Positions 1-64,000 of a stretch of 64,000 bases of DNA are shown here, one piece after another; the first letter of the stretch is position 1; each line of letters opens with the position of its first letter. The notes beneath the pieces were generated by a model. That model had not been told where the DNA came from. It saw only the letters and a program-made list of their open reading frames with translations, and did no database searches. The stretch lies in the IMG/VR virus record IMGVR_UViG_3300025000_000094. The stretch is one strand, 5' to 3'. This DNA is from an uncultured virus (IMG/VR IMGVR_UViG_3300025000_000094). Taxonomy: Duplodnaviria > Heunggongvirae > Uroviricota > Caudoviricetes. A program made the translations under genes and the position numbers.

Positions 1-2922
1 CTGTTTTCCCGAAAGAGCCGTAGTAACGGTAGACAAATCTACAGCAGAAGTTGGGACATGAACCACAGTCAGTGCGGTGGCCCCCGTAACATCTCCTGTG
101 TGGGTGGCATTAGTAACAAGACCACTATATTGTGTGTTGGTGGAGTTGTCCCCAGTATTTGTTCCAGATAGATTGGAGGCAGATATGGCCCCAGAGAAAA
201 CTGCCGTAGAGCCGCTTATCCCGTAGTTGGCGGTTATGGTTTTGGTGGACACATGGGAACCGAGGTTGTCACCTGCATTGATGCCAGTTAAAGCGGAGCC
301 GTCACCGTAATATTTAGTGGCAGTTACAGATGAAAGAGAAACAATGCTACCTTGTGTCCATTGGTTGCCGTAGGTTTTCAAGGAGTAGTCGTCTGGGTAA
401 ATCCCACCAGCAAGACCGTTTATCCCCATATTCCCATCATTAGCATTGATGTATATCTTGGGGGTAAAAGTTGTCCCAGTATGAGTACCAAATCTAAATT
501 GTCCACCCCCAACTACCGCAAGTTCCATATCGTAAAAAGGGGCTCTCCGTTTACGCCTAACAAAATTGTCGCCATCGTAGAATTTATAAGAGAAATCGTC
601 TGTGGCAGATGTGCTCCATAGTTTTACACTTTGTGGTCCTTGCAGAGTTTCAGCATCTGTAGTTGTGGCTCCGATAGCTACTGAGGTCATAGTTGTATAT
701 AGCACATCTCCTGCGCCAAGCACCCAACTACCAGCCGCACCAGCCGACTCCAATAATGAGCCATCATTAAACCGTATGCCAGAACCAGTGCCGTAAACAT
801 GGACCTCTGAATCCCTAACGTGAATATCACTTTGCGTCCTCAATCCATTTGCATCAAACGCAACTGAATTTCCAAGTATAACATCGCACAGCGGTCCACA
901 ACTAGAGGCATCTCCACCGCCAGTTATCCATATCGGATTTGTTGCCGTAAATGCAGTAGTTGAATCGTTGGCTATAAAAGATGAGCCAACATAAAACCTA
1001 GAGGCAGACATGCTGGAAGTGGTAGTAATATACGAGTTAGAGGTCAACCCACCCGTCATTGTATCTCCAGCTTTCAATACATAATTACTCCCTACTAAAA
1101 TAGGGAATGTTGACGGCGCTACTAAATAATCAGAAGTTTTAACCACATAGAACGTAGCTGGATTAGAAAGGTAATCAGATGTTTTTACCACATAAAATGT
1201 AGCAGGGGCCTGAAGAACCTCATCGTAATCAGGTTTAGCGTTAAGCGTGGAGCCAACCCAATCGTAAGAGGCAAACCCACCTGCGACATCGTAAGGATGC
1301 CCAGAAGCGGGCATAGTTAGGTCAGTGAGCGCATTATGAGAGGTAGCCACATACGTTCCAGATGGAAGATTTGAGATTGACCTCAAATCCTCTGTTTCAA
1401 CATATCTAGTGCCAACAGAAACAGTGTTCTGTAGGATAACACGATAAAGTATCTTCATCTCTGCAAACGGGAGTGTGCCAAGAGCAAGGGATTCATACTT
1501 ATTGTTCTCTCTGGCCTCAGCAATAGTTGTGTCTTCCCTCTGACCAATAAGTGAAACAATGGGCTGGTATGGGTCATTGGTTGCGAATATCCATACCGCA
1601 ACATATTTGTTGAGAGCGGCATCAGCCAAGGCGTTTACGTTGTTATAGCGTAGATTGGCCCCATTAACTAAATAGTAAGAAGTCTGGGCCGTGAGAAATT
1701 CAAAGTCAGCGGCCCCATTCTTGTAAAGAACCGCACAAGACGACGGAGCAACTATCGTATGCTCTATATCCTCGTCGTCAATCTTGCCACCTGTCATTGT
1801 AAAAGCGGTGTCGTCAAATACAGCAGTTAAACCTGATTCATACCTAACACCCACGCTGTGGTGAAGATACATATGGGTATCTCCGTCCATCTTCATGCCG
1901 TGGCGTTCATCACCGAGAAGACCTTTGTTAATGGTTGTGTTCCAGTATACAGAAGCTACCGTAGGAACAAAGAAGCCGGGGAATCCGTTGGTTGATAACG
2001 TCCCAGTAGCGTTATACCAAATGTAATGAAGCCCAGTGGTGTCTGCTATGGTTATGGAGGAAGTGGGTTTGGTTGTCCCAACTCCGTCTATGTAGATACC
2101 GTGGTCCCCTGTTATAGTGAATGTAAGGTTGGCATCGTTAAAAGATATGACGGCGTTTCTATCCACAAACCCTGTGGGGTCTCCCGATGTGGAATACAAT
2201 AATTTATGCGTCTGGTTATACCCAGTAGTTGAGGATATGTCGCCCCAGTATTCAGATGCTGATATTGAATCCACTAATATTGAGGATGCAGATACCAATT
2301 TTACTCCCGTAATTGAACCGGGGTTCACGAAGGCTATAGAGGAGCCACTCATGGTTAACTGGCCCGTCATTGTGTCGCCAGTTGTTTTTACATAAACCCC
2401 AGAATAGGGGTCAGTTGGTAGATTTGCAACAGGAACTTTGCCGGCGGTGTCAAGCTTTAAAAGTTTACTTGCTACGTTAAAAGTGTTCCCCTGTAAGGTT
2501 ACAGATGAAGTGTTAAGGGCCAAAGGAGAAGCGAGAGTACCATTTCCGGTAAACTGAAAGGCATTTGCCGATATTGCGGAAGAACCAACACCCGCCGACG
2601 TTTGACAACTGCCATCTGCGAAACATATTCCATATGAGCCACCAGTAGTAGAAGATAAAAATATGCTTGTGTCTACTATAGCTATTCTCTTATCATACTG
2701 ATTAACGCAAAACATTGGGCTAAATATACATTGCTGATATTCATTGGGAACCTCACCATCTGAAAGTAAATCCTTATTGTCAACCAAGTCCCTAAAGTTT
2801 TGGTTTACAGCTCCAATGTCCTGAGTTTTATCCGAAGTGGTGGTATAAAAAGGTACATCCTGCCCCATTACAGAGCAGGATAATGACGCTATAAGAAGTA
2901 TTAAGGATGTAATTTTTCCCAT
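1..2922 (-). CDS. Tail fibre / receptor-binding protein with N-terminal signal peptide (truncated by window edge)
   Basis: Absent from the ORF track because it runs off the edge. Read by hand: ATG at 2922, MGKITSLILLIASLSCSVMG-QDVPFY..., no stop in the stretches checked (1-1620 and about 2400-2922). S/T/G-rich, with YV(L/K)xxGDTMTG fibre motifs, SSVTLQGNTFN and VDLSTVTTALSGKQ. Confidence 0.8.
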   Translation of the reverse strand, partial: MGKITSLILLIASLSCSVMGQDVPFYTTTSDKTQDIGAVNQNFRDLVDNKDLLSDGEVPNEYQQCIFSPMFCVNQYDKRIAIVDTSIFLSSTTGGSYGICFADGSCQTSAGVGSSAISANAFQFTGNGTLASPLALNTSSVTLQGNTFNVASKLLKLDTAGKVPVANLPTDPYSGVYVKTTGDTMTGQLTMSGSSIAFVNPGSITGVKLVSASSILVDSISASEYWGDISSTTGYNQTHKLLYSTSGDPTGFVDRNAVISFNDANLTFTITGDHGIYIDGVGTTKPTSSITIADTTGLHYIWYNATGTLSTNGFPGFFVPTVASVYWNTTINKGLLGDERHGMKMDGDTHMYLHHSVGVRYESGLTAVFDDTAFTMTGGKIDDEDIEHTIVAPSSCAVLYKNGAADFEFLTAQTSYYLVNGANLRYNNVNALADAALNKYVAVWIFATNDPYQPIVSLIGQREDTTIAEARENNKYESLALGTLPFAEMKILYRVILQNTVSVGTRYVETEDLRSISNLPSGTYVATSHNALTDLTMPASGHPYDVAGGFASYDWVGSTLNAKPDYDEVLQAPATFYVVKTSDYLSNPATFYVVKTSDYLVAPSTFPILVGSNYVLKAGDTMTGGLTSNSYITTTSSMSASRFYVGSSFIANDSTTAFTATNPIWITGGGDASSCGPLCDVILGNSVAFDANGLRTQSDIHVRDSEVHVYGTGSGIRFNDGSLLESAGAAGSWVLGAGDVLYTTMTSVAIGATTTDAETLQGPQSVKLWSTSATDDFSYKFYDGDNFVRRKRRAPFYDMELAVVGGGQFRFGTHTGTTFTPKIYINANDGNMGINGLAGGIYPDDYSLKTYGNQWTQGSIVSLSSVTATKYYGDGSALTGINAGDNLGSHVSTKTITANYGISGSTAVFSGAISASNLSGTNTGDNSTNTQYSGLVTNATHTGDVTGATALTVVHVPTSAVDLSTVTTALSGKQ

Positions 2923-5879
2923 TGTTCTAAAACTCTATCAAGTTGCTCTTCCATCTGCCTCTCTGCAACTTCCATTTGATGTCTGCCAGCCTCAGTGTTT
3001 TCGTCTATGCCTTGGTCTCTAGCAGACTTCAATAATATATTTTTTGCGTCCTTTAGTCCAGCTTTTAAATCACTTACATCCATTTTTATTAACACGGATT
3101 CCTGAATTGGCTGAATACTAAGACCAAGAAAAACATCCAGTACAGCAAAAGGAACGCTTTTTGACGCGCCATAATATCCAGCCTTTTTAGCATTTATAGC
3201 TATAGCCAAAGATTCAGGTAGCACATTGGCAGAATACATCGCATCACCAAGTTTCTTGGCTTGATAACCAACTGAGTCTATGTTTTCTTCACCAGAAGTA
3301 CCAAAAGGTATAGGGTTAAGAGGCGGAGCGAAATCTCTCCAAATCTTAGCGCCTATTTGTAAAGGCACACTTTTGCCTTCTTTATAGACTTCTTTGCCGG
3401 AGAACATCTCCTTATTAAAGGCAATCTCCCCAGCTATTTTAACAACGCCTCCAGGCTGGATTGCAGAAGGTATATCAGATTTGCCCTGTGTTACTTCTTT
3501 TGCGTAATCATGATAATCAGCCCAAGGGATTATGCTCCTTAACGACATCCACATAGGGTCGCCATTCTCGTCTCTTTCAGGCATTAAAACTCCGATGCCC
3601 TTTTTAGACTTAATATACTTAAGGTCAGTTTCGTTCATTCCAATTGCTTGTGCAGATTGGTTATTAACTGCGTCTATAAACATGTTGTATTTATACAGTT
3701 TAAACGGATTTTTAAGTGCCGCTTCTGCAATCCTAGGAGTTGATTTCACGGCAAATGTTATAAATGGGATATTGTATACAGGGTTATCCCTAAAGAACTC
3801 CGTAGCTTTAGATACCTTATTGTAGTTAAATAGCCACTTCTCAGCCTCAGCAGCAGCCTCAAGTTGAGTTTTCCCACTCCTAACTTCGTGCATGTATTTG
3901 GCTATCTTAAATATTTCTTCCTCTGTTGCATATACATTACCGGCTGTTTCGTACATCCCTCTCCAGCCTTTAGATACTTTCTGACCAATGTTCATTCCAG
4001 AGAACTCATTGGTAGGAGGGAGGAATATATCAAGTTCTTTCTTAGAGAACCCAGAGCCTATAAGGTTATGCTGAACTGCCTCTTTGTAAATAGGCCCTTT
4101 CTTGAGAACTTGGTCAAGAGCCTCATTAAGTAACCCAGGAGTCTTATACAGAGGAACACCAGATAGGTCTAATAGTATGGAATTTGAAATTATGTTCCTA
4201 GCATGGGTAGCAGGAGAGAATAATATCTTATTAGCTTTCCATATCTTATTAGCTCTGCTTATAAACTTGTACACTCCATGTGCATTTGTTGTGTTCTGAT
4301 TGAGAGATACGATATCTTCAGCTATCTCTTTCCTAACCCACTTGCCTGATATGGCCCCAAATTTCTTGTCTTTCGGAATAGCCACCCAGTCTTCACCCAT
4401 TATGCCTTTAGGTTTAGCTACCCAATTGGGGTTCTCAGCTATTTCTCCAAAAAAGCGAAGATTCATGGCGGCTTCGCCAGTTTGCTGAACATGCTTGGTA
4501 GCAAGATACGCAGGGGTTTCTATGACTTTTCTGGCTTGTTGCTGGGCTATATCCAAGTCACCTTTCTTACGTAATGAATTTAACCAGCCAGTAGCGGGTT
4601 TCTTAAACGGCCCTTTCTTAGCAACTTCTCTACCCAAATCGGAAAGAATTTTATTCTGCTCTCTTTTCCCTAAAGCAGCAAAAGCGGTCACTTGGTCGTC
4701 TGTGTAACTGGCATGGTTCTTGAGGAAATCACCAACTTCCTCAATAGTTCCCATTGCATTTTCAAGACTCATCTTTCCAGAACGTATCTTATCCCTTAGT
4801 TGAGGGTTCTCAAATATTTCATACAACCTAGGAAGGTATTTTCCACGGTTATTCATTATTGTTTCAGCTGTCTTTTCACTTATAAACTTAGATTTTAGTC
4901 CTTCTTTTACAAATGTTTCAGACACTTCATCAACAATGCTCCTGGCCTTTTTTATATCAGAAAAGAACTTAGACGGGTCTTCTATGCCAAACTGCTTTTT
5001 AAAGTCAGTAGTCATTAAAGACATTCTCTCTATCTCATCAGCAGAGAACTTGCCTTCCATTATCTCTTTAGCAAACTTTTGAGCCTCTGGAGTAAGGCCA
5101 TCGTGTAAAAGATGTCCAGTATCGGAGCCTAAAGAAAGAAACCCCTTTACATCGCGCAGTTTCTTTTCTGCAAGTTCTATATACTCTTGCTTGTTAGGTA
5201 AACCAAATTTGTATGTAAATGGTTTCCTAATCCACTTGGGTATCTTCCCAGCCATGTAATCAATCGTAGCATCCATAGCGGGAACAAGAGTCTCTTTACC
5301 AAGTTGACTCTTCCCTACCATTGATACGCCTTTTCCGTAACCCATAGTACCTAAGCTAATAGGGTCTGCTAACATGCCTGTAAATTCAGCGGCAACTCCA
5401 GGAATCTCCCTGCCAATATTTAACACCATATTAGCAGAAACAGACTTTGTTTTAGCTTCATCCCAACCTATTTTATCTTGTACTGAGTGTACAGTATTAA
5501 CCAATTCATCGGTTATAACTTCTGAAGGTATAGAGGCATAGTCATATAAGTCTTTAAAAGGGCTCCATAATCCAGTAGGAGTCCTGCCTTGTATTTCAGA
5601 AAACTTATTTTCAGCTTCACCAAGCATCTTACGAAGTTTTCCTGTTAACGTATGGTCGTCTTCAAATTGAGCCAAAGGGTCTTGGTCAAATTGGGCAAGA
5701 GGGTCTTTATCCTCAAATTGTTCAAGAGGGTCAGACTGTTGCTCAGGTAAAGGAGAAGCAACCCCACCAGTGGGAGCCATTTGAGGAGTCTGTATTTGGG
5801 GGGGCTGTACAACTTTAGGAGTAGGAGGTTTTACAAGGTTCTCTACCTTGGCAACCTTATTTTCTTGTGATTCTGGCAT
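2901..5879 (-). CDS. Large internal virion (DNA ejection) protein, putative
   Basis: 992 aa, helical, N-terminal DPLAQF repeats, WLFNY...PFITF motif; follows the nozzle and small ejection proteins as in podoviruses. Confidence 0.6.
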   Translation of the reverse strand: MPESQENKVAKVENLVKPPTPKVVQPPQIQTPQMAPTGGVASPLPEQQSDPLEQFEDKDPLAQFDQDPLAQFEDDHTLTGKLRKMLGEAENKFSEIQGRTPTGLWSPFKDLYDYASIPSEVITDELVNTVHSVQDKIGWDEAKTKSVSANMVLNIGREIPGVAAEFTGMLADPISLGTMGYGKGVSMVGKSQLGKETLVPAMDATIDYMAGKIPKWIRKPFTYKFGLPNKQEYIELAEKKLRDVKGFLSLGSDTGHLLHDGLTPEAQKFAKEIMEGKFSADEIERMSLMTTDFKKQFGIEDPSKFFSDIKKARSIVDEVSETFVKEGLKSKFISEKTAETIMNNRGKYLPRLYEIFENPQLRDKIRSGKMSLENAMGTIEEVGDFLKNHASYTDDQVTAFAALGKREQNKILSDLGREVAKKGPFKKPATGWLNSLRKKGDLDIAQQQARKVIETPAYLATKHVQQTGEAAMNLRFFGEIAENPNWVAKPKGIMGEDWVAIPKDKKFGAISGKWVRKEIAEDIVSLNQNTTNAHGVYKFISRANKIWKANKILFSPATHARNIISNSILLDLSGVPLYKTPGLLNEALDQVLKKGPIYKEAVQHNLIGSGFSKKELDIFLPPTNEFSGMNIGQKVSKGWRGMYETAGNVYATEEEIFKIAKYMHEVRSGKTQLEAAAEAEKWLFNYNKVSKATEFFRDNPVYNIPFITFAVKSTPRIAEAALKNPFKLYKYNMFIDAVNNQSAQAIGMNETDLKYIKSKKGIGVLMPERDENGDPMWMSLRSIIPWADYHDYAKEVTQGKSDIPSAIQPGGVVKIAGEIAFNKEMFSGKEVYKEGKSVPLQIGAKIWRDFAPPLNPIPFGTSGEENIDSVGYQAKKLGDAMYSANVLPESLAIAINAKKAGYYGASKSVPFAVLDVFLGLSIQPIQESVLIKMDVSDLKAGLKDAKNILLKSARDQGIDENTEAGRHQMEVAERQMEEQLDRVLEQWEKLHP

Positions 5880-5880
5880 T

Positions 5881-6722
5881 CTACTCGCCTCTTATTTTTT
5901 TGACTTCTATTTCGGCCTGTGCATCGGTAAGTTCGGGCTTAACTTTCTTTATAGCTTTTATTGCCCTATTTATATCAGGAGTGCTTTTAATGGCATCAAA
6001 ATAGCTAACATCACTATTAGGAACCATAGTAGTTTGAAGGAGTTTAGTGAAATTAGCATCTAAATCGGCTTGTCTTTGAGGCACTTCTACTTTTGGTTTC
6101 GTTGTAGTAGCACCAAGAACCTTTTTAGACATCTCACCGGCCTTCTCTACGGCCTTCCTGGCCTCTCCTGTTGGCACAGCGGACAGCAACGCCTCTACTG
6201 ACTTTCCTTTAGCTGATAAAGCAGTTTTAATCCTATTTATTTCAGTCTCTACGCTGTTTATAGTCGGAGGAGCCTTCCTGTCTATTTTATACTCAGGAGC
6301 ATCAGGGTTCTCGTCTTTATCATATGCGTTACGAAGAGCCTCAAGACCTTTCATAAGCATTTCATCCGCAGGAAGATTGTACTTTGTCCCAGCTCCACCA
6401 CCAGAAGACTTCCTCTCTTCCTCAGGAATCCAGCGTTTAATAGCAAGACGTTTCGACTCTCCCGGTTTAAGAGTCTTTAAAACTTCAGGGTCAAGTTCAA
6501 GATAACCTTTTTCAATTAAATCAGATATTTGAGCTTCATCCGTGTCTGCGACTTTTTGTTCTCTAAGTTTTTTATCTGTTATTTCTTTATTTTTCCTATC
6601 AATATATTTACCACCAACAGAACCTAAAGTTGAAATAAGTTCTGCACCTATATTTGGCTTTTGCTGTTGAAGTTCAAGAACTTCTCTTGAGGATATCTAG
6701 CTTTAGGTATATATTCGGGCAT
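5881..6722 (-). CDS. Putative internal virion protein, apparently frameshifted near 6684
   Basis: Track ORF 5881-6360 stays open upstream to about 6696. ATG at 6722, just after the upstream stop, is in another frame and stops after 24 codons. Confidence 0.55.
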
Positions 6723-6724
6723 AA

Positions 6725-7378
6725 TTATCCTTCAGACTTTTTAGAAAATAAAGCATTACCTATCATTCCACCGACAGGCCCACCCATTATCCCACCACCA
6801 ATAGACCCAGCCGCACCTATAACAGAGGATAGTATGCTGGTTTTGCTGTTTTCTTTCATCTGTTTCTTAGCAAGAGCAAGTTGCTGTTCCATCATCTGAA
6901 TCTCTCTCTGTTGTGAAAGCTCTTGTCCTATGGCTTGAGCAAGGTTATTATACATCTGAGAATTTGACTGTATGTCCATCCCATACGCTTGCATTATATA
7001 CTGGGCCATCGTCTCTGACTGTTGCTGTGCAAGTTTACCAACAAGTTCAGCCTGTTGCTGTGTAGCGGTCTGTCTAGCTCCAGCCATACCAGCGGCCTCT
7101 ATATCAGAACCCCTCATCCCTCTAGCCCCAGCGTCACTCTGAGCCATAGCCGCCGCTTGTTCTCCACTTTGCTTAATAGCCGCAAGCTGAGGAGCAACAT
7201 TTTGAGAAGTCTGAGCAAACTGAGACTGAACGTATGGTAAAGCAGAAGTCATGCTCTGAGCTGTACTCATTTTTATTAAATCGAATATATTTTTAGAAGA
7301 AACATCAGTTTGAACATTCTGGTTCCCAGCCATTTTTACTTGAGGCAAACCGGGGACGCCTCCTGTACCTTCCGCCAT
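6725..7378 (-). CDS. Small internal virion / pilot (ejection) protein, putative
   Basis: Q/A/M-rich 217 aa with a Gly-rich C-terminal hydrophobic stretch (GAAGSIGGGIMGGPVGG); podovirus ejection-protein position. Confidence 0.6.
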   Translation of the reverse strand: MAEGTGGVPGLPQVKMAGNQNVQTDVSSKNIFDLIKMSTAQSMTSALPYVQSQFAQTSQNVAPQLAAIKQSGEQAAAMAQSDAGARGMRGSDIEAAGMAGARQTATQQQAELVGKLAQQQSETMAQYIMQAYGMDIQSNSQMYNNLAQAIGQELSQQREIQMMEQQLALAKKQMKENSKTSILSSVIGAAGSIGGGIMGGPVGGMIGNALFSKKSEG

Positions 7379-7380
7379 AG

Positions 7381-10305
7381 TTATTCCATCCTTATCGGTG
7401 AGTATATGGCCTTTATACCGTACAAATTAATAGGCCCTTGCGTACCGTCGTAAGAAATATCAAAATTTATCCAATTGAACGTCGAGGCTTGTTCGTTAAT
7501 AGCAGGGAACTTGGCTACGAAATATCCCGTCTCCACAGCCTCATTTAAATCAACACTGTTTAGTGTGTACTGCGTCGTGCTTCCGTTAATTGAATATTTT
7601 ACATTAATATCGATGTTTTGTCCAGTAACTTCTTCAGACTTTAACATTAGGTATACACGCTTAAGTTTCTTTTTTTCAACAGGATTACCGAAATCATAAT
7701 CTGAAGTCTTTATGTGGAAACTAAAGCTACTGCCATCATCATCTATGCCGATATCTTGTAGATGCATGTGCCCTGTATCACGACTGTCTCCAGTATATAA
7801 CTGGTTGTCATATATTACAGCTGAATAGGCATAAACATCGTCTATTGTGGACCAAATGTTATTCATGTCTAAAACTACGGCTTTGTCGTTTACAGACCCA
7901 GCGGCAGTATTTGTGGTATAGAACATGTAATACCTATCACGGTATACCGCAGAGGCTACCGGAGGACGCTCAGACCCTTCGTTCCACTCTACTGTAAGTC
8001 CATCAAGTCTAAGAGTATCTGTTGTTGTAACGGGAGTTTCAAAGACTCTTACGCCAAGATAATTGGAAGTTGAAGTAGCTATCGGAGCATTAGCATTTTG
8101 GGTAATCCATGTAGCAGTAGACCTAGTAACTTGGTTGCACGAGCTACCACCGTTTATGGCGTAGGATATATTTGAGCCGCCAGTTAGAATAGAATTTGGC
8201 CTAAAGTTACCCCAAGATGTTATCCCAGAGGAATTAATGCAATCACCTATATAATAGCCAGTCGTTGTTGCCTCAAGGTAAGTCATATTAACCACAGGGG
8301 TCTGGGTGCTATAAGAGGTTTCAAGACTGATTTTCTCTTGCCAGTATCTTTTTATAAGAGGCACACGAAACTCCCCACTGGTGGTTGTCGATACATTCAC
8401 CCAATCGGACCAAGTAGGAAGCGTTGTTGTTGAGGACTCCCGTACTTGGTAGGTTACAGTAGACCCAACTGGTACATATTCATCAAAGTAATATGGTCCA
8501 CCTATCGGAGTAGATAAATAAGTATCGAATACTGGAGAAACCCAATTTGAAGAATTTGAATATTCAGGGAATTTTATGTTATCAAAAGATATTGTATCAA
8601 CTCCACCACCATACCCTATTCCGACTCCAAAGTAAGGAGCAGAACTATATTCAGTATCAGTCATGCTGCATACTAGAGTATTATTTATAAAATAACTTAT
8701 AATACCACTTTTGTTAATTACTAATCTAGCATAAATTGGAGAAGAGTAACTAAGACCAGTATTTGAGCAACTTGTTTGTCCCAAAGAAGACCCATTTTTA
8801 AATTTTGATATCCCAGCAGATGTTCCTACTGAGCTAAAAGAATACGAATACCCATTTTTCAAAGAATAAATTGGTCCATATGAGTTTGATGTAATTGTGA
8901 AATCTCGTATTACTGCATTGCTTGCACTAAAAGAAACTCCTGGCGTAGTCCAAGAAATAGTGGTGTCATATACTCCATAGAATTCTCCATTATCTATATT
9001 TGCGAATATCCCTATAGAATAAGTACATTTTGCAGAGTTTGATACAATAGAGCAACCACCAAACGGAGAAATGCTTGTCTGAGTCCAAGTAGATGTTAGC
9101 ACTCCATAGCTAAAATCAGCAAATAATCTTGATGTTGTAGTTGATTTTCCAATTAATATGCTACCGTCTATTGTTGTAGAATCAATATTAATTAAAGTCC
9201 CATTATTCCAATCTGAAGCTTCTGTATTAACATGGCCCCAAGTAGAAGGAACCACCGAACCGGGGTATATAGTTGTAGAAGTAGGACCCTGATTAGGCAG
9301 CTGAGTCTGGTATAACCCAGTCTCCCATTCAGCTTGCGTGTCGTAGGTCTTGGAACGTGTGTTACCAGCAGACCGTATAACGCCATCGATAATGGTTCTG
9401 ACAGGGTCTGAGGCCCTTTCGGTCGTTGTGCCGCACCTTCGCTCAATACCGCGGTTTGAAAGCCATACAAGGCAATTATCCTTCTCTCTTACACTACGGC
9501 TGTCTTTTACGCCAATTTGGGATGAAATCTGCCTTAAAACAAAGTCTCTCCTATCGTTACCTGAAAGAGCCCAAAGTTCATCCTCTAGGCCAATGTGGTA
9601 CGCATTTTGATACTGGCCCATTAAAGCTATGACTTTTTTACCGTTTTCAAGACCAGAAATTGAAATAGAAGAAGGAGAAGTAGATACTCCAGGAATTTTA
9701 AGCGTCCAATCTGTACCATCACCCTCACCGGAAAGACGTATTCTGGAAGGTTCTCCGCTGATATCGGCAACCATTACCCTGTTTCTAAATGTGCCAATCT
9801 TGGTCCCCATAGGAATATTGGGTTGCAACGTGAAAGTACTAACTGTGGTTGAGAAAGGTACATCTATGCCATTAACACACCAAAGTTGACCAAGTGTCTG
9901 AACGCACTCATATTCAGCGGAAGCGTTAAGGTTATCTAACCCAACAATAGGATTACAGTCACCTTGGTTTTTTGTCCAAAAGAAAGACTGGCTAGAGAAT
10001 AAAACGATGTACCTTTGCCCGTCAACTGCATTATAGTTCCACATGCCCTTAATGGCTTTTTCGTCAGTGCAAGGAGTAGCGTTATACTCGCCATACCCAC
10101 GCCTACGATAGACAGAAAGGTCTTCGTCAAAATAGACGTTGTTAGCTGTTTGGAGGCACTCAGGAGGGATAGCATTAGAGGCCCAGCGGGTTACTAGTCC
10201 GCAGTTCCTAAACGGGGGGTAATTATATTCTTTTTCGTCTTGCGAAAGGTTCTGTCCAAAACAAACAGAAGGCCATAACGCAAGGGCTATTATGAGCCTT
10301 TTCAT
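7381..10305 (-). CDS. Tail nozzle / packaged-DNA stabilization protein (P22 gp10 / T7 gp12-like) with signal peptide and central insertion
   Basis: N-terminal ANNVYFDEDLSVYRRRG and C-terminal IKTSDYDFGNPVEKKKLKRVY motifs typical of podovirus nozzle proteins; MKRLIIALALWPSVCFG leader. Confidence 0.7.
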   Translation of the reverse strand: MKRLIIALALWPSVCFGQNLSQDEKEYNYPPFRNCGLVTRWASNAIPPECLQTANNVYFDEDLSVYRRRGYGEYNATPCTDEKAIKGMWNYNAVDGQRYIVLFSSQSFFWTKNQGDCNPIVGLDNLNASAEYECVQTLGQLWCVNGIDVPFSTTVSTFTLQPNIPMGTKIGTFRNRVMVADISGEPSRIRLSGEGDGTDWTLKIPGVSTSPSSISISGLENGKKVIALMGQYQNAYHIGLEDELWALSGNDRRDFVLRQISSQIGVKDSRSVREKDNCLVWLSNRGIERRCGTTTERASDPVRTIIDGVIRSAGNTRSKTYDTQAEWETGLYQTQLPNQGPTSTTIYPGSVVPSTWGHVNTEASDWNNGTLINIDSTTIDGSILIGKSTTTSRLFADFSYGVLTSTWTQTSISPFGGCSIVSNSAKCTYSIGIFANIDNGEFYGVYDTTISWTTPGVSFSASNAVIRDFTITSNSYGPIYSLKNGYSYSFSSVGTSAGISKFKNGSSLGQTSCSNTGLSYSSPIYARLVINKSGIISYFINNTLVCSMTDTEYSSAPYFGVGIGYGGGVDTISFDNIKFPEYSNSSNWVSPVFDTYLSTPIGGPYYFDEYVPVGSTVTYQVRESSTTTLPTWSDWVNVSTTTSGEFRVPLIKRYWQEKISLETSYSTQTPVVNMTYLEATTTGYYIGDCINSSGITSWGNFRPNSILTGGSNISYAINGGSSCNQVTRSTATWITQNANAPIATSTSNYLGVRVFETPVTTTDTLRLDGLTVEWNEGSERPPVASAVYRDRYYMFYTTNTAAGSVNDKAVVLDMNNIWSTIDDVYAYSAVIYDNQLYTGDSRDTGHMHLQDIGIDDDGSSFSFHIKTSDYDFGNPVEKKKLKRVYLMLKSEEVTGQNIDINVKYSINGSTTQYTLNSVDLNEAVETGYFVAKFPAINEQASTFNWINFDISYDGTQGPINLYGIKAIYSPIRME

Positions 10306-10307
10306 GG

Positions 10308-11006
10308 TTATTGTTTTCCGATTGCGCTAGGTAAATAATTTATTCGTTCAACACAACGTACTTTCATTAGGTCAGACATTACGTTGAAAGAGTCAAGGAA
10401 AACTTTTGCCTTGTCATACCTTTCATCCACTATGGATGCTTTATACGCACCGTAGTAGGTTAGTATATAATTAAAAGGCAGGAACTCAGAAATTGCATTA
10501 AACGGCACATCAGTATCATTAGTCAGTGCAGTAGACTGTGATATGTACTCAACCTTTATGGTAGCCAAATCAGAAGTAGCATTAGGGAAAGGCGCGAACC
10601 CTATCTTAGTGCGAGAAGAGAAGTTTAGGAAGTAGTACGTAGGAAGACCAGACTGATTCTCCCACTCAGCAGACCTTCCATCAAGCCCAGCCGGAGTCAT
10701 TTCTTGTATAGACAAAGCATCCCTAGTTACCCTACGGATATATATAAAATCACTAGGAAGCGAGTAATACGTTGTCCCCGATACAAGAGGGAAGACTGTA
10801 GACTTGTAGTTGCACAAAGTCTTAACATCTACAACTTTCTGCCCTTCATTTATCCACGCGTTTAATTCGCTGTCAGAGAATCTTTCTCTTGTTGAATGAG
10901 CGTCAGTGATGAGAGAACGAGCGTCTGCCCGCAACTCACTAAGAGTCGAAGCAGACGCTTGTCCAGCAAGGAGCAACAGTAAAGATACTTTAAACAGCAT
11001 TTTCAT
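10308..11006 (-). CDS. Head-tail adaptor (tail tubular protein A-like) with signal peptide
   Basis: TLSELR...FSDSELNAWINEG, YSLPSDF, GLPTYY motifs of podovirus adaptors; MKMLFKVSLLLLLAGQASA leader ending in A-S-A. Confidence 0.75.
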   Translation of the reverse strand: MKMLFKVSLLLLLAGQASASTLSELRADARSLITDAHSTRERFSDSELNAWINEGQKVVDVKTLCNYKSTVFPLVSGTTYYSLPSDFIYIRRVTRDALSIQEMTPAGLDGRSAEWENQSGLPTYYFLNFSSRTKIGFAPFPNATSDLATIKVEYISQSTALTNDTDVPFNAISEFLPFNYILTYYGAYKASIVDERYDKAKVFLDSFNVMSDLMKVRCVERINYLPSAIGKQ

Positions 11007-11008
11007 AG

Positions 11009-11437
11009 TTACTCGACAGTTGTGCTATCCTTGGAATCATAGTATTTGATTCCGTGTATAGTTTGAGCCGTTTGAGCGTCTAAAGTCCTGCAATATACCC
11101 CAGCTTCAGAATAATACTCGTACACAGACGGGCTTATTAACTTGTAGCTAGGGGCTGTCGCAGTGCAAAGATTACTATTAACTGAACCAGACGAAAGGCA
11201 GACTGTTTGCCCACCAGTAAGATTCTGAATAGTAATCCTGCGGGTCCTAAAGTCACTAGCTGATATAGCTGTCCATGTAGTAGATGAACACGAAGTAGCG
11301 AACGAAGACAGCGTATCACCATCATTTGAAGCAACTTTAGTAACCAACGGAGACTGCCTCGATGCGGCAAAAGCTATACCAACGAAGCCAAATATAGCCA
11401 CAAACAGCATTTTGGTATGTTTAGTATAGTTTTTCAT
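11009..11437 (-). CDS. Putative virion protein with signal peptide
   Basis: Basic n-region, hydrophobic core, AFA site; four Cys; RRITIQN beta-rich motif; lies between capsid and adaptor genes. Confidence 0.6.
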   Translation of the reverse strand: MKNYTKHTKMLFVAIFGFVGIAFAASRQSPLVTKVASNDGDTLSSFATSCSSTTWTAISASDFRTRRITIQNLTGGQTVCLSSGSVNSNLCTATAPSYKLISPSVYEYYSEAGVYCRTLDAQTAQTIHGIKYYDSKDSTTVE

Positions 11438-11440
11438 ATA

Positions 11441-11911
11441 TTACAGACAATGAGTCGCCGTATCTGTTATTACAGAGAAAGCACCACGACCAGTACCGGT
11501 AGATGTGCAGAAAGCAAAAGCCACACAATCCGAACACCCATACATCTGCCCTTTGGCAGTAGGGGTTATCGCATTGAGTTCAGCTATCGTTTTCTGGGCA
11601 GGGGTCATATACGCAGTAGATACCACGCCAGCACCCTGTACAATACCAGAACCAGTTACGGTTGTACCACTAACCGCGCCAGTTCCAGTTATAGTGCCAG
11701 CATAAATGGTCCTAACAGGAAGCACAGCGGTACCAATGTCGTATAGAGAAGCGGCTCCAGGAACGAAGTAGCCACTAGAATCTACACGCCAGTAAGAATA
11801 TCCACCGGAAGTGTTGAACCCAAGGGTGCTAAAATCACCCTGCTCAGCAACAACATAACCGACGAATCCTATAATGGCGAAAAACGCCGATATAATAAGA
11901 CTTTTTTTCAT
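11441..11911 (-). CDS. Putative head fibre / decoration protein with signal peptide
   Basis: MKKSLIISAFFAIIGFVGYVVA leader; G/T-rich shaft; C-terminal GQMYGCSDC...C...C knob; SD GGAGG upstream. Confidence 0.55.
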   Translation of the reverse strand: MKKSLIISAFFAIIGFVGYVVAEQGDFSTLGFNTSGGYSYWRVDSSGYFVPGAASLYDIGTAVLPVRTIYAGTITGTGAVSGTTVTGSGIVQGAGVVSTAYMTPAQKTIAELNAITPTAKGQMYGCSDCVAFAFCTSTGTGRGAFSVITDTATHCL

Positions 11912-11925
11912 TTTACCTCCCTAGA

Positions 11926-12465
11926 TTATTTCCGAAACTTATCTAGGCTATTTATAAACTGGTCGTCAGGCTCAAGCATGAGACCGATGCGCTTCCACTC
12001 AGATATGTAAGGCTCGTAACGAGGCCGTTCAAGAGCTTTCTTGTACGCAGGAGCCCAATCGGGGCTGTCCCTACGTATGACACCAAGGTCCTGCCAGCTC
12101 TCTATACACTCCCGAAACTTGTCTTCAAGTTCCTTCCGACGAGCATACAGCTGGTCACGCTTCCTAGGGTCAGTAACACGCTGATTTTTATGCTGTTCAA
12201 GTTGACGATTAAGCATATGAATCTTGCGATTTATAGCGTCCTTGTCAACACAGATATCATCTATTTGGGCGGTAGCAGAATACCCAGTATCCTTTACATC
12301 ACCAGCCCCAGCCATGTCCTTAAGGGTTTCCAAATCTCCCTTAAGCGCCTCAGCTTCCTGAGCAGTTATCATCGGGTTAGTTCTAGATGTATCATCCGTT
12401 TTACGTTTCATTAGTTGAGTCCTCCGACTAGTATTATAACCCCCTGCCCCCATTTCTGAGGGCAA
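11926..12465 (-). CDS. Hypothetical protein
   Basis: 179-aa ORF co-oriented in the late operon directly after the capsid gene. Confidence 0.6.
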   Translation of the reverse strand: MPSEMGAGGYNTSRRTQLMKRKTDDTSRTNPMITAQEAEALKGDLETLKDMAGAGDVKDTGYSATAQIDDICVDKDAINRKIHMLNRQLEQHKNQRVTDPRKRDQLYARRKELEDKFRECIESWQDLGVIRRDSPDWAPAYKKALERPRYEPYISEWKRIGLMLEPDDQFINSLDKFRK

Positions 12466-12478
12466 GGGATGAATCTAA

Positions 12479-13363
12479 TTAGGCCTGATGCCCGTATATC
12501 CAGCGCCACTCAACGGTTGACACCTCAAAAGACGCGTAACCAGCCATCTTAAGAACCATAGTGTCAAACTCGCCAGTGCGGAAGAACTGGACCGGCTCCC
12601 ACTCGCGCCATATGAGCTTCTGCTTCATCATCTTCGAGTTCATCATGAACCAGTTGGACGAAGAGGTCAGGAAGTTGTCCCATATAATGCACTTGTAGCG
12701 ACCTTCAAGATAGTTCCGGTTGTTGATATTGTAATCAACCTTACCAACAGAGCGGAGTATCTCAAACGCCTTTTCAGCGTGGTCCATAGGAATCAGCAGC
12801 GTGTCCGGAGCATTGTACATGATATTGTCACGGTTGGTCTTCAGTTTCTTGAAGGCCAGTTCCGTAGCAAACACGTTAGCCGCAGAGAACGCCAGAGAAC
12901 CCGCATTAGACTGATTCGCACCGCCAACCTTGGACGTATGCGCCGCGTTACAGAGGCTCAGACCATCACCAGTGGTGAAAGTACCGAACGCATTGTTAAA
13001 CGGATACGCACCGCGGCTTTCGCGCAGAGCACGGAAAGAATCCGCCAGAGAAGCGGTCTTATCCTGAATCACACCATACAGGTCGTTACGAAGCAGACGG
13101 CGGGTAATCTTAATACCGTAAGCGTACTCACGCTCAGACACCGACTTCTTGTAACCTTCCTGGATGTCGTCATAGGAAATCTCCCCGTTAAATTCGGGGA
13201 CGACACCACTATCACCAGTCTCCAGGTCATACTCTACAGCCTGTTCCGCATCTTTAAAGCGGTACAGGAGAGGAATCATCGAGGGGTAATCCCTATATTG
13301 GTCAAGAAAGACGCAAGAGAGGTCTTTCTGAACTATCGAGGGCCATTTGCCAGCAGTAAGCAT
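12479..13363 (-). CDS. Major capsid protein
   Basis: 294 aa; EYAYGIKITRRLLRNDLYG, TGDGLSLCNAAH, PDTLLIP and SNWFM motifs of a Mu gpT-like/podovirus capsid family; SD AAGGAG. Confidence 0.85.
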   Translation of the reverse strand: MLTAGKWPSIVQKDLSCVFLDQYRDYPSMIPLLYRFKDAEQAVEYDLETGDSGVVPEFNGEISYDDIQEGYKKSVSEREYAYGIKITRRLLRNDLYGVIQDKTASLADSFRALRESRGAYPFNNAFGTFTTGDGLSLCNAAHTSKVGGANQSNAGSLAFSAANVFATELAFKKLKTNRDNIMYNAPDTLLIPMDHAEKAFEILRSVGKVDYNINNRNYLEGRYKCIIWDNFLTSSSNWFMMNSKMMKQKLIWREWEPVQFFRTGEFDTMVLKMAGYASFEVSTVEWRWIYGHQA

Positions 13364-13386
13364 TTATTTTCTCCTTATACTTAAAA

Positions 13387-14214
13387 TTACGACAGCGGGC
13401 TGAACACAGTGGCGTTCATCGCGCAGACACCATAGAACTTCAGCTGAGCAAGGCTGTTAAGCCCAGACAGATTACCGTGCGTATAGGGGTCCATCATCTC
13501 ATCAAGACCGTTACGAACGATATGGCGCTCAAACTGCACCAGACGAGCCGCACCAGCCGCCGCAGTCGTACCAAGCTTTGTGGGAGTGGTAGTATTGGGG
13601 ACAGTCAGAACGAACAGGCCATGGAGCAGAGGCAGAATCTTCACAACAAGACCCGCACCAAGGGCATCACCAGCACCCATAGTTACGGAAGTTGTGCAAG
13701 AACCGGCGGCAGATGTATCAATGAAGCGGAGCATACCAACTACGCCATCATCAGTACCAGTCCCGGCAGTAGCCACATACAGGAAGCCAGTATCAATATT
13801 GTCTTCAAGAGAACCAACGGTAACAGTCGTACCATCGGAAGACGTAGCGGCAACACCAGTCAGGTCGTAATCAAGACGGCACATCGTCGCGCCCTCAGTC
13901 AGTTCAACAAGACGAGAGGGGAATATCTTGGAATCACCACCCTGCGGGGCGAACCAAGCAGCACCAGTGGCAGCGGCAATCACAGCAGAGTGCGCAGCAC
14001 CCGCCACAAGAGCAGAACCGCTAGTAGCGTAAACGTGAGGTTCCGCAAGGATACCTACGTAGTTAGCCGCAGACGCGGCAGCGTTTACAATCAGAGTACC
14101 GAGGTCGGTTTCGGCGGTAGCACCTTTAATCATCAGGCCACCAGCCACGACATCAGTAGCCGAGTGTATAGGGAGGCGAACCACCCTAGACTTCAGAGAC
14201 TGAATAACTTGCAT
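13387..14214 (-). CDS. Capsid decoration / cement protein, putative
   Basis: A/G/T-rich 275 aa immediately upstream of the capsid gene with similar codon style. Confidence 0.55.
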   Translation of the reverse strand: MQVIQSLKSRVVRLPIHSATDVVAGGLMIKGATAETDLGTLIVNAAASAANYVGILAEPHVYATSGSALVAGAAHSAVIAAATGAAWFAPQGGDSKIFPSRLVELTEGATMCRLDYDLTGVAATSSDGTTVTVGSLEDNIDTGFLYVATAGTGTDDGVVGMLRFIDTSAAGSCTTSVTMGAGDALGAGLVVKILPLLHGLFVLTVPNTTTPTKLGTTAAAGAARLVQFERHIVRNGLDEMMDPYTHGNLSGLNSLAQLKFYGVCAMNATVFSPLS

Positions 14215-14275
14215 TTATTATACCTCTTTAATTTTAATAAATCCGTTTGTGTAATTCTATGATGATGTCAAGTAG

Positions 14276-14737
14276 TTAGAACCCAACTTTGGGTCTAGGC
14301 GTGGGAGCCTGAGTGACATTAGTCACCTTGGAACTGTTCTTCGATAGACAAAAGGGACAACCAGCACCCTTCTTTAACGCTTGTTCCCCAACATTATGAG
14401 TATTGGGGTTCCCAACGTCGTCCGTCATACCAGAATCTGTGGTGTCACCATTATTCATGGTCCCAACATCAACACTCTGAGTTATGACTCCGCCAGCACC
14501 AGACCCATCAAAACTTCCACCACTATAATCAACCTTATTCAAATCAACCAGGAAACCGCATATCTGACACCTAACTTTCTTTTTGAACCCGCCCCTGCCT
14601 TGGGCCGCACCAGTGCGTGTGTTATTGGGCCTGAGAAGACCATCACCCTTGGTTTCAGAAGGAAACACATCAGAGAAACCCATAGGGTTTGTCTCTGGTA
14701 TGAACTTTGCATCTGAACCGTAGTCTTTTTCAGCCAT
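14276..14737 (-). CDS. Hypothetical Zn-ribbon protein
   Basis: CQICG and CPFC pairs. Confidence 0.6.
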   Translation of the reverse strand: MAEKDYGSDAKFIPETNPMGFSDVFPSETKGDGLLRPNNTRTGAAQGRGGFKKKVRCQICGFLVDLNKVDYSGGSFDGSGAGGVITQSVDVGTMNNGDTTDSGMTDDVGNPNTHNVGEQALKKGAGCPFCLSKNSSKVTNVTQAPTPRPKVGF

Positions 14738-14994
14738 TACTTTTTGTACTTCTTATAGTCTTCTATTCCGCTAATCTTCACGCTCTTGGCTATCGGCTTC
14801 TTTTCCATCTTGCTAAGTTGAGTGTAGTAATCCGGCCTCTCGTACACATGTTGTTTGGCTACTTTCTCAGCTTTCTTAGGGCTATTGGTATGTTCTTTTT
14901 CTACCTTTTTACCCATTTTTACCTGTTTGTCTATTACCTTTACAGGCACTTTACTCTTCTTAGCAAGTTTCTTGACAGGTTCTATCGGTTTCAT
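14737..14994 (-). CDS. DUF5661-like small protein
   Basis: MGKKVEKEHT...AKQH...PDYYTQL motif. Confidence 0.6.
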   Translation of the reverse strand: MKPIEPVKKLAKKSKVPVKVIDKQVKMGKKVEKEHTNSPKKAEKVAKQHVYERPDYYTQLSKMEKKPIAKSVKISGIEDYKKYKK

Positions 14995-15803
14995 TTCTTG
15001 TTATACTTGTCAAACTCTTCTTTAGCGCTTATCATAACCCCGCCATCACCCTTAAGGTCGTGACGATACTTGTTAAGCCTATCGAGTTTCTCGCGGTCAG
15101 GCACTATTTTCTCCATAGTGGCCCTCTCATGAGAACGAAGGTCAGAGAAATCGGTAGGCATCTCCTCACCGTTATCGCCTTCATCATCATTGCTCCCAAA
15201 ACGGGCAGAACCATTAGGAGTATTGCGCATATTCTTTTCTCCGACCTTACCCTTTATGTAAACTTCGGCTTTTTCAAGCAGTTTACCCATTTTCTCTTTA
15301 TCATTCTTAATGGTATCGGGGTAATCAGAGAGAAATTCATCTATTTCTTTCTCATACCTAGAGAATTGAGGCTTTTTGGCGAAGTATTCGCTCTTGGTAC
15401 GGTCATAGTTCTTGGATTTCTCAAGTTCAGCGTACCTGTCTTCGGTTTTCTTGGCCCTATCCTCAGCTTGCTTAACCCTTTCCTCAACAGAACGGTTAAT
15501 TTCGGCTATCTTAGCTCCCATTACGTTGTCGAGAGCCGCAAGACCTTCACGTTTCATGCCGGTTTTCTCTTCCCAAGCAGTCCACTGTTCCTCAGTCCAT
15601 TCAGGCGGCTTCTGCTGGGTGTTCTGTGTGCTTTTAAGGGCCTCTACCATACCCTCAGCCCTAGCCGCAGCTTCCCTAGCTTCCTGCGCCTTACGCCTTT
15701 CCTCTTCAATAGCCTTCTTGTTATCTTCCTCTAAACGAGCCCTTTCAGCTTCCTGCCGTTCAAGCTCTTTATCAATCTCTTCTTGTTTCTTTTTGGGGTC
15801 CAT
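14991..15803 (-). CDS. Capsid scaffolding protein, putative
   Basis: Highly charged coiled-coil 270 aa between portal and capsid genes. Confidence 0.7.
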   Translation of the reverse strand: MDPKKKQEEIDKELERQEAERARLEEDNKKAIEEERRKAQEAREAAARAEGMVEALKSTQNTQQKPPEWTEEQWTAWEEKTGMKREGLAALDNVMGAKIAEINRSVEERVKQAEDRAKKTEDRYAELEKSKNYDRTKSEYFAKKPQFSRYEKEIDEFLSDYPDTIKNDKEKMGKLLEKAEVYIKGKVGEKNMRNTPNGSARFGSNDDEGDNGEEMPTDFSDLRSHERATMEKIVPDREKLDRLNKYRHDLKGDGGVMISAKEEFDKYNKK

Positions 15804-15816
15804 TTTGTATCCTCCG

Positions 15817-16188
15817 TTATTGTTGCTCTAAGTTGGAAGTAATCTCAGTTTTGTACTGCTCAAGTTCTTTAAGTGCTGTATTTGCCTCAGCACATTTATC
15901 CGCATTCGCATCAACCATTGAAAGAATCTCGTCGTAAGCGGATATATTTCCAGCCATTGCTTTCACGGAACCGTAATGGCTCATGGGATGATTTATGTCG
16001 TTCTTTAAAAGCGCCGATATAATCATCTCCGACTGGGCGTCACGAGATTTCTTTATTATAGATTTAAGAGCTTTCCAAAACATGTCCTTGTCAGTAGTTT
16101 CAAGCTGAGACAAGCTGTTGGAATATTCCTTAACTCTACTTATTTTGTCAATGACCTGTATAAGAGTTTTCTCATTGTATTTATTCAT
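15817..16188 (-). CDS. Hypothetical protein
   Basis: 123 aa after the portal gene; SD AAGGAG; own promoter. Confidence 0.6.
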   Translation of the reverse strand: MNKYNEKTLIQVIDKISRVKEYSNSLSQLETTDKDMFWKALKSIIKKSRDAQSEMIISALLKNDINHPMSHYGSVKAMAGNISAYDEILSMVDANADKCAEANTALKELEQYKTEITSNLEQQ

Positions 16189-16207
16189 AGTTGCTCCTTA
16201 AGTACAT

Positions 16208-16236
16208 ATATTACCATTTATTTATTAATATGTCAA
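16208..16236 (-). promoter_or_regulatory. Sigma70-type promoter
   Basis: TTGACA-17 bp-TAATAT on the minus strand with TG extension. Confidence 0.65.
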
Positions 16237-16238
16237 CA

Positions 16239-18248
16239 CTAAACATTGTTTAGCGGGCTTTTAGGAGACGGAGTAACAGTAGACTGTGTTAAAGGCTGTG
16301 CCCCACCAGCCTGTGCCTTATTAAGCATTTGTTGTATAGGGTTCATTTGTTGCCCATCTGTTTGAATCATCAGCTTTTCTTTTTGAGGCTCACCAGAGGC
16401 TACAACCATCCTATTCCACATTTCTACAGCTTTCTGGTCATTAGCCTGTATAAGAGGAAGAAGTTGGGCGTAAGTCTGAAGTAATCCACCGAGTCTCTGC
16501 ATTGAAAATTCCGGGCTCAGGGTTACGCTCCGACGTTTAGCTCTCCATACTATAGAGTTGTCAAAGAACACCTTTTTATCAAGGCTTTTGACGGCGAGTT
16601 TCCCATCTTGCTCTATATTATACTTAACCCTATCAGGGCCAAACTGTGCAAGCAATGCACAATGAAGCTTTGCAAGGTCAGGCATAGAGCGCCTAAACTC
16701 GTCTAGATAGTCGTCTATACGCCCGTTCGCTTGCTGTAACAGGGCGATAGTCTTACCCATAGGGGCTCGAGGGTCTTGGACTGTTTCCTTGCCGGACATA
16801 GCCTGCGTGGGACCAAGGCAAAACTCGAGATACCTAACTATCTGGTTTTCCTCATCAAGGGAATCCCCACTGTTAGATAAATCATGCAACTGGAACTGCT
16901 TTATAGACTTATCGATGTCTTCAACGTAGAAAGCGGCTCCTGGCTTAATTATGTTCTCTGCCCTATAGAAATCAAGGTCTTCTTTGTACTTCTTGTCAAT
17001 AAGAAGTATCGGGCTTGTTGTAAGCATCCTAACGTTATTTCTGTTACGATGAATAGCATCAAGTAATTTAAATTTGTCTTGACCTTCGTTTAGAAGGGAT
17101 ATACCAAGGAACCTGTCTTCCCTAGACGCAAGCCTAAAGTCAACACAGAAATCTATGTTATTCCTTATGTGGTAGTTCTTAAAAGAAAGTACGATGTTGG
17201 GATGTTCAGCACTGAAGGTAACAAGATACTTTTCCGGTATACCATCACCATCCAAATCTTCTTTCCACACGGCGTCAATAATCTTAAAAGGCTTATCGTC
17301 GTCGGTAGGAGATATGACAAGTTTGTCTATGAAGTTCTTAGAAGCTGACCACCGGTCTTTTTCACCAGAAGGTTTCTTGGAGATTAATTCCTCAACCTTG
17401 TCCTTATAAAATTCATTCCTCTTGGCGGCCTCACGAAGCTTGTCCTTAGCCATGAAATATTCCCTGCCATACAGCTTCATATCGCAAATGCGAGTCTGAT
17501 AGGTAGGGTAATATACAAATCTAGCTAAAGGAATAATCTCGTAGGCGGGACCATCAAAAAGTATATTGTCAAACTGGTAGTTGGCTATTAACTCTACTTC
17601 TGGGTCTGTAATAAAAGCGTCGGCTATCTCTTGGTACTCTTCCTCTGTCATGCTGGCAGACATGTATGTAGGATAATCTGCCTGAAAATCAGCGTACTGC
17701 TTGTAAGTCTTACTGTCTGAACACTTCTCGATAGTCCGCTTCCAATAGCCGGATACTATAAGTGTGCCATCTCTAAGGCAAGGTATTGTACCCTGCTTAA
17801 GTATATCTAGTCCATTGCTCTCACTATGGAACGAATAGTTAGTGGCCTCTTCTATGCTAGGAAGTTGTTCTTTAACTTCGTCTTCCTTGCTAACGGCGGT
17901 AAATATATCAGGGTCTTGGTATGCTGTTAGCAAGGACGTGGATTTGAACGTTTTAGCCATACCAGAGGCATAAGATATGGTTACATTAGAAGAACCCTCA
18001 AACGGGAAATTGGTTACTTCTACCACGCCCTCAAGCATCTCATTCATCTCAATAAGATTCCTGCGGTTGTTGGTGGTTTGCTTTTCCCAAACCTTATACT
18101 CTTTATGAATTTTTGTACCAATAAAATCAAGCTTTTCTTTGCTCTTTTTTAAGTTCTTATCCTTCGTTATTTCCTTAACGCGTTCTATTTCTTTTTGAAT
18201 AGACTTGTCAAGACTAGGAGGAGGAGGTACAAATATATTTAACAGCAT
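16239..18248 (-). CDS. Portal protein
   Basis: 669 aa; FPFEGSSN, DLDGDGIPEKYLVT, DRFLGISL and LLQQANGRI motifs; position between terminase and scaffold. Confidence 0.85.
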   Translation of the reverse strand: MLLNIFVPPPPSLDKSIQKEIERVKEITKDKNLKKSKEKLDFIGTKIHKEYKVWEKQTTNNRRNLIEMNEMLEGVVEVTNFPFEGSSNVTISYASGMAKTFKSTSLLTAYQDPDIFTAVSKEDEVKEQLPSIEEATNYSFHSESNGLDILKQGTIPCLRDGTLIVSGYWKRTIEKCSDSKTYKQYADFQADYPTYMSASMTEEEYQEIADAFITDPEVELIANYQFDNILFDGPAYEIIPLARFVYYPTYQTRICDMKLYGREYFMAKDKLREAAKRNEFYKDKVEELISKKPSGEKDRWSASKNFIDKLVISPTDDDKPFKIIDAVWKEDLDGDGIPEKYLVTFSAEHPNIVLSFKNYHIRNNIDFCVDFRLASREDRFLGISLLNEGQDKFKLLDAIHRNRNNVRMLTTSPILLIDKKYKEDLDFYRAENIIKPGAAFYVEDIDKSIKQFQLHDLSNSGDSLDEENQIVRYLEFCLGPTQAMSGKETVQDPRAPMGKTIALLQQANGRIDDYLDEFRRSMPDLAKLHCALLAQFGPDRVKYNIEQDGKLAVKSLDKKVFFDNSIVWRAKRRSVTLSPEFSMQRLGGLLQTYAQLLPLIQANDQKAVEMWNRMVVASGEPQKEKLMIQTDGQQMNPIQQMLNKAQAGGAQPLTQSTVTPSPKSPLNNV

Positions 18249-18250
18249 GA

Positions 18251-18496
18251 TTATTTTTTGCCTTTCTTTCCACCATTCTTCATCTTCTTAAGAGGCTTAA
18301 CATTCTTGCTGGGGTTCTCAGTTTCCTTCTCATGCTCTTCGGCATCTTCAATATCGTCGTCGGGCTTTTCTTTCTTGGCAAACATCTGCTTAGAAACAAC
18401 CCTTTCGAACCTAGGGTCAGATACTGCGTGTGTGCGCATTACTTTCCCACCAGCAGACTTAATCTGCTTCTTTATGTTCTTTTCAATATTTTTCAT
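18251..18496 (-). CDS. Small basic hypothetical protein
   Basis: Tightly packed in the late operon. Confidence 0.55.
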   Translation of the reverse strand: MKNIEKNIKKQIKSAGGKVMRTHAVSDPRFERVVSKQMFAKKEKPDDDIEDAEEHEKETENPSKNVKPLKKMKNGGKKGKK

Positions 18497-18498
18497 AT

Positions 18499-18720
18499 CT
18501 AAGTCCTAGGTCTAAGCTCACCCATTGTTTTAGTCTCACATCTTGGGCAAACTATGCTTCTGTCTTCAAATAGTCTATGGCATTTAGAACACATGTACAT
18601 CTTTACATGCTCTCCATGCGCTTGTCTACCCTTCATCCGTTCCAAGTCAGACGCCCGGACCTCAGATTCAAATCTTGAGGCCCGAGCATCTTCCTCTTTC
18701 CTACGTTGGTAGGAAGGCAT
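18499..18720 (-). CDS. Small Zn-ribbon protein
   Basis: CSKC...CPRC. Confidence 0.6.
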   Translation of the reverse strand: MPSYQRRKEEDARASRFESEVRASDLERMKGRQAHGEHVKMYMCSKCHRLFEDRSIVCPRCETKTMGELRPRT

Positions 18721-18723
18721 CTT

Positions 18724-18870
18724 CTACTCCGCACCCTTAATCTGGGGGAGCTTGGGAACACTCACATTCGGGTTGGGGCCTTCTTTGTAGGCAGGAGCCT
18801 TGCGGTCATGCTTGCCTTTCTCACTCACATCGCCCTTCTTACCGGAACCCATAGAATTATAATCTTGCAT
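18724..18870 (-). CDS. Small hypothetical protein (48 aa)
   Basis: MQDYNSMGSGKKG...KGAE, read by hand; SD AGGAGG upstream. Confidence 0.5.
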   Translation of the reverse strand: MQDYNSMGSGKKGDVSEKGKHDRKAPAYKEGPNPNVSVPKLPQIKGAE

Positions 18871-18892
18871 AATTACCTCCTTTACATTAAAA

Positions 18893-19186
18893 TTATTTCT
18901 TGAACTTGTTTACAAAATTCTTCATCATGCTGCTATGCTCTTGAGGCGTAACTATCTTGCTCTTCCTTTCCTGCTCAGCCTTAATAAGAGTCATAACTGC
19001 TTTGAAATACTCAATCTTCATACTGTCCAAAAGTAGAGTAGCCTCAAGTACAGGAACCTTATTAACGGGTATACCAATCCAGAACATGCTTGTTTCCGGA
19101 TTGAACTCCATTACGGGACCATCTACACGAGGGAGAGAAAGCTTTATTTCTTCTTTGGCGGGGGCTTCAGTAGTTGTGTTTTCCAT
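18893..19186 (-). CDS. Hypothetical protein
   Basis: Translationally coupled to the GroES-like gene. Confidence 0.55.
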   Translation of the reverse strand: MENTTTEAPAKEEIKLSLPRVDGPVMEFNPETSMFWIGIPVNKVPVLEATLLLDSMKIEYFKAVMTLIKAEQERKSKIVTPQEHSSMMKNFVNKFKK

Positions 19187-19509
19187 TAGTTTACCTCGAC
19201 GGCAAGCATGTCTTCTTGTGTTATAATTATGTAAGTAGTACCGTCTTCAGTTACTATCTTAGGGCAATCTAAACTTACCGGAGAACACCACACTTTTTCG
19301 CCAATCTTAAGTTCATGCCTAATGTATTCAAAATCAATTTTGTCCCCGAGTATTACTACTTCGCCTTTCCAAGCGTCTGCCCTACGTTTTTTCTTTCTGT
19401 CTATAACGCTATCAGGGATATAAAAAGTGCCGACCTTATTTACATCATTCAACTGTTTAACAAGAATCCTGTCACCTTTCAAGTCAAGCCTCTTAATGTC
19501 ACAATTCAT
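19186..19509 (-). CDS. groES: Co-chaperonin GroES-like protein
   Basis: LKGDRILVK...FYIPDS...GEVVILG...LKIGEKV...YIIITQEDMLAV follows the Cpn10 pattern. Confidence 0.8.
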   Translation of the reverse strand: MNCDIKRLDLKGDRILVKQLNDVNKVGTFYIPDSVIDRKKKRRADAWKGEVVILGDKIDFEYIRHELKIGEKVWCSPVSLDCPKIVTEDGTTYIIITQEDMLAVEVN

Positions 19510-19535
19510 GTTGTTCTCCTTTACTATCAGCCTGT

Positions 19536-19564
19536 ATTATACTAAATAATCTACGTATTGTCAA
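19536..19564 (-). promoter_or_regulatory. Consensus sigma70 promoter
   Basis: TTGACA-17 bp-TATAAT on the minus strand upstream of groES. Confidence 0.8.
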
Positions 19565-19566
19565 TA

Positions 19567-19779
19567 TTAAAAATACTCAATAAAGGCAATCTCAGATGCC
19601 TTAACCTTAGACACAAGAGCAGATTTGTAATACAGGTCTACAAATCCAGCCCAAGTATCACTCTTTTCCATCTTGTCGCACAAGAAACAAGCGTTATGAG
19701 CTGAACCAAGATTAACAACTATTTCGCCTTTAGAACCTTTCATATAGTCTCCTTGTATATACTCCACCTTTCTGGGCAT
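19567..19779 (-). CDS. Hypothetical protein
   Basis: 70-aa ORF on the late strand. Confidence 0.5.
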   Translation of the reverse strand: MPRKVEYIQGDYMKGSKGEIVVNLGSAHNACFLCDKMEKSDTWAGFVDLYYKSALVSKVKASEIAFIEYF

Positions 19780-20039
19780 TGGCTTCCCCAGTTCAATGCT
19801 AACAACCAGCCAAGAGGTATCCTAGTTACATGCCCGAAGGTACTTGTTATCGTAGCGCCGCATAGTAGCGCAATCTCTTGAACTAAAAGCAATTTTTGTA
19901 TTACCTTGAAGTTGCTTTAGAACTTCTCCAGCGTTTTATTTAAGGAGTTAAACGGGGCTCAAAAAACTCCCCCCAATAGGAGGCACGTCCTAAAGGGGGG
20001 TTACAAAGCGAGTCTGTTGACCGTGCCGCCAACATAACT

Positions 20040-20068
20040 ATATTAGCACATTTACTTCTTTTTGTCAA
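20040..20068 (-). promoter_or_regulatory. Sigma70-type promoter
   Basis: TTGACA-17 bp-TAATAT with TG extension. Confidence 0.65.
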
Positions 20069-20167
20069 CACCTTTCTTTATTTCTTTTATTTTTTTGCGA
20101 AACCTTTCTTTCATTTCCTCGTCGAAGAGAGGGGTATTTATGGGCCTAAAAGAAGGAAGTTTTTTTA

Positions 20168-21790
20168 TCACGTAATTTTCCTCACACCGTATTTATCACC
20201 TTGAAAATTAGGGTTAAACACCATGCTACCGTTACCACGCATGTAAATATCTTTAAACGATTTCTCGCTAGGGTCTAGGTCTTGTGTGTACTTAGAAGCA
20301 ATAAACCAAGCTATTGCAAAGCCCATCACCCTGTCACTATAACAACCCTCTTGAGGCTCCATTGACTCGCCATCGTACACGAACGACCGCATTTCATCAA
20401 TTAGTGCACTTGAACGAATCTTGATTCTGAAATCCTTGATACCCTCAGAAAGCTTATGTATCATCAGAGGCTTTGTGCGTTTGGTTGTTTCCCAGCCGTA
20501 CAGTTGGTCTTTAGACTTGTAGGAGTAGTCTGACTTCTCACGCTTCCAAAGGTTAGAATACCCAAGCCCTATAAGTTTCTGCATGGTAACAGCGCCAACA
20601 CCGGGCCAAGACTCAGGTATAAGCAGGGCATTGTTATAATACCTTCCAAGTGTGGCTAAAGTATCACCGAACTCGTCAGGGGCAATATGACCGTGGTATT
20701 CACCTACCTGTTCCATTTCGTTGATGTCTATAATCTCAGCAGTAGAGAAGCAACCGTTTTTAATACCCTCAGCCACATCAGCGCCTATTACGTAGGTATG
20801 GTTCTGTGTAGGCATTTTCCAGATACGAAGGTTGCCATTGTCCACAGGCTTAAATCTAACCTCCTCACCAGCATCGATGAGCAATCCACGCCACCCCGGT
20901 TGCTTACAGAACTTTTCATGTTCCATAAGTGATATCCAGTCAAACACCATAGCAGAGGAAGATATGAAAGCTTCTTCAGCAGTAACAGGGTATTCCTGTG
21001 GGAAGAGTTCAACCTGTGACATATCCCTACGTTTCTTCCTTCGCCAAGCTATCTGCTCCATGTCGCAGTTGAATATGTCAACAAGGTCTTTTTCTTCCTT
21101 GCTTAAATCGTTAAACCCCTGTACGCCTTTGATACGGTAGGTATCGTCCAGCACCCAAGGTATAAATATGGCTTTATAGCGGGAGTTATTTTGTACTGCT
21201 TTCTTCCAAAGCTGGTGAGCGAAGTTAATACCGTTTGCGGTAGTCTCTATCACACCCTCTGCATCGTCCATCAGGGCTTCTTCTACGGCAGTCAGGACTT
21301 CTGGGTCGTCCCAGTGGGCAAACTCCGAAAGATGGTAGTCTGTTATGTCCGAACCCCGACCGAACTTCTTGCTGCCAGCTGTCCCGATGTAGAAAGTCGA
21401 ACCCGTGTCCAGGAACTCTATCATCCCTTCCGATTCCTTTATCTTCACGTTCATCGGCCATAAACAGTTCTTAACCATTGGCATAACACGCTCACGGAAC
21501 ATCTTAACAGTAGCGTCATCGTTCTGAGTTAACATGATGGCGCGCTTGTTCTCTTGGAAGTTACACTTGTGTATAAACCGTGCTATGTTAAAGGTAGACA
21601 TTCCTCCCTTGCGTGACTTTATGATGTAGTCAAACTTGGAGTGGTTCTCCCAGTAATACTTCTGAATTTTGTTTAGTTTAAACCTGACAAGCTTATTGGT
21701 AGACTTGTCTATAATTTGGTAAGCTTTCTCAGCAAAAAAGATTAAATCTTCCTTGCACCTTCGCAGGATTTCTTCTTTGGTGATTTCCAT
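20168..21790 (-). CDS. terL: Terminase large subunit
   Basis: IIKSRKGGMST Walker A, HLSEFAHW Walker B, IETTANG, IGADVAEG nuclease motif, DRVMGFAI. Confidence 0.92.
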   Translation of the reverse strand: MEITKEEILRRCKEDLIFFAEKAYQIIDKSTNKLVRFKLNKIQKYYWENHSKFDYIIKSRKGGMSTFNIARFIHKCNFQENKRAIMLTQNDDATVKMFRERVMPMVKNCLWPMNVKIKESEGMIEFLDTGSTFYIGTAGSKKFGRGSDITDYHLSEFAHWDDPEVLTAVEEALMDDAEGVIETTANGINFAHQLWKKAVQNNSRYKAIFIPWVLDDTYRIKGVQGFNDLSKEEKDLVDIFNCDMEQIAWRRKKRRDMSQVELFPQEYPVTAEEAFISSSAMVFDWISLMEHEKFCKQPGWRGLLIDAGEEVRFKPVDNGNLRIWKMPTQNHTYVIGADVAEGIKNGCFSTAEIIDINEMEQVGEYHGHIAPDEFGDTLATLGRYYNNALLIPESWPGVGAVTMQKLIGLGYSNLWKREKSDYSYKSKDQLYGWETTKRTKPLMIHKLSEGIKDFRIKIRSSALIDEMRSFVYDGESMEPQEGCYSDRVMGFAIAWFIASKYTQDLDPSEKSFKDIYMRGNGSMVFNPNFQGDKYGVRKIT

Positions 21791-21795
21791 GAGTG

Positions 21796-22065
21796 TTATG
21801 CTACTTCAGATTCAAGTTGACCGCGGTAAGCGTTTAGGATTGCCACTTCCATCTTCTTGCGGCATTCCTGATTGATAGGATGGCAGACATCATTATACTT
21901 TCCATCTTTGGATTTCATACTCGGCATACACACAACAAAGCCTTCTGGCTTGGATATGATACGGATTTTGCGGATACAGAACGCTTCGTCTATTACTATG
22001 GAACAGTAAGCCGCAACAGGGGGTTCTTCCTTGACGACTTTTATATTTATACTAGTGATATCCAT
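21796..22065 (-). CDS. spoVG: SpoVG family nucleic-acid-binding protein
   Basis: MDITSINI...AYCSIVIDEAFCIRKIRII...FVVCMPS...YNDVCHPINQECR; start refined to 22065. Confidence 0.85.
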   Translation of the reverse strand: MDITSINIKVVKEEPPVAAYCSIVIDEAFCIRKIRIISKPEGFVVCMPSMKSKDGKYNDVCHPINQECRKKMEVAILNAYRGQLESEVA

Positions 22066-22639
22066 GTTGTTTGTGTTCCTTTTTATGACAATCCACACAA
22101 AGAGTTTCTCCATTATTTATTTCCCACAAAGGGGAATACTTCATTGCGGACTCATATATATTATCTTTCCCAAATATTTCTTTTAAATTGTCTATAAGTT
22201 TTTTAAATCTTATTAAATGATGTGCATTAAGTTTTGGTTTAACCTTCCCACATTTTGCACACCTAAAACCGTCTCTTTGAAATACACTAATAATCCAGTC
22301 TTTATACTTTCTTGAATTTTTTATTAGTTTTATTTCATCAGTAATACCGCCTTTCCAATTAGTACTACCAGACCCAGACCTTTCTTTTTTATATGTTTCG
22401 CCCATGCATTTTCTTGAACAGTGTTTGCCAAAACCCCTATAAACCACATCTTTTCTAACAGAAAATTCTTTATTGCACACACAACACTTTGTTTTAACTA
22501 AAGAAATACATCCTGGTTTATACTCTTTTTTGCATTTTGTAGAACAAAAGTTATGCTTATTGTTTATTTTTTGGAATAAAGATGTTTTAAATTCTTTGCC
22601 ACAATAAAAACATACAACAGAAACTATTTTCTTTCGCAT
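22052..22639 (-). CDS. HNH endonuclease with N-terminal Cys repeats
   Basis: CFYCGKEF...FCSTKC repeats, NWKGG, VFQRDGFRCAKCG...AHH...NGETLCVDCH; start refined to MRKK. Confidence 0.85.
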   Translation of the reverse strand: MRKKIVSVVCFYCGKEFKTSLFQKINNKHNFCSTKCKKEYKPGCISLVKTKCCVCNKEFSVRKDVVYRGFGKHCSRKCMGETYKKERSGSGSTNWKGGITDEIKLIKNSRKYKDWIISVFQRDGFRCAKCGKVKPKLNAHHLIRFKKLIDNLKEIFGKDNIYESAMKYSPLWEINNGETLCVDCHKKEHKQHGYH

Positions 22640-22673
22640 AAAGTATTCACGCTGGTTATTTCCATGATGTCCT

Positions 22674-23165
22674 TTACTTCTTCCTACGTTTACCACCTTG
22701 GTCTTCAATCTTTTTACCTATCTGTTTACCACGGGAAGTGAAACCACGCTCAGTAGTTCCGAATGAGTCTGTTACATGTCCTTGCTTTTCTACCATTGAG
22801 TTATATACGTCTTTTGCTCTAAGGTTTTCAGTCTTTTTAATAATATCTTTGTTTTCTTTGTTTATAAACTTTTCAGACTTTTTAGGAAGAATAGATTTAA
22901 CTTTATTAAGACCTTTAGATTTTGCAATAGCGTCTATTTCATTCTTCTCTTTAACGTAAGACCTCATAGATTTTACTTTGTCAAATGCTTTAGAGCCTAC
23001 GTCTTTAAGTTTGCTAACAGCTCCGGTGCCACCTAGTTTATCAGCCGCCATCATACCAGAACCAGCACCGATAGCCATGTCTACGGCTTTCATTACTTCA
23101 GGATTCTTGGTAAACTTTTTATAATCAGCTTTCACTCTATCAAATTTTGATTCTTTTTTAGACAT
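22674..23165 (-). CDS. Hypothetical basic protein
   Basis: Coupled to the upstream ORF. Confidence 0.55.
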   Translation of the reverse strand: MSKKESKFDRVKADYKKFTKNPEVMKAVDMAIGAGSGMMAADKLGGTGAVSKLKDVGSKAFDKVKSMRSYVKEKNEIDAIAKSKGLNKVKSILPKKSEKFINKENKDIIKKTENLRAKDVYNSMVEKQGHVTDSFGTTERGFTSRGKQIGKKIEDQGGKRRKK

Positions 23166-23605
23166 TAGATTTCTCCGTCAGCTTTCATAGATTTAAGGAT
23201 GTTGTCTATTCCTATATTGACATTAACTTTACCATCGTCTTTCCCTTCTTCCTCAACAGACTTCATCCAGATGTTCATTCTGCCAGCGTCGCCTTCAAGC
23301 ATAAGCTTCTCATAGAACTTTCCAAGGACTCCAGGAGTAAGCCTCTTAGCCCAAGCCTTCCAGTTCTGTTTAATCCTAGACTGCATTTCAGGACATCTCT
23401 CCCAATCATGGAGCATGTCTTTAGTAATACAAAACTTCTCACCAAAGTCTTTCCTATACCTGAGTTGTACAAGTTCAATCAGGTCAGGACTAAAGCCTTT
23501 TTCTTCAAGCTGTTCTATAGTAAACTTTGAAAAATGCCTAGGAAGGGAAAGCCATTCTCCGAACTTATCAAAAGCTGCAAATAGCTTTGGGTCGTTGATT
23601 TCCAT
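23165..23605 (-). CDS. Terminase small subunit, putative
   Basis: 146 aa, HTH-like (FGEKFCITKDMLHDW), VNVNI tail; first gene of the operon leading to terL. Confidence 0.55.
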   Translation of the reverse strand: MEINDPKLFAAFDKFGEWLSLPRHFSKFTIEQLEEKGFSPDLIELVQLRYRKDFGEKFCITKDMLHDWERCPEMQSRIKQNWKAWAKRLTPGVLGKFYEKLMLEGDAGRMNIWMKSVEEEGKDDGKVNVNIGIDNILKSMKADGEI

Positions 23606-23612
23606 ATCACGA

Positions 23613-23641
23613 ATTATACTATATTATATACTCGTTGTCAA
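23613..23641 (-). promoter_or_regulatory. Consensus sigma70 promoter
   Basis: TTGACA-17 bp-TATAAT; ATG only 7 nt downstream. Confidence 0.8.
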
Positions 23642-24189
23642 TGTTGTTTATTGGTTTCAGGAAGGTCATTATATATGTTCATCAGTACGGTTGTAACCTG
23701 ACTTATCAAATCGTAGTTAAACCGAACACCCTTATACGTAAACCCTTCGTAAGAGTGCATCTGGTCTCTAACCCACTCTCTGATGTCTACACATACAGAA
23801 CCATTTGCTTTCGTGAGTGATACACATATGTCAATATTTGGATATTTGTTAATGCTGAAAAGCTTTTTGTTGCCAGTATCAGGAACATCAGAATCAGGTA
23901 CTTCAGGTAGGGATGTTAGGAAGTTAATAACCTCAAGTAAGAACCTATTTGAAATCGTAATACCTTTTTTGGAACTGTAATACTTGTTCTTGTCCACTGA
24001 ATAGGAACTGGCCCTCAAGTCAGTGTACATTCCCATCTTGCCATCAGACTTACGGAACTTAACCAGAGCAATAGCTATATTAGCCGTAGGGCCATTGCGT
24101 ATAGTGCCGTAGATTTTTGGGAAATAATTGGTTATGTACTCTCTATCTCTGTGCTCATGGAAGGCAGAATCAGGCTTATGTGGTATCAT
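23638..24189 (-). CDS. Tandem PC4/p15-like ssDNA-binding protein
   Basis: Two PC4-like units: YTDLR...KKGITI and VDIREW...KGVRF. Confidence 0.65.
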   Translation of the reverse strand: MIPHKPDSAFHEHRDREYITNYFPKIYGTIRNGPTANIAIALVKFRKSDGKMGMYTDLRASSYSVDKNKYYSSKKGITISNRFLLEVINFLTSLPEVPDSDVPDTGNKKLFSINKYPNIDICVSLTKANGSVCVDIREWVRDQMHSYEGFTYKGVRFNYDLISQVTTVLMNIYNDLPETNKQH

Positions 24190-24359
24190 GGTGACTCCTT
24201 AAAATTGACCCCCACATTTGAGCATAAACTATGTAGCTTAGAGGCTTAGGGGGTACTTAAAACGTCTAAAACGTGCTCTCAGGTCACGGTATCCCTAGAG
24301 CGTATCCAGCATTCCGACCATAACCACCAATTAGTGATGGGTAACTGGATTACACTATT

Positions 24360-24388
24360 AATATAGCAGATTCACAAATCATTGTCAA
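24360..24388 (-). promoter_or_regulatory. Sigma70-type promoter
   Basis: TTGACA-17 bp-TATATT with TG extension. Confidence 0.65.
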
Positions 24389-24696
24389 GTCCAAATTTGC
24401 ATTTTTGGGTGGTACTAGGAGGGGCCTAGGTATCATATCCCTGAGAGTCCAGATTCTAATTTCCTCCCCAGACCTGACATACCAAGGTACTTAACTTAGT
24501 GGCTTTTAAAACGCACACGCACTGACGAGATATAGGTACTTCACCTTATCTAATAAAGAATTGGAGGGTGGGTAGTCACATCAGAGCCATTATATATCTT
24601 TACATACGCGTTCGCATAGACTACATATAATAACCTATATATATCTGATACAGTTAATAGCGTCTTAATTATATATATAACTAATCCCGCCCCGTA

Positions 24697-24738
24697 TTGT
24701 TAATAACTTGTTAATAACCCGTTTATATTGTTAATAAC
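24697..24738. repeat. Three copies of TTGTTAATAAC
   Basis: Exact copies at 24697, 24708 and 24728 in an AT-rich non-coding region. Confidence 0.85.
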
Positions 24739-24915
24739 TCTATACTCATATTGCCTAATAATATATATATATAATATAGTCATCTATATGTTAAGTATAT
24801 CATATGGTAAATAGTATACACTCTTATTATATAGTCAACCAATCTAATGGATATCACAATAAGTCTTTAGAACTATTGTGTTATAACTATGTTTATCTAT
24901 TCAATGCCAGACGTA

Positions 24916-24953
24916 AAAGTTAGCCTTGCCTAACAAAGTTAGCCTTGCCTAAC
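24916..24953. repeat. Perfect 19-bp tandem duplication AAAGTTAGCCTTGCCTAAC
   Basis: Read directly. Confidence 0.9.
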
Positions 24954-25157
24954 ATTTTGCCATTTTTCCCATACTTACCGCTAGGTAGGTTTCACCGTTA
25001 CAAACCACAAAAGTAAATCTTGAGCAAAACTTGAGCGAAAGCTTAGGCCCTTGTAAATGCTATAGCCTTCCGCCGTTAAATTGCAACACTATAGCAAAAA
25101 GCAAGTAGCAAACATGTAAAAACCCCTTGTATTTCATCGTTACAAAAAACAAAACGC

Positions 25158-25187
25158 TTTACACAAAAACACGGCATTTGCTACACT
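25158..25187 (+). promoter_or_regulatory. Candidate early promoter
   Basis: TTTACA-18 bp-TACACT with TG extension upstream of the first rightward gene. Confidence 0.5.
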
Positions 25188-25312
25188 TAAAACATGGCAA
25201 AACACAACGGCGGCAACGGCAACACGGCCCACTTTAAACGCCATTATATATAATATATAGCAGATAAAAATAAGACAATTTAGTTAAATCAGATAGTCAT
25301 GGAGAAAATAAC

Positions 25313-25891
25313 ATGGAAAACGTGTCTAAAGTAGCGACAGTCGGAATGAGCGTGAAAAGCGCTGAGGAAATAGCGAAACAGAAGGAAATGGCTAAGACGG
25401 CATATAGCCTACTCGGAATGGAAATGCCCGAAAAGGCCGAAAAGGTGCGGAAAACGTCCACCGGGAGACGGTACAAGCTCGGATACCGTGACCTTGTTGA
25501 CAACGGCAAGAAGATAAACATAAGCGAGTTAATGCCGTATGAAGCGGGGGAACAGGGCATAGACTGCGAGAGCTTGTGTCGGACTGCGCGGGCCTATATA
25601 GCATATAAAATAGGCCATACTCTCAAAGAGTTAAATATTCAGGAAACGGGTCATACTAACTTTTATTTCAGGAACCGTATCACTGAAACAGATAAAAGCA
25701 TAGAAATAGAAGATATGAGCGCTTCTAACGCCTATGAGTTTATCTGGGCCTTTTACAAGGACTGTTTATCCGAAATTACGGATAAATGGGGCATACTTCA
25801 GACTGAAACGGGCGAAAAGGTTTTTTTAGCGGTCAAAAACGGGCACTATCACGTTGTGATGATAGCCGCTCCGGAAGCTAAACAAGCCTAA
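25313..25891 (+). CDS. Hypothetical early protein
   Basis: 192 aa, SD GGAG. Confidence 0.7.
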   Translation: MENVSKVATVGMSVKSAEEIAKQKEMAKTAYSLLGMEMPEKAEKVRKTSTGRRYKLGYRDLVDNGKKINISELMPYEAGEQGIDCESLCRTARAYIAYKIGHTLKELNIQETGHTNFYFRNRITETDKSIEIEDMSASNAYEFIWAFYKDCLSEITDKWGILQTETGEKVFLAVKNGHYHVVMIAAPEAKQA

Positions 25892-26152
25892 GACAAGCAC
25901 TAACGGCGGTCAGAAATGGCCGCCTGTTAGTCATATATATATAAGCATTGATAAACGCTTTTGTATATATGAGTAACAAATAATAAATCAGTATTTCGCA
26001 AGTATCATTCCTTAAAGCGGCGGCCTAGTGGCTTAGTTAGATTGATTATGCCAAATTACATGATTGTTAAGCAAATTTCAGCAGGATTGATTATATCTTT
26101 CATAGTGTCGTATGCTTACATAGTTTGCAACCTTTACTTATAGGATTAAACA

Positions 26153-26341
26153 ATGATTAAATCGATTAAAGTCCTTTACAATACGTACGGATTGACCAAA
26201 GAGGGAGAAGTGATTGTCTCCTTCATTAAGACTGATTTGTTCCAAAAATTGGGCGAATTAGGATGGCTATTCAATTCCATGGAGCTTATGGCTGAAACTC
26301 CTGAGTTTAGCACTTGGGAGATTGAGTTCACTGAGGATTAA
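26153..26341 (+). CDS. Hypothetical protein
   Basis: 62 aa, SD AGGA. Confidence 0.55.
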   Translation: MIKSIKVLYNTYGLTKEGEVIVSFIKTDLFQKLGELGWLFNSMELMAETPEFSTWEIEFTED

Positions 26342-26343
26342 CC

Positions 26344-26622
26344 ATGCAAATAAACATCGGAGACACTATCATCTGCTTTGAAAAGATCGACCCAGAAAAC
26401 TGTTGGACAGGAGTAGTTACTGAATTGCATGGAGAGCGTGGGATATTCAGAAAGGAACAAGGTCGCGATGGACACTGGTTCGGAGGGTTTAGGTCTTCTG
26501 ATATACTAGACATTGTTCACCGTTGGACTAACTGGAATTTCATTAAGCTAGATGATACAGGCAATACTCACAAACTTGAGCGCCTTGCTCCACAGATTAA
26601 CAAAAGAGTAATACGAGATTAA
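26344..26622 (+). CDS. RVIRD-tag family protein 1
   Basis: Starts MQINIGDTI; ends INKRVIRD*. Confidence 0.8.
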   Translation: MQINIGDTIICFEKIDPENCWTGVVTELHGERGIFRKEQGRDGHWFGGFRSSDILDIVHRWTNWNFIKLDDTGNTHKLERLAPQINKRVIRD

Positions 26623-26714
26623 GGAGGCTTATAGATTAAAACATAGTTTACCTAAAATTAGCACTCCGTAGACCTTCAATTAGCAGTTGAAGAATTAAGA
26701 CCGGTTAGGCAGAA

Positions 26715-26969
26715 ATGTCTAGCCGGTTTTATAAACTAAACAAATTTATGCCCATATCAGAATATATAGAAATAACTTGTAGATACTTAAACGAACAGAG
26801 AAGGACTTGCACGTTTCCGAATGGAGTAGGGTTTATAGTGTGTCCTCATCCTAGGTACAGAAGATACGATTGTTCTCGTCCCATTGGAACTAGCGGCTGT
26901 TGGGCATATGATAGCAATGGCAAATAAGTCGTAATTCCAAAAATAATTAAAAGGGTAGTAAGAGACTAA
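26715..26969 (+). pseudogene. RVIRD-tag family protein 2, tag separated by an in-frame TAA
   Basis: ...DSNGK TAA(26925-27) VVIPKIIKRVVRD TAA(26967-69), same frame. Confidence 0.65.
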
Positions 26970-26970
26970 T

Positions 26971-27180
26971 ATGATTAAAGTCGGCTCAATAGTTAAATAC
27001 ATAAACGTAGGCGGTTTATCTAAAGAAACCTACAAGATAGCCACGATTAAAGATGGCTATGTAACTCTTTGCAATGAATATAATAAGATTCATGCACCCA
27101 ACGCTGACCCAAATTATATAGGTAACATTAATTGGTTCAGAGATATTGGCCCTATAGAAAAGAGAGTGGTGAGAGACTAA
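26971..27180 (+). CDS. RVIRD-tag family protein 3
   Basis: Starts MIKVGSIV; ends IEKRVVRD*. Confidence 0.8.
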   Translation: MIKVGSIVKYINVGGLSKETYKIATIKDGYVTLCNEYNKIHAPNADPNYIGNINWFRDIGPIEKRVVRD

Positions 27181-27419
27181 TGAATACATATACCTGCGGA
27201 AACGCTGCTTGCGTAGGAGACTCTGTGCTAGTAATGAACTCTAGCCACCTACAAAGAGTAAGGCCAAGCTTTCTAATCGGACAAACCTTGGATGTCCTTA
27301 AGATTAACAGTAATGGCAATGTCTGTATAGATATCTCTGATGTCTTCTGGAACGCTAAAAGATTTAAGCTAGTATGCAGAAAGAAAGTACGCCCTGTTAT
27401 GAGGGTCGTTAAGGATTAA
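27180..27419 (+). CDS. RVIRD-tag family protein 4
   Basis: TAATG-coupled start MNTYTCG...VGDSV; ends VMRVVKD*. Confidence 0.75.
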   Translation: MNTYTCGNAACVGDSVLVMNSSHLQRVRPSFLIGQTLDVLKINSNGNVCIDISDVFWNAKRFKLVCRKKVRPVMRVVKD

Positions 27420-27420
27420 T

Positions 27421-27681
27421 ATGGAAATTAAAACCGGTGACAAAATAAGATTAGGCTCAGAAGTCGGCGTATACACTTGGCCTCTTCTTGTTATAAAACA
27501 AGACGAATACGGGTATTGCATGACTGAAGACGGGAACAATGTGTCTGGTCATGACGACAACATAGACGCTTTAATGTATGGTCATAAAAACTGGAAAGTT
27601 ATAGAAGTCAAAAGAGGCTCAGAATGGGTATCATTTAAGCCAACTTTGCCAAAGATTAAGAAGAGAGTAATCAGAGACTAA
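27421..27681 (+). CDS. RVIRD-tag family protein 5
   Basis: Starts MEIKTGDKI; ends IKKRVIRD*. Confidence 0.8.
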   Translation: MEIKTGDKIRLGSEVGVYTWPLLVIKQDEYGYCMTEDGNNVSGHDDNIDALMYGHKNWKVIEVKRGSEWVSFKPTLPKIKKRVIRD

Positions 27682-27690
27682 GGAGAAATC

Positions 27691-27930
27691 ATGGAAAGCG
27701 AGTTCAGCAAGGTAATGTATCAGTTGCAGGTAATCAGAGTTTCCGGTACGCCTACATTCTTAAAGCGCGTATCTGAGACTACCCTCACCACCGACACAAT
27801 CGGCGCTAGGCTGAGGACTGAAGCAAGGAAGAGCAACCCTAAAGTTATTAGGGAGTATTTTCCTTCTGACAAAAAGGGAACGATGTTAGTCAGATACAAG
27901 TGGAATACAGACTACGGGAGGGCAAAATGA
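27691..27930 (+). CDS. Hypothetical protein
   Basis: SD AAGGAG; no tag. Confidence 0.6.
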   Translation: MESEFSKVMYQLQVIRVSGTPTFLKRVSETTLTTDTIGARLRTEARKSNPKVIREYFPSDKKGTMLVRYKWNTDYGRAK

Positions 27931-28145
27931 AGGTTGGAGAATTAATCCGTATACTACAAACCCATGACCCGGTCTTAGATGTTGCGGTTCATGACGCTCA
28001 GGAAGAAAGCGTTAGCATGGCTTCCGGAGTTTTCACCGAAACAAAGGGAGAGGAAGATGAACATGTGTACGTCAAAGGCGACCATCCTTTCGACTATTGC
28101 AGAGACAAAGTTACAGATACAATATTAGTAATCACAGGAGGCTAA
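27927..28145 (+). CDS. Hypothetical protein (MKVGELIRILQ type)
   Basis: ATGA overlap with the upstream gene; common phage small-protein start. Confidence 0.6.
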   Translation: MKVGELIRILQTHDPVLDVAVHDAQEESVSMASGVFTETKGEEDEHVYVKGDHPFDYCRDKVTDTILVITGG

Positions 28146-28417
28146 ATGAACAAAGAACATCAGAAGCAGTTTAACTTCACGGTTAATCCGTGGCTTACGA
28201 TAGCCGTCTGGGCCAACCATAAGGCCGAGGCGCTTTCCAAGGCGTACAAGTTCGGCATTGCAGACCTGAAGGTAAAATAACAAGTCGGAGCCGGCCTAAT
28301 CCCATGACATTAGGTTCTGCATGTCAGACTGAAAGCGGCTCCGCACAATTCACATCCGATACGTTTAAAATCTATTATTAGATGGGCTTATGCCTCGTTA
28401 GAAGTCGGATACAATTT

Positions 28418-28708
28418 ATGATGAAAAACTTCCAAGATGGCGATAGAATTTACATAGGCCAAAAGATATATGGCAATGGCTCGTACCGTGGCACTTTAGG
28501 AAGCGGTAGAGAGTTGTTCGCTGATGGAGATGTTTACGTCGTCACAAAATGTTCACAGTCTACATTTGTTAATGACTCCATTTCTGTTAAATGTCTAAAT
28601 TTTCCATACCAAGATTCAGGTTGGTATAGGAAATGGTTTAAGTTTGACCCAGACAATATAGAAATCATGAAACCTGAACCAATGAAAAAGAGAGTAGTGA
28701 GGGATTAA
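28418..28708 (+). CDS. RVIRD-tag family protein 6
   Basis: Starts MMKNFQDGDRI (start refined); ends MKKRVVRD*. Confidence 0.75.
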   Translation: MMKNFQDGDRIYIGQKIYGNGSYRGTLGSGRELFADGDVYVVTKCSQSTFVNDSISVKCLNFPYQDSGWYRKWFKFDPDNIEIMKPEPMKKRVVRD

Positions 28709-28710
28709 TT

Positions 28711-28989
28711 ATGCCAGAAACAAAAATACTTCCTGAAGTCGGAGACCATTTACAGCTTTTCAATAACAAAGGAAAGCTAGAATACGACCTAACCATAAAG
28801 AAAGGTGCATCCGGGTACAAAGGCGATACCGGATGGGCTAATACTGCTTCCTATAAAACCATAGAAGAGTTATGCAACATCTCTTGGGCCGGGGTTAGGA
28901 TTAAGAAAATGGACGGGACACTATACTGGTGGAAAGAAGTTTTTGTTCCTGCTATGCCCAAGATACATAAACGGGTAATCAAAGATTAG
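28711..28989 (+). CDS. RVIRD-tag family protein 7
   Basis: PEVGDHL; ends IHKRVIKD*. Confidence 0.8.
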   Translation: MPETKILPEVGDHLQLFNNKGKLEYDLTIKKGASGYKGDTGWANTASYKTIEELCNISWAGVRIKKMDGTLYWWKEVFVPAMPKIHKRVIKD

Positions 28990-29015
28990 AAGTTAAAAGT
29001 CAAGGAGGATAGTAA

Positions 29016-29441
29016 ATGAAGAAAGTAAAGAAAGCGGTTGTTAGGATAGCGAAGAAGATGAAGAAGCCCGAAGTTAAGTTCTTCGGCTTTAAGGTGGTAG
29101 TCCGTGAGGGTGTGAAGCTGATGTCATGCACCAAGGCCGGACTTTCGGTTCAGTACATAACCGACAAGTTCGTGTCTCCCAGGATGTGGGGTGGCCCTCT
29201 GACTGTGTTCGAGAGCAAGTTCCTCGCGATAGGGTTCTGCGAGAAGCTTCTTTCGACCGTCAAAGAAGAAAACATCCGTGTCTATCGCTGCGAATACGTC
29301 CCGACGATGTGTCAGCATGTCTGGCGTTACCGTGACGGCGGACTGAAGTTCAAGAGCATCAACGAACTCCCCGAGAAGTCCATCCTCGCCAAGAGGGTGA
29401 AGCTTCTGAAGCGTGTAAGCAGTAAGATGTTAGAGACCTGA
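29016..29441 (+). CDS. Hypothetical basic protein
   Basis: SD AAGGAGG; GC-richer codons than its neighbours; no tag. Confidence 0.65.
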   Translation: MKKVKKAVVRIAKKMKKPEVKFFGFKVVVREGVKLMSCTKAGLSVQYITDKFVSPRMWGGPLTVFESKFLAIGFCEKLLSTVKEENIRVYRCEYVPTMCQHVWRYRDGGLKFKSINELPEKSILAKRVKLLKRVSSKMLET

Positions 29442-29564
29442 TAGTGCAGAAAAACAGCAACAGCAGACATCGCCTCGTGCATCGTCTGTGGAACCCGGTT
29501 AAAGTCCGAAGATGCTGTAAGACGGTTTTTGCCCATGTTCCGAGCAAAATGTGGGCTTAAATTT

Positions 29565-29803
29565 ATGAAATATAACACTTGTGATACAGTTAATGAAGTT
29601 TCTGAGACTTACCATTCCGGAGAAACTCCCCAAAGAGGGGATTATGTGGTAGTCATAACAAGAGACTCTTCATATTTTGGGAGATACTTTAAAGTTCTAA
29701 GTTTTGAAGGGTTTACTGCGCATTTCCAGGATAGAAAAACGTGTCTATTTTTGGATAAGCTACAAAAAAGACCAAGATACTACTGAGGGTAGTAAGAGAT
29801 TAA
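29565..29803 (+). pseudogene. RVIRD-tag family protein 8, tag in the -1 frame
   Basis: PQRGDYVVV domain; ORF stops at 29786, but the -1 frame reads KKTKILLRVVRD* to 29803; A6 run at 29764-29769. Confidence 0.6.
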
Positions 29804-29804
29804 C

Positions 29805-30143
29805 ATGACATTCCAAAACATACAACCCGGAGACTTTATTCTATTTGCCGCTTCTAATGGGACTAAGTATTACCATAAGATGTGTAAAGATGAAAGAGGG
29901 TGGTATACGTCAGTACATTCTAAGGGAAAGATAGGGAACGAGTCTTGGCCTTATGGATACATTACAATTCCAAATTGGTCTCCAACCCAAAACATATTCC
30001 CGTATTTTGAAATATGGAAATCAAACTGGGATATGTATTATTGCGGAGTAGAGAATGGGAACTCTTTAACTCATATAGATAACCCTTTACCGATTAGTAA
30101 ATTTTATCGTCCAAAAATGAAAAAAAGGGTTATTAGAGACTAA
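29805..30143 (+). CDS. RVIRD-tag family protein 9
   Basis: IQPGDFI; ends MKKRVIRD*. Confidence 0.8.
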   Translation: MTFQNIQPGDFILFAASNGTKYYHKMCKDERGWYTSVHSKGKIGNESWPYGYITIPNWSPTQNIFPYFEIWKSNWDMYYCGVENGNSLTHIDNPLPISKFYRPKMKKRVIRD

Positions 30144-30149
30144 ATTTAC

Positions 30150-30269
30150 CCGACCTAGTCAAACGAGTCCAAGCACCTAGTAAGTAAGAGCGAACGGTCT
30201 GTACGACAATTAGCCACTCCTGAAGAGTCATGGCAGAGTAGACGAAAAGGGTTAGACTCCTCTGGTCGG
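30150..30269 (+). ncRNA. Candidate structured RNA with a hammerhead-like core
   Basis: Closing helices CCGACC/GGTCGG and GAGTC/GACTC; CTGAAGA-GTC..GAC-GAAA core. Confidence 0.4.
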
Positions 30270-30277
30270 CATTTTAT

Positions 30278-30532
30278 ATGAATACATACATAAACGGTAG
30301 ACAACCAAAGATGGGTGATTGTGTTGTTATAGTCAGACATCCAAACGACCACCCATTATTTAAGATGTGGTTTAAATATGTAGTTATAAGAGCAGAAACT
30401 ACGTACGTAAAACTAAATAATAGATATTCTGTTTATTTAGACTATGTAAGTCATTACGACGATTTGACCGATGCTGAAAAAGAGCTGGTCGAAAAGAACT
30501 CAACAGTAGTTAAAAGAGTAATCAGAGACTAA
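30278..30532 (+). CDS. RVIRD-tag family protein 10
   Basis: MNTYING...KMGDCVV; ends VVKRVIRD*. Confidence 0.8.
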   Translation: MNTYINGRQPKMGDCVVIVRHPNDHPLFKMWFKYVVIRAETTYVKLNNRYSVYLDYVSHYDDLTDAEKELVEKNSTVVKRVIRD

Positions 30533-30541
30533 GGAGATAAC

Positions 30542-31018
30542 ATGGAAACTAAGACTAAAGGCGAAGAAATGGTTGCCAAGAGGAATCTGTGCAACTTCAA
30601 GATAAAGCGGGCTGTCGGTGGCGTGGAGATATTCATTAAGTCGGAACTTTACGAGGACTTCTTTAATAAGATTTCCTCCGGCAAGGCGATAAAGGCTCCG
30701 TCCGGTTCGTTCTTCGGAGAGGGCGAGAAGTATTACGACGTTAAGAAGTGCTCAGTACCTCGCTCAGACTACGAGTATGGCGTGTCTGTTGCGGATTACG
30801 GTCGCAGGGAGTTGATTAACCCCGACAACGCGTCTTATGACTTCTCGTTCATTAAGACTGTCGGCATCAAAGACGGAGTGAAGTTCACTGTAAACGGGAT
30901 GTTCCTGCAGGAAGACATCGAACGTCTTCAGAAAGACTTCACTAAGTTCACCAAAGCGTTCTTCATCAACTACGCTAAAGAGAACTCCATAGAAGTCACC
31001 ATAAGCGCGATAGCCTGA
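30542..31018 (+). CDS. Hypothetical protein upstream of the amidoligase
   Basis: 158 aa, SD AAGGAG. Confidence 0.7.
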   Translation: METKTKGEEMVAKRNLCNFKIKRAVGGVEIFIKSELYEDFFNKISSGKAIKAPSGSFFGEGEKYYDVKKCSVPRSDYEYGVSVADYGRRELINPDNASYDFSFIKTVGIKDGVKFTVNGMFLQEDIERLQKDFTKFTKAFFINYAKENSIEVTISAIA

Positions 31019-31032
31019 TACCGGGAGGTATA

Positions 31033-31719
31033 ATGGAAGAGAAGAAACTATACGACAAAAAGTTCGTCCATATAGACAAGGTGGGACTAGAATTAGAGGG
31101 AGGGTGGGAGAATCCCCCGTCTTTCCAGATAGCAGGTGATTCTAGCGTCCACTGTAACGGGAACGAACTGGGAGAGGCTAGGACAGTCCCGCAGGATAAC
31201 CTTAAAGACGTATTCAACGAGATAAACACAAAATATCCCGATGATATAGACGCTTCCTGCGGTATGCACATCCACATAAGTATAAAGAATGGGATGCTTT
31301 TTCAGGTAGCTGATAAGAAGTTCCGCGATTACTTCATATATCGCATGGGATTACTTGCCAAATACCTTAGACATTCCGGCAATGAGACAGACTATAAGCG
31401 GTTCATCGCTAGGTTCAACAATAGCAATACCTATTGCAAGAGAGAGTTCGCACCTAGGGAACAGCTCAGAGGTGGCAACTCTCGTAGGACTATGCTCAAC
31501 TTCTGTGCTTATAGGAAGTATAAGACTGTGGAGTGCCGTCTTCTGCCTATGTTTGAGAATCTTTCAAACGCTAGGATGGCCGCATATGAGGTAGTGGACA
31601 CGTTCGAGAGTTACCTTGAAAAAGAAAGCGTAAACTACGAGCCTGTTGAGGTGGATATAGAGGTTAACAACTCTTTCTTCGTACCCGACAATGTTTCAAT
31701 GGAGGTAATATGTGCGTAA
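31033..31719 (+). CDS. Putative amidoligase (COOH-NH2 ligase, glutamine-synthetase-like fold, Amidoligase_2 type)
   Basis: GLELE, GDSSV, E-x3-P, SCGMHIHIS, R-x2-LN and TVECR motifs in the expected order. Confidence 0.8.
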   Translation: MEEKKLYDKKFVHIDKVGLELEGGWENPPSFQIAGDSSVHCNGNELGEARTVPQDNLKDVFNEINTKYPDDIDASCGMHIHISIKNGMLFQVADKKFRDYFIYRMGLLAKYLRHSGNETDYKRFIARFNNSNTYCKREFAPREQLRGGNSRRTMLNFCAYRKYKTVECRLLPMFENLSNARMAAYEVVDTFESYLEKESVNYEPVEVDIEVNNSFFVPDNVSMEVICA

Positions 31720-32393
31720 TAGTCGCAATGGAAAGCAAGATACCTAGCCTTGAAACACTCAAGCTATGTGAGAAGAAGAACCCTCACGGTGGAGGCATCT
31801 CGTGGGTTCACAAAGATAAGGTGCATTTCAAGAAAGGCATCCAAGCTGAAGAGATACATTCTATCGCAGTAGAGTTCGGCCCGCCTTGTATCGCGCACTT
31901 CCGCATTTCTACAGTCGGAGGTGTACCCAAAAGTCTAGCGCATCCGTTCCCAATACAGAAAGTAATGACTGATGACCTTGAGGGAGAGGCTAGTTCTGTT
32001 CTCTTCCACAATGGTCACTGGAAAGATTGGGAAGAAGAGTGCTATCGCATGGTTCTTGCCAAAGGAGCCAACTTCACAGATGGGGATTGGTCTGATAGTA
32101 AGGCTATGGCATGGCTGACTGCGTGTTCGCATCATTCCTTCCTTGGATTCCTCAAATCACAGAGAGTTGCAATTCAGACCCCAAAAACCAGAATATACTA
32201 CGGTTCTTGGGAGAAGAAAGACGAAACGTGGTATAGTAACCTTAATTGGGAAGAAAAGGATTACTCCAAGTACCGCCACACCGGCAAAATGGATGATACG
32301 TGGTGGGAGAAACATGGTTGGACATATGAAGAAAGCGCCGACGGTGGTGGTGCGTGGATTCCTCCGAGCGAGAAAGTTGGTGATTCCAAATGA
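31710..32393 (+). CDS. Class II (Ntn) glutamine amidotransferase-like protein
   Basis: N-terminal MC nucleophile, NPHGGG, HFRISTVG, HPF, LFHNG, SDS. Confidence 0.88.
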   Translation: MCVIVAMESKIPSLETLKLCEKKNPHGGGISWVHKDKVHFKKGIQAEEIHSIAVEFGPPCIAHFRISTVGGVPKSLAHPFPIQKVMTDDLEGEASSVLFHNGHWKDWEEECYRMVLAKGANFTDGDWSDSKAMAWLTACSHHSFLGFLKSQRVAIQTPKTRIYYGSWEKKDETWYSNLNWEEKDYSKYRHTGKMDDTWWEKHGWTYEESADGGGAWIPPSEKVGDSK

Positions 32394-32608
32394 AAGGATA
32401 CCAGACTGGAACCGTGGTTGAAGTAAGCGGACAAGACGCTATTCTTTCTCAGGTTAATTACGGAGAGATATGCCTTATTGACATACAATCCGGAAATCGT
32501 TGGCATGACCCCATTCCTGTCGACTGTGCAGACACGATACCTATCTCTAAAATAAAGGAGGCGGCGGATTTTGAACCCATAAAGATAAAAATGGCTAGAT
32601 TTGCTTAA
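32390..32608 (+). CDS. Hypothetical protein
   Basis: ATGA-coupled; LIDIQSGNRW. Confidence 0.55.
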   Translation: MKGYQTGTVVEVSGQDAILSQVNYGEICLIDIQSGNRWHDPIPVDCADTIPISKIKEAADFEPIKIKMARFA

Positions 32609-33218
32609 TATGACAACACTTACAATCAAGGGAATAGAGTATAATATAGACTTTATTGAGGATTCGCACGAATACTATGTAAATGGTACAAAAGTTCCGT
32701 GTGTGTCCAACTATCTATCTGATGTTCTTTCCAACAATGAGCCAATCCCTGAGTACGCTATGCCCGCGGTCAAAAGGGGAGTTGTGTTCCATAAGATAAT
32801 AGCCCTTGATTTAACCTGTGGTGTAGATATTCAAAGTATAGATGAAGGTCTTAAGGGTTATTGGGATTCCTACCAGTTGTTTAAATCAGAACACACTTTA
32901 ATTCCTGATGCAGTTGAGGGTATAATTTACAACCCTGTAGAGAATGTCTGCATGACGTTGGATTACCGTGGCATATTAGATTGCTCAAAGAGCCTTGTGG
33001 ATTGGAAAACAGGCGGTATGTATGCAAAGTATAGGGCACAGCTTGGAGGATACTATCGAGGGGCCGTGGAGTGCTTTGGATTTATACCTGAATTACTTGC
33101 CGCGGTACAAATTTTTAAGAATGGTAAAAAAGCTAAAGTTCATGAGTACGACATAAATGACTGTTCCCATAGATGGGGGTCAATACATGAAGTTTATAAC
33201 ATGAGGAGAGAAAGATGA
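32601..33218 (+). CDS. PD-(D/E)XK exonuclease (Cas4/RecB-like)
   Basis: FIEDSHEYY..VPCVS, RGVVFH, TLD...LVDWKTG, QLGGY. Confidence 0.8.
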   Translation: MLNMTTLTIKGIEYNIDFIEDSHEYYVNGTKVPCVSNYLSDVLSNNEPIPEYAMPAVKRGVVFHKIIALDLTCGVDIQSIDEGLKGYWDSYQLFKSEHTLIPDAVEGIIYNPVENVCMTLDYRGILDCSKSLVDWKTGGMYAKYRAQLGGYYRGAVECFGFIPELLAAVQIFKNGKKAKVHEYDINDCSHRWGSIHEVYNMRRER

Positions 33219-33342
33219 AAATATACGCTTGCGACACTTGTCAGCATAAAGAGAACGCGACTTGTCCTTGGGCCATATATATATGGTTCAGATACAACAG
33301 AGAAGTTTGTTCTGATTATAGGAGATTTAAATAGGAGATAAT

Positions 33343-33792
33343 ATGACAGGCTTACAAAAACTGGTGAAACTTTTAGAGAGAGACCTAGATAAAATAACGG
33401 AGATAAGTTGCATTTCCGAGAGCAATAGAATAAAGGGGTATTTAGACTGTGCCCGCCTCCTCCTCTCCCAAGAGCGTGAGCAGACGGAGGGGTTGGTGGA
33501 GGAGTTTAAGAAGTGTGTGGATAGGCATAAAACACATTGGAATAGCCAATGGGCAATAAATACCATGGAAGAAATCCTCTCTCGCTACACCCCCACGGAG
33601 AGCATAGCGGAGAAGCCGCTGGTGATGACTTCCCAAGTATTCTGGCACGATGATGAGGATGGCGGTGGATGGGCGTTTACTGTTAGAAAAGGCAAGGAGG
33701 TTATCAGGCGTGGATGCGCGGACACAAAGGAAGATGCCGAAGCCAAGGCCCGCCAGTATTTAAATTCGTTACCCGACAAGGAGGTGAGATAG
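33343..33792 (+). CDS. Hypothetical protein
   Basis: 149 aa, SD AGGAG. Confidence 0.6.
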   Translation: MTGLQKLVKLLERDLDKITEISCISESNRIKGYLDCARLLLSQEREQTEGLVEEFKKCVDRHKTHWNSQWAINTMEEILSRYTPTESIAEKPLVMTSQVFWHDDEDGGGWAFTVRKGKEVIRRGCADTKEDAEAKARQYLNSLPDKEVR

Positions 33793-33970
33793 ATATGTTG
33801 TTTGGATTAGAGTTGGACAATTATGCCATAACCATTGCGCTTGTAGCTAGTTGCCTTAATTGGGTATTTCTTTGTTGGGCGATAGCCATAGACCCGAGTG
33901 AACACCATAAGGGGCATTGGACTACGAAAGATATATTTGAATACCGCCCCAAGGACAAAGGAGCCTCTAA

Positions 33971-34471
33971 ATGATAATCACGGAGAAAATGTTGAGCAAA
34001 GAAGAAAACCCATGTGATGATGGTCTGGCGTGGTTCAAGAAAGAACCCAACCACGATATGACGGCCTTGGTTAAGTCTGCCATAAAACAGGGTGGAGAAC
34101 CCATGAATTATGTCGGGTGGGGCCTGTGTGCTGTAATGACCAAAGAACAGCGCATAGAGTGGGGCATATTCTCGGCTTATCAGGTAGCGCACCTATGGAA
34201 AGACAAGTCCCCCAAAGAATACGCCATATGGGACGAGTGGGCGAGTGGTAGGGATAGGTCAAACGCCGCTAGGGCCGCCGCTAGGGACGCCGCTAGGGAC
34301 GCCGCTAGGGACGCCGCTTGGAACGCCGCTAGTGACGCCGCTAGGGACGCCGCTAGTGACGCCGCTTGGAACGCCGCTAGGGCCGCCGCTTGGAACGCCG
34401 CCCACAACAAAACGTTAGCCAAAATACTCCGTTACGGGGTTAAGATATTGAACGAGGGAGGGAGGAGATAA
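33971..34471 (+). CDS. Hypothetical protein with AA(R/W/S)(D/N/A) tetrapeptide repeats
   Basis: [11 protein letters not shown]-terminus and about 12 Ala-rich repeats, a common phage family. Confidence 0.7.
34262..34402 (+). repeat. Coding 12-bp tandem repeat (consensus GACGCCGCTAGG), about 12 units
   Basis: Read directly. Confidence 0.9.
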
Positions 34472-34472
34472 T

Positions 34473-36836
34473 ATGTTCGGAATAGACAAAATAAAACTAG
34501 ACCTCATACGCCTTTGGAACGCCATAGAGAGGGTGGATAAAACTGCTACTTGCGCTCTTAAAGATGGGGATGTCAGACACGAGGTTGTCCACAGGTTGAA
34601 TAAACAGGTGCAAGAACAGGGGCAAGCCATACACGCGCTATCTGAATATTTGGGGGTAACTTTTACGCACAAGAGCGTGCCAGACCCGTCTATGCTACCC
34701 CCCGCCCCTATCATGATGGAAGTAATGGTCTGTGTCCCCCGCCCGTCCACGACAGGCGAGGAAAAGGGGGAGAAATGAAAGCCAAGGCTTATCCAAGTTG
34801 TAAAGAGTTCCCTTGTGAAAGCATCTCCTGTGATGGTGCCAATATCCTACGGGAAATAGAAGTAGAAATACCCACCGCCGACCTTATCGCAGAACTGGAA
34901 CGGAGGAGGCCGTGTAAAAAATGCGTTACGCAATCCGATATGCGGTGCGTGTCTTGTGTATGGAGCGCAGTTTACTCTATGAATAAAAAAGACAACTTCA
35001 CACCCAAAAGCGAGGAGGTAAAATGAAAGCTAAAACCAAAGAGGCGATAGGGGCAGTAATAGAGGACTTATGCTCTAACGGAATTGGGGACCAGACAGCC
35101 CTCGCAAAAATCTGCGCCATAGTAGAACAGGAGAGGCAGGGGGAATTAGTGATAGCGAATGGACGGGTAGCGCGCAAAATCCACAAAGATAAATGGGCTT
35201 TGATGGTAGGGCGGTTAGGCCGTCTAATTTTCATCCCCGACGAGGTGACGAAATGAGGGCGAACGTGGATAAGGAATGGGCGTTTTTAGTGCTTTCTTTG
35301 GTGTGGGGGATTTTAACTGTGGGATGGTATATATTGGAGGCCAAATGAGCAAGTATATTGTGGAACTGGAAACCAACAATCCGAAGATGGCCGCAAATTA
35401 TACACGGGAAGAACTGGAAAAGATATTTGACAAAGCGCAAGAGGTGGTGGAGGTAGATGCCGTATCAATGCAATACTACGGCGAAACAGAGAATGGAAAG
35501 ATACACGATAAAGACGGGTGGCATGTAAAGTTGTACGCCGCTAAACTGGAGGAGAAGAAATGAAGTTCACACATAAAAGGGTTTTTATAGTTAATGTCCA
35601 CAGAAAATGGGAGGAGGTTGTTAAAAGCATGGAGGATAACGATTGGGAACTGTTCCAAGTAATAAGAGAAGGCGCGGAAGGCTTCTGGACATTCTGGAAA
35701 AAGGAGGCCAAATGACCAACAAAGAGAAGGTGCTAGAGAAAGCGTGGGATTTATCCTTAACGCATCAACTAAAACAAGGGTGGGGTTCGTGCTATGAAGT
35801 TAACTGTCCTAAACTACAGGACGGGCCATGCTTTGACCCTAAAGAGTATATGTGCCGCAGATATATTAAGGCACACTTCCTCTCCCTCGCCGCCAAGTCA
35901 ATAAAGGAGAAAACATGAAAGAGATTATGTTATACGACGGTGAAATAGTAAACGGCAGAATTGGCATATCTAGCGGAGTAGATTCAAGAAAATACCATTT
36001 AATAAAAGACAGAGTGCCTTGTATAATTATGGTGGAAAAGAAATATTTAAAACTGCCAAGAAATAATAAGAACTAATGTGTGGTTGCCACGGGCCAATGC
36101 CGGACATCAAGAATCCGTTACTGCAATACCCGTCTTGTGCATAGCATAGGTAAACACAAGGCCACACCCAATTAAAGGAGAAATAACTATGGCTAAAAAG
36201 AAGATGTGTCCGAAATGGATTAAGCCCTATATGCTTGGTGGCTTAAACTTGTCTGGGGTATGCGTAAATAAAGCATTAGACCCTAGTAGATGCCATAAAA
36301 ACGTAAACGAAAAGTGCGAAATAGTCCAGCCCCGTAAAAAGGATAAGGTTATTAAGGCGTGGGCTTTTAGATATAGGGATAGAGAGGGGTTGCTTAAATT
36401 GTATGCCAATGAGCATAAATCCTCAATGCCAGTAAAAAATATACCCTGTACAATAACCATAAAGGCCGATGCGTGGGATAAGATAAAGGGGGATAAATGA
36501 CATACGCATTATACGGAGTAATGGGAGTGGTTTTGGGGTTTATACTGGGCAGGGTGTCTTTTGAAGAGACAGGCTTATGGAAGTGCCCTATTTGCAAAAA
36601 CTCAACGAATGACAAGTACGAGTGCCCAATTTGCAATAAAAGGAGATATGATGACTAAGATTTTTATATCAGTTGGTTGGTTTTTCATTAATCTATACGG
36701 ATGGGCATATGTTTTACATAATACAGATTCGCGCTCATGGATTATTTTCCCACTTTCTTTAACTTCCGTTATATTTATGCTTTTTAGCTTAGCTATTTTT
36801 ATTTTGTCGGTAATAGAATATGAAGAAAAACACTAA
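34473..36836 (+). other. Run of small, tightly packed hypothetical early genes
   Basis: ORFs 34473, 34775, 35023, about 35345, about 35712, 36189 and about 36648 with SD-like GGAG/GAGG sites and overlapping stops and starts. Confidence 0.6.
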
Positions 36837-36842
36837 ATTAGC

Positions 36843-36872
36843 TTTACAGATTTGGTTGACTTGTAGTATAAT
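36843..36872 (+). promoter_or_regulatory. Candidate promoter for the recombination/replication block
   Basis: TTTACA-18 bp-TATAAT. Confidence 0.55.
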
Positions 36873-36917
36873 TACAAACATTATACTCATAGCCACCATT
36901 ATACTAAACACATAGAC

Positions 36918-37688
36918 ATGGAGAATAAAATGAAGATACAGATAGTTTCGTTGAAAACAAGGTCAAGCAGGAAATCTCCTGTTTCGTCCGCTAACATACT
37001 TAAGGTTGCAGAAGGGCTTTCTTTTAACAAGAAAATGCTTATCAAGAACTGTGAGAATAAGCTCATGGTTTGCGATAGGCTAAAGCACTATGCACTCAAT
37101 CATGGTCTAAACTTCAGTATAACGACCAAGCGTGGGACTAGGACCATAGAGATAGTTAAGGAGAAAAATGCCAAAGCCAAAAAAGATATCCATATTGACA
37201 TGTCCGCGTTGCCGTCAGTCTATTGAGGCTAAGAGCAAATTCTGTAATAGTTGCGGTAGAAGGATAGGTTTTGGCATAAGGTCCGAGAACGAAATAAGAG
37301 CAGCTATTAATAAGCTAGACAATACGTCATTTGTTATTAACGACTTAAGCCTAAAACCCGGTCTAATGTCGGATATTGGTCTTATCAACTATATCCTTCA
37401 TTGGGTCGTAGGAGAAGAAGAAACTGAGCCTACAGATATGTTGGCTAAAGGTCTTCAAAACGACGATAAAGTAAGAGGAAAACAAAAATGAATAAACATC
37501 AGAAGTTTTGGGGAATAGTAAACAATAAAACGTCAAGAGTTAGCAGGAACATGAGTGGGTATAACATATTCCCAACTCGTGAATCTGCTAGGCAGAATAT
37601 GAAGGCTCAGATGAAAAGCAAAAAAGGCAACTACCACGTTGAACTTTTATATGTTGAGGTTGAAACAGCGTCTGGTAAGGAGGAATAA
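36918..37688 (+). other. Three hypothetical genes (36918-37226, 37168-37491 with Zn ribbon, 37488-37688)
   Basis: Co-oriented, coupled ORFs; CPRC...CNSC in the second. Confidence 0.55.
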
Positions 37689-38335
37689 TGAGTGAATTAC
37701 ACGAAGCGTTGCTTGAGGTGCAGAAAGAGATAAAACCTGTTAAAAAGACAGTTAATAATCATTTCTTTAAGTCAAAGTACGCAGACCTTGAGTCGGTTGT
37801 AGAGGCTGTTATGCCTGTTTTATCCAAAAATGGCATAGCTTCCGAACAAACGACCTATGTCGAAAATGGCATAACTATTCTTAGGACTAAGCTTGTGTAT
37901 GCTAAGACAGGAGAGGAAATCCATAGCGATATGCCTCTTATATGCAAAGACCCAAATGACCCTCAGAAGGTTATAGCCAGTCTTACGTATATGAGACGGG
38001 CTTCTTTGACCACAATATGCGGCCTTGCAACACAGGATGATGATGGCAACACGGCATCCGGTAAAGAAGAGCCTAAAACTGGTCTTAAAGTACCTGCTCC
38101 GCTTAAGAAATTAACTGAAGATAAAATAGACAATACCAAATTAGTAACATTTGTGTCTTCTTCTTTTGATTCTCAGGCAGGAGTTTACATAATGAAGACA
38201 GTCCGTGGGGACGTTTATTATACCGAAAAGGAGGTACTAGCCAAGATAGTTCGCAACAGTTTCGGTAAAGCGTTGAAGATATCTATGACTGTCAACAACG
38301 AGATGCAAAACATCTTGCTAGAGGTTCTTGCATAG
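37688..38335 (+). CDS. erf: ERF family ssDNA-annealing protein
   Basis: NHFFKSKYADLESV...DPQKVIASLTYMRRASL...DDDGN. Confidence 0.9.
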   Translation: MSELHEALLEVQKEIKPVKKTVNNHFFKSKYADLESVVEAVMPVLSKNGIASEQTTYVENGITILRTKLVYAKTGEEIHSDMPLICKDPNDPQKVIASLTYMRRASLTTICGLATQDDDGNTASGKEEPKTGLKVPAPLKKLTEDKIDNTKLVTFVSSSFDSQAGVYIMKTVRGDVYYTEKEVLAKIVRNSFGKALKISMTVNNEMQNILLEVLA

Positions 38336-38453
38336 TGTCTTTGTTGTGGTGGTTGGTGTGCATATTGGTAATGATACTTGTAGCCGTTAATTGGGACGGC
38401 TGATTGACTGGAGGCTCAGATTGAGGGAGGTCTGGGCCTCTATAATTTATATT

Positions 38454-38999
38454 ATGAGATACTTTATAAGTGATACCCATTTTAACCACAAAAACGTAAT
38501 AAAATATGACAAAAGGCCATTCGATTCTTTAGAAGAAATGGAATGGGAAATTATAAAAAGGTGGAATAATACTGTGTCTAACAAAGACATAGTTTATCAC
38601 CTTGGAGATTTTGGCTTTGGTAATCCCAAAAGATTCAGGGAAATAATAAAGTGCCTAAATGGGGAAATAAACCTAATACGTGGGAACCATGACCTACAAA
38701 ATGCTTTTACAGCGAAAAGGTGCGTAATGGATGATGGAACTCCCATGTTCAACGACTTGGGAGATTTGGATGTTATAGTTATAGATGGGATACAATGCAC
38801 TCTGTCCCATTACCCGTACAAAGAAGACAGGTTCCCTCAGTATTGTCCACAAAACGTAGGGAATGTATTAATACATGGTCATAGCCATAACTACGTCCCG
38901 GTATACCACGATGGTCAAATAAACGTTTCCTGTTGTTTATGGGATTACACACCTGTTTCTGAAAAGCAGATTATAAAAATGATAATGGAGAACCTATAA
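38454..38999 (+). CDS. Calcineurin-like metallophosphoesterase
   Basis: ISDTHFNH, HLGDF, RGNHD, LSHYP, HGHSH; start refined. Confidence 0.9.
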   Translation: MRYFISDTHFNHKNVIKYDKRPFDSLEEMEWEIIKRWNNTVSNKDIVYHLGDFGFGNPKRFREIIKCLNGEINLIRGNHDLQNAFTAKRCVMDDGTPMFNDLGDLDVIVIDGIQCTLSHYPYKEDRFPQYCPQNVGNVLIHGHSHNYVPVYHDGQINVSCCLWDYTPVSEKQIIKMIMENL

Positions 39000-39682
39000 T
39001 GGAACAAAACTACTATATCGTTATACCCGCCCCTGTTTTTATGGATAGGAGGTTATCTTCAAGTGCTATGGTATTATACGGTCAGATATCTTCTCTCTGC
39101 AATCAGAGTGGATACTGTTGGGCAACAAACTCTTATTTTGCAAAAATAAATGATGTTAGCAAAAACACAATAAGCTCTATTGTTTCAAAACTTGAAGAAT
39201 GTGGTCATATTTCTTCTGATATTAAAAAAGATGAAAATGGGGCTATTATAGCCAGAAACATAAAAATAGCTATACCTATCCCGTTTATTCCACAGGCACC
39301 TATAGCAGAAAACTTGGAGAATAATATTAAAGCAGAGAATACTAAAGAAGATACTACTTGTGCAACAGGCGCTAGTGCGCCACAAAACAAGGTTAATTTC
39401 AGTAACCCAAAGTCAGAACTGCAAGCTTTTATGGTGTATTACATAGAGAAGTGCAATCCTGCAATGTACAAGGAAGCAGACCCTAAACAGGTTTCGGGCT
39501 TCTTTAGACAGTATGGCAAAATGTTCAGTGCTATGTTAGCTACTGCCGGCAGCGTAGACCGCGCAAAGATAGCCGTAGACGAGGCTATTGTGTTTTTTGG
39601 TAGTAAGGGCTACCAATGGGGTTTAAAGGCCCTTTCGACCAATTGGGAGCAGTTTGTAGGTAAAGCTATGGAGAAGAAATAA
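38999..39682 (+). CDS. Replication initiator with N-terminal HTH
   Basis: YYIVIPA...LYGQISSL...GYCWATNSYFA...LEECGHI. Confidence 0.8.
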   Translation: MEQNYYIVIPAPVFMDRRLSSSAMVLYGQISSLCNQSGYCWATNSYFAKINDVSKNTISSIVSKLEECGHISSDIKKDENGAIIARNIKIAIPIPFIPQAPIAENLENNIKAENTKEDTTCATGASAPQNKVNFSNPKSELQAFMVYYIEKCNPAMYKEADPKQVSGFFRQYGKMFSAMLATAGSVDRAKIAVDEAIVFFGSKGYQWGLKALSTNWEQFVGKAMEKK

Positions 39683-39683
39683 T

Positions 39684-39929
39684 ATGCCTAAATATATGTT
39701 CTCTGGTAAATATATAACCAAACAGTTTAGGAAAGGTAGTAAATGCCCATATTGGCCTATAAATAGATGTGACTGCGTTATTGATGAAATAAGTAGTTCA
39801 GAGCATTTCCAAATAGCAGATAAGTTTTGTAGTAGATTTGTTGAATACTGCAAATCTCCATTATCTTTTACTGATACGTATCCAGAGATTGTTGTTGAAG
39901 TATTCCATGGTAGAGTAATAAAGGACTAA
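39684..39929 (+). CDS. RVIRD-tag family protein 11 (outlier)
   Basis: Cys-rich body; ends FHGRVIKD*. Confidence 0.65.
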   Translation: MPKYMFSGKYITKQFRKGSKCPYWPINRCDCVIDEISSSEHFQIADKFCSRFVEYCKSPLSFTDTYPEIVVEVFHGRVIKD

Positions 39930-39930
39930 A

Positions 39931-40721
39931 ATGCTATATAAAAAACAAGAGGAAACACCTCAAACGGTTTCGTGCTTTACGGGGTATAGCGTTAAAGAAC
40001 GAATTTTGGTATATAAACCAAACGAAACTCCTACTGAACTTGGGTTTAAAACATTCCATTGTATACGAAGATTTACTGTTGACTATCTAGCGGGTAAATG
40101 CAACCTTTGCACCAAAGACATAAACAAAGAATCCTTTTACATACACAAGCAGTATTATAGCCAAGAAATGTTGCTTTTGATGATAAGAGTGTATGAGAAA
40201 GGAGTTAAAGAAAGGTTTTCTGGAGCAATTTGGCCCGATAACCAGTATTTTAATGATATAATAAAGTGTATGGCTAAGCCTATGCCTATGAATATGGGGC
40301 CTAAGCCAATTAAAAAAGATTACTTCCAGGAAATGGAAGAGAAAAAAGATAGAATTGAGGAGGTACCTTTCTAATGAATCCATGGGAAGAAGGTGAAGAA
40401 GTTATACCGCCACAGGTAAAATTGAGTATTAATAGATGGAAACCAAAAGACGAAGAAGATGCTTTTGAAAGACTAGCTAGGTGGGCACAGTATGCAACAT
40501 CTTCTAATGGTAGTTCACGTCCTAGTGCTACAGCTAATGCTTTGTATGAACAAGCCTCATCTCGTCTAGCACAATACACACAACGAGAAGCTTCTATAGC
40601 ACAAACCGCGGCACAACAGGAAACTGCTATGCAAGCAATACGTGGAATGCAGGAACGACAGGCTCAAGGAGTATGGCGCAATATTTCGTCAATAATGGGT
40701 GAAGGAGATATACCTTTTTAA
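39931..40721 (+). other. Two hypothetical genes (39931-40374, 40374-40721), both ending in acidic-x-P-F
   Basis: C-termini IEEVPF and EGDIPF. Confidence 0.6.
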
Positions 40722-40723
40722 AT

Positions 40724-41662
40724 ATGCCAAAAAATATACTTTTAATTGACATCGACAGCGTTATCCCGAACTTAGCGCTTGAAAAATGTAAAATATACCA
40801 TAAAGGAATAGGAGATTATGTTGAAACAACACCAATGTTTGAAACTTGGGCTGATAGGATTTACGTTAGCTCGGTATTTGAATGGTCAAGAGAAGCTACT
40901 TCGCACTGGAGTAATAATAAAAGAGCCCTCATCGGCGGAACTGGGTGGGATTATAAAGTTAAGCTTGATAAAGAGATTGATGCAATCACGCCACGAATCA
41001 ACGTTGGTTTTACGACTAGAGGATGTGTCAGGAAATGTGACTTCTGTTTCGTTCCAAAAATGGAAGGGCTCATTCACCCTGTCGCAAACGTCGTTGATAT
41101 ATGGGATGGCAAAAGCAAAGATATTATGCTCCTTGACAACAACATTCTTGCTTTACCTGAACACTTTAGGAAACAGTGCGATTTTATCCGCAAAAACAAA
41201 ATTAAAGTAGATTTTAACCAAGGGATGGACTTAAGGATATTATATGTTAATCAAAGCTTGGTACAGGAACTCCAGACTATCAGACACCCTGAATATAAGT
41301 TCGCTTGGGATTTGGACGACGACAGCATGGTTGGAAAGCTTGAGTGGCTCCACGACAACCTTGGGCGGTGTACAATATACGTATACACTGACGGGGTTAA
41401 TCTCTCCATGGAAAAGTTGATGTGGAAGCTAAACGAACTTAAAAGAATGGGGCACAACGCTCATTTAATGCTTAATATATGCCTAAGAGACGATATTAGG
41501 TATAAGAAACTTCGTTCTTGGGTTAACGCCCATGCCGTATATCAGGCCATGTCTTTTGACGAGTACATAGCAAGCAACGGGAAGATAGATAGTTCAAGAA
41601 GTGAAATTACAAGAAAGTCCCATAAAGAGGAGGCTGTTGACGAAACACCAACATTATTTTAA
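40724..41662 (+). CDS. Radical SAM protein
   Basis: TTRGCVRKCDFC (CX3CX2C), LLDNN, DFNQGMD; PNLAL N-terminus. Confidence 0.88.
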   Translation: MPKNILLIDIDSVIPNLALEKCKIYHKGIGDYVETTPMFETWADRIYVSSVFEWSREATSHWSNNKRALIGGTGWDYKVKLDKEIDAITPRINVGFTTRGCVRKCDFCFVPKMEGLIHPVANVVDIWDGKSKDIMLLDNNILALPEHFRKQCDFIRKNKIKVDFNQGMDLRILYVNQSLVQELQTIRHPEYKFAWDLDDDSMVGKLEWLHDNLGRCTIYVYTDGVNLSMEKLMWKLNELKRMGHNAHLMLNICLRDDIRYKKLRSWVNAHAVYQAMSFDEYIASNGKIDSSRSEITRKSHKEEAVDETPTLF

Positions 41663-42037
41663 TGAAACGAAGCTCATGTATAAATTGGAATTATGGGAAA
41701 GCAAAAGGCCCAATTGGGTGTACACTGAAAATGACATGTGAACAACCTTGCGGGAGTTATTATATGAGGAGTGCGGCTAAAAAAGCAATAAAAAAGATTG
41801 AAATGATGAAAAGAAAAATAGTATACTACACAATAAAGCTAAGGAGAGAACAATGACATTTAAACTGAACGCTTCGCTTGGAGCAGTACGGCTTAGTAAT
41901 GGAGGGTGGAAGATTACGTTCGATGTGCCGCAAAGTGACAGTATAGAAATGGCTAAAATATGTGCCGCTTGTCAGGACGAACTGCTTAAGATTACTGTGG
42001 ATACTGAACAGAACGAGCCTATAGGCCAACAGTCTTA

Positions 42038-42433
42038 ATGGCTAAATCACCTAGAGCAAAATTAGTTAAACTCCTTGATTCGGTGTGGAGTAAAGCTATA
42101 CGTAAAAAATACGGTAGGTGTGTAGTGTGTGGTAGCAAAGACAATCTACATTCTCATCATTGTATTGTACGTAAAGCACAGAGTCAAGGAGTTAGGTGGT
42201 TGGAATTTAACGGGGTGCCCCTCTGCTGTGGGTGTCATCTTTACAAATACCATGGTCAACAGGCAGACAAAGAATGGCACGAGAAGTTCATAGAGATATT
42301 AAATTCACTCATACCGCACGAAAAACAGGAAGAAATAAGGAAAATCGGTCATGGAATCACAAAATACTCAATCGACGACCTCAGAGAACTCGTTACCAAA
42401 GGCTGGTGGGCTAAAAAAGAAGTACAACAGTAA
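42038..42433 (+). CDS. NinG/HNH-like nuclease
   Basis: LDSVWSKAIR...CVVCG...HSHH...RW..NGVPLCCGCH. Confidence 0.75.
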   Translation: MAKSPRAKLVKLLDSVWSKAIRKKYGRCVVCGSKDNLHSHHCIVRKAQSQGVRWLEFNGVPLCCGCHLYKYHGQQADKEWHEKFIEILNSLIPHEKQEEIRKIGHGITKYSIDDLRELVTKGWWAKKEVQQ

Positions 42434-42673
42434 TGCGGAGTGGAGAAAAGGACAAAAGTCAGTATCAATGGAATTAGGTTGGGGCAGGTCTAAAGAAGGG
42501 TGTAACCTAAAAAGAAAGCATTCAACATACTCAGAGCATAAAAGCGTTATGGAGTGCCCAATTTGTGGCAATCATATGGCTAACGATATAATTGACAGAA
42601 GGGCTGATTACTTAGAGTGTAGAAAGTGTGGCTACGAAAGTGATATAGACAATTGGGATTTTAGTTAAGTTTT

Positions 42674-42745
42674 GCCCTCAAAGCTTTGGTAGTGAAGCAC
42701 AGGTTTTGTAAACCTGAAAATCTGGTGCAATTCCAGATGAGGGCT
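42674..42745 (+). tRNA. tRNA-Thr(TGT)
   Basis: Acceptor GCCCTCA/TGAGGGC; anticodon arm CAGGT-TTTGTAA-ACCTG; T arm TCTGG-TGCAATT-CCAGA (atypical T loop); no encoded CCA. Confidence 0.8.
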
Positions 42746-42850
42746 GATATAAGGACTCCGTTACCATCGAACAATCCGAACTTAATAGTGATTGTATGGT
42801 CGCAATACGGGTGGACTGCCTCCAAAAACGTAAAGTGAGGCCCAGTTTCT

Positions 42851-42924
42851 GCCGGTTTAGTGTAGAGGAAACACGTCTCTCTTTGAAAGAGAAATCATAG
42901 GTTCAATTCCTATAACCGGTGCCA
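42851..42924 (+). tRNA. tRNA-Gln(TTG)
   Basis: Acceptor GCCGGTT/AACCGGT; anticodon arm TCTCT-CTTTGAA-AGAGA; T arm ATAGG-TTCAATT-CCTAT; encoded CCA. Confidence 0.85.
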
Positions 42925-42928
42925 ATTT

Positions 42929-43067
42929 AAACTCCAGAATCGTCAGGGATTAGCCTGAACTTATTCATGCGCAGACCTTCAATATTTAATTATTGGGGAC
43001 AAGCCGTCGGCGTTAAGAACCCAAGCCGCGTAATTGGGAATACGGTTAAAATCCGTGTCTGGAGTTT
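42929..43067 (+). ncRNA. Candidate tRNA-like structured RNA
   Basis: 10-bp closing stem AAACTCCAGA/TCTGGAGTTT with an adjacent T-arm-like TACGG-TTAAAAT-CCGTG and three internal hairpins. Confidence 0.4.
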
Positions 43068-43929
43068 ATATTAATTCGCCTGTGATATTTATCCTAAAAG
43101 ACAACTTGTTTGTCCTTGATTTATCACAAGATAGATGAATAACTGGGAATTTATGAGCAGTAGCGGCGTAATTTCTCTTTTCAGCGTAGTCAGTAGTGCC
43201 CTTAACGAACCCTGTCCTAAATGACGGAGTGTTTACTAACCAAATATCTCTCTGCATTATCTCATCTCTAAGATGGGGAACGTAGTATTTAGAAATTGGG
43301 AATATAAAGCCCTTATGAGAGTGACCCCTTACAAATATATCAACTCCATCCCAAGCGTTAGCAGTATCCTCTAGCTTGTTCACACCTGTACCAGACCTAC
43401 CACCACCACCTATACCATGCTGAGCGTGAATAATGATGTTCGCCCTTGCGCCATTTGAGTTTTTGCTATATACATAGTGGAACTTTAGTATAGCCTGTCC
43501 ATCTCCAAGATACGGAACTTTAAGCTTCGAGCATATATACTGAGTAGAAGTAAGCCCATTAGCCATCATAAGATAATGGTCTCCATCCATCATACCTAAA
43601 CACCTATCAGGGGATTTGATTATCCGCCTAAGCCTAGGGAGTATCTCCTGTTCAATCCAAACCTCATTCCTTCTATCTTCTTGTTCGTATTCTTCTGGCC
43701 TGTCATGATAAGCCATTTTCTTTATTTCTCTGGTAGAAGGACGATTTGAGTCCAAAACATCACCTTGGAATAAAACTTTCGCAAGAGGGTCTTTTTCTAT
43801 TATCTCAGCAAGTCTTTCAAACTCATCTTCTAGGAATGCTGGGCTACCAAAGTGGCAATCCGGGATAACATATACGTTGGAAATAGGGCCTAACTTTGTT
43901 ACGTGATAGAAGTAGTCTTTTATTCTCAT
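43066..43929 (-). CDS. Metallophosphoesterase
   Basis: PDCHFG, QGDVLD, DGDH, HG, RGHSH, NTPSF. Confidence 0.8.
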   Translation of the reverse strand: MRIKDYFYHVTKLGPISNVYVIPDCHFGSPAFLEDEFERLAEIIEKDPLAKVLFQGDVLDSNRPSTREIKKMAYHDRPEEYEQEDRRNEVWIEQEILPRLRRIIKSPDRCLGMMDGDHYLMMANGLTSTQYICSKLKVPYLGDGQAILKFHYVYSKNSNGARANIIIHAQHGIGGGGRSGTGVNKLEDTANAWDGVDIFVRGHSHKGFIFPISKYYVPHLRDEIMQRDIWLVNTPSFRTGFVKGTTDYAEKRNYAATAHKFPVIHLSCDKSRTNKLSFRINITGELI

Positions 43930-44352
43930 GGGTATATGTCCAATTTTGGAGGAAGGTCTTCAGATATTACAGCTGGGCTATTCCCTAGCGCTCGTTGTTT
44001 TTTCTCTGCTAGTATTATAAACAAGATTCCAGTGGGCCATCTATAAGCTGAGTCGTTAGGATTTAATCTTAATATCAACTTTGTGGCTATCAGTGTTAAG
44101 ACCCAACGAATATACGATATATTCAAGCAGTTTAACATTTTCTTCTGGTACATGTTTTATAAATATAGTGTCTTTCTTGTCTACCGTTACGGTAAATGTA
44201 ATGTCGTCTTGGTTGATTTTAATCATAAAAGAGTTGGGCCGGTATATCGCATATACTACGCTAGTTTGTCTGGAGTACGCATTGCCGAATATCATATAAC
44301 GGCTAGAGGCGCAGACTGGTTGCGTAAGGGTGCTATCCCACAGCCCTGTAGA

Positions 44353-44682
44353 CTATTTATCTTCTGTCTTTATACCCATTTTGGAAAGGATTGTTTTTTC
44401 AACCATAGCCAAAATTTCATCATCTTTTGTGGTAGCTGTTTTTTTTACAACTGTACGGCTTATGCTGTATGCAGGTATCACAATAGCCATAATAAACGCA
44501 AAGGTCTCAGGAGACAGTTTCCCAAGGAAAAAAGCCGCCATAGACCCTATAACGCCAAGAACTGTAATAAAAAACTCTGAACTAAAGAACCCTTTTTTTG
44601 TTTCCATACATTTCCTCCAACATTCTTTTATTTCTGAAAGTATTGCTAAAATTTTATATATATATTTAATTTTTTTAAACAT
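44353..44682 (-). CDS. Holin-like membrane protein
   Basis: KKGFFSSEF followed by two hydrophobic segments; next to the endolysin; true start may be 44607. Confidence 0.6.
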   Translation of the reverse strand: MFKKIKYIYKILAILSEIKECWRKCMETKKGFFSSEFFITVLGVIGSMAAFFLGKLSPETFAFIMAIVIPAYSISRTVVKKTATTKDDEILAMVEKTILSKMGIKTEDK

Positions 44683-44832
44683 CTTTTTTTATCTCTTTAA
44701 GTAACATTTTACGTTTTTTAATGTCAAGAGTCAACAGTTTTCTCGCCAATAGGTTTATGTGTCTTTTTATTAAGTCTTTCATACCCTGTCCACCAGAACC
44801 TTATAGTAAAAGATATTTTACCACCGATGAGA

Positions 44833-45288
44833 TTAAGCAAGCTTTTTATAGACACCGGCTATCCCCTCAAGAAGACTTAATTCTTTATCCTTGTTAACGT
44901 GAATCCAAAATACACCTCTAGATGCCTCAATTATTATCTTGGCTGATATAGACCTTTTAATAAATTCTGTATATATTTTATGACCAATTTCGTTAACCGC
45001 GGCGAAATCCCACTCTGGCTTAAAGATATCAGCAGCTATCCCAAATGAATGCTTTGAAGTTGGAACGCCGCCTACCCACCTGTTAAGTTTCTGACACCTA
45101 AATCCGGAAGAAACTATGTACGGTCCTATTAATTCACGAATTGGGTCCAAAATACTTGTAGTAAAATTAATTGTATCTACCAAAAAAGGCACTGATTCTT
45201 CTCTATTCTCAACTAAAAGTCCTACATTACGGGTATTTGTGAACTCGTAAAATCCTATATATTTGCTTAGTTTAAAATCTGGTATCAT
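44833..45288 (-). CDS. Endolysin, peptidase M15A family
   Basis: SSGFRC..LN..VGG..TSKH..GIAAD...WIHV. Confidence 0.88.
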   Translation of the reverse strand: MIPDFKLSKYIGFYEFTNTRNVGLLVENREESVPFLVDTINFTTSILDPIRELIGPYIVSSGFRCQKLNRWVGGVPTSKHSFGIAADIFKPEWDFAAVNEIGHKIYTEFIKRSISAKIIIEASRGVFWIHVNKDKELSLLEGIAGVYKKLA

Positions 45289-45289
45289 A

Positions 45290-45559
45290 TTATCTACGAA
45301 TAAGAGCGTTCTCTATCCTGGCAAGCCTATCATCTATGGATTGGGATATTGCCTCAATTCGCACAACCTTGGCTTCTACGGCCTTTACCCTCTCGGGAAG
45401 CCCTTGGTATCCAAAAGACATTGCTCCTGCCGTAAACGCAATTCCTAACAGTAAGAATAGCTGTTTAACGTGTTGCCAATCGTTAACGCACGATGTCTTA
45501 TCGGACCCATTGGGTTTTGCCCCAAAAGCCCTCATTATTGCCTTACTCACCTTTTCCAT
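45290..45559 (-). CDS. Single-TM coiled-coil protein (lysis cassette)
   Basis: One hydrophobic segment then IDDRLARIE coil; upstream of the endolysin. Confidence 0.55.
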   Translation of the reverse strand: MEKVSKAIMRAFGAKPNGSDKTSCVNDWQHVKQLFLLLGIAFTAGAMSFGYQGLPERVKAVEAKVVRIEAISQSIDDRLARIENALIRR

Positions 45560-46110
45560 TAACTTCTCCTTTTCATTACATCAATCTCAAACCTGCTTGC
45601 TCCGTTCCCTAGCTTATTCCCACGAAGCCACCCAATCTGGTTCCACCTACCGAATAGCCAAAACTCGCAGTAGGGCCGGCGGGCGTGCTCGTAGGTGCGC
45701 GTGACGTAGAAGTTGCGCTTGCCGTCGTGGGGTTCTTCGGACAGGAAGCGGCCTAACTTCATGGCGGCGTAGTTGTTCCAGTTCACGCAGGAATTGCGGA
45801 TGGCGCTCCACCAGTATGCTTTGAGGAAGTCGGAGCCGGAGGCCCACACGAAGGCCGGGAAGTATTTCTCCCTGTTGCCGTAGTCCACGCCGAACTCTAT
45901 GAACACGCTGTCGTCGAGGAGCAGCCACAAGGGCCACCAGTAGCCGTGCAGGGGCAGGCGCAAGTAGTCGCGCCAGTCTATCGGCGTGAGCGTCTGGTAG
46001 CGCACCTTGTGGCGCAGGGCGTAGGCCACGGGATAAAGCACCGCCGACAGCACGCGCTTGACGGGTTCCAGGAGGAGGTAGGCGAGGAGGTGAAGCATAT
46101 CAGTATTCAA
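45559..46110 (-). CDS. Hypothetical Trp-rich protein spanning the GC breakpoint
   Basis: 183 aa, YWWSAIRN motif; codon style switches near 45,660. Confidence 0.65.
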   Translation of the reverse strand: MNTDMLHLLAYLLLEPVKRVLSAVLYPVAYALRHKVRYQTLTPIDWRDYLRLPLHGYWWPLWLLLDDSVFIEFGVDYGNREKYFPAFVWASGSDFLKAYWWSAIRNSCVNWNNYAAMKLGRFLSEEPHDGKRNFYVTRTYEHARRPYCEFWLFGRWNQIGWLRGNKLGNGASRFEIDVMKRRS

Positions 46111-48286
46111 TTATTACGGCACCTTTCCCACCGCTAGCTGCGCCTGTTCCGCCGCCACCCCCGCCGCCATAATCACCGCCAGCGGTGCCGGTACCGTTAT
46201 TCACGCCTGTTCCGCCGCCGCCAAAGACAGATGCCCCACCGCTACCGCTTTGGACACCTACTGCGGCGATATCTCCACCAGTTGCGCCTCCATTGCCAGA
46301 CATCAAAAGATCCCCGGTCAGCCCTACGCCATACGGCCCGCCGTTAGTGTACTGGCCATTTCCACCGGCCGACCCACCGCTAGCAGAACAATACGAGCCA
46401 AAAGTAGACGTTCCACCATTTCCGCCAGCCGCTCCTGCCGCTCCGACTGTGTATGCTATTTGTGAGGACACCGCCACCCCATAAACGTATTTTATTGCTG
46501 TGCCTCCGCCGCCACCGCCACCGCCGGCGGCATTTGTTCCACCAGCGCCGCCGCCGCCAATGCACGTCACTTTAAACATTCCCACACCGGCAGGAACTGT
46601 CCAGGTATAGTTTCCTGCCGTGGATGACACATGCACGCGCGACATAGGCCACACCCCGCTAGGCTGTGCCCCGATAGTCACGGAACTGCTGAACGTATTC
46701 GCACCCGTGAAAGTCTGCGTCGAAGCAAGCACCGCGCCGCCCGACGTAGACGGCAGATTCGTCAACTGCGAACCGTCCACGGCCGGCAACTTCGACAGCG
46801 CGTCCAGTTTCACAAGCTGCGACGCCCCGTTGAACGTGTTGCCCTGCAACGTCACCGAGGACGACTTCGCGCTGAACGTCGCCCCCGTCAGCGCAAGCGA
46901 CACGCCGTCGGCCAGGTAGGACGTGGTGGCGATATTGATGTTGGCCGAGCCGTCAAAGGCCACGCCGTTGATGTTCCGCGCCGTGGCGAGCTTGGTGGCC
47001 GTGGCCGAGTTCCCGGTAACGTCCGAGGGCTGGGCGCAAGCCGCCGCGCCCGAAGCCGCCACGCCCCGCGCAAAGTTCACCCCCGAGCAGTCCGCCGGGT
47101 CAGCCGCCAGCGCCGTCGCCGTCGCCGCGTTGCCGGTGGTGTTCTGGTTGAGCGTGGGGAAGCTCGTCAGCGAAGCCGCCGAGCCGTTGGTGTCCAGCTT
47201 GCCGGATAGCGCAGTAGTCACCGTGGACAGATTCACGGCCGACTGCGGCACGCTCACTATCGTAGCCGCCGCCGCGCCAGGCCCGGAAGCCGTCACGGCC
47301 CCCGTCAGCGAGGTGATGTAGTTCCCCGTGGCCTGCTTGCCCGCCAGCGCCGTGGTGACGGTCGAGAGGTCCACCAGCGTGGCCGGCACGGTGGCCGTGT
47401 TGGACAGCTTCCCCGCCAGCGCCGTAGTCACGGTCGAAAGGTTGACCGCCGTCTGCGGCACCGAGACAATGGTGACCGCCGCCGCGCCCGGGCCGCTGGC
47501 CGTAGCCGCGCCGGTAAGGGACGTTATGTAGTTGCCGGTGTCCTGCTTGCCGGAAAGGGCGGTAGTCACGGTGGACAGGTTCACCGCGCTCTGCGGCACG
47601 GACACGATGGTGGCCGCCACGGAGCCGGGACCGCTGGCTGTTACGTTGCCCGTCAGCGCCGTAATATAGTTGCCGGCCGCCTGCTTGCCGTTGAACGTGC
47701 TCCAATCGGTGGAGGTCAGGAAGCCCTTTGCGCCCGAGCCGGCCGCCTGGCCGTTGGTGTAGTCCAGGGATACCACGCCCGCCGCCACGTTGAAGTCGTT
47801 GGCCGTCAGGTCGGCCTCCTTAACAATGGTCGCGTCGGCGGTCTCCTTGCCGGCCAGCGCGGTGGTCACCGTGGACAGGTCTATCTTGGCCGTGGCCAGG
47901 CTGGTGATCCAGGCCGGGTTGGCGTAGGAGCCGCTGGTGTAGACCCCGTTGGTCACCGTGCCGGCGTTGCCGGTAATGGAGTGCGGATAGGTGCCGGTCG
48001 CGGTGGACTGGATGATGCCGGTGAGGTTTGAGCCGGAGCCGTAGAAGCCCGTGGCCGAGATGGTGGACACGCTCGCGCCGTCGCGCACGGTCAGCTGCTT
48101 GTTGATGCCGTCGAGCATTATGGCCGGCGCGGCGGCCGCGCTGGTGGTGCTCGGGTATATCTTCAGCACGCCCGACAGGTAGCCGGTGCCGTAGGGCGTG
48201 GTGCTCACCATGGGCGGCATCCAGGTGGGGACGCCGGCCTGGGCGGCGCTGGTCAGGAACAAGAGAATGGTCAGTATGGTCTTCAT
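46100..48286 (-). CDS. Tail fibre with signal peptide, internal repeats and C-terminal Gly-rich domain
   Basis: MKTILTILLFLTSAAQA leader; KLATARNINGVAFDGSANI motif; WTVPAGV...GGGG Gly-rich C-terminus. Confidence 0.8.
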   Translation of the reverse strand: MKTILTILLFLTSAAQAGVPTWMPPMVSTTPYGTGYLSGVLKIYPSTTSAAAAPAIMLDGINKQLTVRDGASVSTISATGFYGSGSNLTGIIQSTATGTYPHSITGNAGTVTNGVYTSGSYANPAWITSLATAKIDLSTVTTALAGKETADATIVKEADLTANDFNVAAGVVSLDYTNGQAAGSGAKGFLTSTDWSTFNGKQAAGNYITALTGNVTASGPGSVAATIVSVPQSAVNLSTVTTALSGKQDTGNYITSLTGAATASGPGAAAVTIVSVPQTAVNLSTVTTALAGKLSNTATVPATLVDLSTVTTALAGKQATGNYITSLTGAVTASGPGAAAATIVSVPQSAVNLSTVTTALSGKLDTNGSAASLTSFPTLNQNTTGNAATATALAADPADCSGVNFARGVAASGAAACAQPSDVTGNSATATKLATARNINGVAFDGSANINIATTSYLADGVSLALTGATFSAKSSSVTLQGNTFNGASQLVKLDALSKLPAVDGSQLTNLPSTSGGAVLASTQTFTGANTFSSSVTIGAQPSGVWPMSRVHVSSTAGNYTWTVPAGVGMFKVTCIGGGGAGGTNAAGGGGGGGGTAIKYVYGVAVSSQIAYTVGAAGAAGGNGGTSTFGSYCSASGGSAGGNGQYTNGGPYGVGLTGDLLMSGNGGATGGDIAAVGVQSGSGGASVFGGGGTGVNNGTGTAGGDYGGGGGGGTGAASGGKGAVIIEY
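47190..47690 (-). repeat. About 46-aa coding repeat (GNYITxLTGxxTASGPG...VPQxAVNLSTVTTALxGK), three full copies plus a partial
   Basis: Visible in the translation and in DNA; boundaries approximate. Confidence 0.85.
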
Positions 48287-48302
48287 GGTATTTATCCCTC
48301 CG

Positions 48303-48581
48303 TTAGGAAATTGTCTCCCAGCTCGCCAGCGTTACGAAGCCGTCGGCGTTCTGCCCCGCCGTGGCCACGCCGGTATAAATCATCAGCGCCGGCAGGTCCG
48401 ACGGGATGCACAGGAAGGCCACCGTGGGCGCTGCCGCCGCGGCAACCTTCAGCTGCGCCATCGTGGAGCCGGTCTTGATGCCGGCGCCGCCCGCCACCAG
48501 GGCCAGCACGTAGTCGAAATTCGCCTGCACTTTATCGCCGTCAGGATCTCCGCCGTTGGCTATCGTGTTCGGGTACACCAT
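48303..48581 (-). CDS. Small tail-associated protein
   Basis: DGDKVQANFD resembles fibre N-terminal attachment motifs. Confidence 0.5.
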   Translation of the reverse strand: MVYPNTIANGGDPDGDKVQANFDYVLALVAGGAGIKTGSTMAQLKVAAAAAPTVAFLCIPSDLPALMIYTGVATAGQNADGFVTLASWETIS

Positions 48582-50999
48582 TTAAACCACCTCCACCAGG
48601 TCAAAGATTGTCGCCCACCGCTTCCACCATTCCAGCTCTATGCCCTCAATGCGCATCACCGTCTTCCAGAAAGAGATGCGCAGCGCCTTGGTGGTGTCAT
48701 TCCAGTACTCAATATCTGGGTCGCCCCATTTAACATGTGTGTCGCCCCACTTCCAGGGCTTCAGGGCTGTGGGCTCCTCATAGGACAGACGCACCGTGTC
48801 GGCCAGTTCCAGGTGGGGCAGGAAGATGGTCTCCGCCTGGCACCGCCGACGCTTCACCTTTACGTAGGCCAGGATGGTGGGCGCGATGGCCTCGGCCAGG
48901 TAGACATTCTCCTCAGGCAAGAGCGAGCTGGACTGCACTTTGTACTTTATCTTGCGGCCGTTAAGGCCGTAGATGCCGGGCGTATTGGCGCTGTCGTCTG
49001 ATATTTTGGTGTAGTCTCCGTAGACGGCCTCCACGTAGTTGCTCAGCCGGTCGGTGCCGTCCGTCACGTTGCGCACGTCAATCACGTTGAGCGCGCTGGT
49101 AAGGTCCATCACCGGAGTGAGCGTGGTGCTGCGCGGCTGGAACAAGAATTTTCCCTCCGCGTTGAAGCCCATCTCGTAACAGCATTTCTCGGCAAGGTCC
49201 TTTAAAAGCTGCAGGCAGTTCATGCCGGTCAGGTTGACCAGGGAGATAGTTGTGTTAGACGTGTAATATTTGAAGGTGAGCTGGTCCAGTATGGGAGAAT
49301 AGGCCCCAAGCGTGTCAGAATAAAGCAGACAGCGTATCTGGATATAGCGTTTTGCCGTAAGGTGCGCCGGCAGGCCGGTATTAAGGACCGCCAACCAGTC
49401 CCCCCAGGTGGAGTTATCGTCAGAGTTGCGGGTCTCTATCACGTAAGACGTACCGGCCGGCAGGGTCTGAATGGGGGTTATAGCGCCGTAGCTGGCCACA
49501 GCAATGCTGGTATCTATGCTGCCGAAAGTTAGGCTGCCGGCGGCAACGTAGCGGGCCGTTATTGAACCCACCATACAGTCAAAGGTGTTGTTCTGTTCCA
49601 CGTACAAGGTGATGTAGTTTAGGTCTGAGTAATAGGACAGGCCGTCCATGGTGCCCAGGAGAACATCGTTCTTGTAGAAGTTCAGCTTATTATCGCTGGT
49701 GGTCTCCATGCGGAAAGATGCCAGAGAGAAACCCGGGCTCACCAAGCCGAGGTCCAGCACTTCGTGAGTGGTATTCGGAGGTGTGTCATAGCCGTTACAC
49801 ACATACACGTGACCGTTCGGCTTGAACTTAAAGAAAAGGCCGGAACCCACAGAGCCGTCGGACGTGCTGGTAAGGCCCAAATAAGCCGTGCGCACTGTGC
49901 CGTCTATTAGCGACCCCATGGCCGTGGTGATCTCGAACACACCCATAAAGCGCGTGGGTCGGGAACATTTGTTCACCCCCACGGACAGAGGACGCCAGTA
50001 CGGTGCGTCCATTCCCCAGCCGCTATTGTAGGTCCAGCCATCCTCTATCACGCCGGCGATAGCGGCAGAGTCAAGCAACGCGGAGCCAGAATAGCGCACC
50101 GTATCTATATTGGATTTTGTGCTGGCGTCCCAGTCTGCCTTGCTGGTATAGGTCACCAGGTTCAGGATACTGTTCGAATATACCGCCGGAGAGATGGCAT
50201 AGCTGGTAATGCCGCACAACGTCATCACGCGCTGCACAACATCTTCCAGCGGCTTATCCTGGAACCAGTAGCTGTAAGCGCCATAGAGATTTTCTCCGGC
50301 GGTCAGCGCGTCCACCAGGGTTATGGTGGCGCCGGCGGTCTTAACGTTCAGGCCGGTGACAGAATAATCTATCTTTGGAATGAGCGCGGCGGCGGTCTCA
50401 TAAGTGCTGCCGCGGCGTACGTCCCATATACGGCCCACGCCGCCCATACCGCCCACCGTGAACTCTGAGCCAGAGTCCTCTCCGAATATGACGTAAGCAG
50501 ACGGCGGGTGTGCTTCCACTGTGGTGGAGATATCCTCGGCGTTAAACTGCTCGAAGAACGACATGGCGCCGGACACGGTAATGACGGCGGTCTTCTTCTT
50601 CAGGCTGCAGACCGGGTCAGTATTGATGTAGCCCAGGAAGACGTATGGCTTCTCGTAGGTGCCGTCGGCCAGCTGCGCGCCTACCTTTATGCGGATCTTG
50701 CTGCCGCGCAGAACATAGCTGCCGGAGAAGTAGCCTTTTGTGTTGCCAGGCTTCCACTGCTGCCGGTCGTTGCGCATGGTCAGCGTGGTGTTGTCTATGG
50801 TCCAGGAGTTGAAGGCCTCCTTGTCGAACTTCCACATGATCTTGCCGGCGTCTATGATCTGAGCCGTGATGTCCACCGGGGTAGCGTCGAAGGTATAGGA
50901 CGTGCCGTTCCAGATGCGGCGATAAAGTTCCACGGTCTTGGAGTAGACCGGGTTCTGGCGAGCCAGAGAGGCTTTAAGGTTATCTGTTGCGGCTGGCAT
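48582..50999 (-). CDS. Tail tip / hub protein with inserted module
   Basis: 805 aa downstream of the tape measure; LKDLAEKCCYEMGFNAEGKFLF and PHLELADTV hub-like motifs. Confidence 0.65.
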   Translation of the reverse strand: MPAATDNLKASLARQNPVYSKTVELYRRIWNGTSYTFDATPVDITAQIIDAGKIMWKFDKEAFNSWTIDNTTLTMRNDRQQWKPGNTKGYFSGSYVLRGSKIRIKVGAQLADGTYEKPYVFLGYINTDPVCSLKKKTAVITVSGAMSFFEQFNAEDISTTVEAHPPSAYVIFGEDSGSEFTVGGMGGVGRIWDVRRGSTYETAAALIPKIDYSVTGLNVKTAGATITLVDALTAGENLYGAYSYWFQDKPLEDVVQRVMTLCGITSYAISPAVYSNSILNLVTYTSKADWDASTKSNIDTVRYSGSALLDSAAIAGVIEDGWTYNSGWGMDAPYWRPLSVGVNKCSRPTRFMGVFEITTAMGSLIDGTVRTAYLGLTSTSDGSVGSGLFFKFKPNGHVYVCNGYDTPPNTTHEVLDLGLVSPGFSLASFRMETTSDNKLNFYKNDVLLGTMDGLSYYSDLNYITLYVEQNNTFDCMVGSITARYVAAGSLTFGSIDTSIAVASYGAITPIQTLPAGTSYVIETRNSDDNSTWGDWLAVLNTGLPAHLTAKRYIQIRCLLYSDTLGAYSPILDQLTFKYYTSNTTISLVNLTGMNCLQLLKDLAEKCCYEMGFNAEGKFLFQPRSTTLTPVMDLTSALNVIDVRNVTDGTDRLSNYVEAVYGDYTKISDDSANTPGIYGLNGRKIKYKVQSSSLLPEENVYLAEAIAPTILAYVKVKRRRCQAETIFLPHLELADTVRLSYEEPTALKPWKWGDTHVKWGDPDIEYWNDTTKALRISFWKTVMRIEGIELEWWKRWATIFDLVEVV

Positions 51000-51000
51000 T

Positions 51001-51759
51001 TTAGCGTTCCTGCAACTCCAGGCTTATCTCGTAAAGGCCCGTTTTACGGTTGATGTCGCGCCTGGGCGCATTGACTATGGCGCACTCAAAGCAATCCTCG
51101 GGCGCGTGGTCCTCGTAGAAAACGATGGTAATGAACTCAGCCGCCTTCATGTAGGGCAGCAGCAGGTCGTGGTCGGCCTTGGCTACGTCGTAGAGCTGAC
51201 CTGATGCGGCGAACTTGGTCCACTCCCGGTAGAATACCAGGCGGCCGTCGCCGGTACGCTCGTAGCCGGAGCGCTGCTCGTCCTGCCGGGGCAGGGAACT
51301 ACGCCACAGCTGGGTGCCGTCCAGGATTGACAGGCAGAACTTAAGCTCGCCGATGAACTTCTGCGCGTTGGCTGTCTGGGTGGTGCTCAGGCGCATACGC
51401 ACACGAGAAGCGCTGATGGCGCTGGCAACCGAGACATACTTATAGGCCGTGGTCTCCGCAGTCATGGCGGCTTCCGGGATGGCTACCCAGGCGCTGCCGT
51501 TCCAATAGTCCGCGCCGCCGGACTTAACGTTGTGGTTAAGCATTATGATGCGGTCGAAGGTGCGCGAGATCTCCGTGCCCTGCCAGTTCTTGAAGATAAT
51601 CTCTATGGTCTCTTCGGTGGCGTCGTCAGAGCCGGAGCTGGAATACTTGGTCTCCTGGTTCTGGTCGTAAAGATACGCCTTCAGCGCGTCGCCGCTAAGG
51701 CAGGTGATAGCGCAGTTCTCGTCCAGCCAGTTCTGCGAGTATATTTTTAAGCCGTTCAT
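51001..51759 (-). CDS. Distal tail / baseplate protein, putative
   Basis: Immediately after the tape measure; ends SLELQER. Confidence 0.55.
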   Translation of the reverse strand: MNGLKIYSQNWLDENCAITCLSGDALKAYLYDQNQETKYSSSGSDDATEETIEIIFKNWQGTEISRTFDRIIMLNHNVKSGGADYWNGSAWVAIPEAAMTAETTAYKYVSVASAISASRVRMRLSTTQTANAQKFIGELKFCLSILDGTQLWRSSLPRQDEQRSGYERTGDGRLVFYREWTKFAASGQLYDVAKADHDLLLPYMKAAEFITIVFYEDHAPEDCFECAIVNAPRRDINRKTGLYEISLELQER

Positions 51760-53648
51760 AGTGCGGTGTTCCCCGCTTTCATCCCACCGACCTTGCTGAC
51801 AACGTTGGACAGCTCGCCTGCGGCCCGGTCACCCTGGCGCGCGGACTCGGAGATCCTGTCGCAGAGTGCGTCCACGCTGTCCACTATACCGGAGATGTAG
51901 AAGTTGTTGATAACACTGCCGCCCCCTCCGCCGGCCGCCGAAGCACCGGCAAAGGCAGGCGCGAGAGACGGGGCAGGGCGGCCTTTCATCAGGTTGCTGG
52001 TGGTGTCAGCGTCCAGCACAAACTCGCCGCGGTGGACCACGCCGGCCACCTCGTTGGGGTCGCCGTCCCCGGTGTAACCGCCCTGGGAGAAACCCAGGAA
52101 CTTCAGCAAGCCGCCGCCTTTGTTGCTGAACATGGAGAAGATGCCGTAAACGGCCGCCTTGGCCAGCATCTCCTCGGCCATGTCCAGGAAGGCTTTCAGG
52201 ATACCGTTAAAGACCTTCTTGGCCAGCGCTTCGAGGTTCAAGAAATCCTTGCTGCTGGAGGTGAAGAAGTCGTGGAAGGCGGCCTTAGCCGGCCCCACGG
52301 AGCCGCCGATGACCTTCAGCCAGTTATCCCTGAAGTTCTCGGTCTTTTCGTGCATCACTATCAGCGCCTGCTGCAGGCCGCCGGAAATAGACTGCGAACC
52401 CTCTTCCCAGGCTACCTGCATCTCTTCGACCGTAGCCTTGTTCTTCTGCTCGGCGTCTTTCCAGTTTCGCTCTATCTGCTTCCAGGTCTCGGTGTTCACC
52501 CTGGCGCGCAGCTCTTCGGTGGGGCGGATGGCGCTGACAAACGTGGCGCTATGCCCGGCCCAGGCGGTATAGTAATCCTGCATGGCCCGGTTGTTGCGCA
52601 ACCAGGCTACGGTGGCCGTGTCTATTTCGCCGGCCTGCTTGGGCATGTTGATCTGAGTATTCTCCGGGGTGGTGTCCCCGGGCGGAGTGGTGGTGCCGCC
52701 GCCGCCCTGCCCCATCTTAGCCTTGAGCAGATCTATCTGCACCATCAGGCTGTGGATATCCTTCTTGGCCAGATTGATGGCCGCGGGGCTGCGGTCCAGC
52801 CAGTCAAAAAAACCGCTCTTGGGGCTTTCCAGTTTCTTCAGGTGGACCTGTATACGCTCAAGCATTTCCTCAAGAGCTTTAACCCGGTGCTCCTTCGTCT
52901 CCGGGCCCAGCACGGAAAGCGCCCTGGTCACCTTGGTCAGGGCCGTCACCACAAGTGTGGCTGCCGGAGTAAGGCGCTCGCCCCAGGTCTTTACCAGGTC
53001 GTCCCATTCCAGCCCAAGCAGATGCACCTGCCCGGAGTAGCCCTTCATCTCGGCCGCGGCCGCTCCGGAGAAGCGCGCCTGGATCTGCTTGTGGACTTCC
53101 GCGAAGATCTGCGCCTTGGGCAGGCTTTCGTCTATCTGAATGCCGAGCAGATTAAGGCCCTTGGTCTGTCCCTGGAAGGCTTTGCCCAGAATGTCGGCCG
53201 CGCTGGCCAGGTCCCCGGTCTTGGTGCGCAGATCCAGGGAGTCCCGGATGGCCTGCTTAAGCGCGTCACCCCACAGGCCGCGCTGCACCAGGGAGCGCTC
53301 GGCCGCTATAATCTCTTCATCCGTGGCCATGCTCACGCGCGCCTGGGCCTTGGCGAACTCCACCAGGTCCTGCGTGACGGCCCTGTTGGTGATCCCCAAG
53401 TTGGCTAACGCATTGGAAAGCTGGTTAATGCTTTTCTCTTCCTCGGCGAACGCCTGCACGGCGTCCTTGGCGAAGGTGTAAATGCCGGCCCCGATGCCGC
53501 CGGCGCCCAGGAGCCCCATGAACTTGGTCATGCCGCGGCTGACGCGGCCCACTTCCCGGTCTATGGAGTTGACCGAGTTAATGGCCGCGTCTACGCTTTT
53601 GGCGTCTACGTTGAAACCGAAGGATGTAACAAGTTTTTGAAGGCTCAT
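51756..53648 (-). CDS. Tape measure protein
   Basis: 630 aa helical; FSQGGYTGDG...AGVVHRGEFV C-terminal motif. Confidence 0.88.
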   Translation of the reverse strand: MSLQKLVTSFGFNVDAKSVDAAINSVNSIDREVGRVSRGMTKFMGLLGAGGIGAGIYTFAKDAVQAFAEEEKSINQLSNALANLGITNRAVTQDLVEFAKAQARVSMATDEEIIAAERSLVQRGLWGDALKQAIRDSLDLRTKTGDLASAADILGKAFQGQTKGLNLLGIQIDESLPKAQIFAEVHKQIQARFSGAAAAEMKGYSGQVHLLGLEWDDLVKTWGERLTPAATLVVTALTKVTRALSVLGPETKEHRVKALEEMLERIQVHLKKLESPKSGFFDWLDRSPAAINLAKKDIHSLMVQIDLLKAKMGQGGGGTTTPPGDTTPENTQINMPKQAGEIDTATVAWLRNNRAMQDYYTAWAGHSATFVSAIRPTEELRARVNTETWKQIERNWKDAEQKNKATVEEMQVAWEEGSQSISGGLQQALIVMHEKTENFRDNWLKVIGGSVGPAKAAFHDFFTSSSKDFLNLEALAKKVFNGILKAFLDMAEEMLAKAAVYGIFSMFSNKGGGLLKFLGFSQGGYTGDGDPNEVAGVVHRGEFVLDADTTSNLMKGRPAPSLAPAFAGASAAGGGGGSVINNFYISGIVDSVDALCDRISESARQGDRAAGELSNVVSKVGGMKAGNTAL

Positions 53649-53655
53649 GATAACC

Positions 53656-53913
53656 TCAGCCCAGGCCCCAACTTCGAAGTTTATCCGCTTGTTTCTGGGG
53701 GGCGGGCGGCCCGGAATTTATCCCTTGCGCCAGGCGCACCATGGTATCGCGCTTAATGGCCTGTTTGACGGCCCAGCGAATCCACCTCGGACTTTTATCT
53801 AAAAGGGCTTCAAAAGTATAAGCTGGGAACACTGACGCTATGAGAGCTAAGGCACTGGAAAGTGCGTCTTCTATTTCTTCGGCTTGGACAGTTCCAGTAC
53901 CCTTATGAAATTT
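53656..53913 (-). CDS. Tail assembly chaperone, -1 frameshift extension (gpT-like)
   Basis: In-frame slippery heptamer A AAT TTC at 53913-53907; the -1 frame is open to TGA at 53658-53656, just before the tape measure. Confidence 0.75.
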   Translation of the reverse strand, partial: KFHKGTGTVQAEEIEDALSSALALIASVFPAYTFEALLDKSPRWIRWAVKQAIKRDTMVRLAQGINSGPPAPQKQADKLRSWGLG

Positions 53914-54245
53914 GAGAATATCTCACCGAAGTCGTTGGTCTCACAGATGGCCACGGCCAGGCGAGAAAGTTCTCCCAGACTCACCTCTGATGTTACTTCA
54001 GGAGGCAGGCCGGTAATGATGGCTACCAGGTCCCCCACGTTTTCATCCAGGTCCTGGAATATTTTGAGCACGAAATCCGCGTCAGAGCCTACCGGCCCCT
54101 GCGAAATTTTAACGGCGCTAAGCTGCAAAAACTTAAGGGCGCGGTTCAACCGCTTGCAGGATAATTCTCCGATCTCTACCTTGTGCCTCTGGATGACCAC
54201 TATTCTGGTCACTGGATCAATAACTTGCATAGCTGATGGTTCCAT
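53871..54245 (-). CDS. Tail assembly chaperone (gpG-like)
   Basis: Between tail tube and tape measure; start refined to MEPSA behind SD AAGGAGG. Confidence 0.75.
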   Translation of the reverse strand: MEPSAMQVIDPVTRIVVIQRHKVEIGELSCKRLNRALKFLQLSAVKISQGPVGSDADFVLKIFQDLDENVGDLVAIITGLPPEVTSEVSLGELSRLAVAICETNDFGEIFSNFIRVLELSKPKK

Positions 54246-54306
54246 TGTTCCCTCCTTATTATCCCCGGCGGCCGCCACTGCACCGCCGGGGTTACTGCGC
54301 GCCTCT

Positions 54307-55176
54307 TTAGGCGGTGACGCTGAACTGCTCTATCTTCGGGGCCGCCAGCCGGTTGCCCGCTTTGTCCTTCAGGCCGGTGCTGATGATGGCCTGCAGGCTG
54401 TCCGAGGCCGTCCAGTTGGCGGTCGGGGTGAACAGTATCTTCTTGGTGGCCGCGTTGTAGCTTATGGCGCCGGCAACCAGGGCCGCCGCTGCGGGCACGG
54501 TGGTGTTGATTATCTGCACGGTGTCGCCGTACACTATGCTGTTCTCGTCCATCGGGTTGGCCTCGGTGATGGTCCACTCCACGGTGGTCTTGGCGTCCTT
54601 GACTACGGTGCCGCCGTCAACGGGCGAGCTCAGGGCCACGGTAGGCGGGGTTGTGTCGCTGGTGCCGGGGTCGAAGTGGCCGAAGCGCTGCTCGTCGGTC
54701 TTGGTGGTATCCACCAGCACATCGAACTCCACGTCTATGACGGTTTCCTTGCCCTTGGTGTAGGCCGGGCTGGTCTTGCCGGTGGGCACGCACTTCCAGA
54801 TGGTCAGCTTGGCGTTGCCGCCGCCGATGCCCTTGGGGTTGATGAAAAGGGTGCGCTCCGTCACGCTGGTCTTGCCGCCGAAGTAGAACACCCCGTCCAC
54901 TACGGCGGTGGTCGGATAGCCGAACGCCAATGCCATCTTGGCCGCGGTGATCTCTATCATAGAGAGCGTGATCTTCATGCCCTCGTCCGTGATGAACTTC
55001 TTCACGGTGCCTATCACCTGGTCCGGCTTAACGTCGTACTGCGTCTCTTCGTGTGAGATCTTAACGCCGCCCGTTATAAAGCCCACGTCCACCGCGTCCG
55101 CCTCAACGGCGCCGTAGTTGCCCACCTTAAGGCTGTTCGCCGCCTGCAAACCCACTACTATGTTTTCCGCGTCCAT
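54307..55176 (-). CDS. Major tail tube protein with C-terminal Ig-like domain
   Basis: DVGFITGGVKI tube motif; DTTPPTV...FTP...GLKDKAGNRL Ig-like tail. Confidence 0.85.
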   Translation of the reverse strand: MDAENIVVGLQAANSLKVGNYGAVEADAVDVGFITGGVKISHEETQYDVKPDQVIGTVKKFITDEGMKITLSMIEITAAKMALAFGYPTTAVVDGVFYFGGKTSVTERTLFINPKGIGGGNAKLTIWKCVPTGKTSPAYTKGKETVIDVEFDVLVDTTKTDEQRFGHFDPGTSDTTPPTVALSSPVDGGTVVKDAKTTVEWTITEANPMDENSIVYGDTVQIINTTVPAAAALVAGAISYNAATKKILFTPTANWTASDSLQAIISTGLKDKAGNRLAAPKIEQFSVTA

Positions 55177-55189
55177 GGTTATTCTCCTC

Positions 55190-55594
55190 TTACTTGAGTT
55201 TGAACTTAAAGGCGAACATCGCCGCCCTGTGATACTCTCGCGGCTTCTCCGCGAAATTGGAAACCCCGCCCACGTGCTTGCCCCAGAATATCCGGTGCGT
55301 GGTAGACGGGATGGAAATCTCGTCCTGCTTGTCGAGCATGGCCTTCAGCCTGTTGATAATATTATTGGCTGCCACCTGCTCGAACTCGCCTACGAAGACG
55401 GAGACCTGGATGGTCATTTTGTCCATGACCTCTTCCATGCTGCCCTCGGAGACCGGGCCGAAGATCAGGTAGGGCGCCGCGGTGTCCGGAGGCGCCTCCT
55501 CGGGGTAGATGCGCGGATCTAAAACGGTAGCGCCGGCTATAAGGCCGCGCAGGGTGGCGTCTCCCGCCAGGTAAGCGTAAAAATCGGTCAGCAT
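55190..55594 (-). CDS. Tail terminator / completion protein (DUF3168-like)
   Basis: RIYPEEAP...PYLIF...IQVSVF. Confidence 0.8.
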   Translation of the reverse strand: MLTDFYAYLAGDATLRGLIAGATVLDPRIYPEEAPPDTAAPYLIFGPVSEGSMEEVMDKMTIQVSVFVGEFEQVAANNIINRLKAMLDKQDEISIPSTTHRIFWGKHVGGVSNFAEKPREYHRAAMFAFKFKLK

Positions 55595-55595
55595 G

Positions 55596-56204
55596 TCATT
55601 CTTTCCCGAAAGGCTTAAAGTCGTACTGCTGCTCGAACTTGTCTATCTTTGCGCCGGTGTAAGGGTCATAGTTGTACTGCTTGGCGTATTTGCTTAAAAC
55701 CTTCTCGATGGCTATCTCCACCTTGATGGGCGCTTTGGCCCAGAAGGCCTCCAGGGTGTCCCAGAACCACGGACGGGGCAGCACGCGCGCCTCATTAGTC
55801 TGCACGTCCTGCAGGCGGTCGTACTTGTACTCGCGGTTCCCAGCGAAGTTGGTGCCCTTCTTTACGAAGCGCGTTCGGTGCTTCTTGGTGCCGTACTCGA
55901 GCATGAAAGCGTAAAAGGCTTTCGTGGCGAAGCCCACGGTCAGCAGGATCTCTTTGCCTAGGTGCTTGGGCTCCAGCTTGGCGTAGATGCTGGAGCGCAG
56001 CGTGCCGCTTTGGGAGTTGGGCGCCTCACCCGGCTCGGACGAAAAACCGTTTCCGTCCTGTACCTGGGCCCGGAGTGCCGCCTGCGCCTCTTTGCCCACG
56101 TTCTTTAAGACGTCCTCTACGCTGCTCTCAACGTCCAGGCCGATACCCTGCAGCTGGGAGATAAGCTCGTCCTTGCCCTCAAGGCGAAAGTAGGTCTCGT
56201 TCAT
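55596..56204 (-). CDS. HK97 gp10-like tail component
   Basis: SGTLRSSI, YAFMLEYGT, PRPW; start refined to MNETYF. Confidence 0.8.
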   Translation of the reverse strand: MNETYFRLEGKDELISQLQGIGLDVESSVEDVLKNVGKEAQAALRAQVQDGNGFSSEPGEAPNSQSGTLRSSIYAKLEPKHLGKEILLTVGFATKAFYAFMLEYGTKKHRTRFVKKGTNFAGNREYKYDRLQDVQTNEARVLPRPWFWDTLEAFWAKAPIKVEIAIEKVLSKYAKQYNYDPYTGAKIDKFEQQYDFKPFGKE

Positions 56205-56545
56205 GACCCGGCCTCCATGATCTCCTTGCACATTAAGTCCAGGAAGATCTTGCGCATTTCGGGGTCTATCACGGAAACGATAACGAAGTACCTCGGGGAG
56301 GTGGTTCCCCAAGCCACGCGCCAGCCCGGCCGCACGCCGGCGTGATAGCGTATCCGCACCTTCACGTCCACAACGGAGAGCATCTGCTGGCCAGCCAGGT
56401 ACTGATCGCCGCGCAGCGGGCGGATCTCCGCGCGCACGTTGGAGAACTGCGTGGTCCAGGTGTTCGCGGGCGCGCCCAGCGAATTAGGGCCGGTGGAGAC
56501 CGGCTTCTGCAGGACCACAACGTGGCGGAGGGCGCCCGCGTGCAT
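56201..56545 (-). CDS. Head closure protein (SPP1 gp16-like)
   Basis: MHAGALRHVVVLQ...VRAEIRPLRG...IRY. Confidence 0.85.
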   Translation of the reverse strand: MHAGALRHVVVLQKPVSTGPNSLGAPANTWTTQFSNVRAEIRPLRGDQYLAGQQMLSVVDVKVRIRYHAGVRPGWRVAWGTTSPRYFVIVSVIDPEMRKIFLDLMCKEIMEAGS

Positions 56546-57144
56546 TAGTCCCCCCTCTGGTACATGTCTATCTGACTCAGGATATCCTGCAGGGTGAGCG
56601 GTAACTGCTTTATGTCGGTGTTTCCTACCGCGCCGGCGGTGGCGTCACGGTTCTCGTACCAGTAGGAGGCCAGCATGTTGACCGCCAGCCTTACCTCTTC
56701 AGGCACGGCCGCTGCGGCGCCGTAGCCCGCAGTAAACTCTATGTCTACGCCGTTGACCTCCTTGAGGTCGTCGGAAGGCCAGGCGTACCCGTCCTTTAGC
56801 TTTATGCGGGCCGGCAGGGATACCAAGTCGGTTACATAGCTGCTCGCGGCCAGGGTCCGCACGTTTCCCTCAACGTCGGTGTACTTAACACTGGACACAG
56901 CCGACACAGGGCCTATCGGCAGCTTTACCACGTCCGCGGCCGGGAACTCATCCAGGTAGTAGTTCCATGTCTGGGTCACCATGCGTATGCCGGTCACCCC
57001 CTCTATCCAGCGCCGGGCGGCCTTAACCAGGGCGCCTATAAGCGTGTCGTCTTCGCTTATGTCCACGCGCATGTGGGCCTTGGCCTCCGCGGTGGTCACA
57101 GGTTCCGCCGCCGGTGCTGTCTTAAGATAGAGGGTTCCTTTCAT
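56545..57144 (-). CDS. Head-tail connector (gp6-like)
   Basis: EPVTTAEAKAHMRVD..DDTLI...WYENR. Confidence 0.88.
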   Translation of the reverse strand: MKGTLYLKTAPAAEPVTTAEAKAHMRVDISEDDTLIGALVKAARRWIEGVTGIRMVTQTWNYYLDEFPAADVVKLPIGPVSAVSSVKYTDVEGNVRTLAASSYVTDLVSLPARIKLKDGYAWPSDDLKEVNGVDIEFTAGYGAAAAVPEEVRLAVNMLASYWYENRDATAGAVGNTDIKQLPLTLQDILSQIDMYQRGD

Positions 57145-57153
57145 GGCGGTCTC

Positions 57154-57471
57154 TTACTCCTGCGCGGGCTTCTCCAGCAGGGCCTTCATGGCGGCTTTGG
57201 CCTCGGCCACGGCTTTACCGGCGGCAGCCTTCTCCTGCTTGTTGCCGGCCTTTTTAAGGGCTTCCTGGGCATCGGCCAGCACCTTCTCGGCGGCCACTAC
57301 CTCCGGGGCTTTGGCGGCCTCTTCGGGCGCCGGCGCGGGCTTCTCCTGCACGGGCGCGGCGTAGCCGCCGTCTATGAAGGCTTTAGCCTCGGCTTCGGGC
57401 AGGTTGTACTCCTGCCCGGCCAGCAGCACGCCGGCGGGACCGGCGGCAAGGGTTATCATTTTTACTTTCAT
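57154..57471 (-). CDS. Small capsid-associated hypothetical protein
   Basis: MKVKM...AGP.G...EAKAFIDGGYA, Ala/Lys-rich tail. Confidence 0.6.
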   Translation of the reverse strand: MKVKMITLAAGPAGVLLAGQEYNLPEAEAKAFIDGGYAAPVQEKPAPAPEEAAKAPEVVAAEKVLADAQEALKKAGNKQEKAAAGKAVAEAKAAMKALLEKPAQE

Positions 57472-57483
57472 GGTGTTGTCTCC

Positions 57484-58068
57484 TTACTGTGCCCCAACCT
57501 TAACCCAAGACTGATCCCCGGCCGGAGCCTCGGTAGAGATGTAGAGCGCATTGTCGCTGGTGAGCACGGCCAGGCAGTTCTTGGCATAGCCGCTGGCCGG
57601 CAGGGCCGCCACGGCGCCTATCAGGCAGAAGGACTGCGAAGATGTGACGGACGTGGACACTGTGACGGTAGCCGCGGTATGGGTAACAGCCCCGGTAAAA
57701 GCGGCGGTAGTGCTGATAAGGCCGCCGTTAAAGGTGGCCACGCCGGTCCACGCCTGCGCGCCGCTAGCCGCGGTAAACGTGGATTTGTAGTTGGACGCGC
57801 CGTAGTAGGCGTTGCCGGTCTGGGTAAGCACGCCAGACTGCGTTAAGGCCGCGGCGTTGGTAAACACGGCGCCGGCCTGGATGTCCAGGATGGCCCCGCT
57901 CAGCAACTCCATCTCGCCGCCGCTGGTTATCACTTTCTTGGCGCCGCCCTGCTCCGTGTATATCTTGGTGTTATACTGGGCGAACACCGGCGAAGCGGCG
58001 GCCATGATCCCGATTATAAGCACCACCACCAGCAGCTCTAAAAACGTAAATCCTTTTCTGATGTTCAT
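57484..58068 (-). CDS. Head fibre-like protein with type IV prepilin-like N-terminus
   Basis: MNIRKG-FTFLELLVVVLIIGIMAA (G-1/F+1/E+5), then YNTKIYTEQGG head-fibre-like start; SD GGAGG; start refined. Confidence 0.7.
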   Translation of the reverse strand: MNIRKGFTFLELLVVVLIIGIMAAASPVFAQYNTKIYTEQGGAKKVITSGGEMELLSGAILDIQAGAVFTNAAALTQSGVLTQTGNAYYGASNYKSTFTAASGAQAWTGVATFNGGLISTTAAFTGAVTHTAATVTVSTSVTSSQSFCLIGAVAALPASGYAKNCLAVLTSDNALYISTEAPAGDQSWVKVGAQ

Positions 58069-58086
58069 CATTCCTCCTTGGTTAGT

Positions 58087-58120
58087 AAAAAGGCCCCGGC
58101 CATGTTTCAGACCGGGGCCT
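58087..58120 (-). terminator. Intrinsic terminator after the capsid/decoration genes
   Basis: AGGCCCCGG..CCGGGGCCT hairpin followed by a T run on the minus strand. Confidence 0.7.
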
Positions 58121-58141
58121 CCGGTCATTTAGCAGTTCCGC

Positions 58142-58591
58142 TTAGGCGGTGCCCTCGGCGGGGCCCACGTGCTGCTCGCTACCGTCCACGTTGGCGGGCT
58201 GGGTGACGGGCAGTTTCCTGGAACCGAACTTGATCACCAGGATGCTGTCTATCTCCACGTTCTGCGCGGCGCGGGTGGCGATGAGCTTCAGGTAGCGCTT
58301 GCCGGGGTTTATCACCTCGATAGCCTGCACCTTCTCGGCGGCTTCGTCGCCGGAGTTCACCAGCGAGGTGCCTTCCAGGTCGCCGTAGGCGTCCGCGGAG
58401 CCGTCGTCCGAGGACTGCTGCACCTTGCAGGTGTTGGTGCCGCCCGACACTATGGCGCCCAGTTCCACCAGGAACAGCGCGCCCTCGTAGCCGGCCATGT
58501 CCACGGGGTCCGAGGTGACAGCCCCGGTGCCCGCGGCCTGGCTGACTTTTATGCGGTCCACGACCGCGTTGCTAAGCAGTGACTTAATCAT
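58142..58591 (-). CDS. Capsid decoration protein, putative
   Basis: VDMAGYEG...KVQQS.D...KRYLKL jelly-roll-type protein directly after the capsid gene. Confidence 0.65.
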   Translation of the reverse strand: MIKSLLSNAVVDRIKVSQAAGTGAVTSDPVDMAGYEGALFLVELGAIVSGGTNTCKVQQSSDDGSADAYGDLEGTSLVNSGDEAAEKVQAIEVINPGKRYLKLIATRAAQNVEIDSILVIKFGSRKLPVTQPANVDGSEQHVGPAEGTA

Positions 58592-58618
58592 CTTGTTTTC
58601 TCCTTTTCTCCGGTATCG

Positions 58619-59815
58619 TTACGCGCCCATCTTTATGCGGGCGAAGGCCTCTTCCAGCACAGGCATACCGTCCACTTCCTGCCGGCCGATAAAGCCCACC
58701 TTGTTGTTGCGGGCGTTCAGTTCGTTCAGGCGCTGCACGCTGTAGTTCTGTCCGTCGGCGATCCAGTAGTTGGACAGGTCGCCATACAGGCCGACGTACT
58801 GGTTGGCGGTCATGGTGCTGGGGCAGTACTCGCTCATGTCCACCGGCTTGTTGAGCAGCATGTCCGTCTCCGGGTCCCAGATGTACTTGCCGTCGGCGTA
58901 CTTCAGCAACGCGATGGCGGCCAGGATGTCGCGGTGGATCATCCAGCGGCAGTTCTTCTGGTACTGCTGCTTGACGGAGAACTTCACCTTCTTGAGGTTA
59001 TCGAAGGAGATAACCGTGGCCGTGTTGTGCGTGGCGATGTCGCGGGTGGTGCTGATGCCCTGGGCGGACGCGGTGAACAGGCCCAGCGGCTGGCCGTTGC
59101 CGGTGCCGGTCAGGAAAGCTTTCTCCTGCGGCAGGGCGAACTTATAGGCCAGGCGGTCCATCACCAGGTTCTCCACCGGGAGGGCGCTGATGCGCAGCAG
59201 CTTCATGCTGACCTGCACTTCTTTGGACAGCAGGTGCGGCTTCAGGTCGCGGCCGCCGAACTTCATGGCCGTGTCGGAGTTAACCGCGCCCACCTCGGCG
59301 GTCCAGTCCGCGTCGGACGGGTCGCTTTCGATAGTGGGGCAGCCCAGGCTGTCGCTCTCGGTGACGGGGATCACCGTGGCGTGCTGGCGCACGAACAGCA
59401 GGTCGTCGAGCTTCTTGATCAGGCGTGTCAGCGCCTGGGCCGGGGTCACTATGTACCCGCCGGACTCGGGGGCGTCGGCCTGCAGGGTGCGCAGCTCGGG
59501 GGCCAGGCGGCCGGTCTTAAGGTACGTGCGGTAGGCCACCAGTTCTTTCTCGGTGTCCTTGTTAGCGGGGGCGGGCGCGGCGCCGCCGGCGGTCTCCACC
59601 TTGCCGTCCGCGGTGCGCAGCTCGGTTTCCAGGAGTTCCATCTTCTCCAGCCGGTCTATGGACGTGCGGGTTTCCTTCACGTCGTTCATCATGGTGTCGT
59701 ACTTGGCCTTCTGCTCGTCGTTAAACTTGCCGTCGGCGGCGTTGTCCAGCATGGAGCGGGCTTCGTTTACGGTGCGCACCATGGTGGCGCGCAGTTTGGC
59801 AATCTTCTCTTTCAT
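58619..59815 (-). CDS. Major capsid protein, HK97 family
   Basis: N-terminal coiled-coil delta domain, GGYIVTP, FLTGTGNGQPLG, YGDLSNY. Confidence 0.93.
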   Translation of the reverse strand: MKEKIAKLRATMVRTVNEARSMLDNAADGKFNDEQKAKYDTMMNDVKETRTSIDRLEKMELLETELRTADGKVETAGGAAPAPANKDTEKELVAYRTYLKTGRLAPELRTLQADAPESGGYIVTPAQALTRLIKKLDDLLFVRQHATVIPVTESDSLGCPTIESDPSDADWTAEVGAVNSDTAMKFGGRDLKPHLLSKEVQVSMKLLRISALPVENLVMDRLAYKFALPQEKAFLTGTGNGQPLGLFTASAQGISTTRDIATHNTATVISFDNLKKVKFSVKQQYQKNCRWMIHRDILAAIALLKYADGKYIWDPETDMLLNKPVDMSEYCPSTMTANQYVGLYGDLSNYWIADGQNYSVQRLNELNARNNKVGFIGRQEVDGMPVLEEAFARIKMGA

Positions 59816-59817
59816 GT

Positions 59818-60585
59818 TTACAGTCCTCCGTTAATTTCAATTTCTACCAGGTCCAGTCTCTTCCTCAGCACCTCTACCGAGTGCCTGACTTCAGGCGGCT
59901 TGGGGGCTTCGGAGTGGGCGGGGCCCGGCTCCGGCGGTTTCAACTGTTTCTGCAGGTTTCCTGCAAAATCCATCAGCAGGGCGCGTTCCTCGTCGCGCAG
60001 TTCCTCGCCGCGCTTGAGGCGCATCAGCGCCTTAAAAAGGGTCTCGTCCGTCTTGCCGGCCACGTCTGTGGCGGCCTGCGCTATGGCGCGGGCGGACACG
60101 CTGGTGCCCTCGTAGGCGGGGAAGGTGGCCGGAGAAACTTCCAGCAGGCGCACTTCAAGCAGCTCGCGGCACAGCACGCCGCCCTGGGCGTCGTCTATAA
60201 ACCAGTTGTCTTTGATGGTGCGGAAGCGGAAAGAGGACTGGTTAACGTCGCCGCGCTTAACGCTCTCGCAGCAGTCGTTGCCTGCGGTGCTGTTGGGCAG
60301 GTCTATGTCGTAGGCCAGGCCCTGCTCGTCCTCGGCCAGGCGCAGCGTGCCGGCCTTGTTGCGGCCAAGCACCATGTCGGAGTTGTGGTTCCACAGGGCG
60401 CGGATGTCTGACTCTTTAAGGGTCTTGGTGAAAGCGCCCGGCCGAATGACCTCCATGAACCCCAGATCAGGGGAGGAGTACATGTTGAAGACCGCGGCGT
60501 AGCCGGAAAGTTTGCGCTCTGCCATCTTGGCCGAGCCTGCCTTGGCCACGCGGAACTCTATGCTGTCCAGGATGGGCTTTTTCAT
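59818..60585 (-). CDS. Prohead protease, HK97 family
   Basis: GYAAVFN, EVIRPGAF, ALWNHN, QSSFRF, LLEVSPATFPAY. Confidence 0.93.
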   Translation of the reverse strand: MKKPILDSIEFRVAKAGSAKMAERKLSGYAAVFNMYSSPDLGFMEVIRPGAFTKTLKESDIRALWNHNSDMVLGRNKAGTLRLAEDEQGLAYDIDLPNSTAGNDCCESVKRGDVNQSSFRFRTIKDNWFIDDAQGGVLCRELLEVRLLEVSPATFPAYEGTSVSARAIAQAATDVAGKTDETLFKALMRLKRGEELRDEERALLMDFAGNLQKQLKPPEPGPAHSEAPKPPEVRHSVEVLRKRLDLVEIEINGGL

Positions 60586-61787
60586 TTCTTGTGTTCTCCT
60601 TGCGGCCCGTTGATAGGGGCCAGGTTAAGGGCTTTGTAGTACTGCTCGCCGCCCTCCACTTCGTTCATGTCTTCCATGCGGCGCACGTCGTTGACGCACA
60701 GGAAGCCGCGGTCCAGGCCCACGCCGTAGGCGTCGTAGCGGGTCTTTATGTCTCCCCTCAGCAGGCCGCTCACCAGGAACTTGGCGAAGATCTCTTTGCG
60801 CTCGTACTGCGGCACCACGCGGCGCAGGATGGCCTGCTCGTACTTCACCACCCAGGGGAGTATGCAGTGCGTCAGGAACTCTATGCTCAGGTGCTCGATG
60901 TTGCTGAAAGTGGCGCGGTCCAGGTCGCCTATGATATGCGGCGGCACCCGGAACATGCGCGCTATGTCGTTAACCGAGAACTTGCGCTCCTCAAGGAGCT
61001 GCGAGTCCTGCGGGGAAAGGCCCATCTTGTCGGGCTTGATGCCGTCCTGCAACAGCAGAATGCGGAACTTTTTATCAAGGCCGGAGCGCATTTCCTCTAT
61101 CTCGCTCTTCATGCGGTCGTGAGCTTCTTTGCCCAGGCGCCCAGGGTGAGAGAGAATAAGGCCGCCGCTGGCGTCGTGTTTAAAGTAGCGCCCGCCGTGT
61201 TCTTGCGTGGCCAGGGCCATGCCGAAGGCCTCCCGGCTCTTCTGTATGGGGGTTATGCCCTCAATGCCATTAAAGGACAGGCCCGGCACGTGAAAGATGC
61301 GGTCCGCCGGCAGGCGGGCAGTCTTGGTGTCCAGGTACACGTCGTAGAAAAGTTCCTTGCCTATCAGCTTGGGCTTTACGCGGCTGGCGTGGATGGGCCA
61401 GAAGGCCAGCGGCCGACCGGCATTGTCGAACTCTATCTCGGCGTAGCCGTTGCCCCAGGTCAGGACGTTGGTCATGATGGTTTCCTGGAACGTGGCCGGC
61501 AGGATATTGGGGTTGGGGTTGTCGTGCAGGAGGTCGTACAGGTAATGCTTGGGGAAACGTTCTTTTCCGTTACCCACGCGCTTGTACAGGATCACCGGCA
61601 GGGAGCCAATGGTCTGGGCTATAGCGTTGACGCAGGCGTAAACCACCGACAGGCTATAAACGCTCTCCTCGTCCACGTTGACGCCGGTGATGGTGGACTC
61701 CCCGGAGCGTATCCACCGCGAGAACTTCTCGCTGAAGATAAGTTTGCGCATGGCGCTTTTAATTTTTGCTTTAGCCGTTTCAAACAT
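60582..61787 (-). CDS. Portal protein, HK97 family
   Basis: VYACVNAIA, WGNGYA, IARMFRVPPHIIG, NDVRRMEDM. Confidence 0.93.
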   Translation of the reverse strand: MFETAKAKIKSAMRKLIFSEKFSRWIRSGESTITGVNVDEESVYSLSVVYACVNAIAQTIGSLPVILYKRVGNGKERFPKHYLYDLLHDNPNPNILPATFQETIMTNVLTWGNGYAEIEFDNAGRPLAFWPIHASRVKPKLIGKELFYDVYLDTKTARLPADRIFHVPGLSFNGIEGITPIQKSREAFGMALATQEHGGRYFKHDASGGLILSHPGRLGKEAHDRMKSEIEEMRSGLDKKFRILLLQDGIKPDKMGLSPQDSQLLEERKFSVNDIARMFRVPPHIIGDLDRATFSNIEHLSIEFLTHCILPWVVKYEQAILRRVVPQYERKEIFAKFLVSGLLRGDIKTRYDAYGVGLDRGFLCVNDVRRMEDMNEVEGGEQYYKALNLAPINGPQGEHKK

Positions 61788-63407
61788 TTATAAAGCCTGT
61801 ACCGAAGACCCGCTGTCTGCCGGAGTGTCCGGCATTCTTAAAACCCTGTCCTGCGCTATGATCAGCGAAACCACGCCGTCTATCCTCTTCTGTTTGCCCG
61901 CGGCCTCTTTGGGCTTGTTGGGCGCCACTACTCCGTTGGGGCCGTGCCGCACTTCAATGTTGTCAGCGTTCCAGTTAAGAGCTGAGTTGTTAGGATGCGC
62001 GAATGTTCCCGCCATCCAGCGCCGCTCCATTTCTTTGGTGGGCTGGCTGATGGTGCTGAAGTTCTGCGACACAGGCACCATTTTTATTCCCAGCGCTTCC
62101 GCTTTCTGCACCGCCATGGTGGCGTTGTAGGGGTCGTACCCTACTTCCTGAAGGCTGAACAGTTTACTGGCTTCCTCCATCTTGCCCACCACCGCGGCGT
62201 AGTCCACCACGTTGCCGGGGGTGGCTATTATGTGCCCCTCGGCTACCCAGCGGCTGTAAGGCACCTTGTCGCGCTCCTCGGCCAGGGCCACGCGGTCAGC
62301 CGGCATGAACAGGTAAACCCAGGCGTACAGCATGTCAGGCTCCGGAAACAGCAGGCCAAAGGCCGTAAGGTCCAGCGTGCTCGACAGGTCCAGGCCGCCG
62401 TAGGCTATCTTGCCGCGCAGATCCGCTTCGGTGTACCTGCGCGCAGCGGCGGCCCATTTCTCGCTCGGTATCCAGCGTGTTACCTGGCTGGTCCACAAGT
62501 TAAGACGCAGACGCTTGAACAAGTTCTCCTGGCGCGGTATCTTCTTGGCCTTCTCACATTCTTGCGCCAGGTCGTACTCTTTAAGCGTTATGCCCAGGCT
62601 GGGGTTCACCTTCGCCCACACGCGGGGGTCGCGCCAGTCGTCGCCTTTCTCCGGTTCAAAGATCACCGCCAGGGTTTGCTCGTCCACCTTCTCGTTGGCC
62701 AACACAGTCTTGGCATGTTCGTATTCCTCGTAGCAGATGCTGTTCTTGTCGGCGCCGGCCGTGGTGATGGTGATCTGCAAGGGCTGGTTGCGCGCCGCGC
62801 CCGAGCCGCTGGTCATTACCTCGTACAGCTCAGGGTCCTTCAGCGCGTGCAACTCGTCGAAGATAACGCAGTGCGCGTTGATGCCGTGGCGGCCCTTGGT
62901 CTCTTTGGATACCGGGATAAAGCTCGCCTTCATCTCCGGCACCGAGATCAGGTGCTTGCCTTCCACCACCTTAAACACCTCCGAGAGTTCCTCGGACATG
63001 TCTATGATGGTGCGGGCTTCCTCGTGCACCATGTCGGCCTGCTCTTTCTCCGTGGCAGCGCAGTACACCTTGGCGCGGAACTCGCCGTCCATGCCGGTCA
63101 TGTAAAGGCCCACGCCGCCGCACATGGTGGTCTTGCCGTTCTTCTTCGGTATGAAGATGAACGCCTTGCGGAACCGGCGGTAGCCATCGTCCTTGCGCTT
63201 CCAGCCGAACAGCGGACGCAGTACCAGGTCCTTCTGCCAGTCCATCAGCCTGATGGGCGTGCCGGCCTTGTCACCGACCGTGTAGACTACATAGGTTTCA
63301 AAGAACTCTACTGCGCGGTCCGCGGCTTCGCGGTCGTAGTAGTATTTCCCGTTGCAGTCAGTAATGACCTGTTGCGGGCAGGACTTAACTTCCTTTCTGC
63401 TGGCCAT
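61788..63407 (-). CDS. terL: Terminase large subunit
   Basis: IPKKNGKT Walker A, IFDELH Walker B, ITTAG, GGLDLS, RIDG. Confidence 0.95.
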   Translation of the reverse strand: MASRKEVKSCPQQVITDCNGKYYYDREAADRAVEFFETYVVYTVGDKAGTPIRLMDWQKDLVLRPLFGWKRKDDGYRRFRKAFIFIPKKNGKTTMCGGVGLYMTGMDGEFRAKVYCAATEKEQADMVHEEARTIIDMSEELSEVFKVVEGKHLISVPEMKASFIPVSKETKGRHGINAHCVIFDELHALKDPELYEVMTSGSGAARNQPLQITITTAGADKNSICYEEYEHAKTVLANEKVDEQTLAVIFEPEKGDDWRDPRVWAKVNPSLGITLKEYDLAQECEKAKKIPRQENLFKRLRLNLWTSQVTRWIPSEKWAAAARRYTEADLRGKIAYGGLDLSSTLDLTAFGLLFPEPDMLYAWVYLFMPADRVALAEERDKVPYSRWVAEGHIIATPGNVVDYAAVVGKMEEASKLFSLQEVGYDPYNATMAVQKAEALGIKMVPVSQNFSTISQPTKEMERRWMAGTFAHPNNSALNWNADNIEVRHGPNGVVAPNKPKEAAGKQKRIDGVVSLIIAQDRVLRMPDTPADSGSSVQAL

Positions 63408-63891
63408 TTCTCAGGCCTCGTAGCATGAAATCCGATATCTTCTTGCCGGGGCCGCCCTTTTCGCCCACCAGCCGGCCGCGCGAGCTGGGCGTAAGGCCAA
63501 GGGCCTCGGCGTACTTTATCTGCAAACCCATACGCTGGTTTAATGTGGTCTGCTCCGGGCGGGGCTGCTGGTGGCCGGAAGGCGTCATAGTGTTGTATTT
63601 GTCCTGTCCGGCGGCGGCCACGTCTTTCAGGCGGGTGTTAAGTTCGTCTATGGACTCGCAGATACTGCAATAGTTTTTGAGGGTTTCTCGGTCGGTCTTC
63701 TTGAGCACGCCGGTGTTGCGTAGCTCGGAATAGATAAGCCGCCATACCTGGCGGCCGTATTCCCCCAGGGTGGCCGGGGGCTTGGGATTCTTGTCGGAAG
63801 AAAACTCGGGGGCCGCCTCGTTAATGCGCGAGGGGCGTACGCCTTCCAGCTTTTTAAGCTCGTTAGGTTTTGCTTTTCTTCCCTGGCTCAT
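63385..63891 (-). CDS. terS: Terminase small subunit, P27 family
   Basis: GRKAKP..LKKLEG, PPATL, LGLTPSSR. Confidence 0.9.
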   Translation of the reverse strand: MSQGRKAKPNELKKLEGVRPSRINEAAPEFSSDKNPKPPATLGEYGRQVWRLIYSELRNTGVLKKTDRETLKNYCSICESIDELNTRLKDVAAAGQDKYNTMTPSGHQQPRPEQTTLNQRMGLQIKYAEALGLTPSSRGRLVGEKGGPGKKISDFMLRGLRNGQQKGS

Positions 63892-64000
63892 TTTAAATTT
63901 CCGAATCCTCCGTTTTCCGTTGCGGTCTTCCGCGAGTGGCAGCTATGGCACAGGCCCTGGTGGTTTGTGGGCTCCCAGAACAGCGGGTCTTCCGGGCCGC

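Follow-up and report, generated by a model that had tools for sequence, protein, structure and literature searches.

A head-module gene of an HK97-type siphovirus carries a pilin-type leader and may encode an exported trimeric fibre

The gene and its surroundings

We analysed a window of 64,000 nucleotides from an uncultured virus of the Caudoviricetes (IMG/VR IMGVR_UViG_3300025000_000094), an HK97-type siphovirus, that is, a tailed phage, from groundwater. Its head genes run in the order TerL, portal, S78 protease, HK97-type capsid, a 149-aa gene, a 194-aa gene, a 105-aa gene and head-tail adaptor (Table 1). The 194-aa gene, with which we are concerned here, lies between the capsid and adaptor genes, confirming its assignment to the head operon in the initial annotation. 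The capsid protein is 36-43% identical to those of the phages compared, and the 149-aa gene is 25-63% identical to ~148-aa genes of viral loci L009-L013 and L019; a phrog_5707 homologue was found directly upstream of the corresponding gene in the relatives checked. The 105-aa gene has homologues in L003, L010, L011 and L019. The same phage encodes a second leader-bearing late protein, which is fibre-like and has 728 residues. The composition of the window is two-part, and it may be chimeric at ~45.67 kb.

Table 1. Positions of the 194-aa gene, its parts and other late genes in the window
Feature	Position	Strand	Basis or remark
HK97-type major capsid protein	58619..59815	minus	PF05065, E 1.2e-55
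149-aa head-module gene, phrog_5707	58142..58591	minus	E 1.8e-10; upstream neighbour
Hairpin, GC-rich, 10-13 bp stem, 8-nt loop, then U5	58087..58122	minus	Terminator/attenuator-like
Shine-Dalgarno AAGGAGG	58073-58079	minus	4 nt 5' of ATG 58066-58068; read from sequence
Gene, 194 aa + stop	57484..58068	minus	ORF and sequence; mosaic, putatively exported fibre-type protein
Class III leader peptide MNIRKG, residues 1-6, ending in Gly of the prepilin-peptidase site	58051..58068	minus	PF07963, TIGR02532
Hydrophobic alpha1N-like tract FTFLELLVVVLIIGIMAAA, residues 7-25, Phe+1, Glu+5	57994..58050	minus	Apparently pilin-derived
Signal-peptidase-I-type c-region S-P-V-F-A, residues 26-30, putative cut before Q31	57979..57993	minus	Alignment
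Head-module N-domain, residues 31-85, QYNTKIYTEQGGAKKVITSGGEMELLSGAILDIQAG...	57814..57978	minus	phrog_12102, alignments, leaderless homologues
Middle shaft, residues 86-134, Thr/Ala/Gly-rich	57667..57813	minus	Homotrimer contacts; mostly coil in monomer model
C-terminal knob, residues 135-194	57487..57666	minus	pLDDT 86-97; profile matches
Cys148	57625-57627	minus	In C-terminal knob
Cys165	57574-57576	minus	In C-terminal knob
105-aa head-module gene, phrog_2616	57154..57471	minus	Downstream neighbour
Head-tail adaptor	56545..57144	minus	PF05135, phrog_442
728-aa fibre-like late protein, Gly_rich_2 domain	46100..48286	minus	Sec-type start MKTILTILLFLTSAAQA↓G, 4 Cys

The annotated reading frame and translation agree with the sequence: MNIRKG↓FTFLELLVVVLIIGIMAAASPVFA↓QYNTKIYTEQGG (arrows mark putative cleavage sites), ending in a stop codon at 57484-57486. 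A second ATG (58069-58071) lies directly upstream of the start codon, and a relative 82% identical in sequence (P0002) begins with the same MNIRKG, supporting the start region. An in-frame ATG at codon 22 would allow translation to begin further down (Met22), which, like a leader that is a functionless relic, would leave an ordinary cytoplasmic head fibre. We consider this very unlikely, as a perfect AAGGAGG precedes the first ATGs but is lacking before codon 22, and as P0002 keeps the leader almost letter for letter, with an indel in the c-region that still leaves the end F-A↓Q.

The hairpin between the 149-aa and 194-aa genes looks like an intrinsic terminator or attenuator; the fold of 58060-58150(-) has an energy of -33.9 kcal/mol (z -3.56 versus shuffles), and the hairpin is absent from the output of a consensus terminator scan. 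The sole promoter-like site found falls inside the 194-aa gene. The GC content of the gene is 0.607 (GC3 0.779), like that of its neighbours (0.57-0.66), so it does not seem to be a recent acquisition. In a comparison meant to reveal a foreign origin of the leader, codons 4-10 proved to be rare (AGA 1.8%, GGA 8.6% and TTA 2.4% of synonyms), but the GC3 of codons 2-30 has a z of -0.98, and a start rich in AT often has other causes.

The two-part composition of the window, and the abundance in the same samples of pilin genes with similar leader codons, could raise the suspicion that a pilin gene fragment was joined to a phage gene during assembly. However, the identical 194-aa protein was found on 14 contigs and on two IMG/VR contigs, and the separate 82% relative has the same architecture. 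Moreover, a 455-nt contig from another study's run matches 57736-58190 without a single difference and bridges the junction between the leader and the mature part. The fusion is therefore real DNA, and an artefact is extremely unlikely.

Further afield, tblastn against cultured-phage records returned nothing for the mature part or for P0065, and one row at E 0.9 for P0133. A genome collection gave a single locus, on a contig assigned by binning to Nanoarchaeota, where a portal gene adjoins the match. The virus record closest to the window (G001) has 50% of its words in common with it but lacks the gene.

Leader, N-domain and knob

The protein starts as a type IV prepilin does. Read directly, MNIRKG↓FTFLELLVVVLIIGIMAAASP has Gly-1, Phe+1 and Glu+5 followed by a hydrophobic tract, that is, a class III motif (IPR012902), which calls for Gly at -1, Phe or Met at +1, Glu at +5 and ~21 hydrophobic residues. 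The N_methyl model PF07963 (Pfam) matches residues 1-25 with 27.2 bits against a cut-off of 21.2, and TIGR02532 (NCBIfam) matches residues 4-25 with 27.0 bits against 16.3, so the motif seen in the initial annotation stands. In the AF2 model, a helix spans residues 4-24 and is followed by Ser-Pro. The signal-peptidase-I-like site proposed behind this helix also finds support in alignments: in relatives P0003, P0004 and P0005, the Sec signals end in ...A-M-A↓Q or G-V-A↓Q at the position aligned to V-F-A↓Q, and the leader of P0148 ends A-F-A↓Q. Both putative cleavage sites were called from motif rules and alignment.

Seven other contigs from metagenomes of the same habitat match the window only at 57996-58072, with ~80-90% identity, and depart from it on either side, continuing as pilin-type sequence (...A(I/L)PQYFK, read by eye). 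Residues 1-25 (the n- and h-regions) thus appear to derive from a type IV pilin gene, and the leader as a whole to be a hybrid of these regions with a signal-peptidase-I-type c-region, S-P-V-F-A↓Q. Since the h-region is long (19-20 residues) and contains Glu, it could stay in the membrane as an uncut anchor. Four PHROG families without annotated function match the leader region only, indicating that prepilin-type starts occur in catalogued phage proteins. Another ORF in the window (44353-44682) showed a weak likeness to the leader (E 1.2); it encodes a holin-like membrane protein, not a pilin.

The part behind the leader belongs to a phage family. Residues 31-82 match positions 2-50 of the 74 positions of phrog_12102 (E 7.2e-6), so the YNTKxYTEQGG start recognized in the initial annotation is a genuine family motif and the mature region is a phage N-domain, not an ordinary pilin. 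phrog_12102 carries no function annotation in PHROGs v4. Its proteins share with ours the N-domain (N-T-K-x-Y-x-E-Q-G-G...SGG repeats) and the slot after the capsid gene and the ~148-aa gene, but begin with the domain at residues 1-4, where ours has 30 extra leader residues, and their C-terminal halves are unlike that of our protein.

Among the 120 N-domain relatives listed, 95 have no leader, 22 have a hydrophobic one and 2 an extension of another kind, the remaining one being a fragment; at most 6 residues precede the domain in the 95, compared with an offset of 30 residues here. At each of seven additional viral loci (L009-L015), the protein lacks a leader and begins M(S)(Y)NTK.Y.EQGG, an in-frame stop codon lies immediately before its start, and its gene occupies the capsid/~148-aa gene/adaptor slot wherever the contig carries these neighbours. 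The claim that relatives normally lack a leader is therefore right for most of those listed, and for the same slot, but the target is not a unique oddity. The leaderless majority would speak for a protein that remains in the cytoplasm here, too; the paired cysteines described below and the orthologues with Sec leaders favour export.

The 22 hydrophobic leaders are of several unlike kinds, and among the 120 relatives listed the pilin type was found only in the target; it is restricted to the target's lineage, in which P0002 shares it. P0003, P0004 and P0005 (51, 40 and 58% identical to the target within the BLASTP-aligned part) carry short Sec signals of the classical kind, which end ...A↓Q exactly at the position of V-F-A↓Q in the target. 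P0003 is encoded by a related phage (L003; adaptor 65% and capsid 40% identical to those of the window's phage), again between the capsid and head-tail adaptor genes.

These results bear on whether the protein might act as a pilin-like subunit, cut at G6↓F7 with its helix kept, whose trimer is loaded by a type IV pilus or type II secretion machine. At the tip of the filament it could display or extrude the fibre, or block the pilus as a form of superinfection exclusion. The complete class III motif, the short basic leader and the hydrophobic tract of ~20 residues fit such a subunit, as do the preservation of the motif in P0002, the PHROG families that match the leader alone and the trimer predicted for the mature part (see below). 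Modular pilins with grafted modules are described as widespread, and CofB of ETEC as a trimer predicted to be exposed (PMC8179133). A pilin module, however, consists of an alpha1 helix of ~50 residues on a beta-sheet head, and here the helix stops at residue 24, followed by Ser-Pro and a signal-peptidase-I-type end. Full-length pilin models score far below their cut-offs (GspH 25.3 versus 80, GspG 20 versus 88.85, ComGC 17.7 versus 75). In addition, the orthologues carry cleavable Sec signals, and their function therefore needs no pilus machine. The earlier idea that the protein enters or poisons the host pilus finds no support here, with no pilin fold after residue 24 and no pilus genes within the 64-kb window, and we regard a pilin-like subunit as unlikely. 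By analogy with trimeric tip pilins such as CofB, the three kept helices of a trimer might also seed or cap a pilus or pseudopilus, the machine of which would push the fibre through the outer membrane. This is a long shot; if true, the phage would be exporting a virion part or shutting down the pilus as a receptor.

The C-terminal knob defines a family of its own, without a Pfam family. In a profile search, 157 representatives match it at E <=1e-3 (the target with E 2.4e-53), and the target has the family motif ...LP-x-SGY...Y-I-S-T-E...SW... at its extreme C-terminus, in which L156 and P157 are invariant and Y176, T179 and W188 nearly so. By a simple hydropathy rule, 119 of 139 knob representatives have Sec-like starts. 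The target shares this export-leader trait, but its leader is class III, and PF07963 was found in 0 of 145 other representatives scanned. P0003, P0004, P0005 and the knob family resemble the target in having an export leader, the A↓Q junction, a fibre-like body and a knob with a Cys pair, and P0003 also shares the N-domain and the capsid-adaptor slot; their leaders, however, are ordinary Sec signals and that of the target is pilin-type. A second copy of the C-terminal domain was not found in the window by tblastn, so nothing suggests that the protein imitates a tail fibre of the same phage as a decoy.

The mature part (residues 31-194) models as an intertwined homotrimer, with a score of 0.79, whereas the highest of 3 controls scored 0.00. 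When the tool was calibrated, 20 of 30 proteins solved as one-chain pairs attained this score mark, compared with 1 of 23 solved as single chains; our run differs from that calibration in using our own alignment and three copies. Predicted inter-chain contacts are continuous over residues 41-141, agreement between runs is at least 92% of contacts, and the partner pLDDT is at least 85. Foldseek of the AF2 model against the PDB gave 0 rows at E <=0.001, the best BFVD match reached only E 7.6e-3, solved structures searched by sequence gave nothing better than E 0.15, and matches in the ESM Atlas were viral 'hypothetical' clusters only. The best hit of the VIA wide search had Z 3.8, within the range that the tool calls common (collagen XVIII trimerisation domain, rmsd 2.5, 46 residues aligned). 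Likeness of the knob to collagen XV/XVIII trimerisation domains, chitin-binding domains or fibre tips, with scores in the range of noise, is thus only a lead.

Export and possible fates of the protein

Taken together, the gene reads as a three-part mosaic of a pilin-derived leader with a signal-peptidase-I-type end, a head-module N-domain and a C-terminal knob. Tailed phages are thought to assemble the whole particle in the cytoplasm, which makes export of a fibre odd. Nevertheless, the distribution of cysteines points in this direction. An even, non-zero number of cysteines is present in 16 of 22 leader-bearing relatives versus 12 of 95 leaderless ones (Fisher 5e-8, with relatives counted as independent), and 45 of the 95 leaderless proteins are free of cysteine. 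Within the N-domain itself, a Cys pair (Y-x-C-x-V-Y-T-E-Q-G-C) occurs in 5 of 22 leader-bearing and 0 of 95 leaderless relatives. Across the knob family, Cys148 and Cys165 co-vary: 61 proteins have both, 73 have neither and 5 have one only.

One head-module slot thus comes in three forms: leaderless and Cys-poor, with Sec signals, and with a pilin-type start plus a Sec-type cut site. The three leader forms and the gained paired cysteines therefore suggest that export itself is selected, and not one particular signal. That the protein is exported and clipped, as the initial annotation had offered, gains strong comparative support from the relatives' Sec signals at the aligned A↓Q and from the association of leaders with paired cysteines. 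We infer that the fibre is probably exported from the cytoplasm, and the best reading of the leader is that a pilin start replaces the Sec signal in the target.

The best explanation of these observations is that a cytoplasmic head-module protein has been converted into an exported, trimeric, fibre-type late protein. The very hydrophobic pilin-type helix would take the nascent chain to the inner membrane via SRP/Sec, the route by which pilin helices target nascent chains, and the fibre part would pass into the periplasm. There, a disulfide may form between Cys148 and Cys165 in the knob and three chains intertwine. Signal peptidase I would then release the fibre, with or without an earlier prepilin-peptidase cut at G6↓F7, leaving a mature end, Q-Y-N-T-K, near-identical to the first residues of leaderless relatives. 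As the last and least certain step, the freed N-domain might dock on finished capsids once lysis mixes periplasm and cytoplasm, in which case it would be a head fibre with a periplasmic maturation. Dilution would oppose any docking after lysis, which counts against the whole chain from export to capsid, and we hold that chain as tentative, somewhat short of an even chance. No solved structure was matched, and binding of the N-domain to capsids is hypothetical. In the openly accessible papers searched we found no description of capsid docking after lysis, nor, at the level of listings and abstracts, of a prepilin- or Sec-type leader on a head or fibre protein of a tailed phage.

The name 'head fibre' is a reading of gene position and trimer model. 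The head-module slot and the predicted trimer speak for the identity given in the initial annotation, but the Pfam scan at E <=0.01 matched only PF07963 and not PF11133, the phi29 head-fibre family, and the phrog_12102 family is without annotated function.

The same evidence for export is shared by a different fate, in which the protein is an accessory (moron-like) late protein that acts at the envelope and is never part of the virion, its N-domain merely starting the trimeric shaft. There it might mask a receptor, exclude superinfection, stop progeny from adhering to debris or serve as an adhesin. The terminator-like hairpin directly upstream of the gene would suit an inserted accessory gene, and so would the varied locations of leader-bearing C-domain genes within structural operons: in L016-L018 they stand between the tail tube and tape measure genes, in L021 and L023 amid tail genes. 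The knob's weak likeness to sugar-binding or trimerisation domains of fibre tips (E >0.001, Z <=3.8) points the same way. On the other hand, the gene replaces a resident leaderless gene, a leaderless copy being absent from the window, L003 and L019, and its GC content is that of its neighbours. Furthermore, distant exported forms preserve the polar N-T-K-x-Y-x-E-Q-G-G start, and the Sec cut would restore it as the free N-terminus, an indication that the protein still has its original binding function. We consider an envelope-acting accessory protein possible but on balance unlikely.

Comparison with known systems

Whichever fate applies, variation of the leader in this slot amounts to a natural swap experiment, and the target is a compact case, a protein of 194 aa with two candidate cleavage sites and a single putative disulfide. 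Should the exported fibre reach capsids, outer parts of a virion would be able to mature in the periplasm and would not be added to the particle until lysis. Should it act at the envelope, a structural gene would have been turned in place into a surface-acting accessory gene.

Among known proteins, the closest parallel to the leader is provided by type IV pilins and modular minor pilins (PilB and PilC of S. sanguinis, CofB of ETEC), which, as described in PMC8179133, have a class III signal peptide and, in the modular ones, a non-pilin module behind the leader, as in the target. The trimer is described for CofB and modelled for ours. Unlike the modular minor pilins described there, the target has no pilin module (alpha1C plus beta-sheet head); it differs from them also in its signal-peptidase-I-type site after the helix, its place in a phage head operon and its orthologues with Sec signals. 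For annotators, a prepilin motif in a phage protein hence does not imply a pilin.

In its predicted form, the fibre part may be compared with the phi29 head fibre gp8.5 (PF11133) and with T4 fibritin-type and collagen XV/XVIII-type trimerisation knobs, the shared form being a trimeric fibre, on or near the head, with a small C-terminal knob. Those proteins are without an export leader, whereas the target carries one and has no Pfam match beyond it at E <=0.01.

Exported proteins encoded in phage late operons are known from lambda (Bor and Lom), T5 (Llp) and HK97 (gp15). Like the target, these are signal-bearing and encoded amid structural genes, and action at the envelope is a possibility they may share with it. 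Their sequences are, however, unrelated to those of virion parts, whereas the target keeps a head-module domain and takes the place of a resident gene of the head operon.

The target gene and its pilin-type leader

The target open reading frame (57484-58068, minus strand, 194 aa) is genuine and has a ribosome-binding site close ahead of its start codon (see table). It lies in a late operon of textbook HK97 type: small and large terminase, portal, S78 protease, capsid (58619-59815), a 149-aa gene, the target, a 105-aa gene, head-tail adaptor, head closure, neck and tail completion, followed by an Ig-bearing tail protein, tape measure and distal tail proteins. The sequencing runs that contain this stretch are labelled groundwater metagenomes. 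A pilin/phage fusion created during assembly is barely credible, given that the identical protein occurs on 14 contigs and that a 455-nt contig from another study's run spans 57736-58190 with no difference; the joining of leader and phage gene is not an assembly error.

The initial annotation read the start of the protein as a prepilin leader, and the profiles bear this out. Residues 1-25 pass Pfam PF07963 (N_methyl; 27.2 bits, cut-off 21.2) and TIGR02532 (27.0 bits, cut-off 16.3), and the sequence itself shows Gly-1, Phe+1 and Glu+5. Full-length pilin and pseudopilin models match the start only (GspH, 25.3 against a cut-off of 80; GspG, 20 against 88.85; ComGC, 17.7 against 75). Four PHROG families of unknown function match residues 1-40 only (E 2e-4 to 6e-3), so prepilin-type starts do have precedents among catalogued phage proteins.

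P0002, at 82% identity the closest relative, shares the start MNIRKGFTFLELLVVVL(V/I)IGIMAAA. The three next in line, P0003, P0004 and P0005 (51, 40 and 58% identity in the BLASTP-aligned part), carry short classical Sec signals, with MK or MR, a hydrophobic run and an end in A-M-A/Q, G-V-A/Q or G-M-A/Q (slash, candidate cut). These ends align exactly with S-P-V-F-A/Q of the target and A-L-F-A/Q of P0002, so that the target leader resembles that of a pilin except at its end, which is like the c-region of the Sec-type relatives. The maximum 10-residue hydropathy of the target helix is 3.7, versus 2.3-3.4 in the relatives P0003-P0007. The initial annotation likened the leader to the expanded PilE family of Elusimicrobiota, which is at most a tentative hint at the host. 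A true pilus-borne role, which would keep the class III motif meaningful and has a precedent in the modular and trimeric minor pilins described in PMC8179133, is improbable, as the target has no pilin module and its orthologues use Sec signals.

Consistent with a pilin-like start, seven other contigs from the same habitat match 57996-58072 only (the codons of about residues 1-25; 4-14 differences, 80-90% nucleotide identity), diverge on both sides and, read by eye, go on into A-(I/L)-P-Q-Y-F-K, a pilin motif. They come from other organisms in the groundwater runs and carry the community's ordinary pilin genes, which may be related to the leader donor. Some of these contigs are deeper in coverage than the phage.

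GC content divides the window in two, about 40% up to ~45.67 kb and about 60% beyond, the switch falling inside an open reading frame (45559-46110, near 45670); this could reflect an assembly chimera, two joined records or recombination. The nearest virus record compared (25.7 kb) has 50% of the window's words in common and does not contain the target. Within the low-GC part, a further structural module, of SU10 (podovirus) type and unrelated to the first, lies in 1-24189 (minus strand); three of its proteins, of ~975-990 aa, matched no Pfam family. The lysis genes of the low-GC phage (44353-45288, minus strand) comprise a Peptidase_M15 endolysin (44833-45288) and then a small membrane protein, whose KKGFFSSEF is only superficially like a prepilin site.

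Features of the window, with coordinates and strand
Feature	Position	Strand	Details
Shine-Dalgarno AAGGAGG	4 nt ahead of ATG 58066-58068	-	sequence
GC-rich hairpin, stem 10-13 bp, then U5	between 149-aa gene and target ribosome-binding site	-	-33.9 kcal/mol, z -3.56
728-aa fibre-like late protein	46100-48286	-	Sec-type start MKTILTILLFLTSAAQA/G, VNLSTVTTALAGK-type repeats, Gly_rich_2 domain, 4 Cys
SpoVG-like gene, low-GC part	21796-22113	-	
Terminase, SU10-type module	20168-21790	-	
Cpn10-like gene, low-GC part	19186-19509	-	
SU10_portal	16239-18248	-	
Capsid, SU10-type module	12479-13363	-	
SU10_adaptor	10308-11006	-	

Leader states of the N-domain family

The N-domain of the target (residues 31-85) matches phrog_12102 from profile position 2. 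Scanning viral contigs with an N-domain alignment gave ten loci: two target contigs, one relative with a Sec leader and seven leaderless ones (L009-L015), whose proteins open with M(S)(Y)NTK.Y.EQGG at residues 1-4, an in-frame stop codon lying close ahead of the gene. Five of the seven keep the order terminase, portal, protease, capsid, ~148-aa gene, N-domain gene, adaptor; of the other two, L014 encodes the same protein as L013 and the L015 contig begins at the N-domain gene. Identity to the window phage was 36-43% for the capsid and 34-65% for the adaptor across the phages compared.

A profile search of a 5.8-billion-protein collection returned 223 matches, of which we examined the best 120. 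With leader classes assigned by script (leaderless meaning at most 6 residues ahead of the domain), 95 were leaderless, 22 had a hydrophobic leader, 2 another extension and 1 was a fragment. The view that these proteins normally start without a leader therefore fits the majority of the best 120, although a leader as such recurs. The 22 leaders fall into several dissimilar kinds (including short Sec; a 39-residue MKKQR... type; signal-anchor plus linker), and the class III motif was found, among the best 120, in the target only. In this phage group one head slot holds a leaderless, Sec and pilin-type series. At three loci (L026, L027 and L028; e.g. L028:278-2692) the MKKQR... leader, possibly a lipoprotein signal plus linker, passes through a hydrophobic run and ...T-A-C-K-A-E-E-P-E-A-R-S-S onto the N-domain, heading proteins of up to ~804-811 aa with 6-12 Cys.

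Cysteine content differed with leader state in the same best 120 of 223. Cys counts behind the leader were even and above zero in 16/22 leader-bearing versus 12/95 leaderless proteins (Fisher 5e-8, kinship ignored), and Cys is altogether absent from 45 of the 95 leaderless ones. A Cys pair within the N-domain (Y-x-C-x-V-Y-T-E-Q-G-C-A-K) occurs in 5/22 leader-bearing (P0224, P0237, P0258, P0259 and P0266) versus 0/95 leaderless proteins; exported forms would appear to have gained it. The direction of these counts is what oxidative folding outside the cytoplasm would predict.

The C-terminal knob and the predicted trimer

Searching 1.84 billion representatives with a profile of the knob (residues 135-194) found 157 proteins at E ≤1e-3, 90 of them at ≤1e-10. 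The motif lies at the extreme C-terminus in 139 of 152 sequences examined (lengths 59 to 1914 aa). Any Pfam match was limited to 7 of 145 members, and PF07963 was found in none of these. A simple rule on hydropathy and charge assigns a Sec-like start to 119 of the 139 domain-bearing members; 8 are fragments and 12 lack the start or the charge. The knob Cys pair co-varies across the family (both present in 61, neither in 73, one in 5; Fisher 4.5e-33, kinship ignored), and two of the five single-Cys members have a Cys displaced by one column.

Knob-family genes with available context sit in phage structural operons. L019, a 42%-GC relative of the phage, has two leader-bearing knob genes in its head module (5297-7183): P0023, which has an N-domain and, where the leader would be cut, a possible lipoprotein-type Cys, and P0061, with a GDTMTG fibre motif. 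In low-GC siphoviruses of 29-34% GC (L016-L018; e.g. L016:7001-7558) a Sec-leader knob gene lies between tail tube (Phage_tube_2) and tape measure, a slot that usually holds tail assembly chaperones. Elsewhere it lies among tail genes whose neighbours likewise show Sec-like starts (L021 and L023), near the terminase gene (L004) or next to the portal gene (L005). At L024:5132-7777 the core LPT(S/T)G..EGD..(Y)F(V)K... stands at the N-terminus of two leaderless proteins; this ~35-residue core may be a mobile mini-domain.

The AF2 monomer (40 sequences; mean pLDDT 80) places a helix at residues 4-24 and predicts the knob with confidence (pLDDT 86-97); the stretch between them is largely unstructured. 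A three-copy model of residues 31-194 scored 0.79, the best of 3 controls reaching 0.00. This passes the method's mark, which was reached by 20/30 proteins solved as same-chain pairs and 1/23 solved as single chains, a calibration from which our run differs in its custom alignment and three copies. Runs agreed in at least 92% of contacts (partner pLDDT at least 85), and inter-chain contacts form a continuous series over residues 41-141 that extends into the knob. The model supports, and does not prove, an intertwined trimeric fibre as the mature form. Searches of solved and predicted structures gave no convincing match.

Probable export, function and known systems

We consider the fibre probably exported, and the co-varying knob cysteines and the Cys counts by leader state point to export being under selection; a target that stays in the cytoplasm is quite improbable. 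Only two late proteins of the window phage have a hydrophobic start, the target and the 728-aa fibre-like protein, two of whose Cys are 17 residues apart. Pilins and pseudopilins reach the membrane via the SRP/Sec route. The pilin-type helix could act as a very hydrophobic signal targeting the chain to the membrane, and this route would suit a fast-trimerising fibre. Signal-peptidase-I cleavage between A30 and Q31 would then free the end Q-Y-N-T-K..., which differs by no more than one or two residues from where the leaderless proteins naturally begin. Mainly because of this likeness, seen also in the Sec-type relatives, the N-domain may keep its original job, which gene position suggests is on the head. 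If so, the fibre would wait in the periplasm and meet finished capsids at lysis. The whole chain of export, clipping and capsid meeting is a tentative proposal, slightly short of even odds. The main alternative, in which the fibre, once exported, has its role at the envelope and does not become part of the virion, we regard as rather unlikely; the hairpin upstream of the target and the varying positions of knob-family genes would fit it.

The pilin module, one of the features that define pilins, was looked for and is absent, so the target is not a pilin. Among titles and abstracts, we found no paper on a prepilin- or Sec-type leader on a tailed-phage head or fibre protein; outer virion parts that mature outside the cytoplasm would, if shown, be the larger novelty. 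Compared with known families, the target combines membership of the phrog_12102 domain family, to whose domain it adds a leader, with membership of the unnamed knob family, in which its type of leader is unusual.
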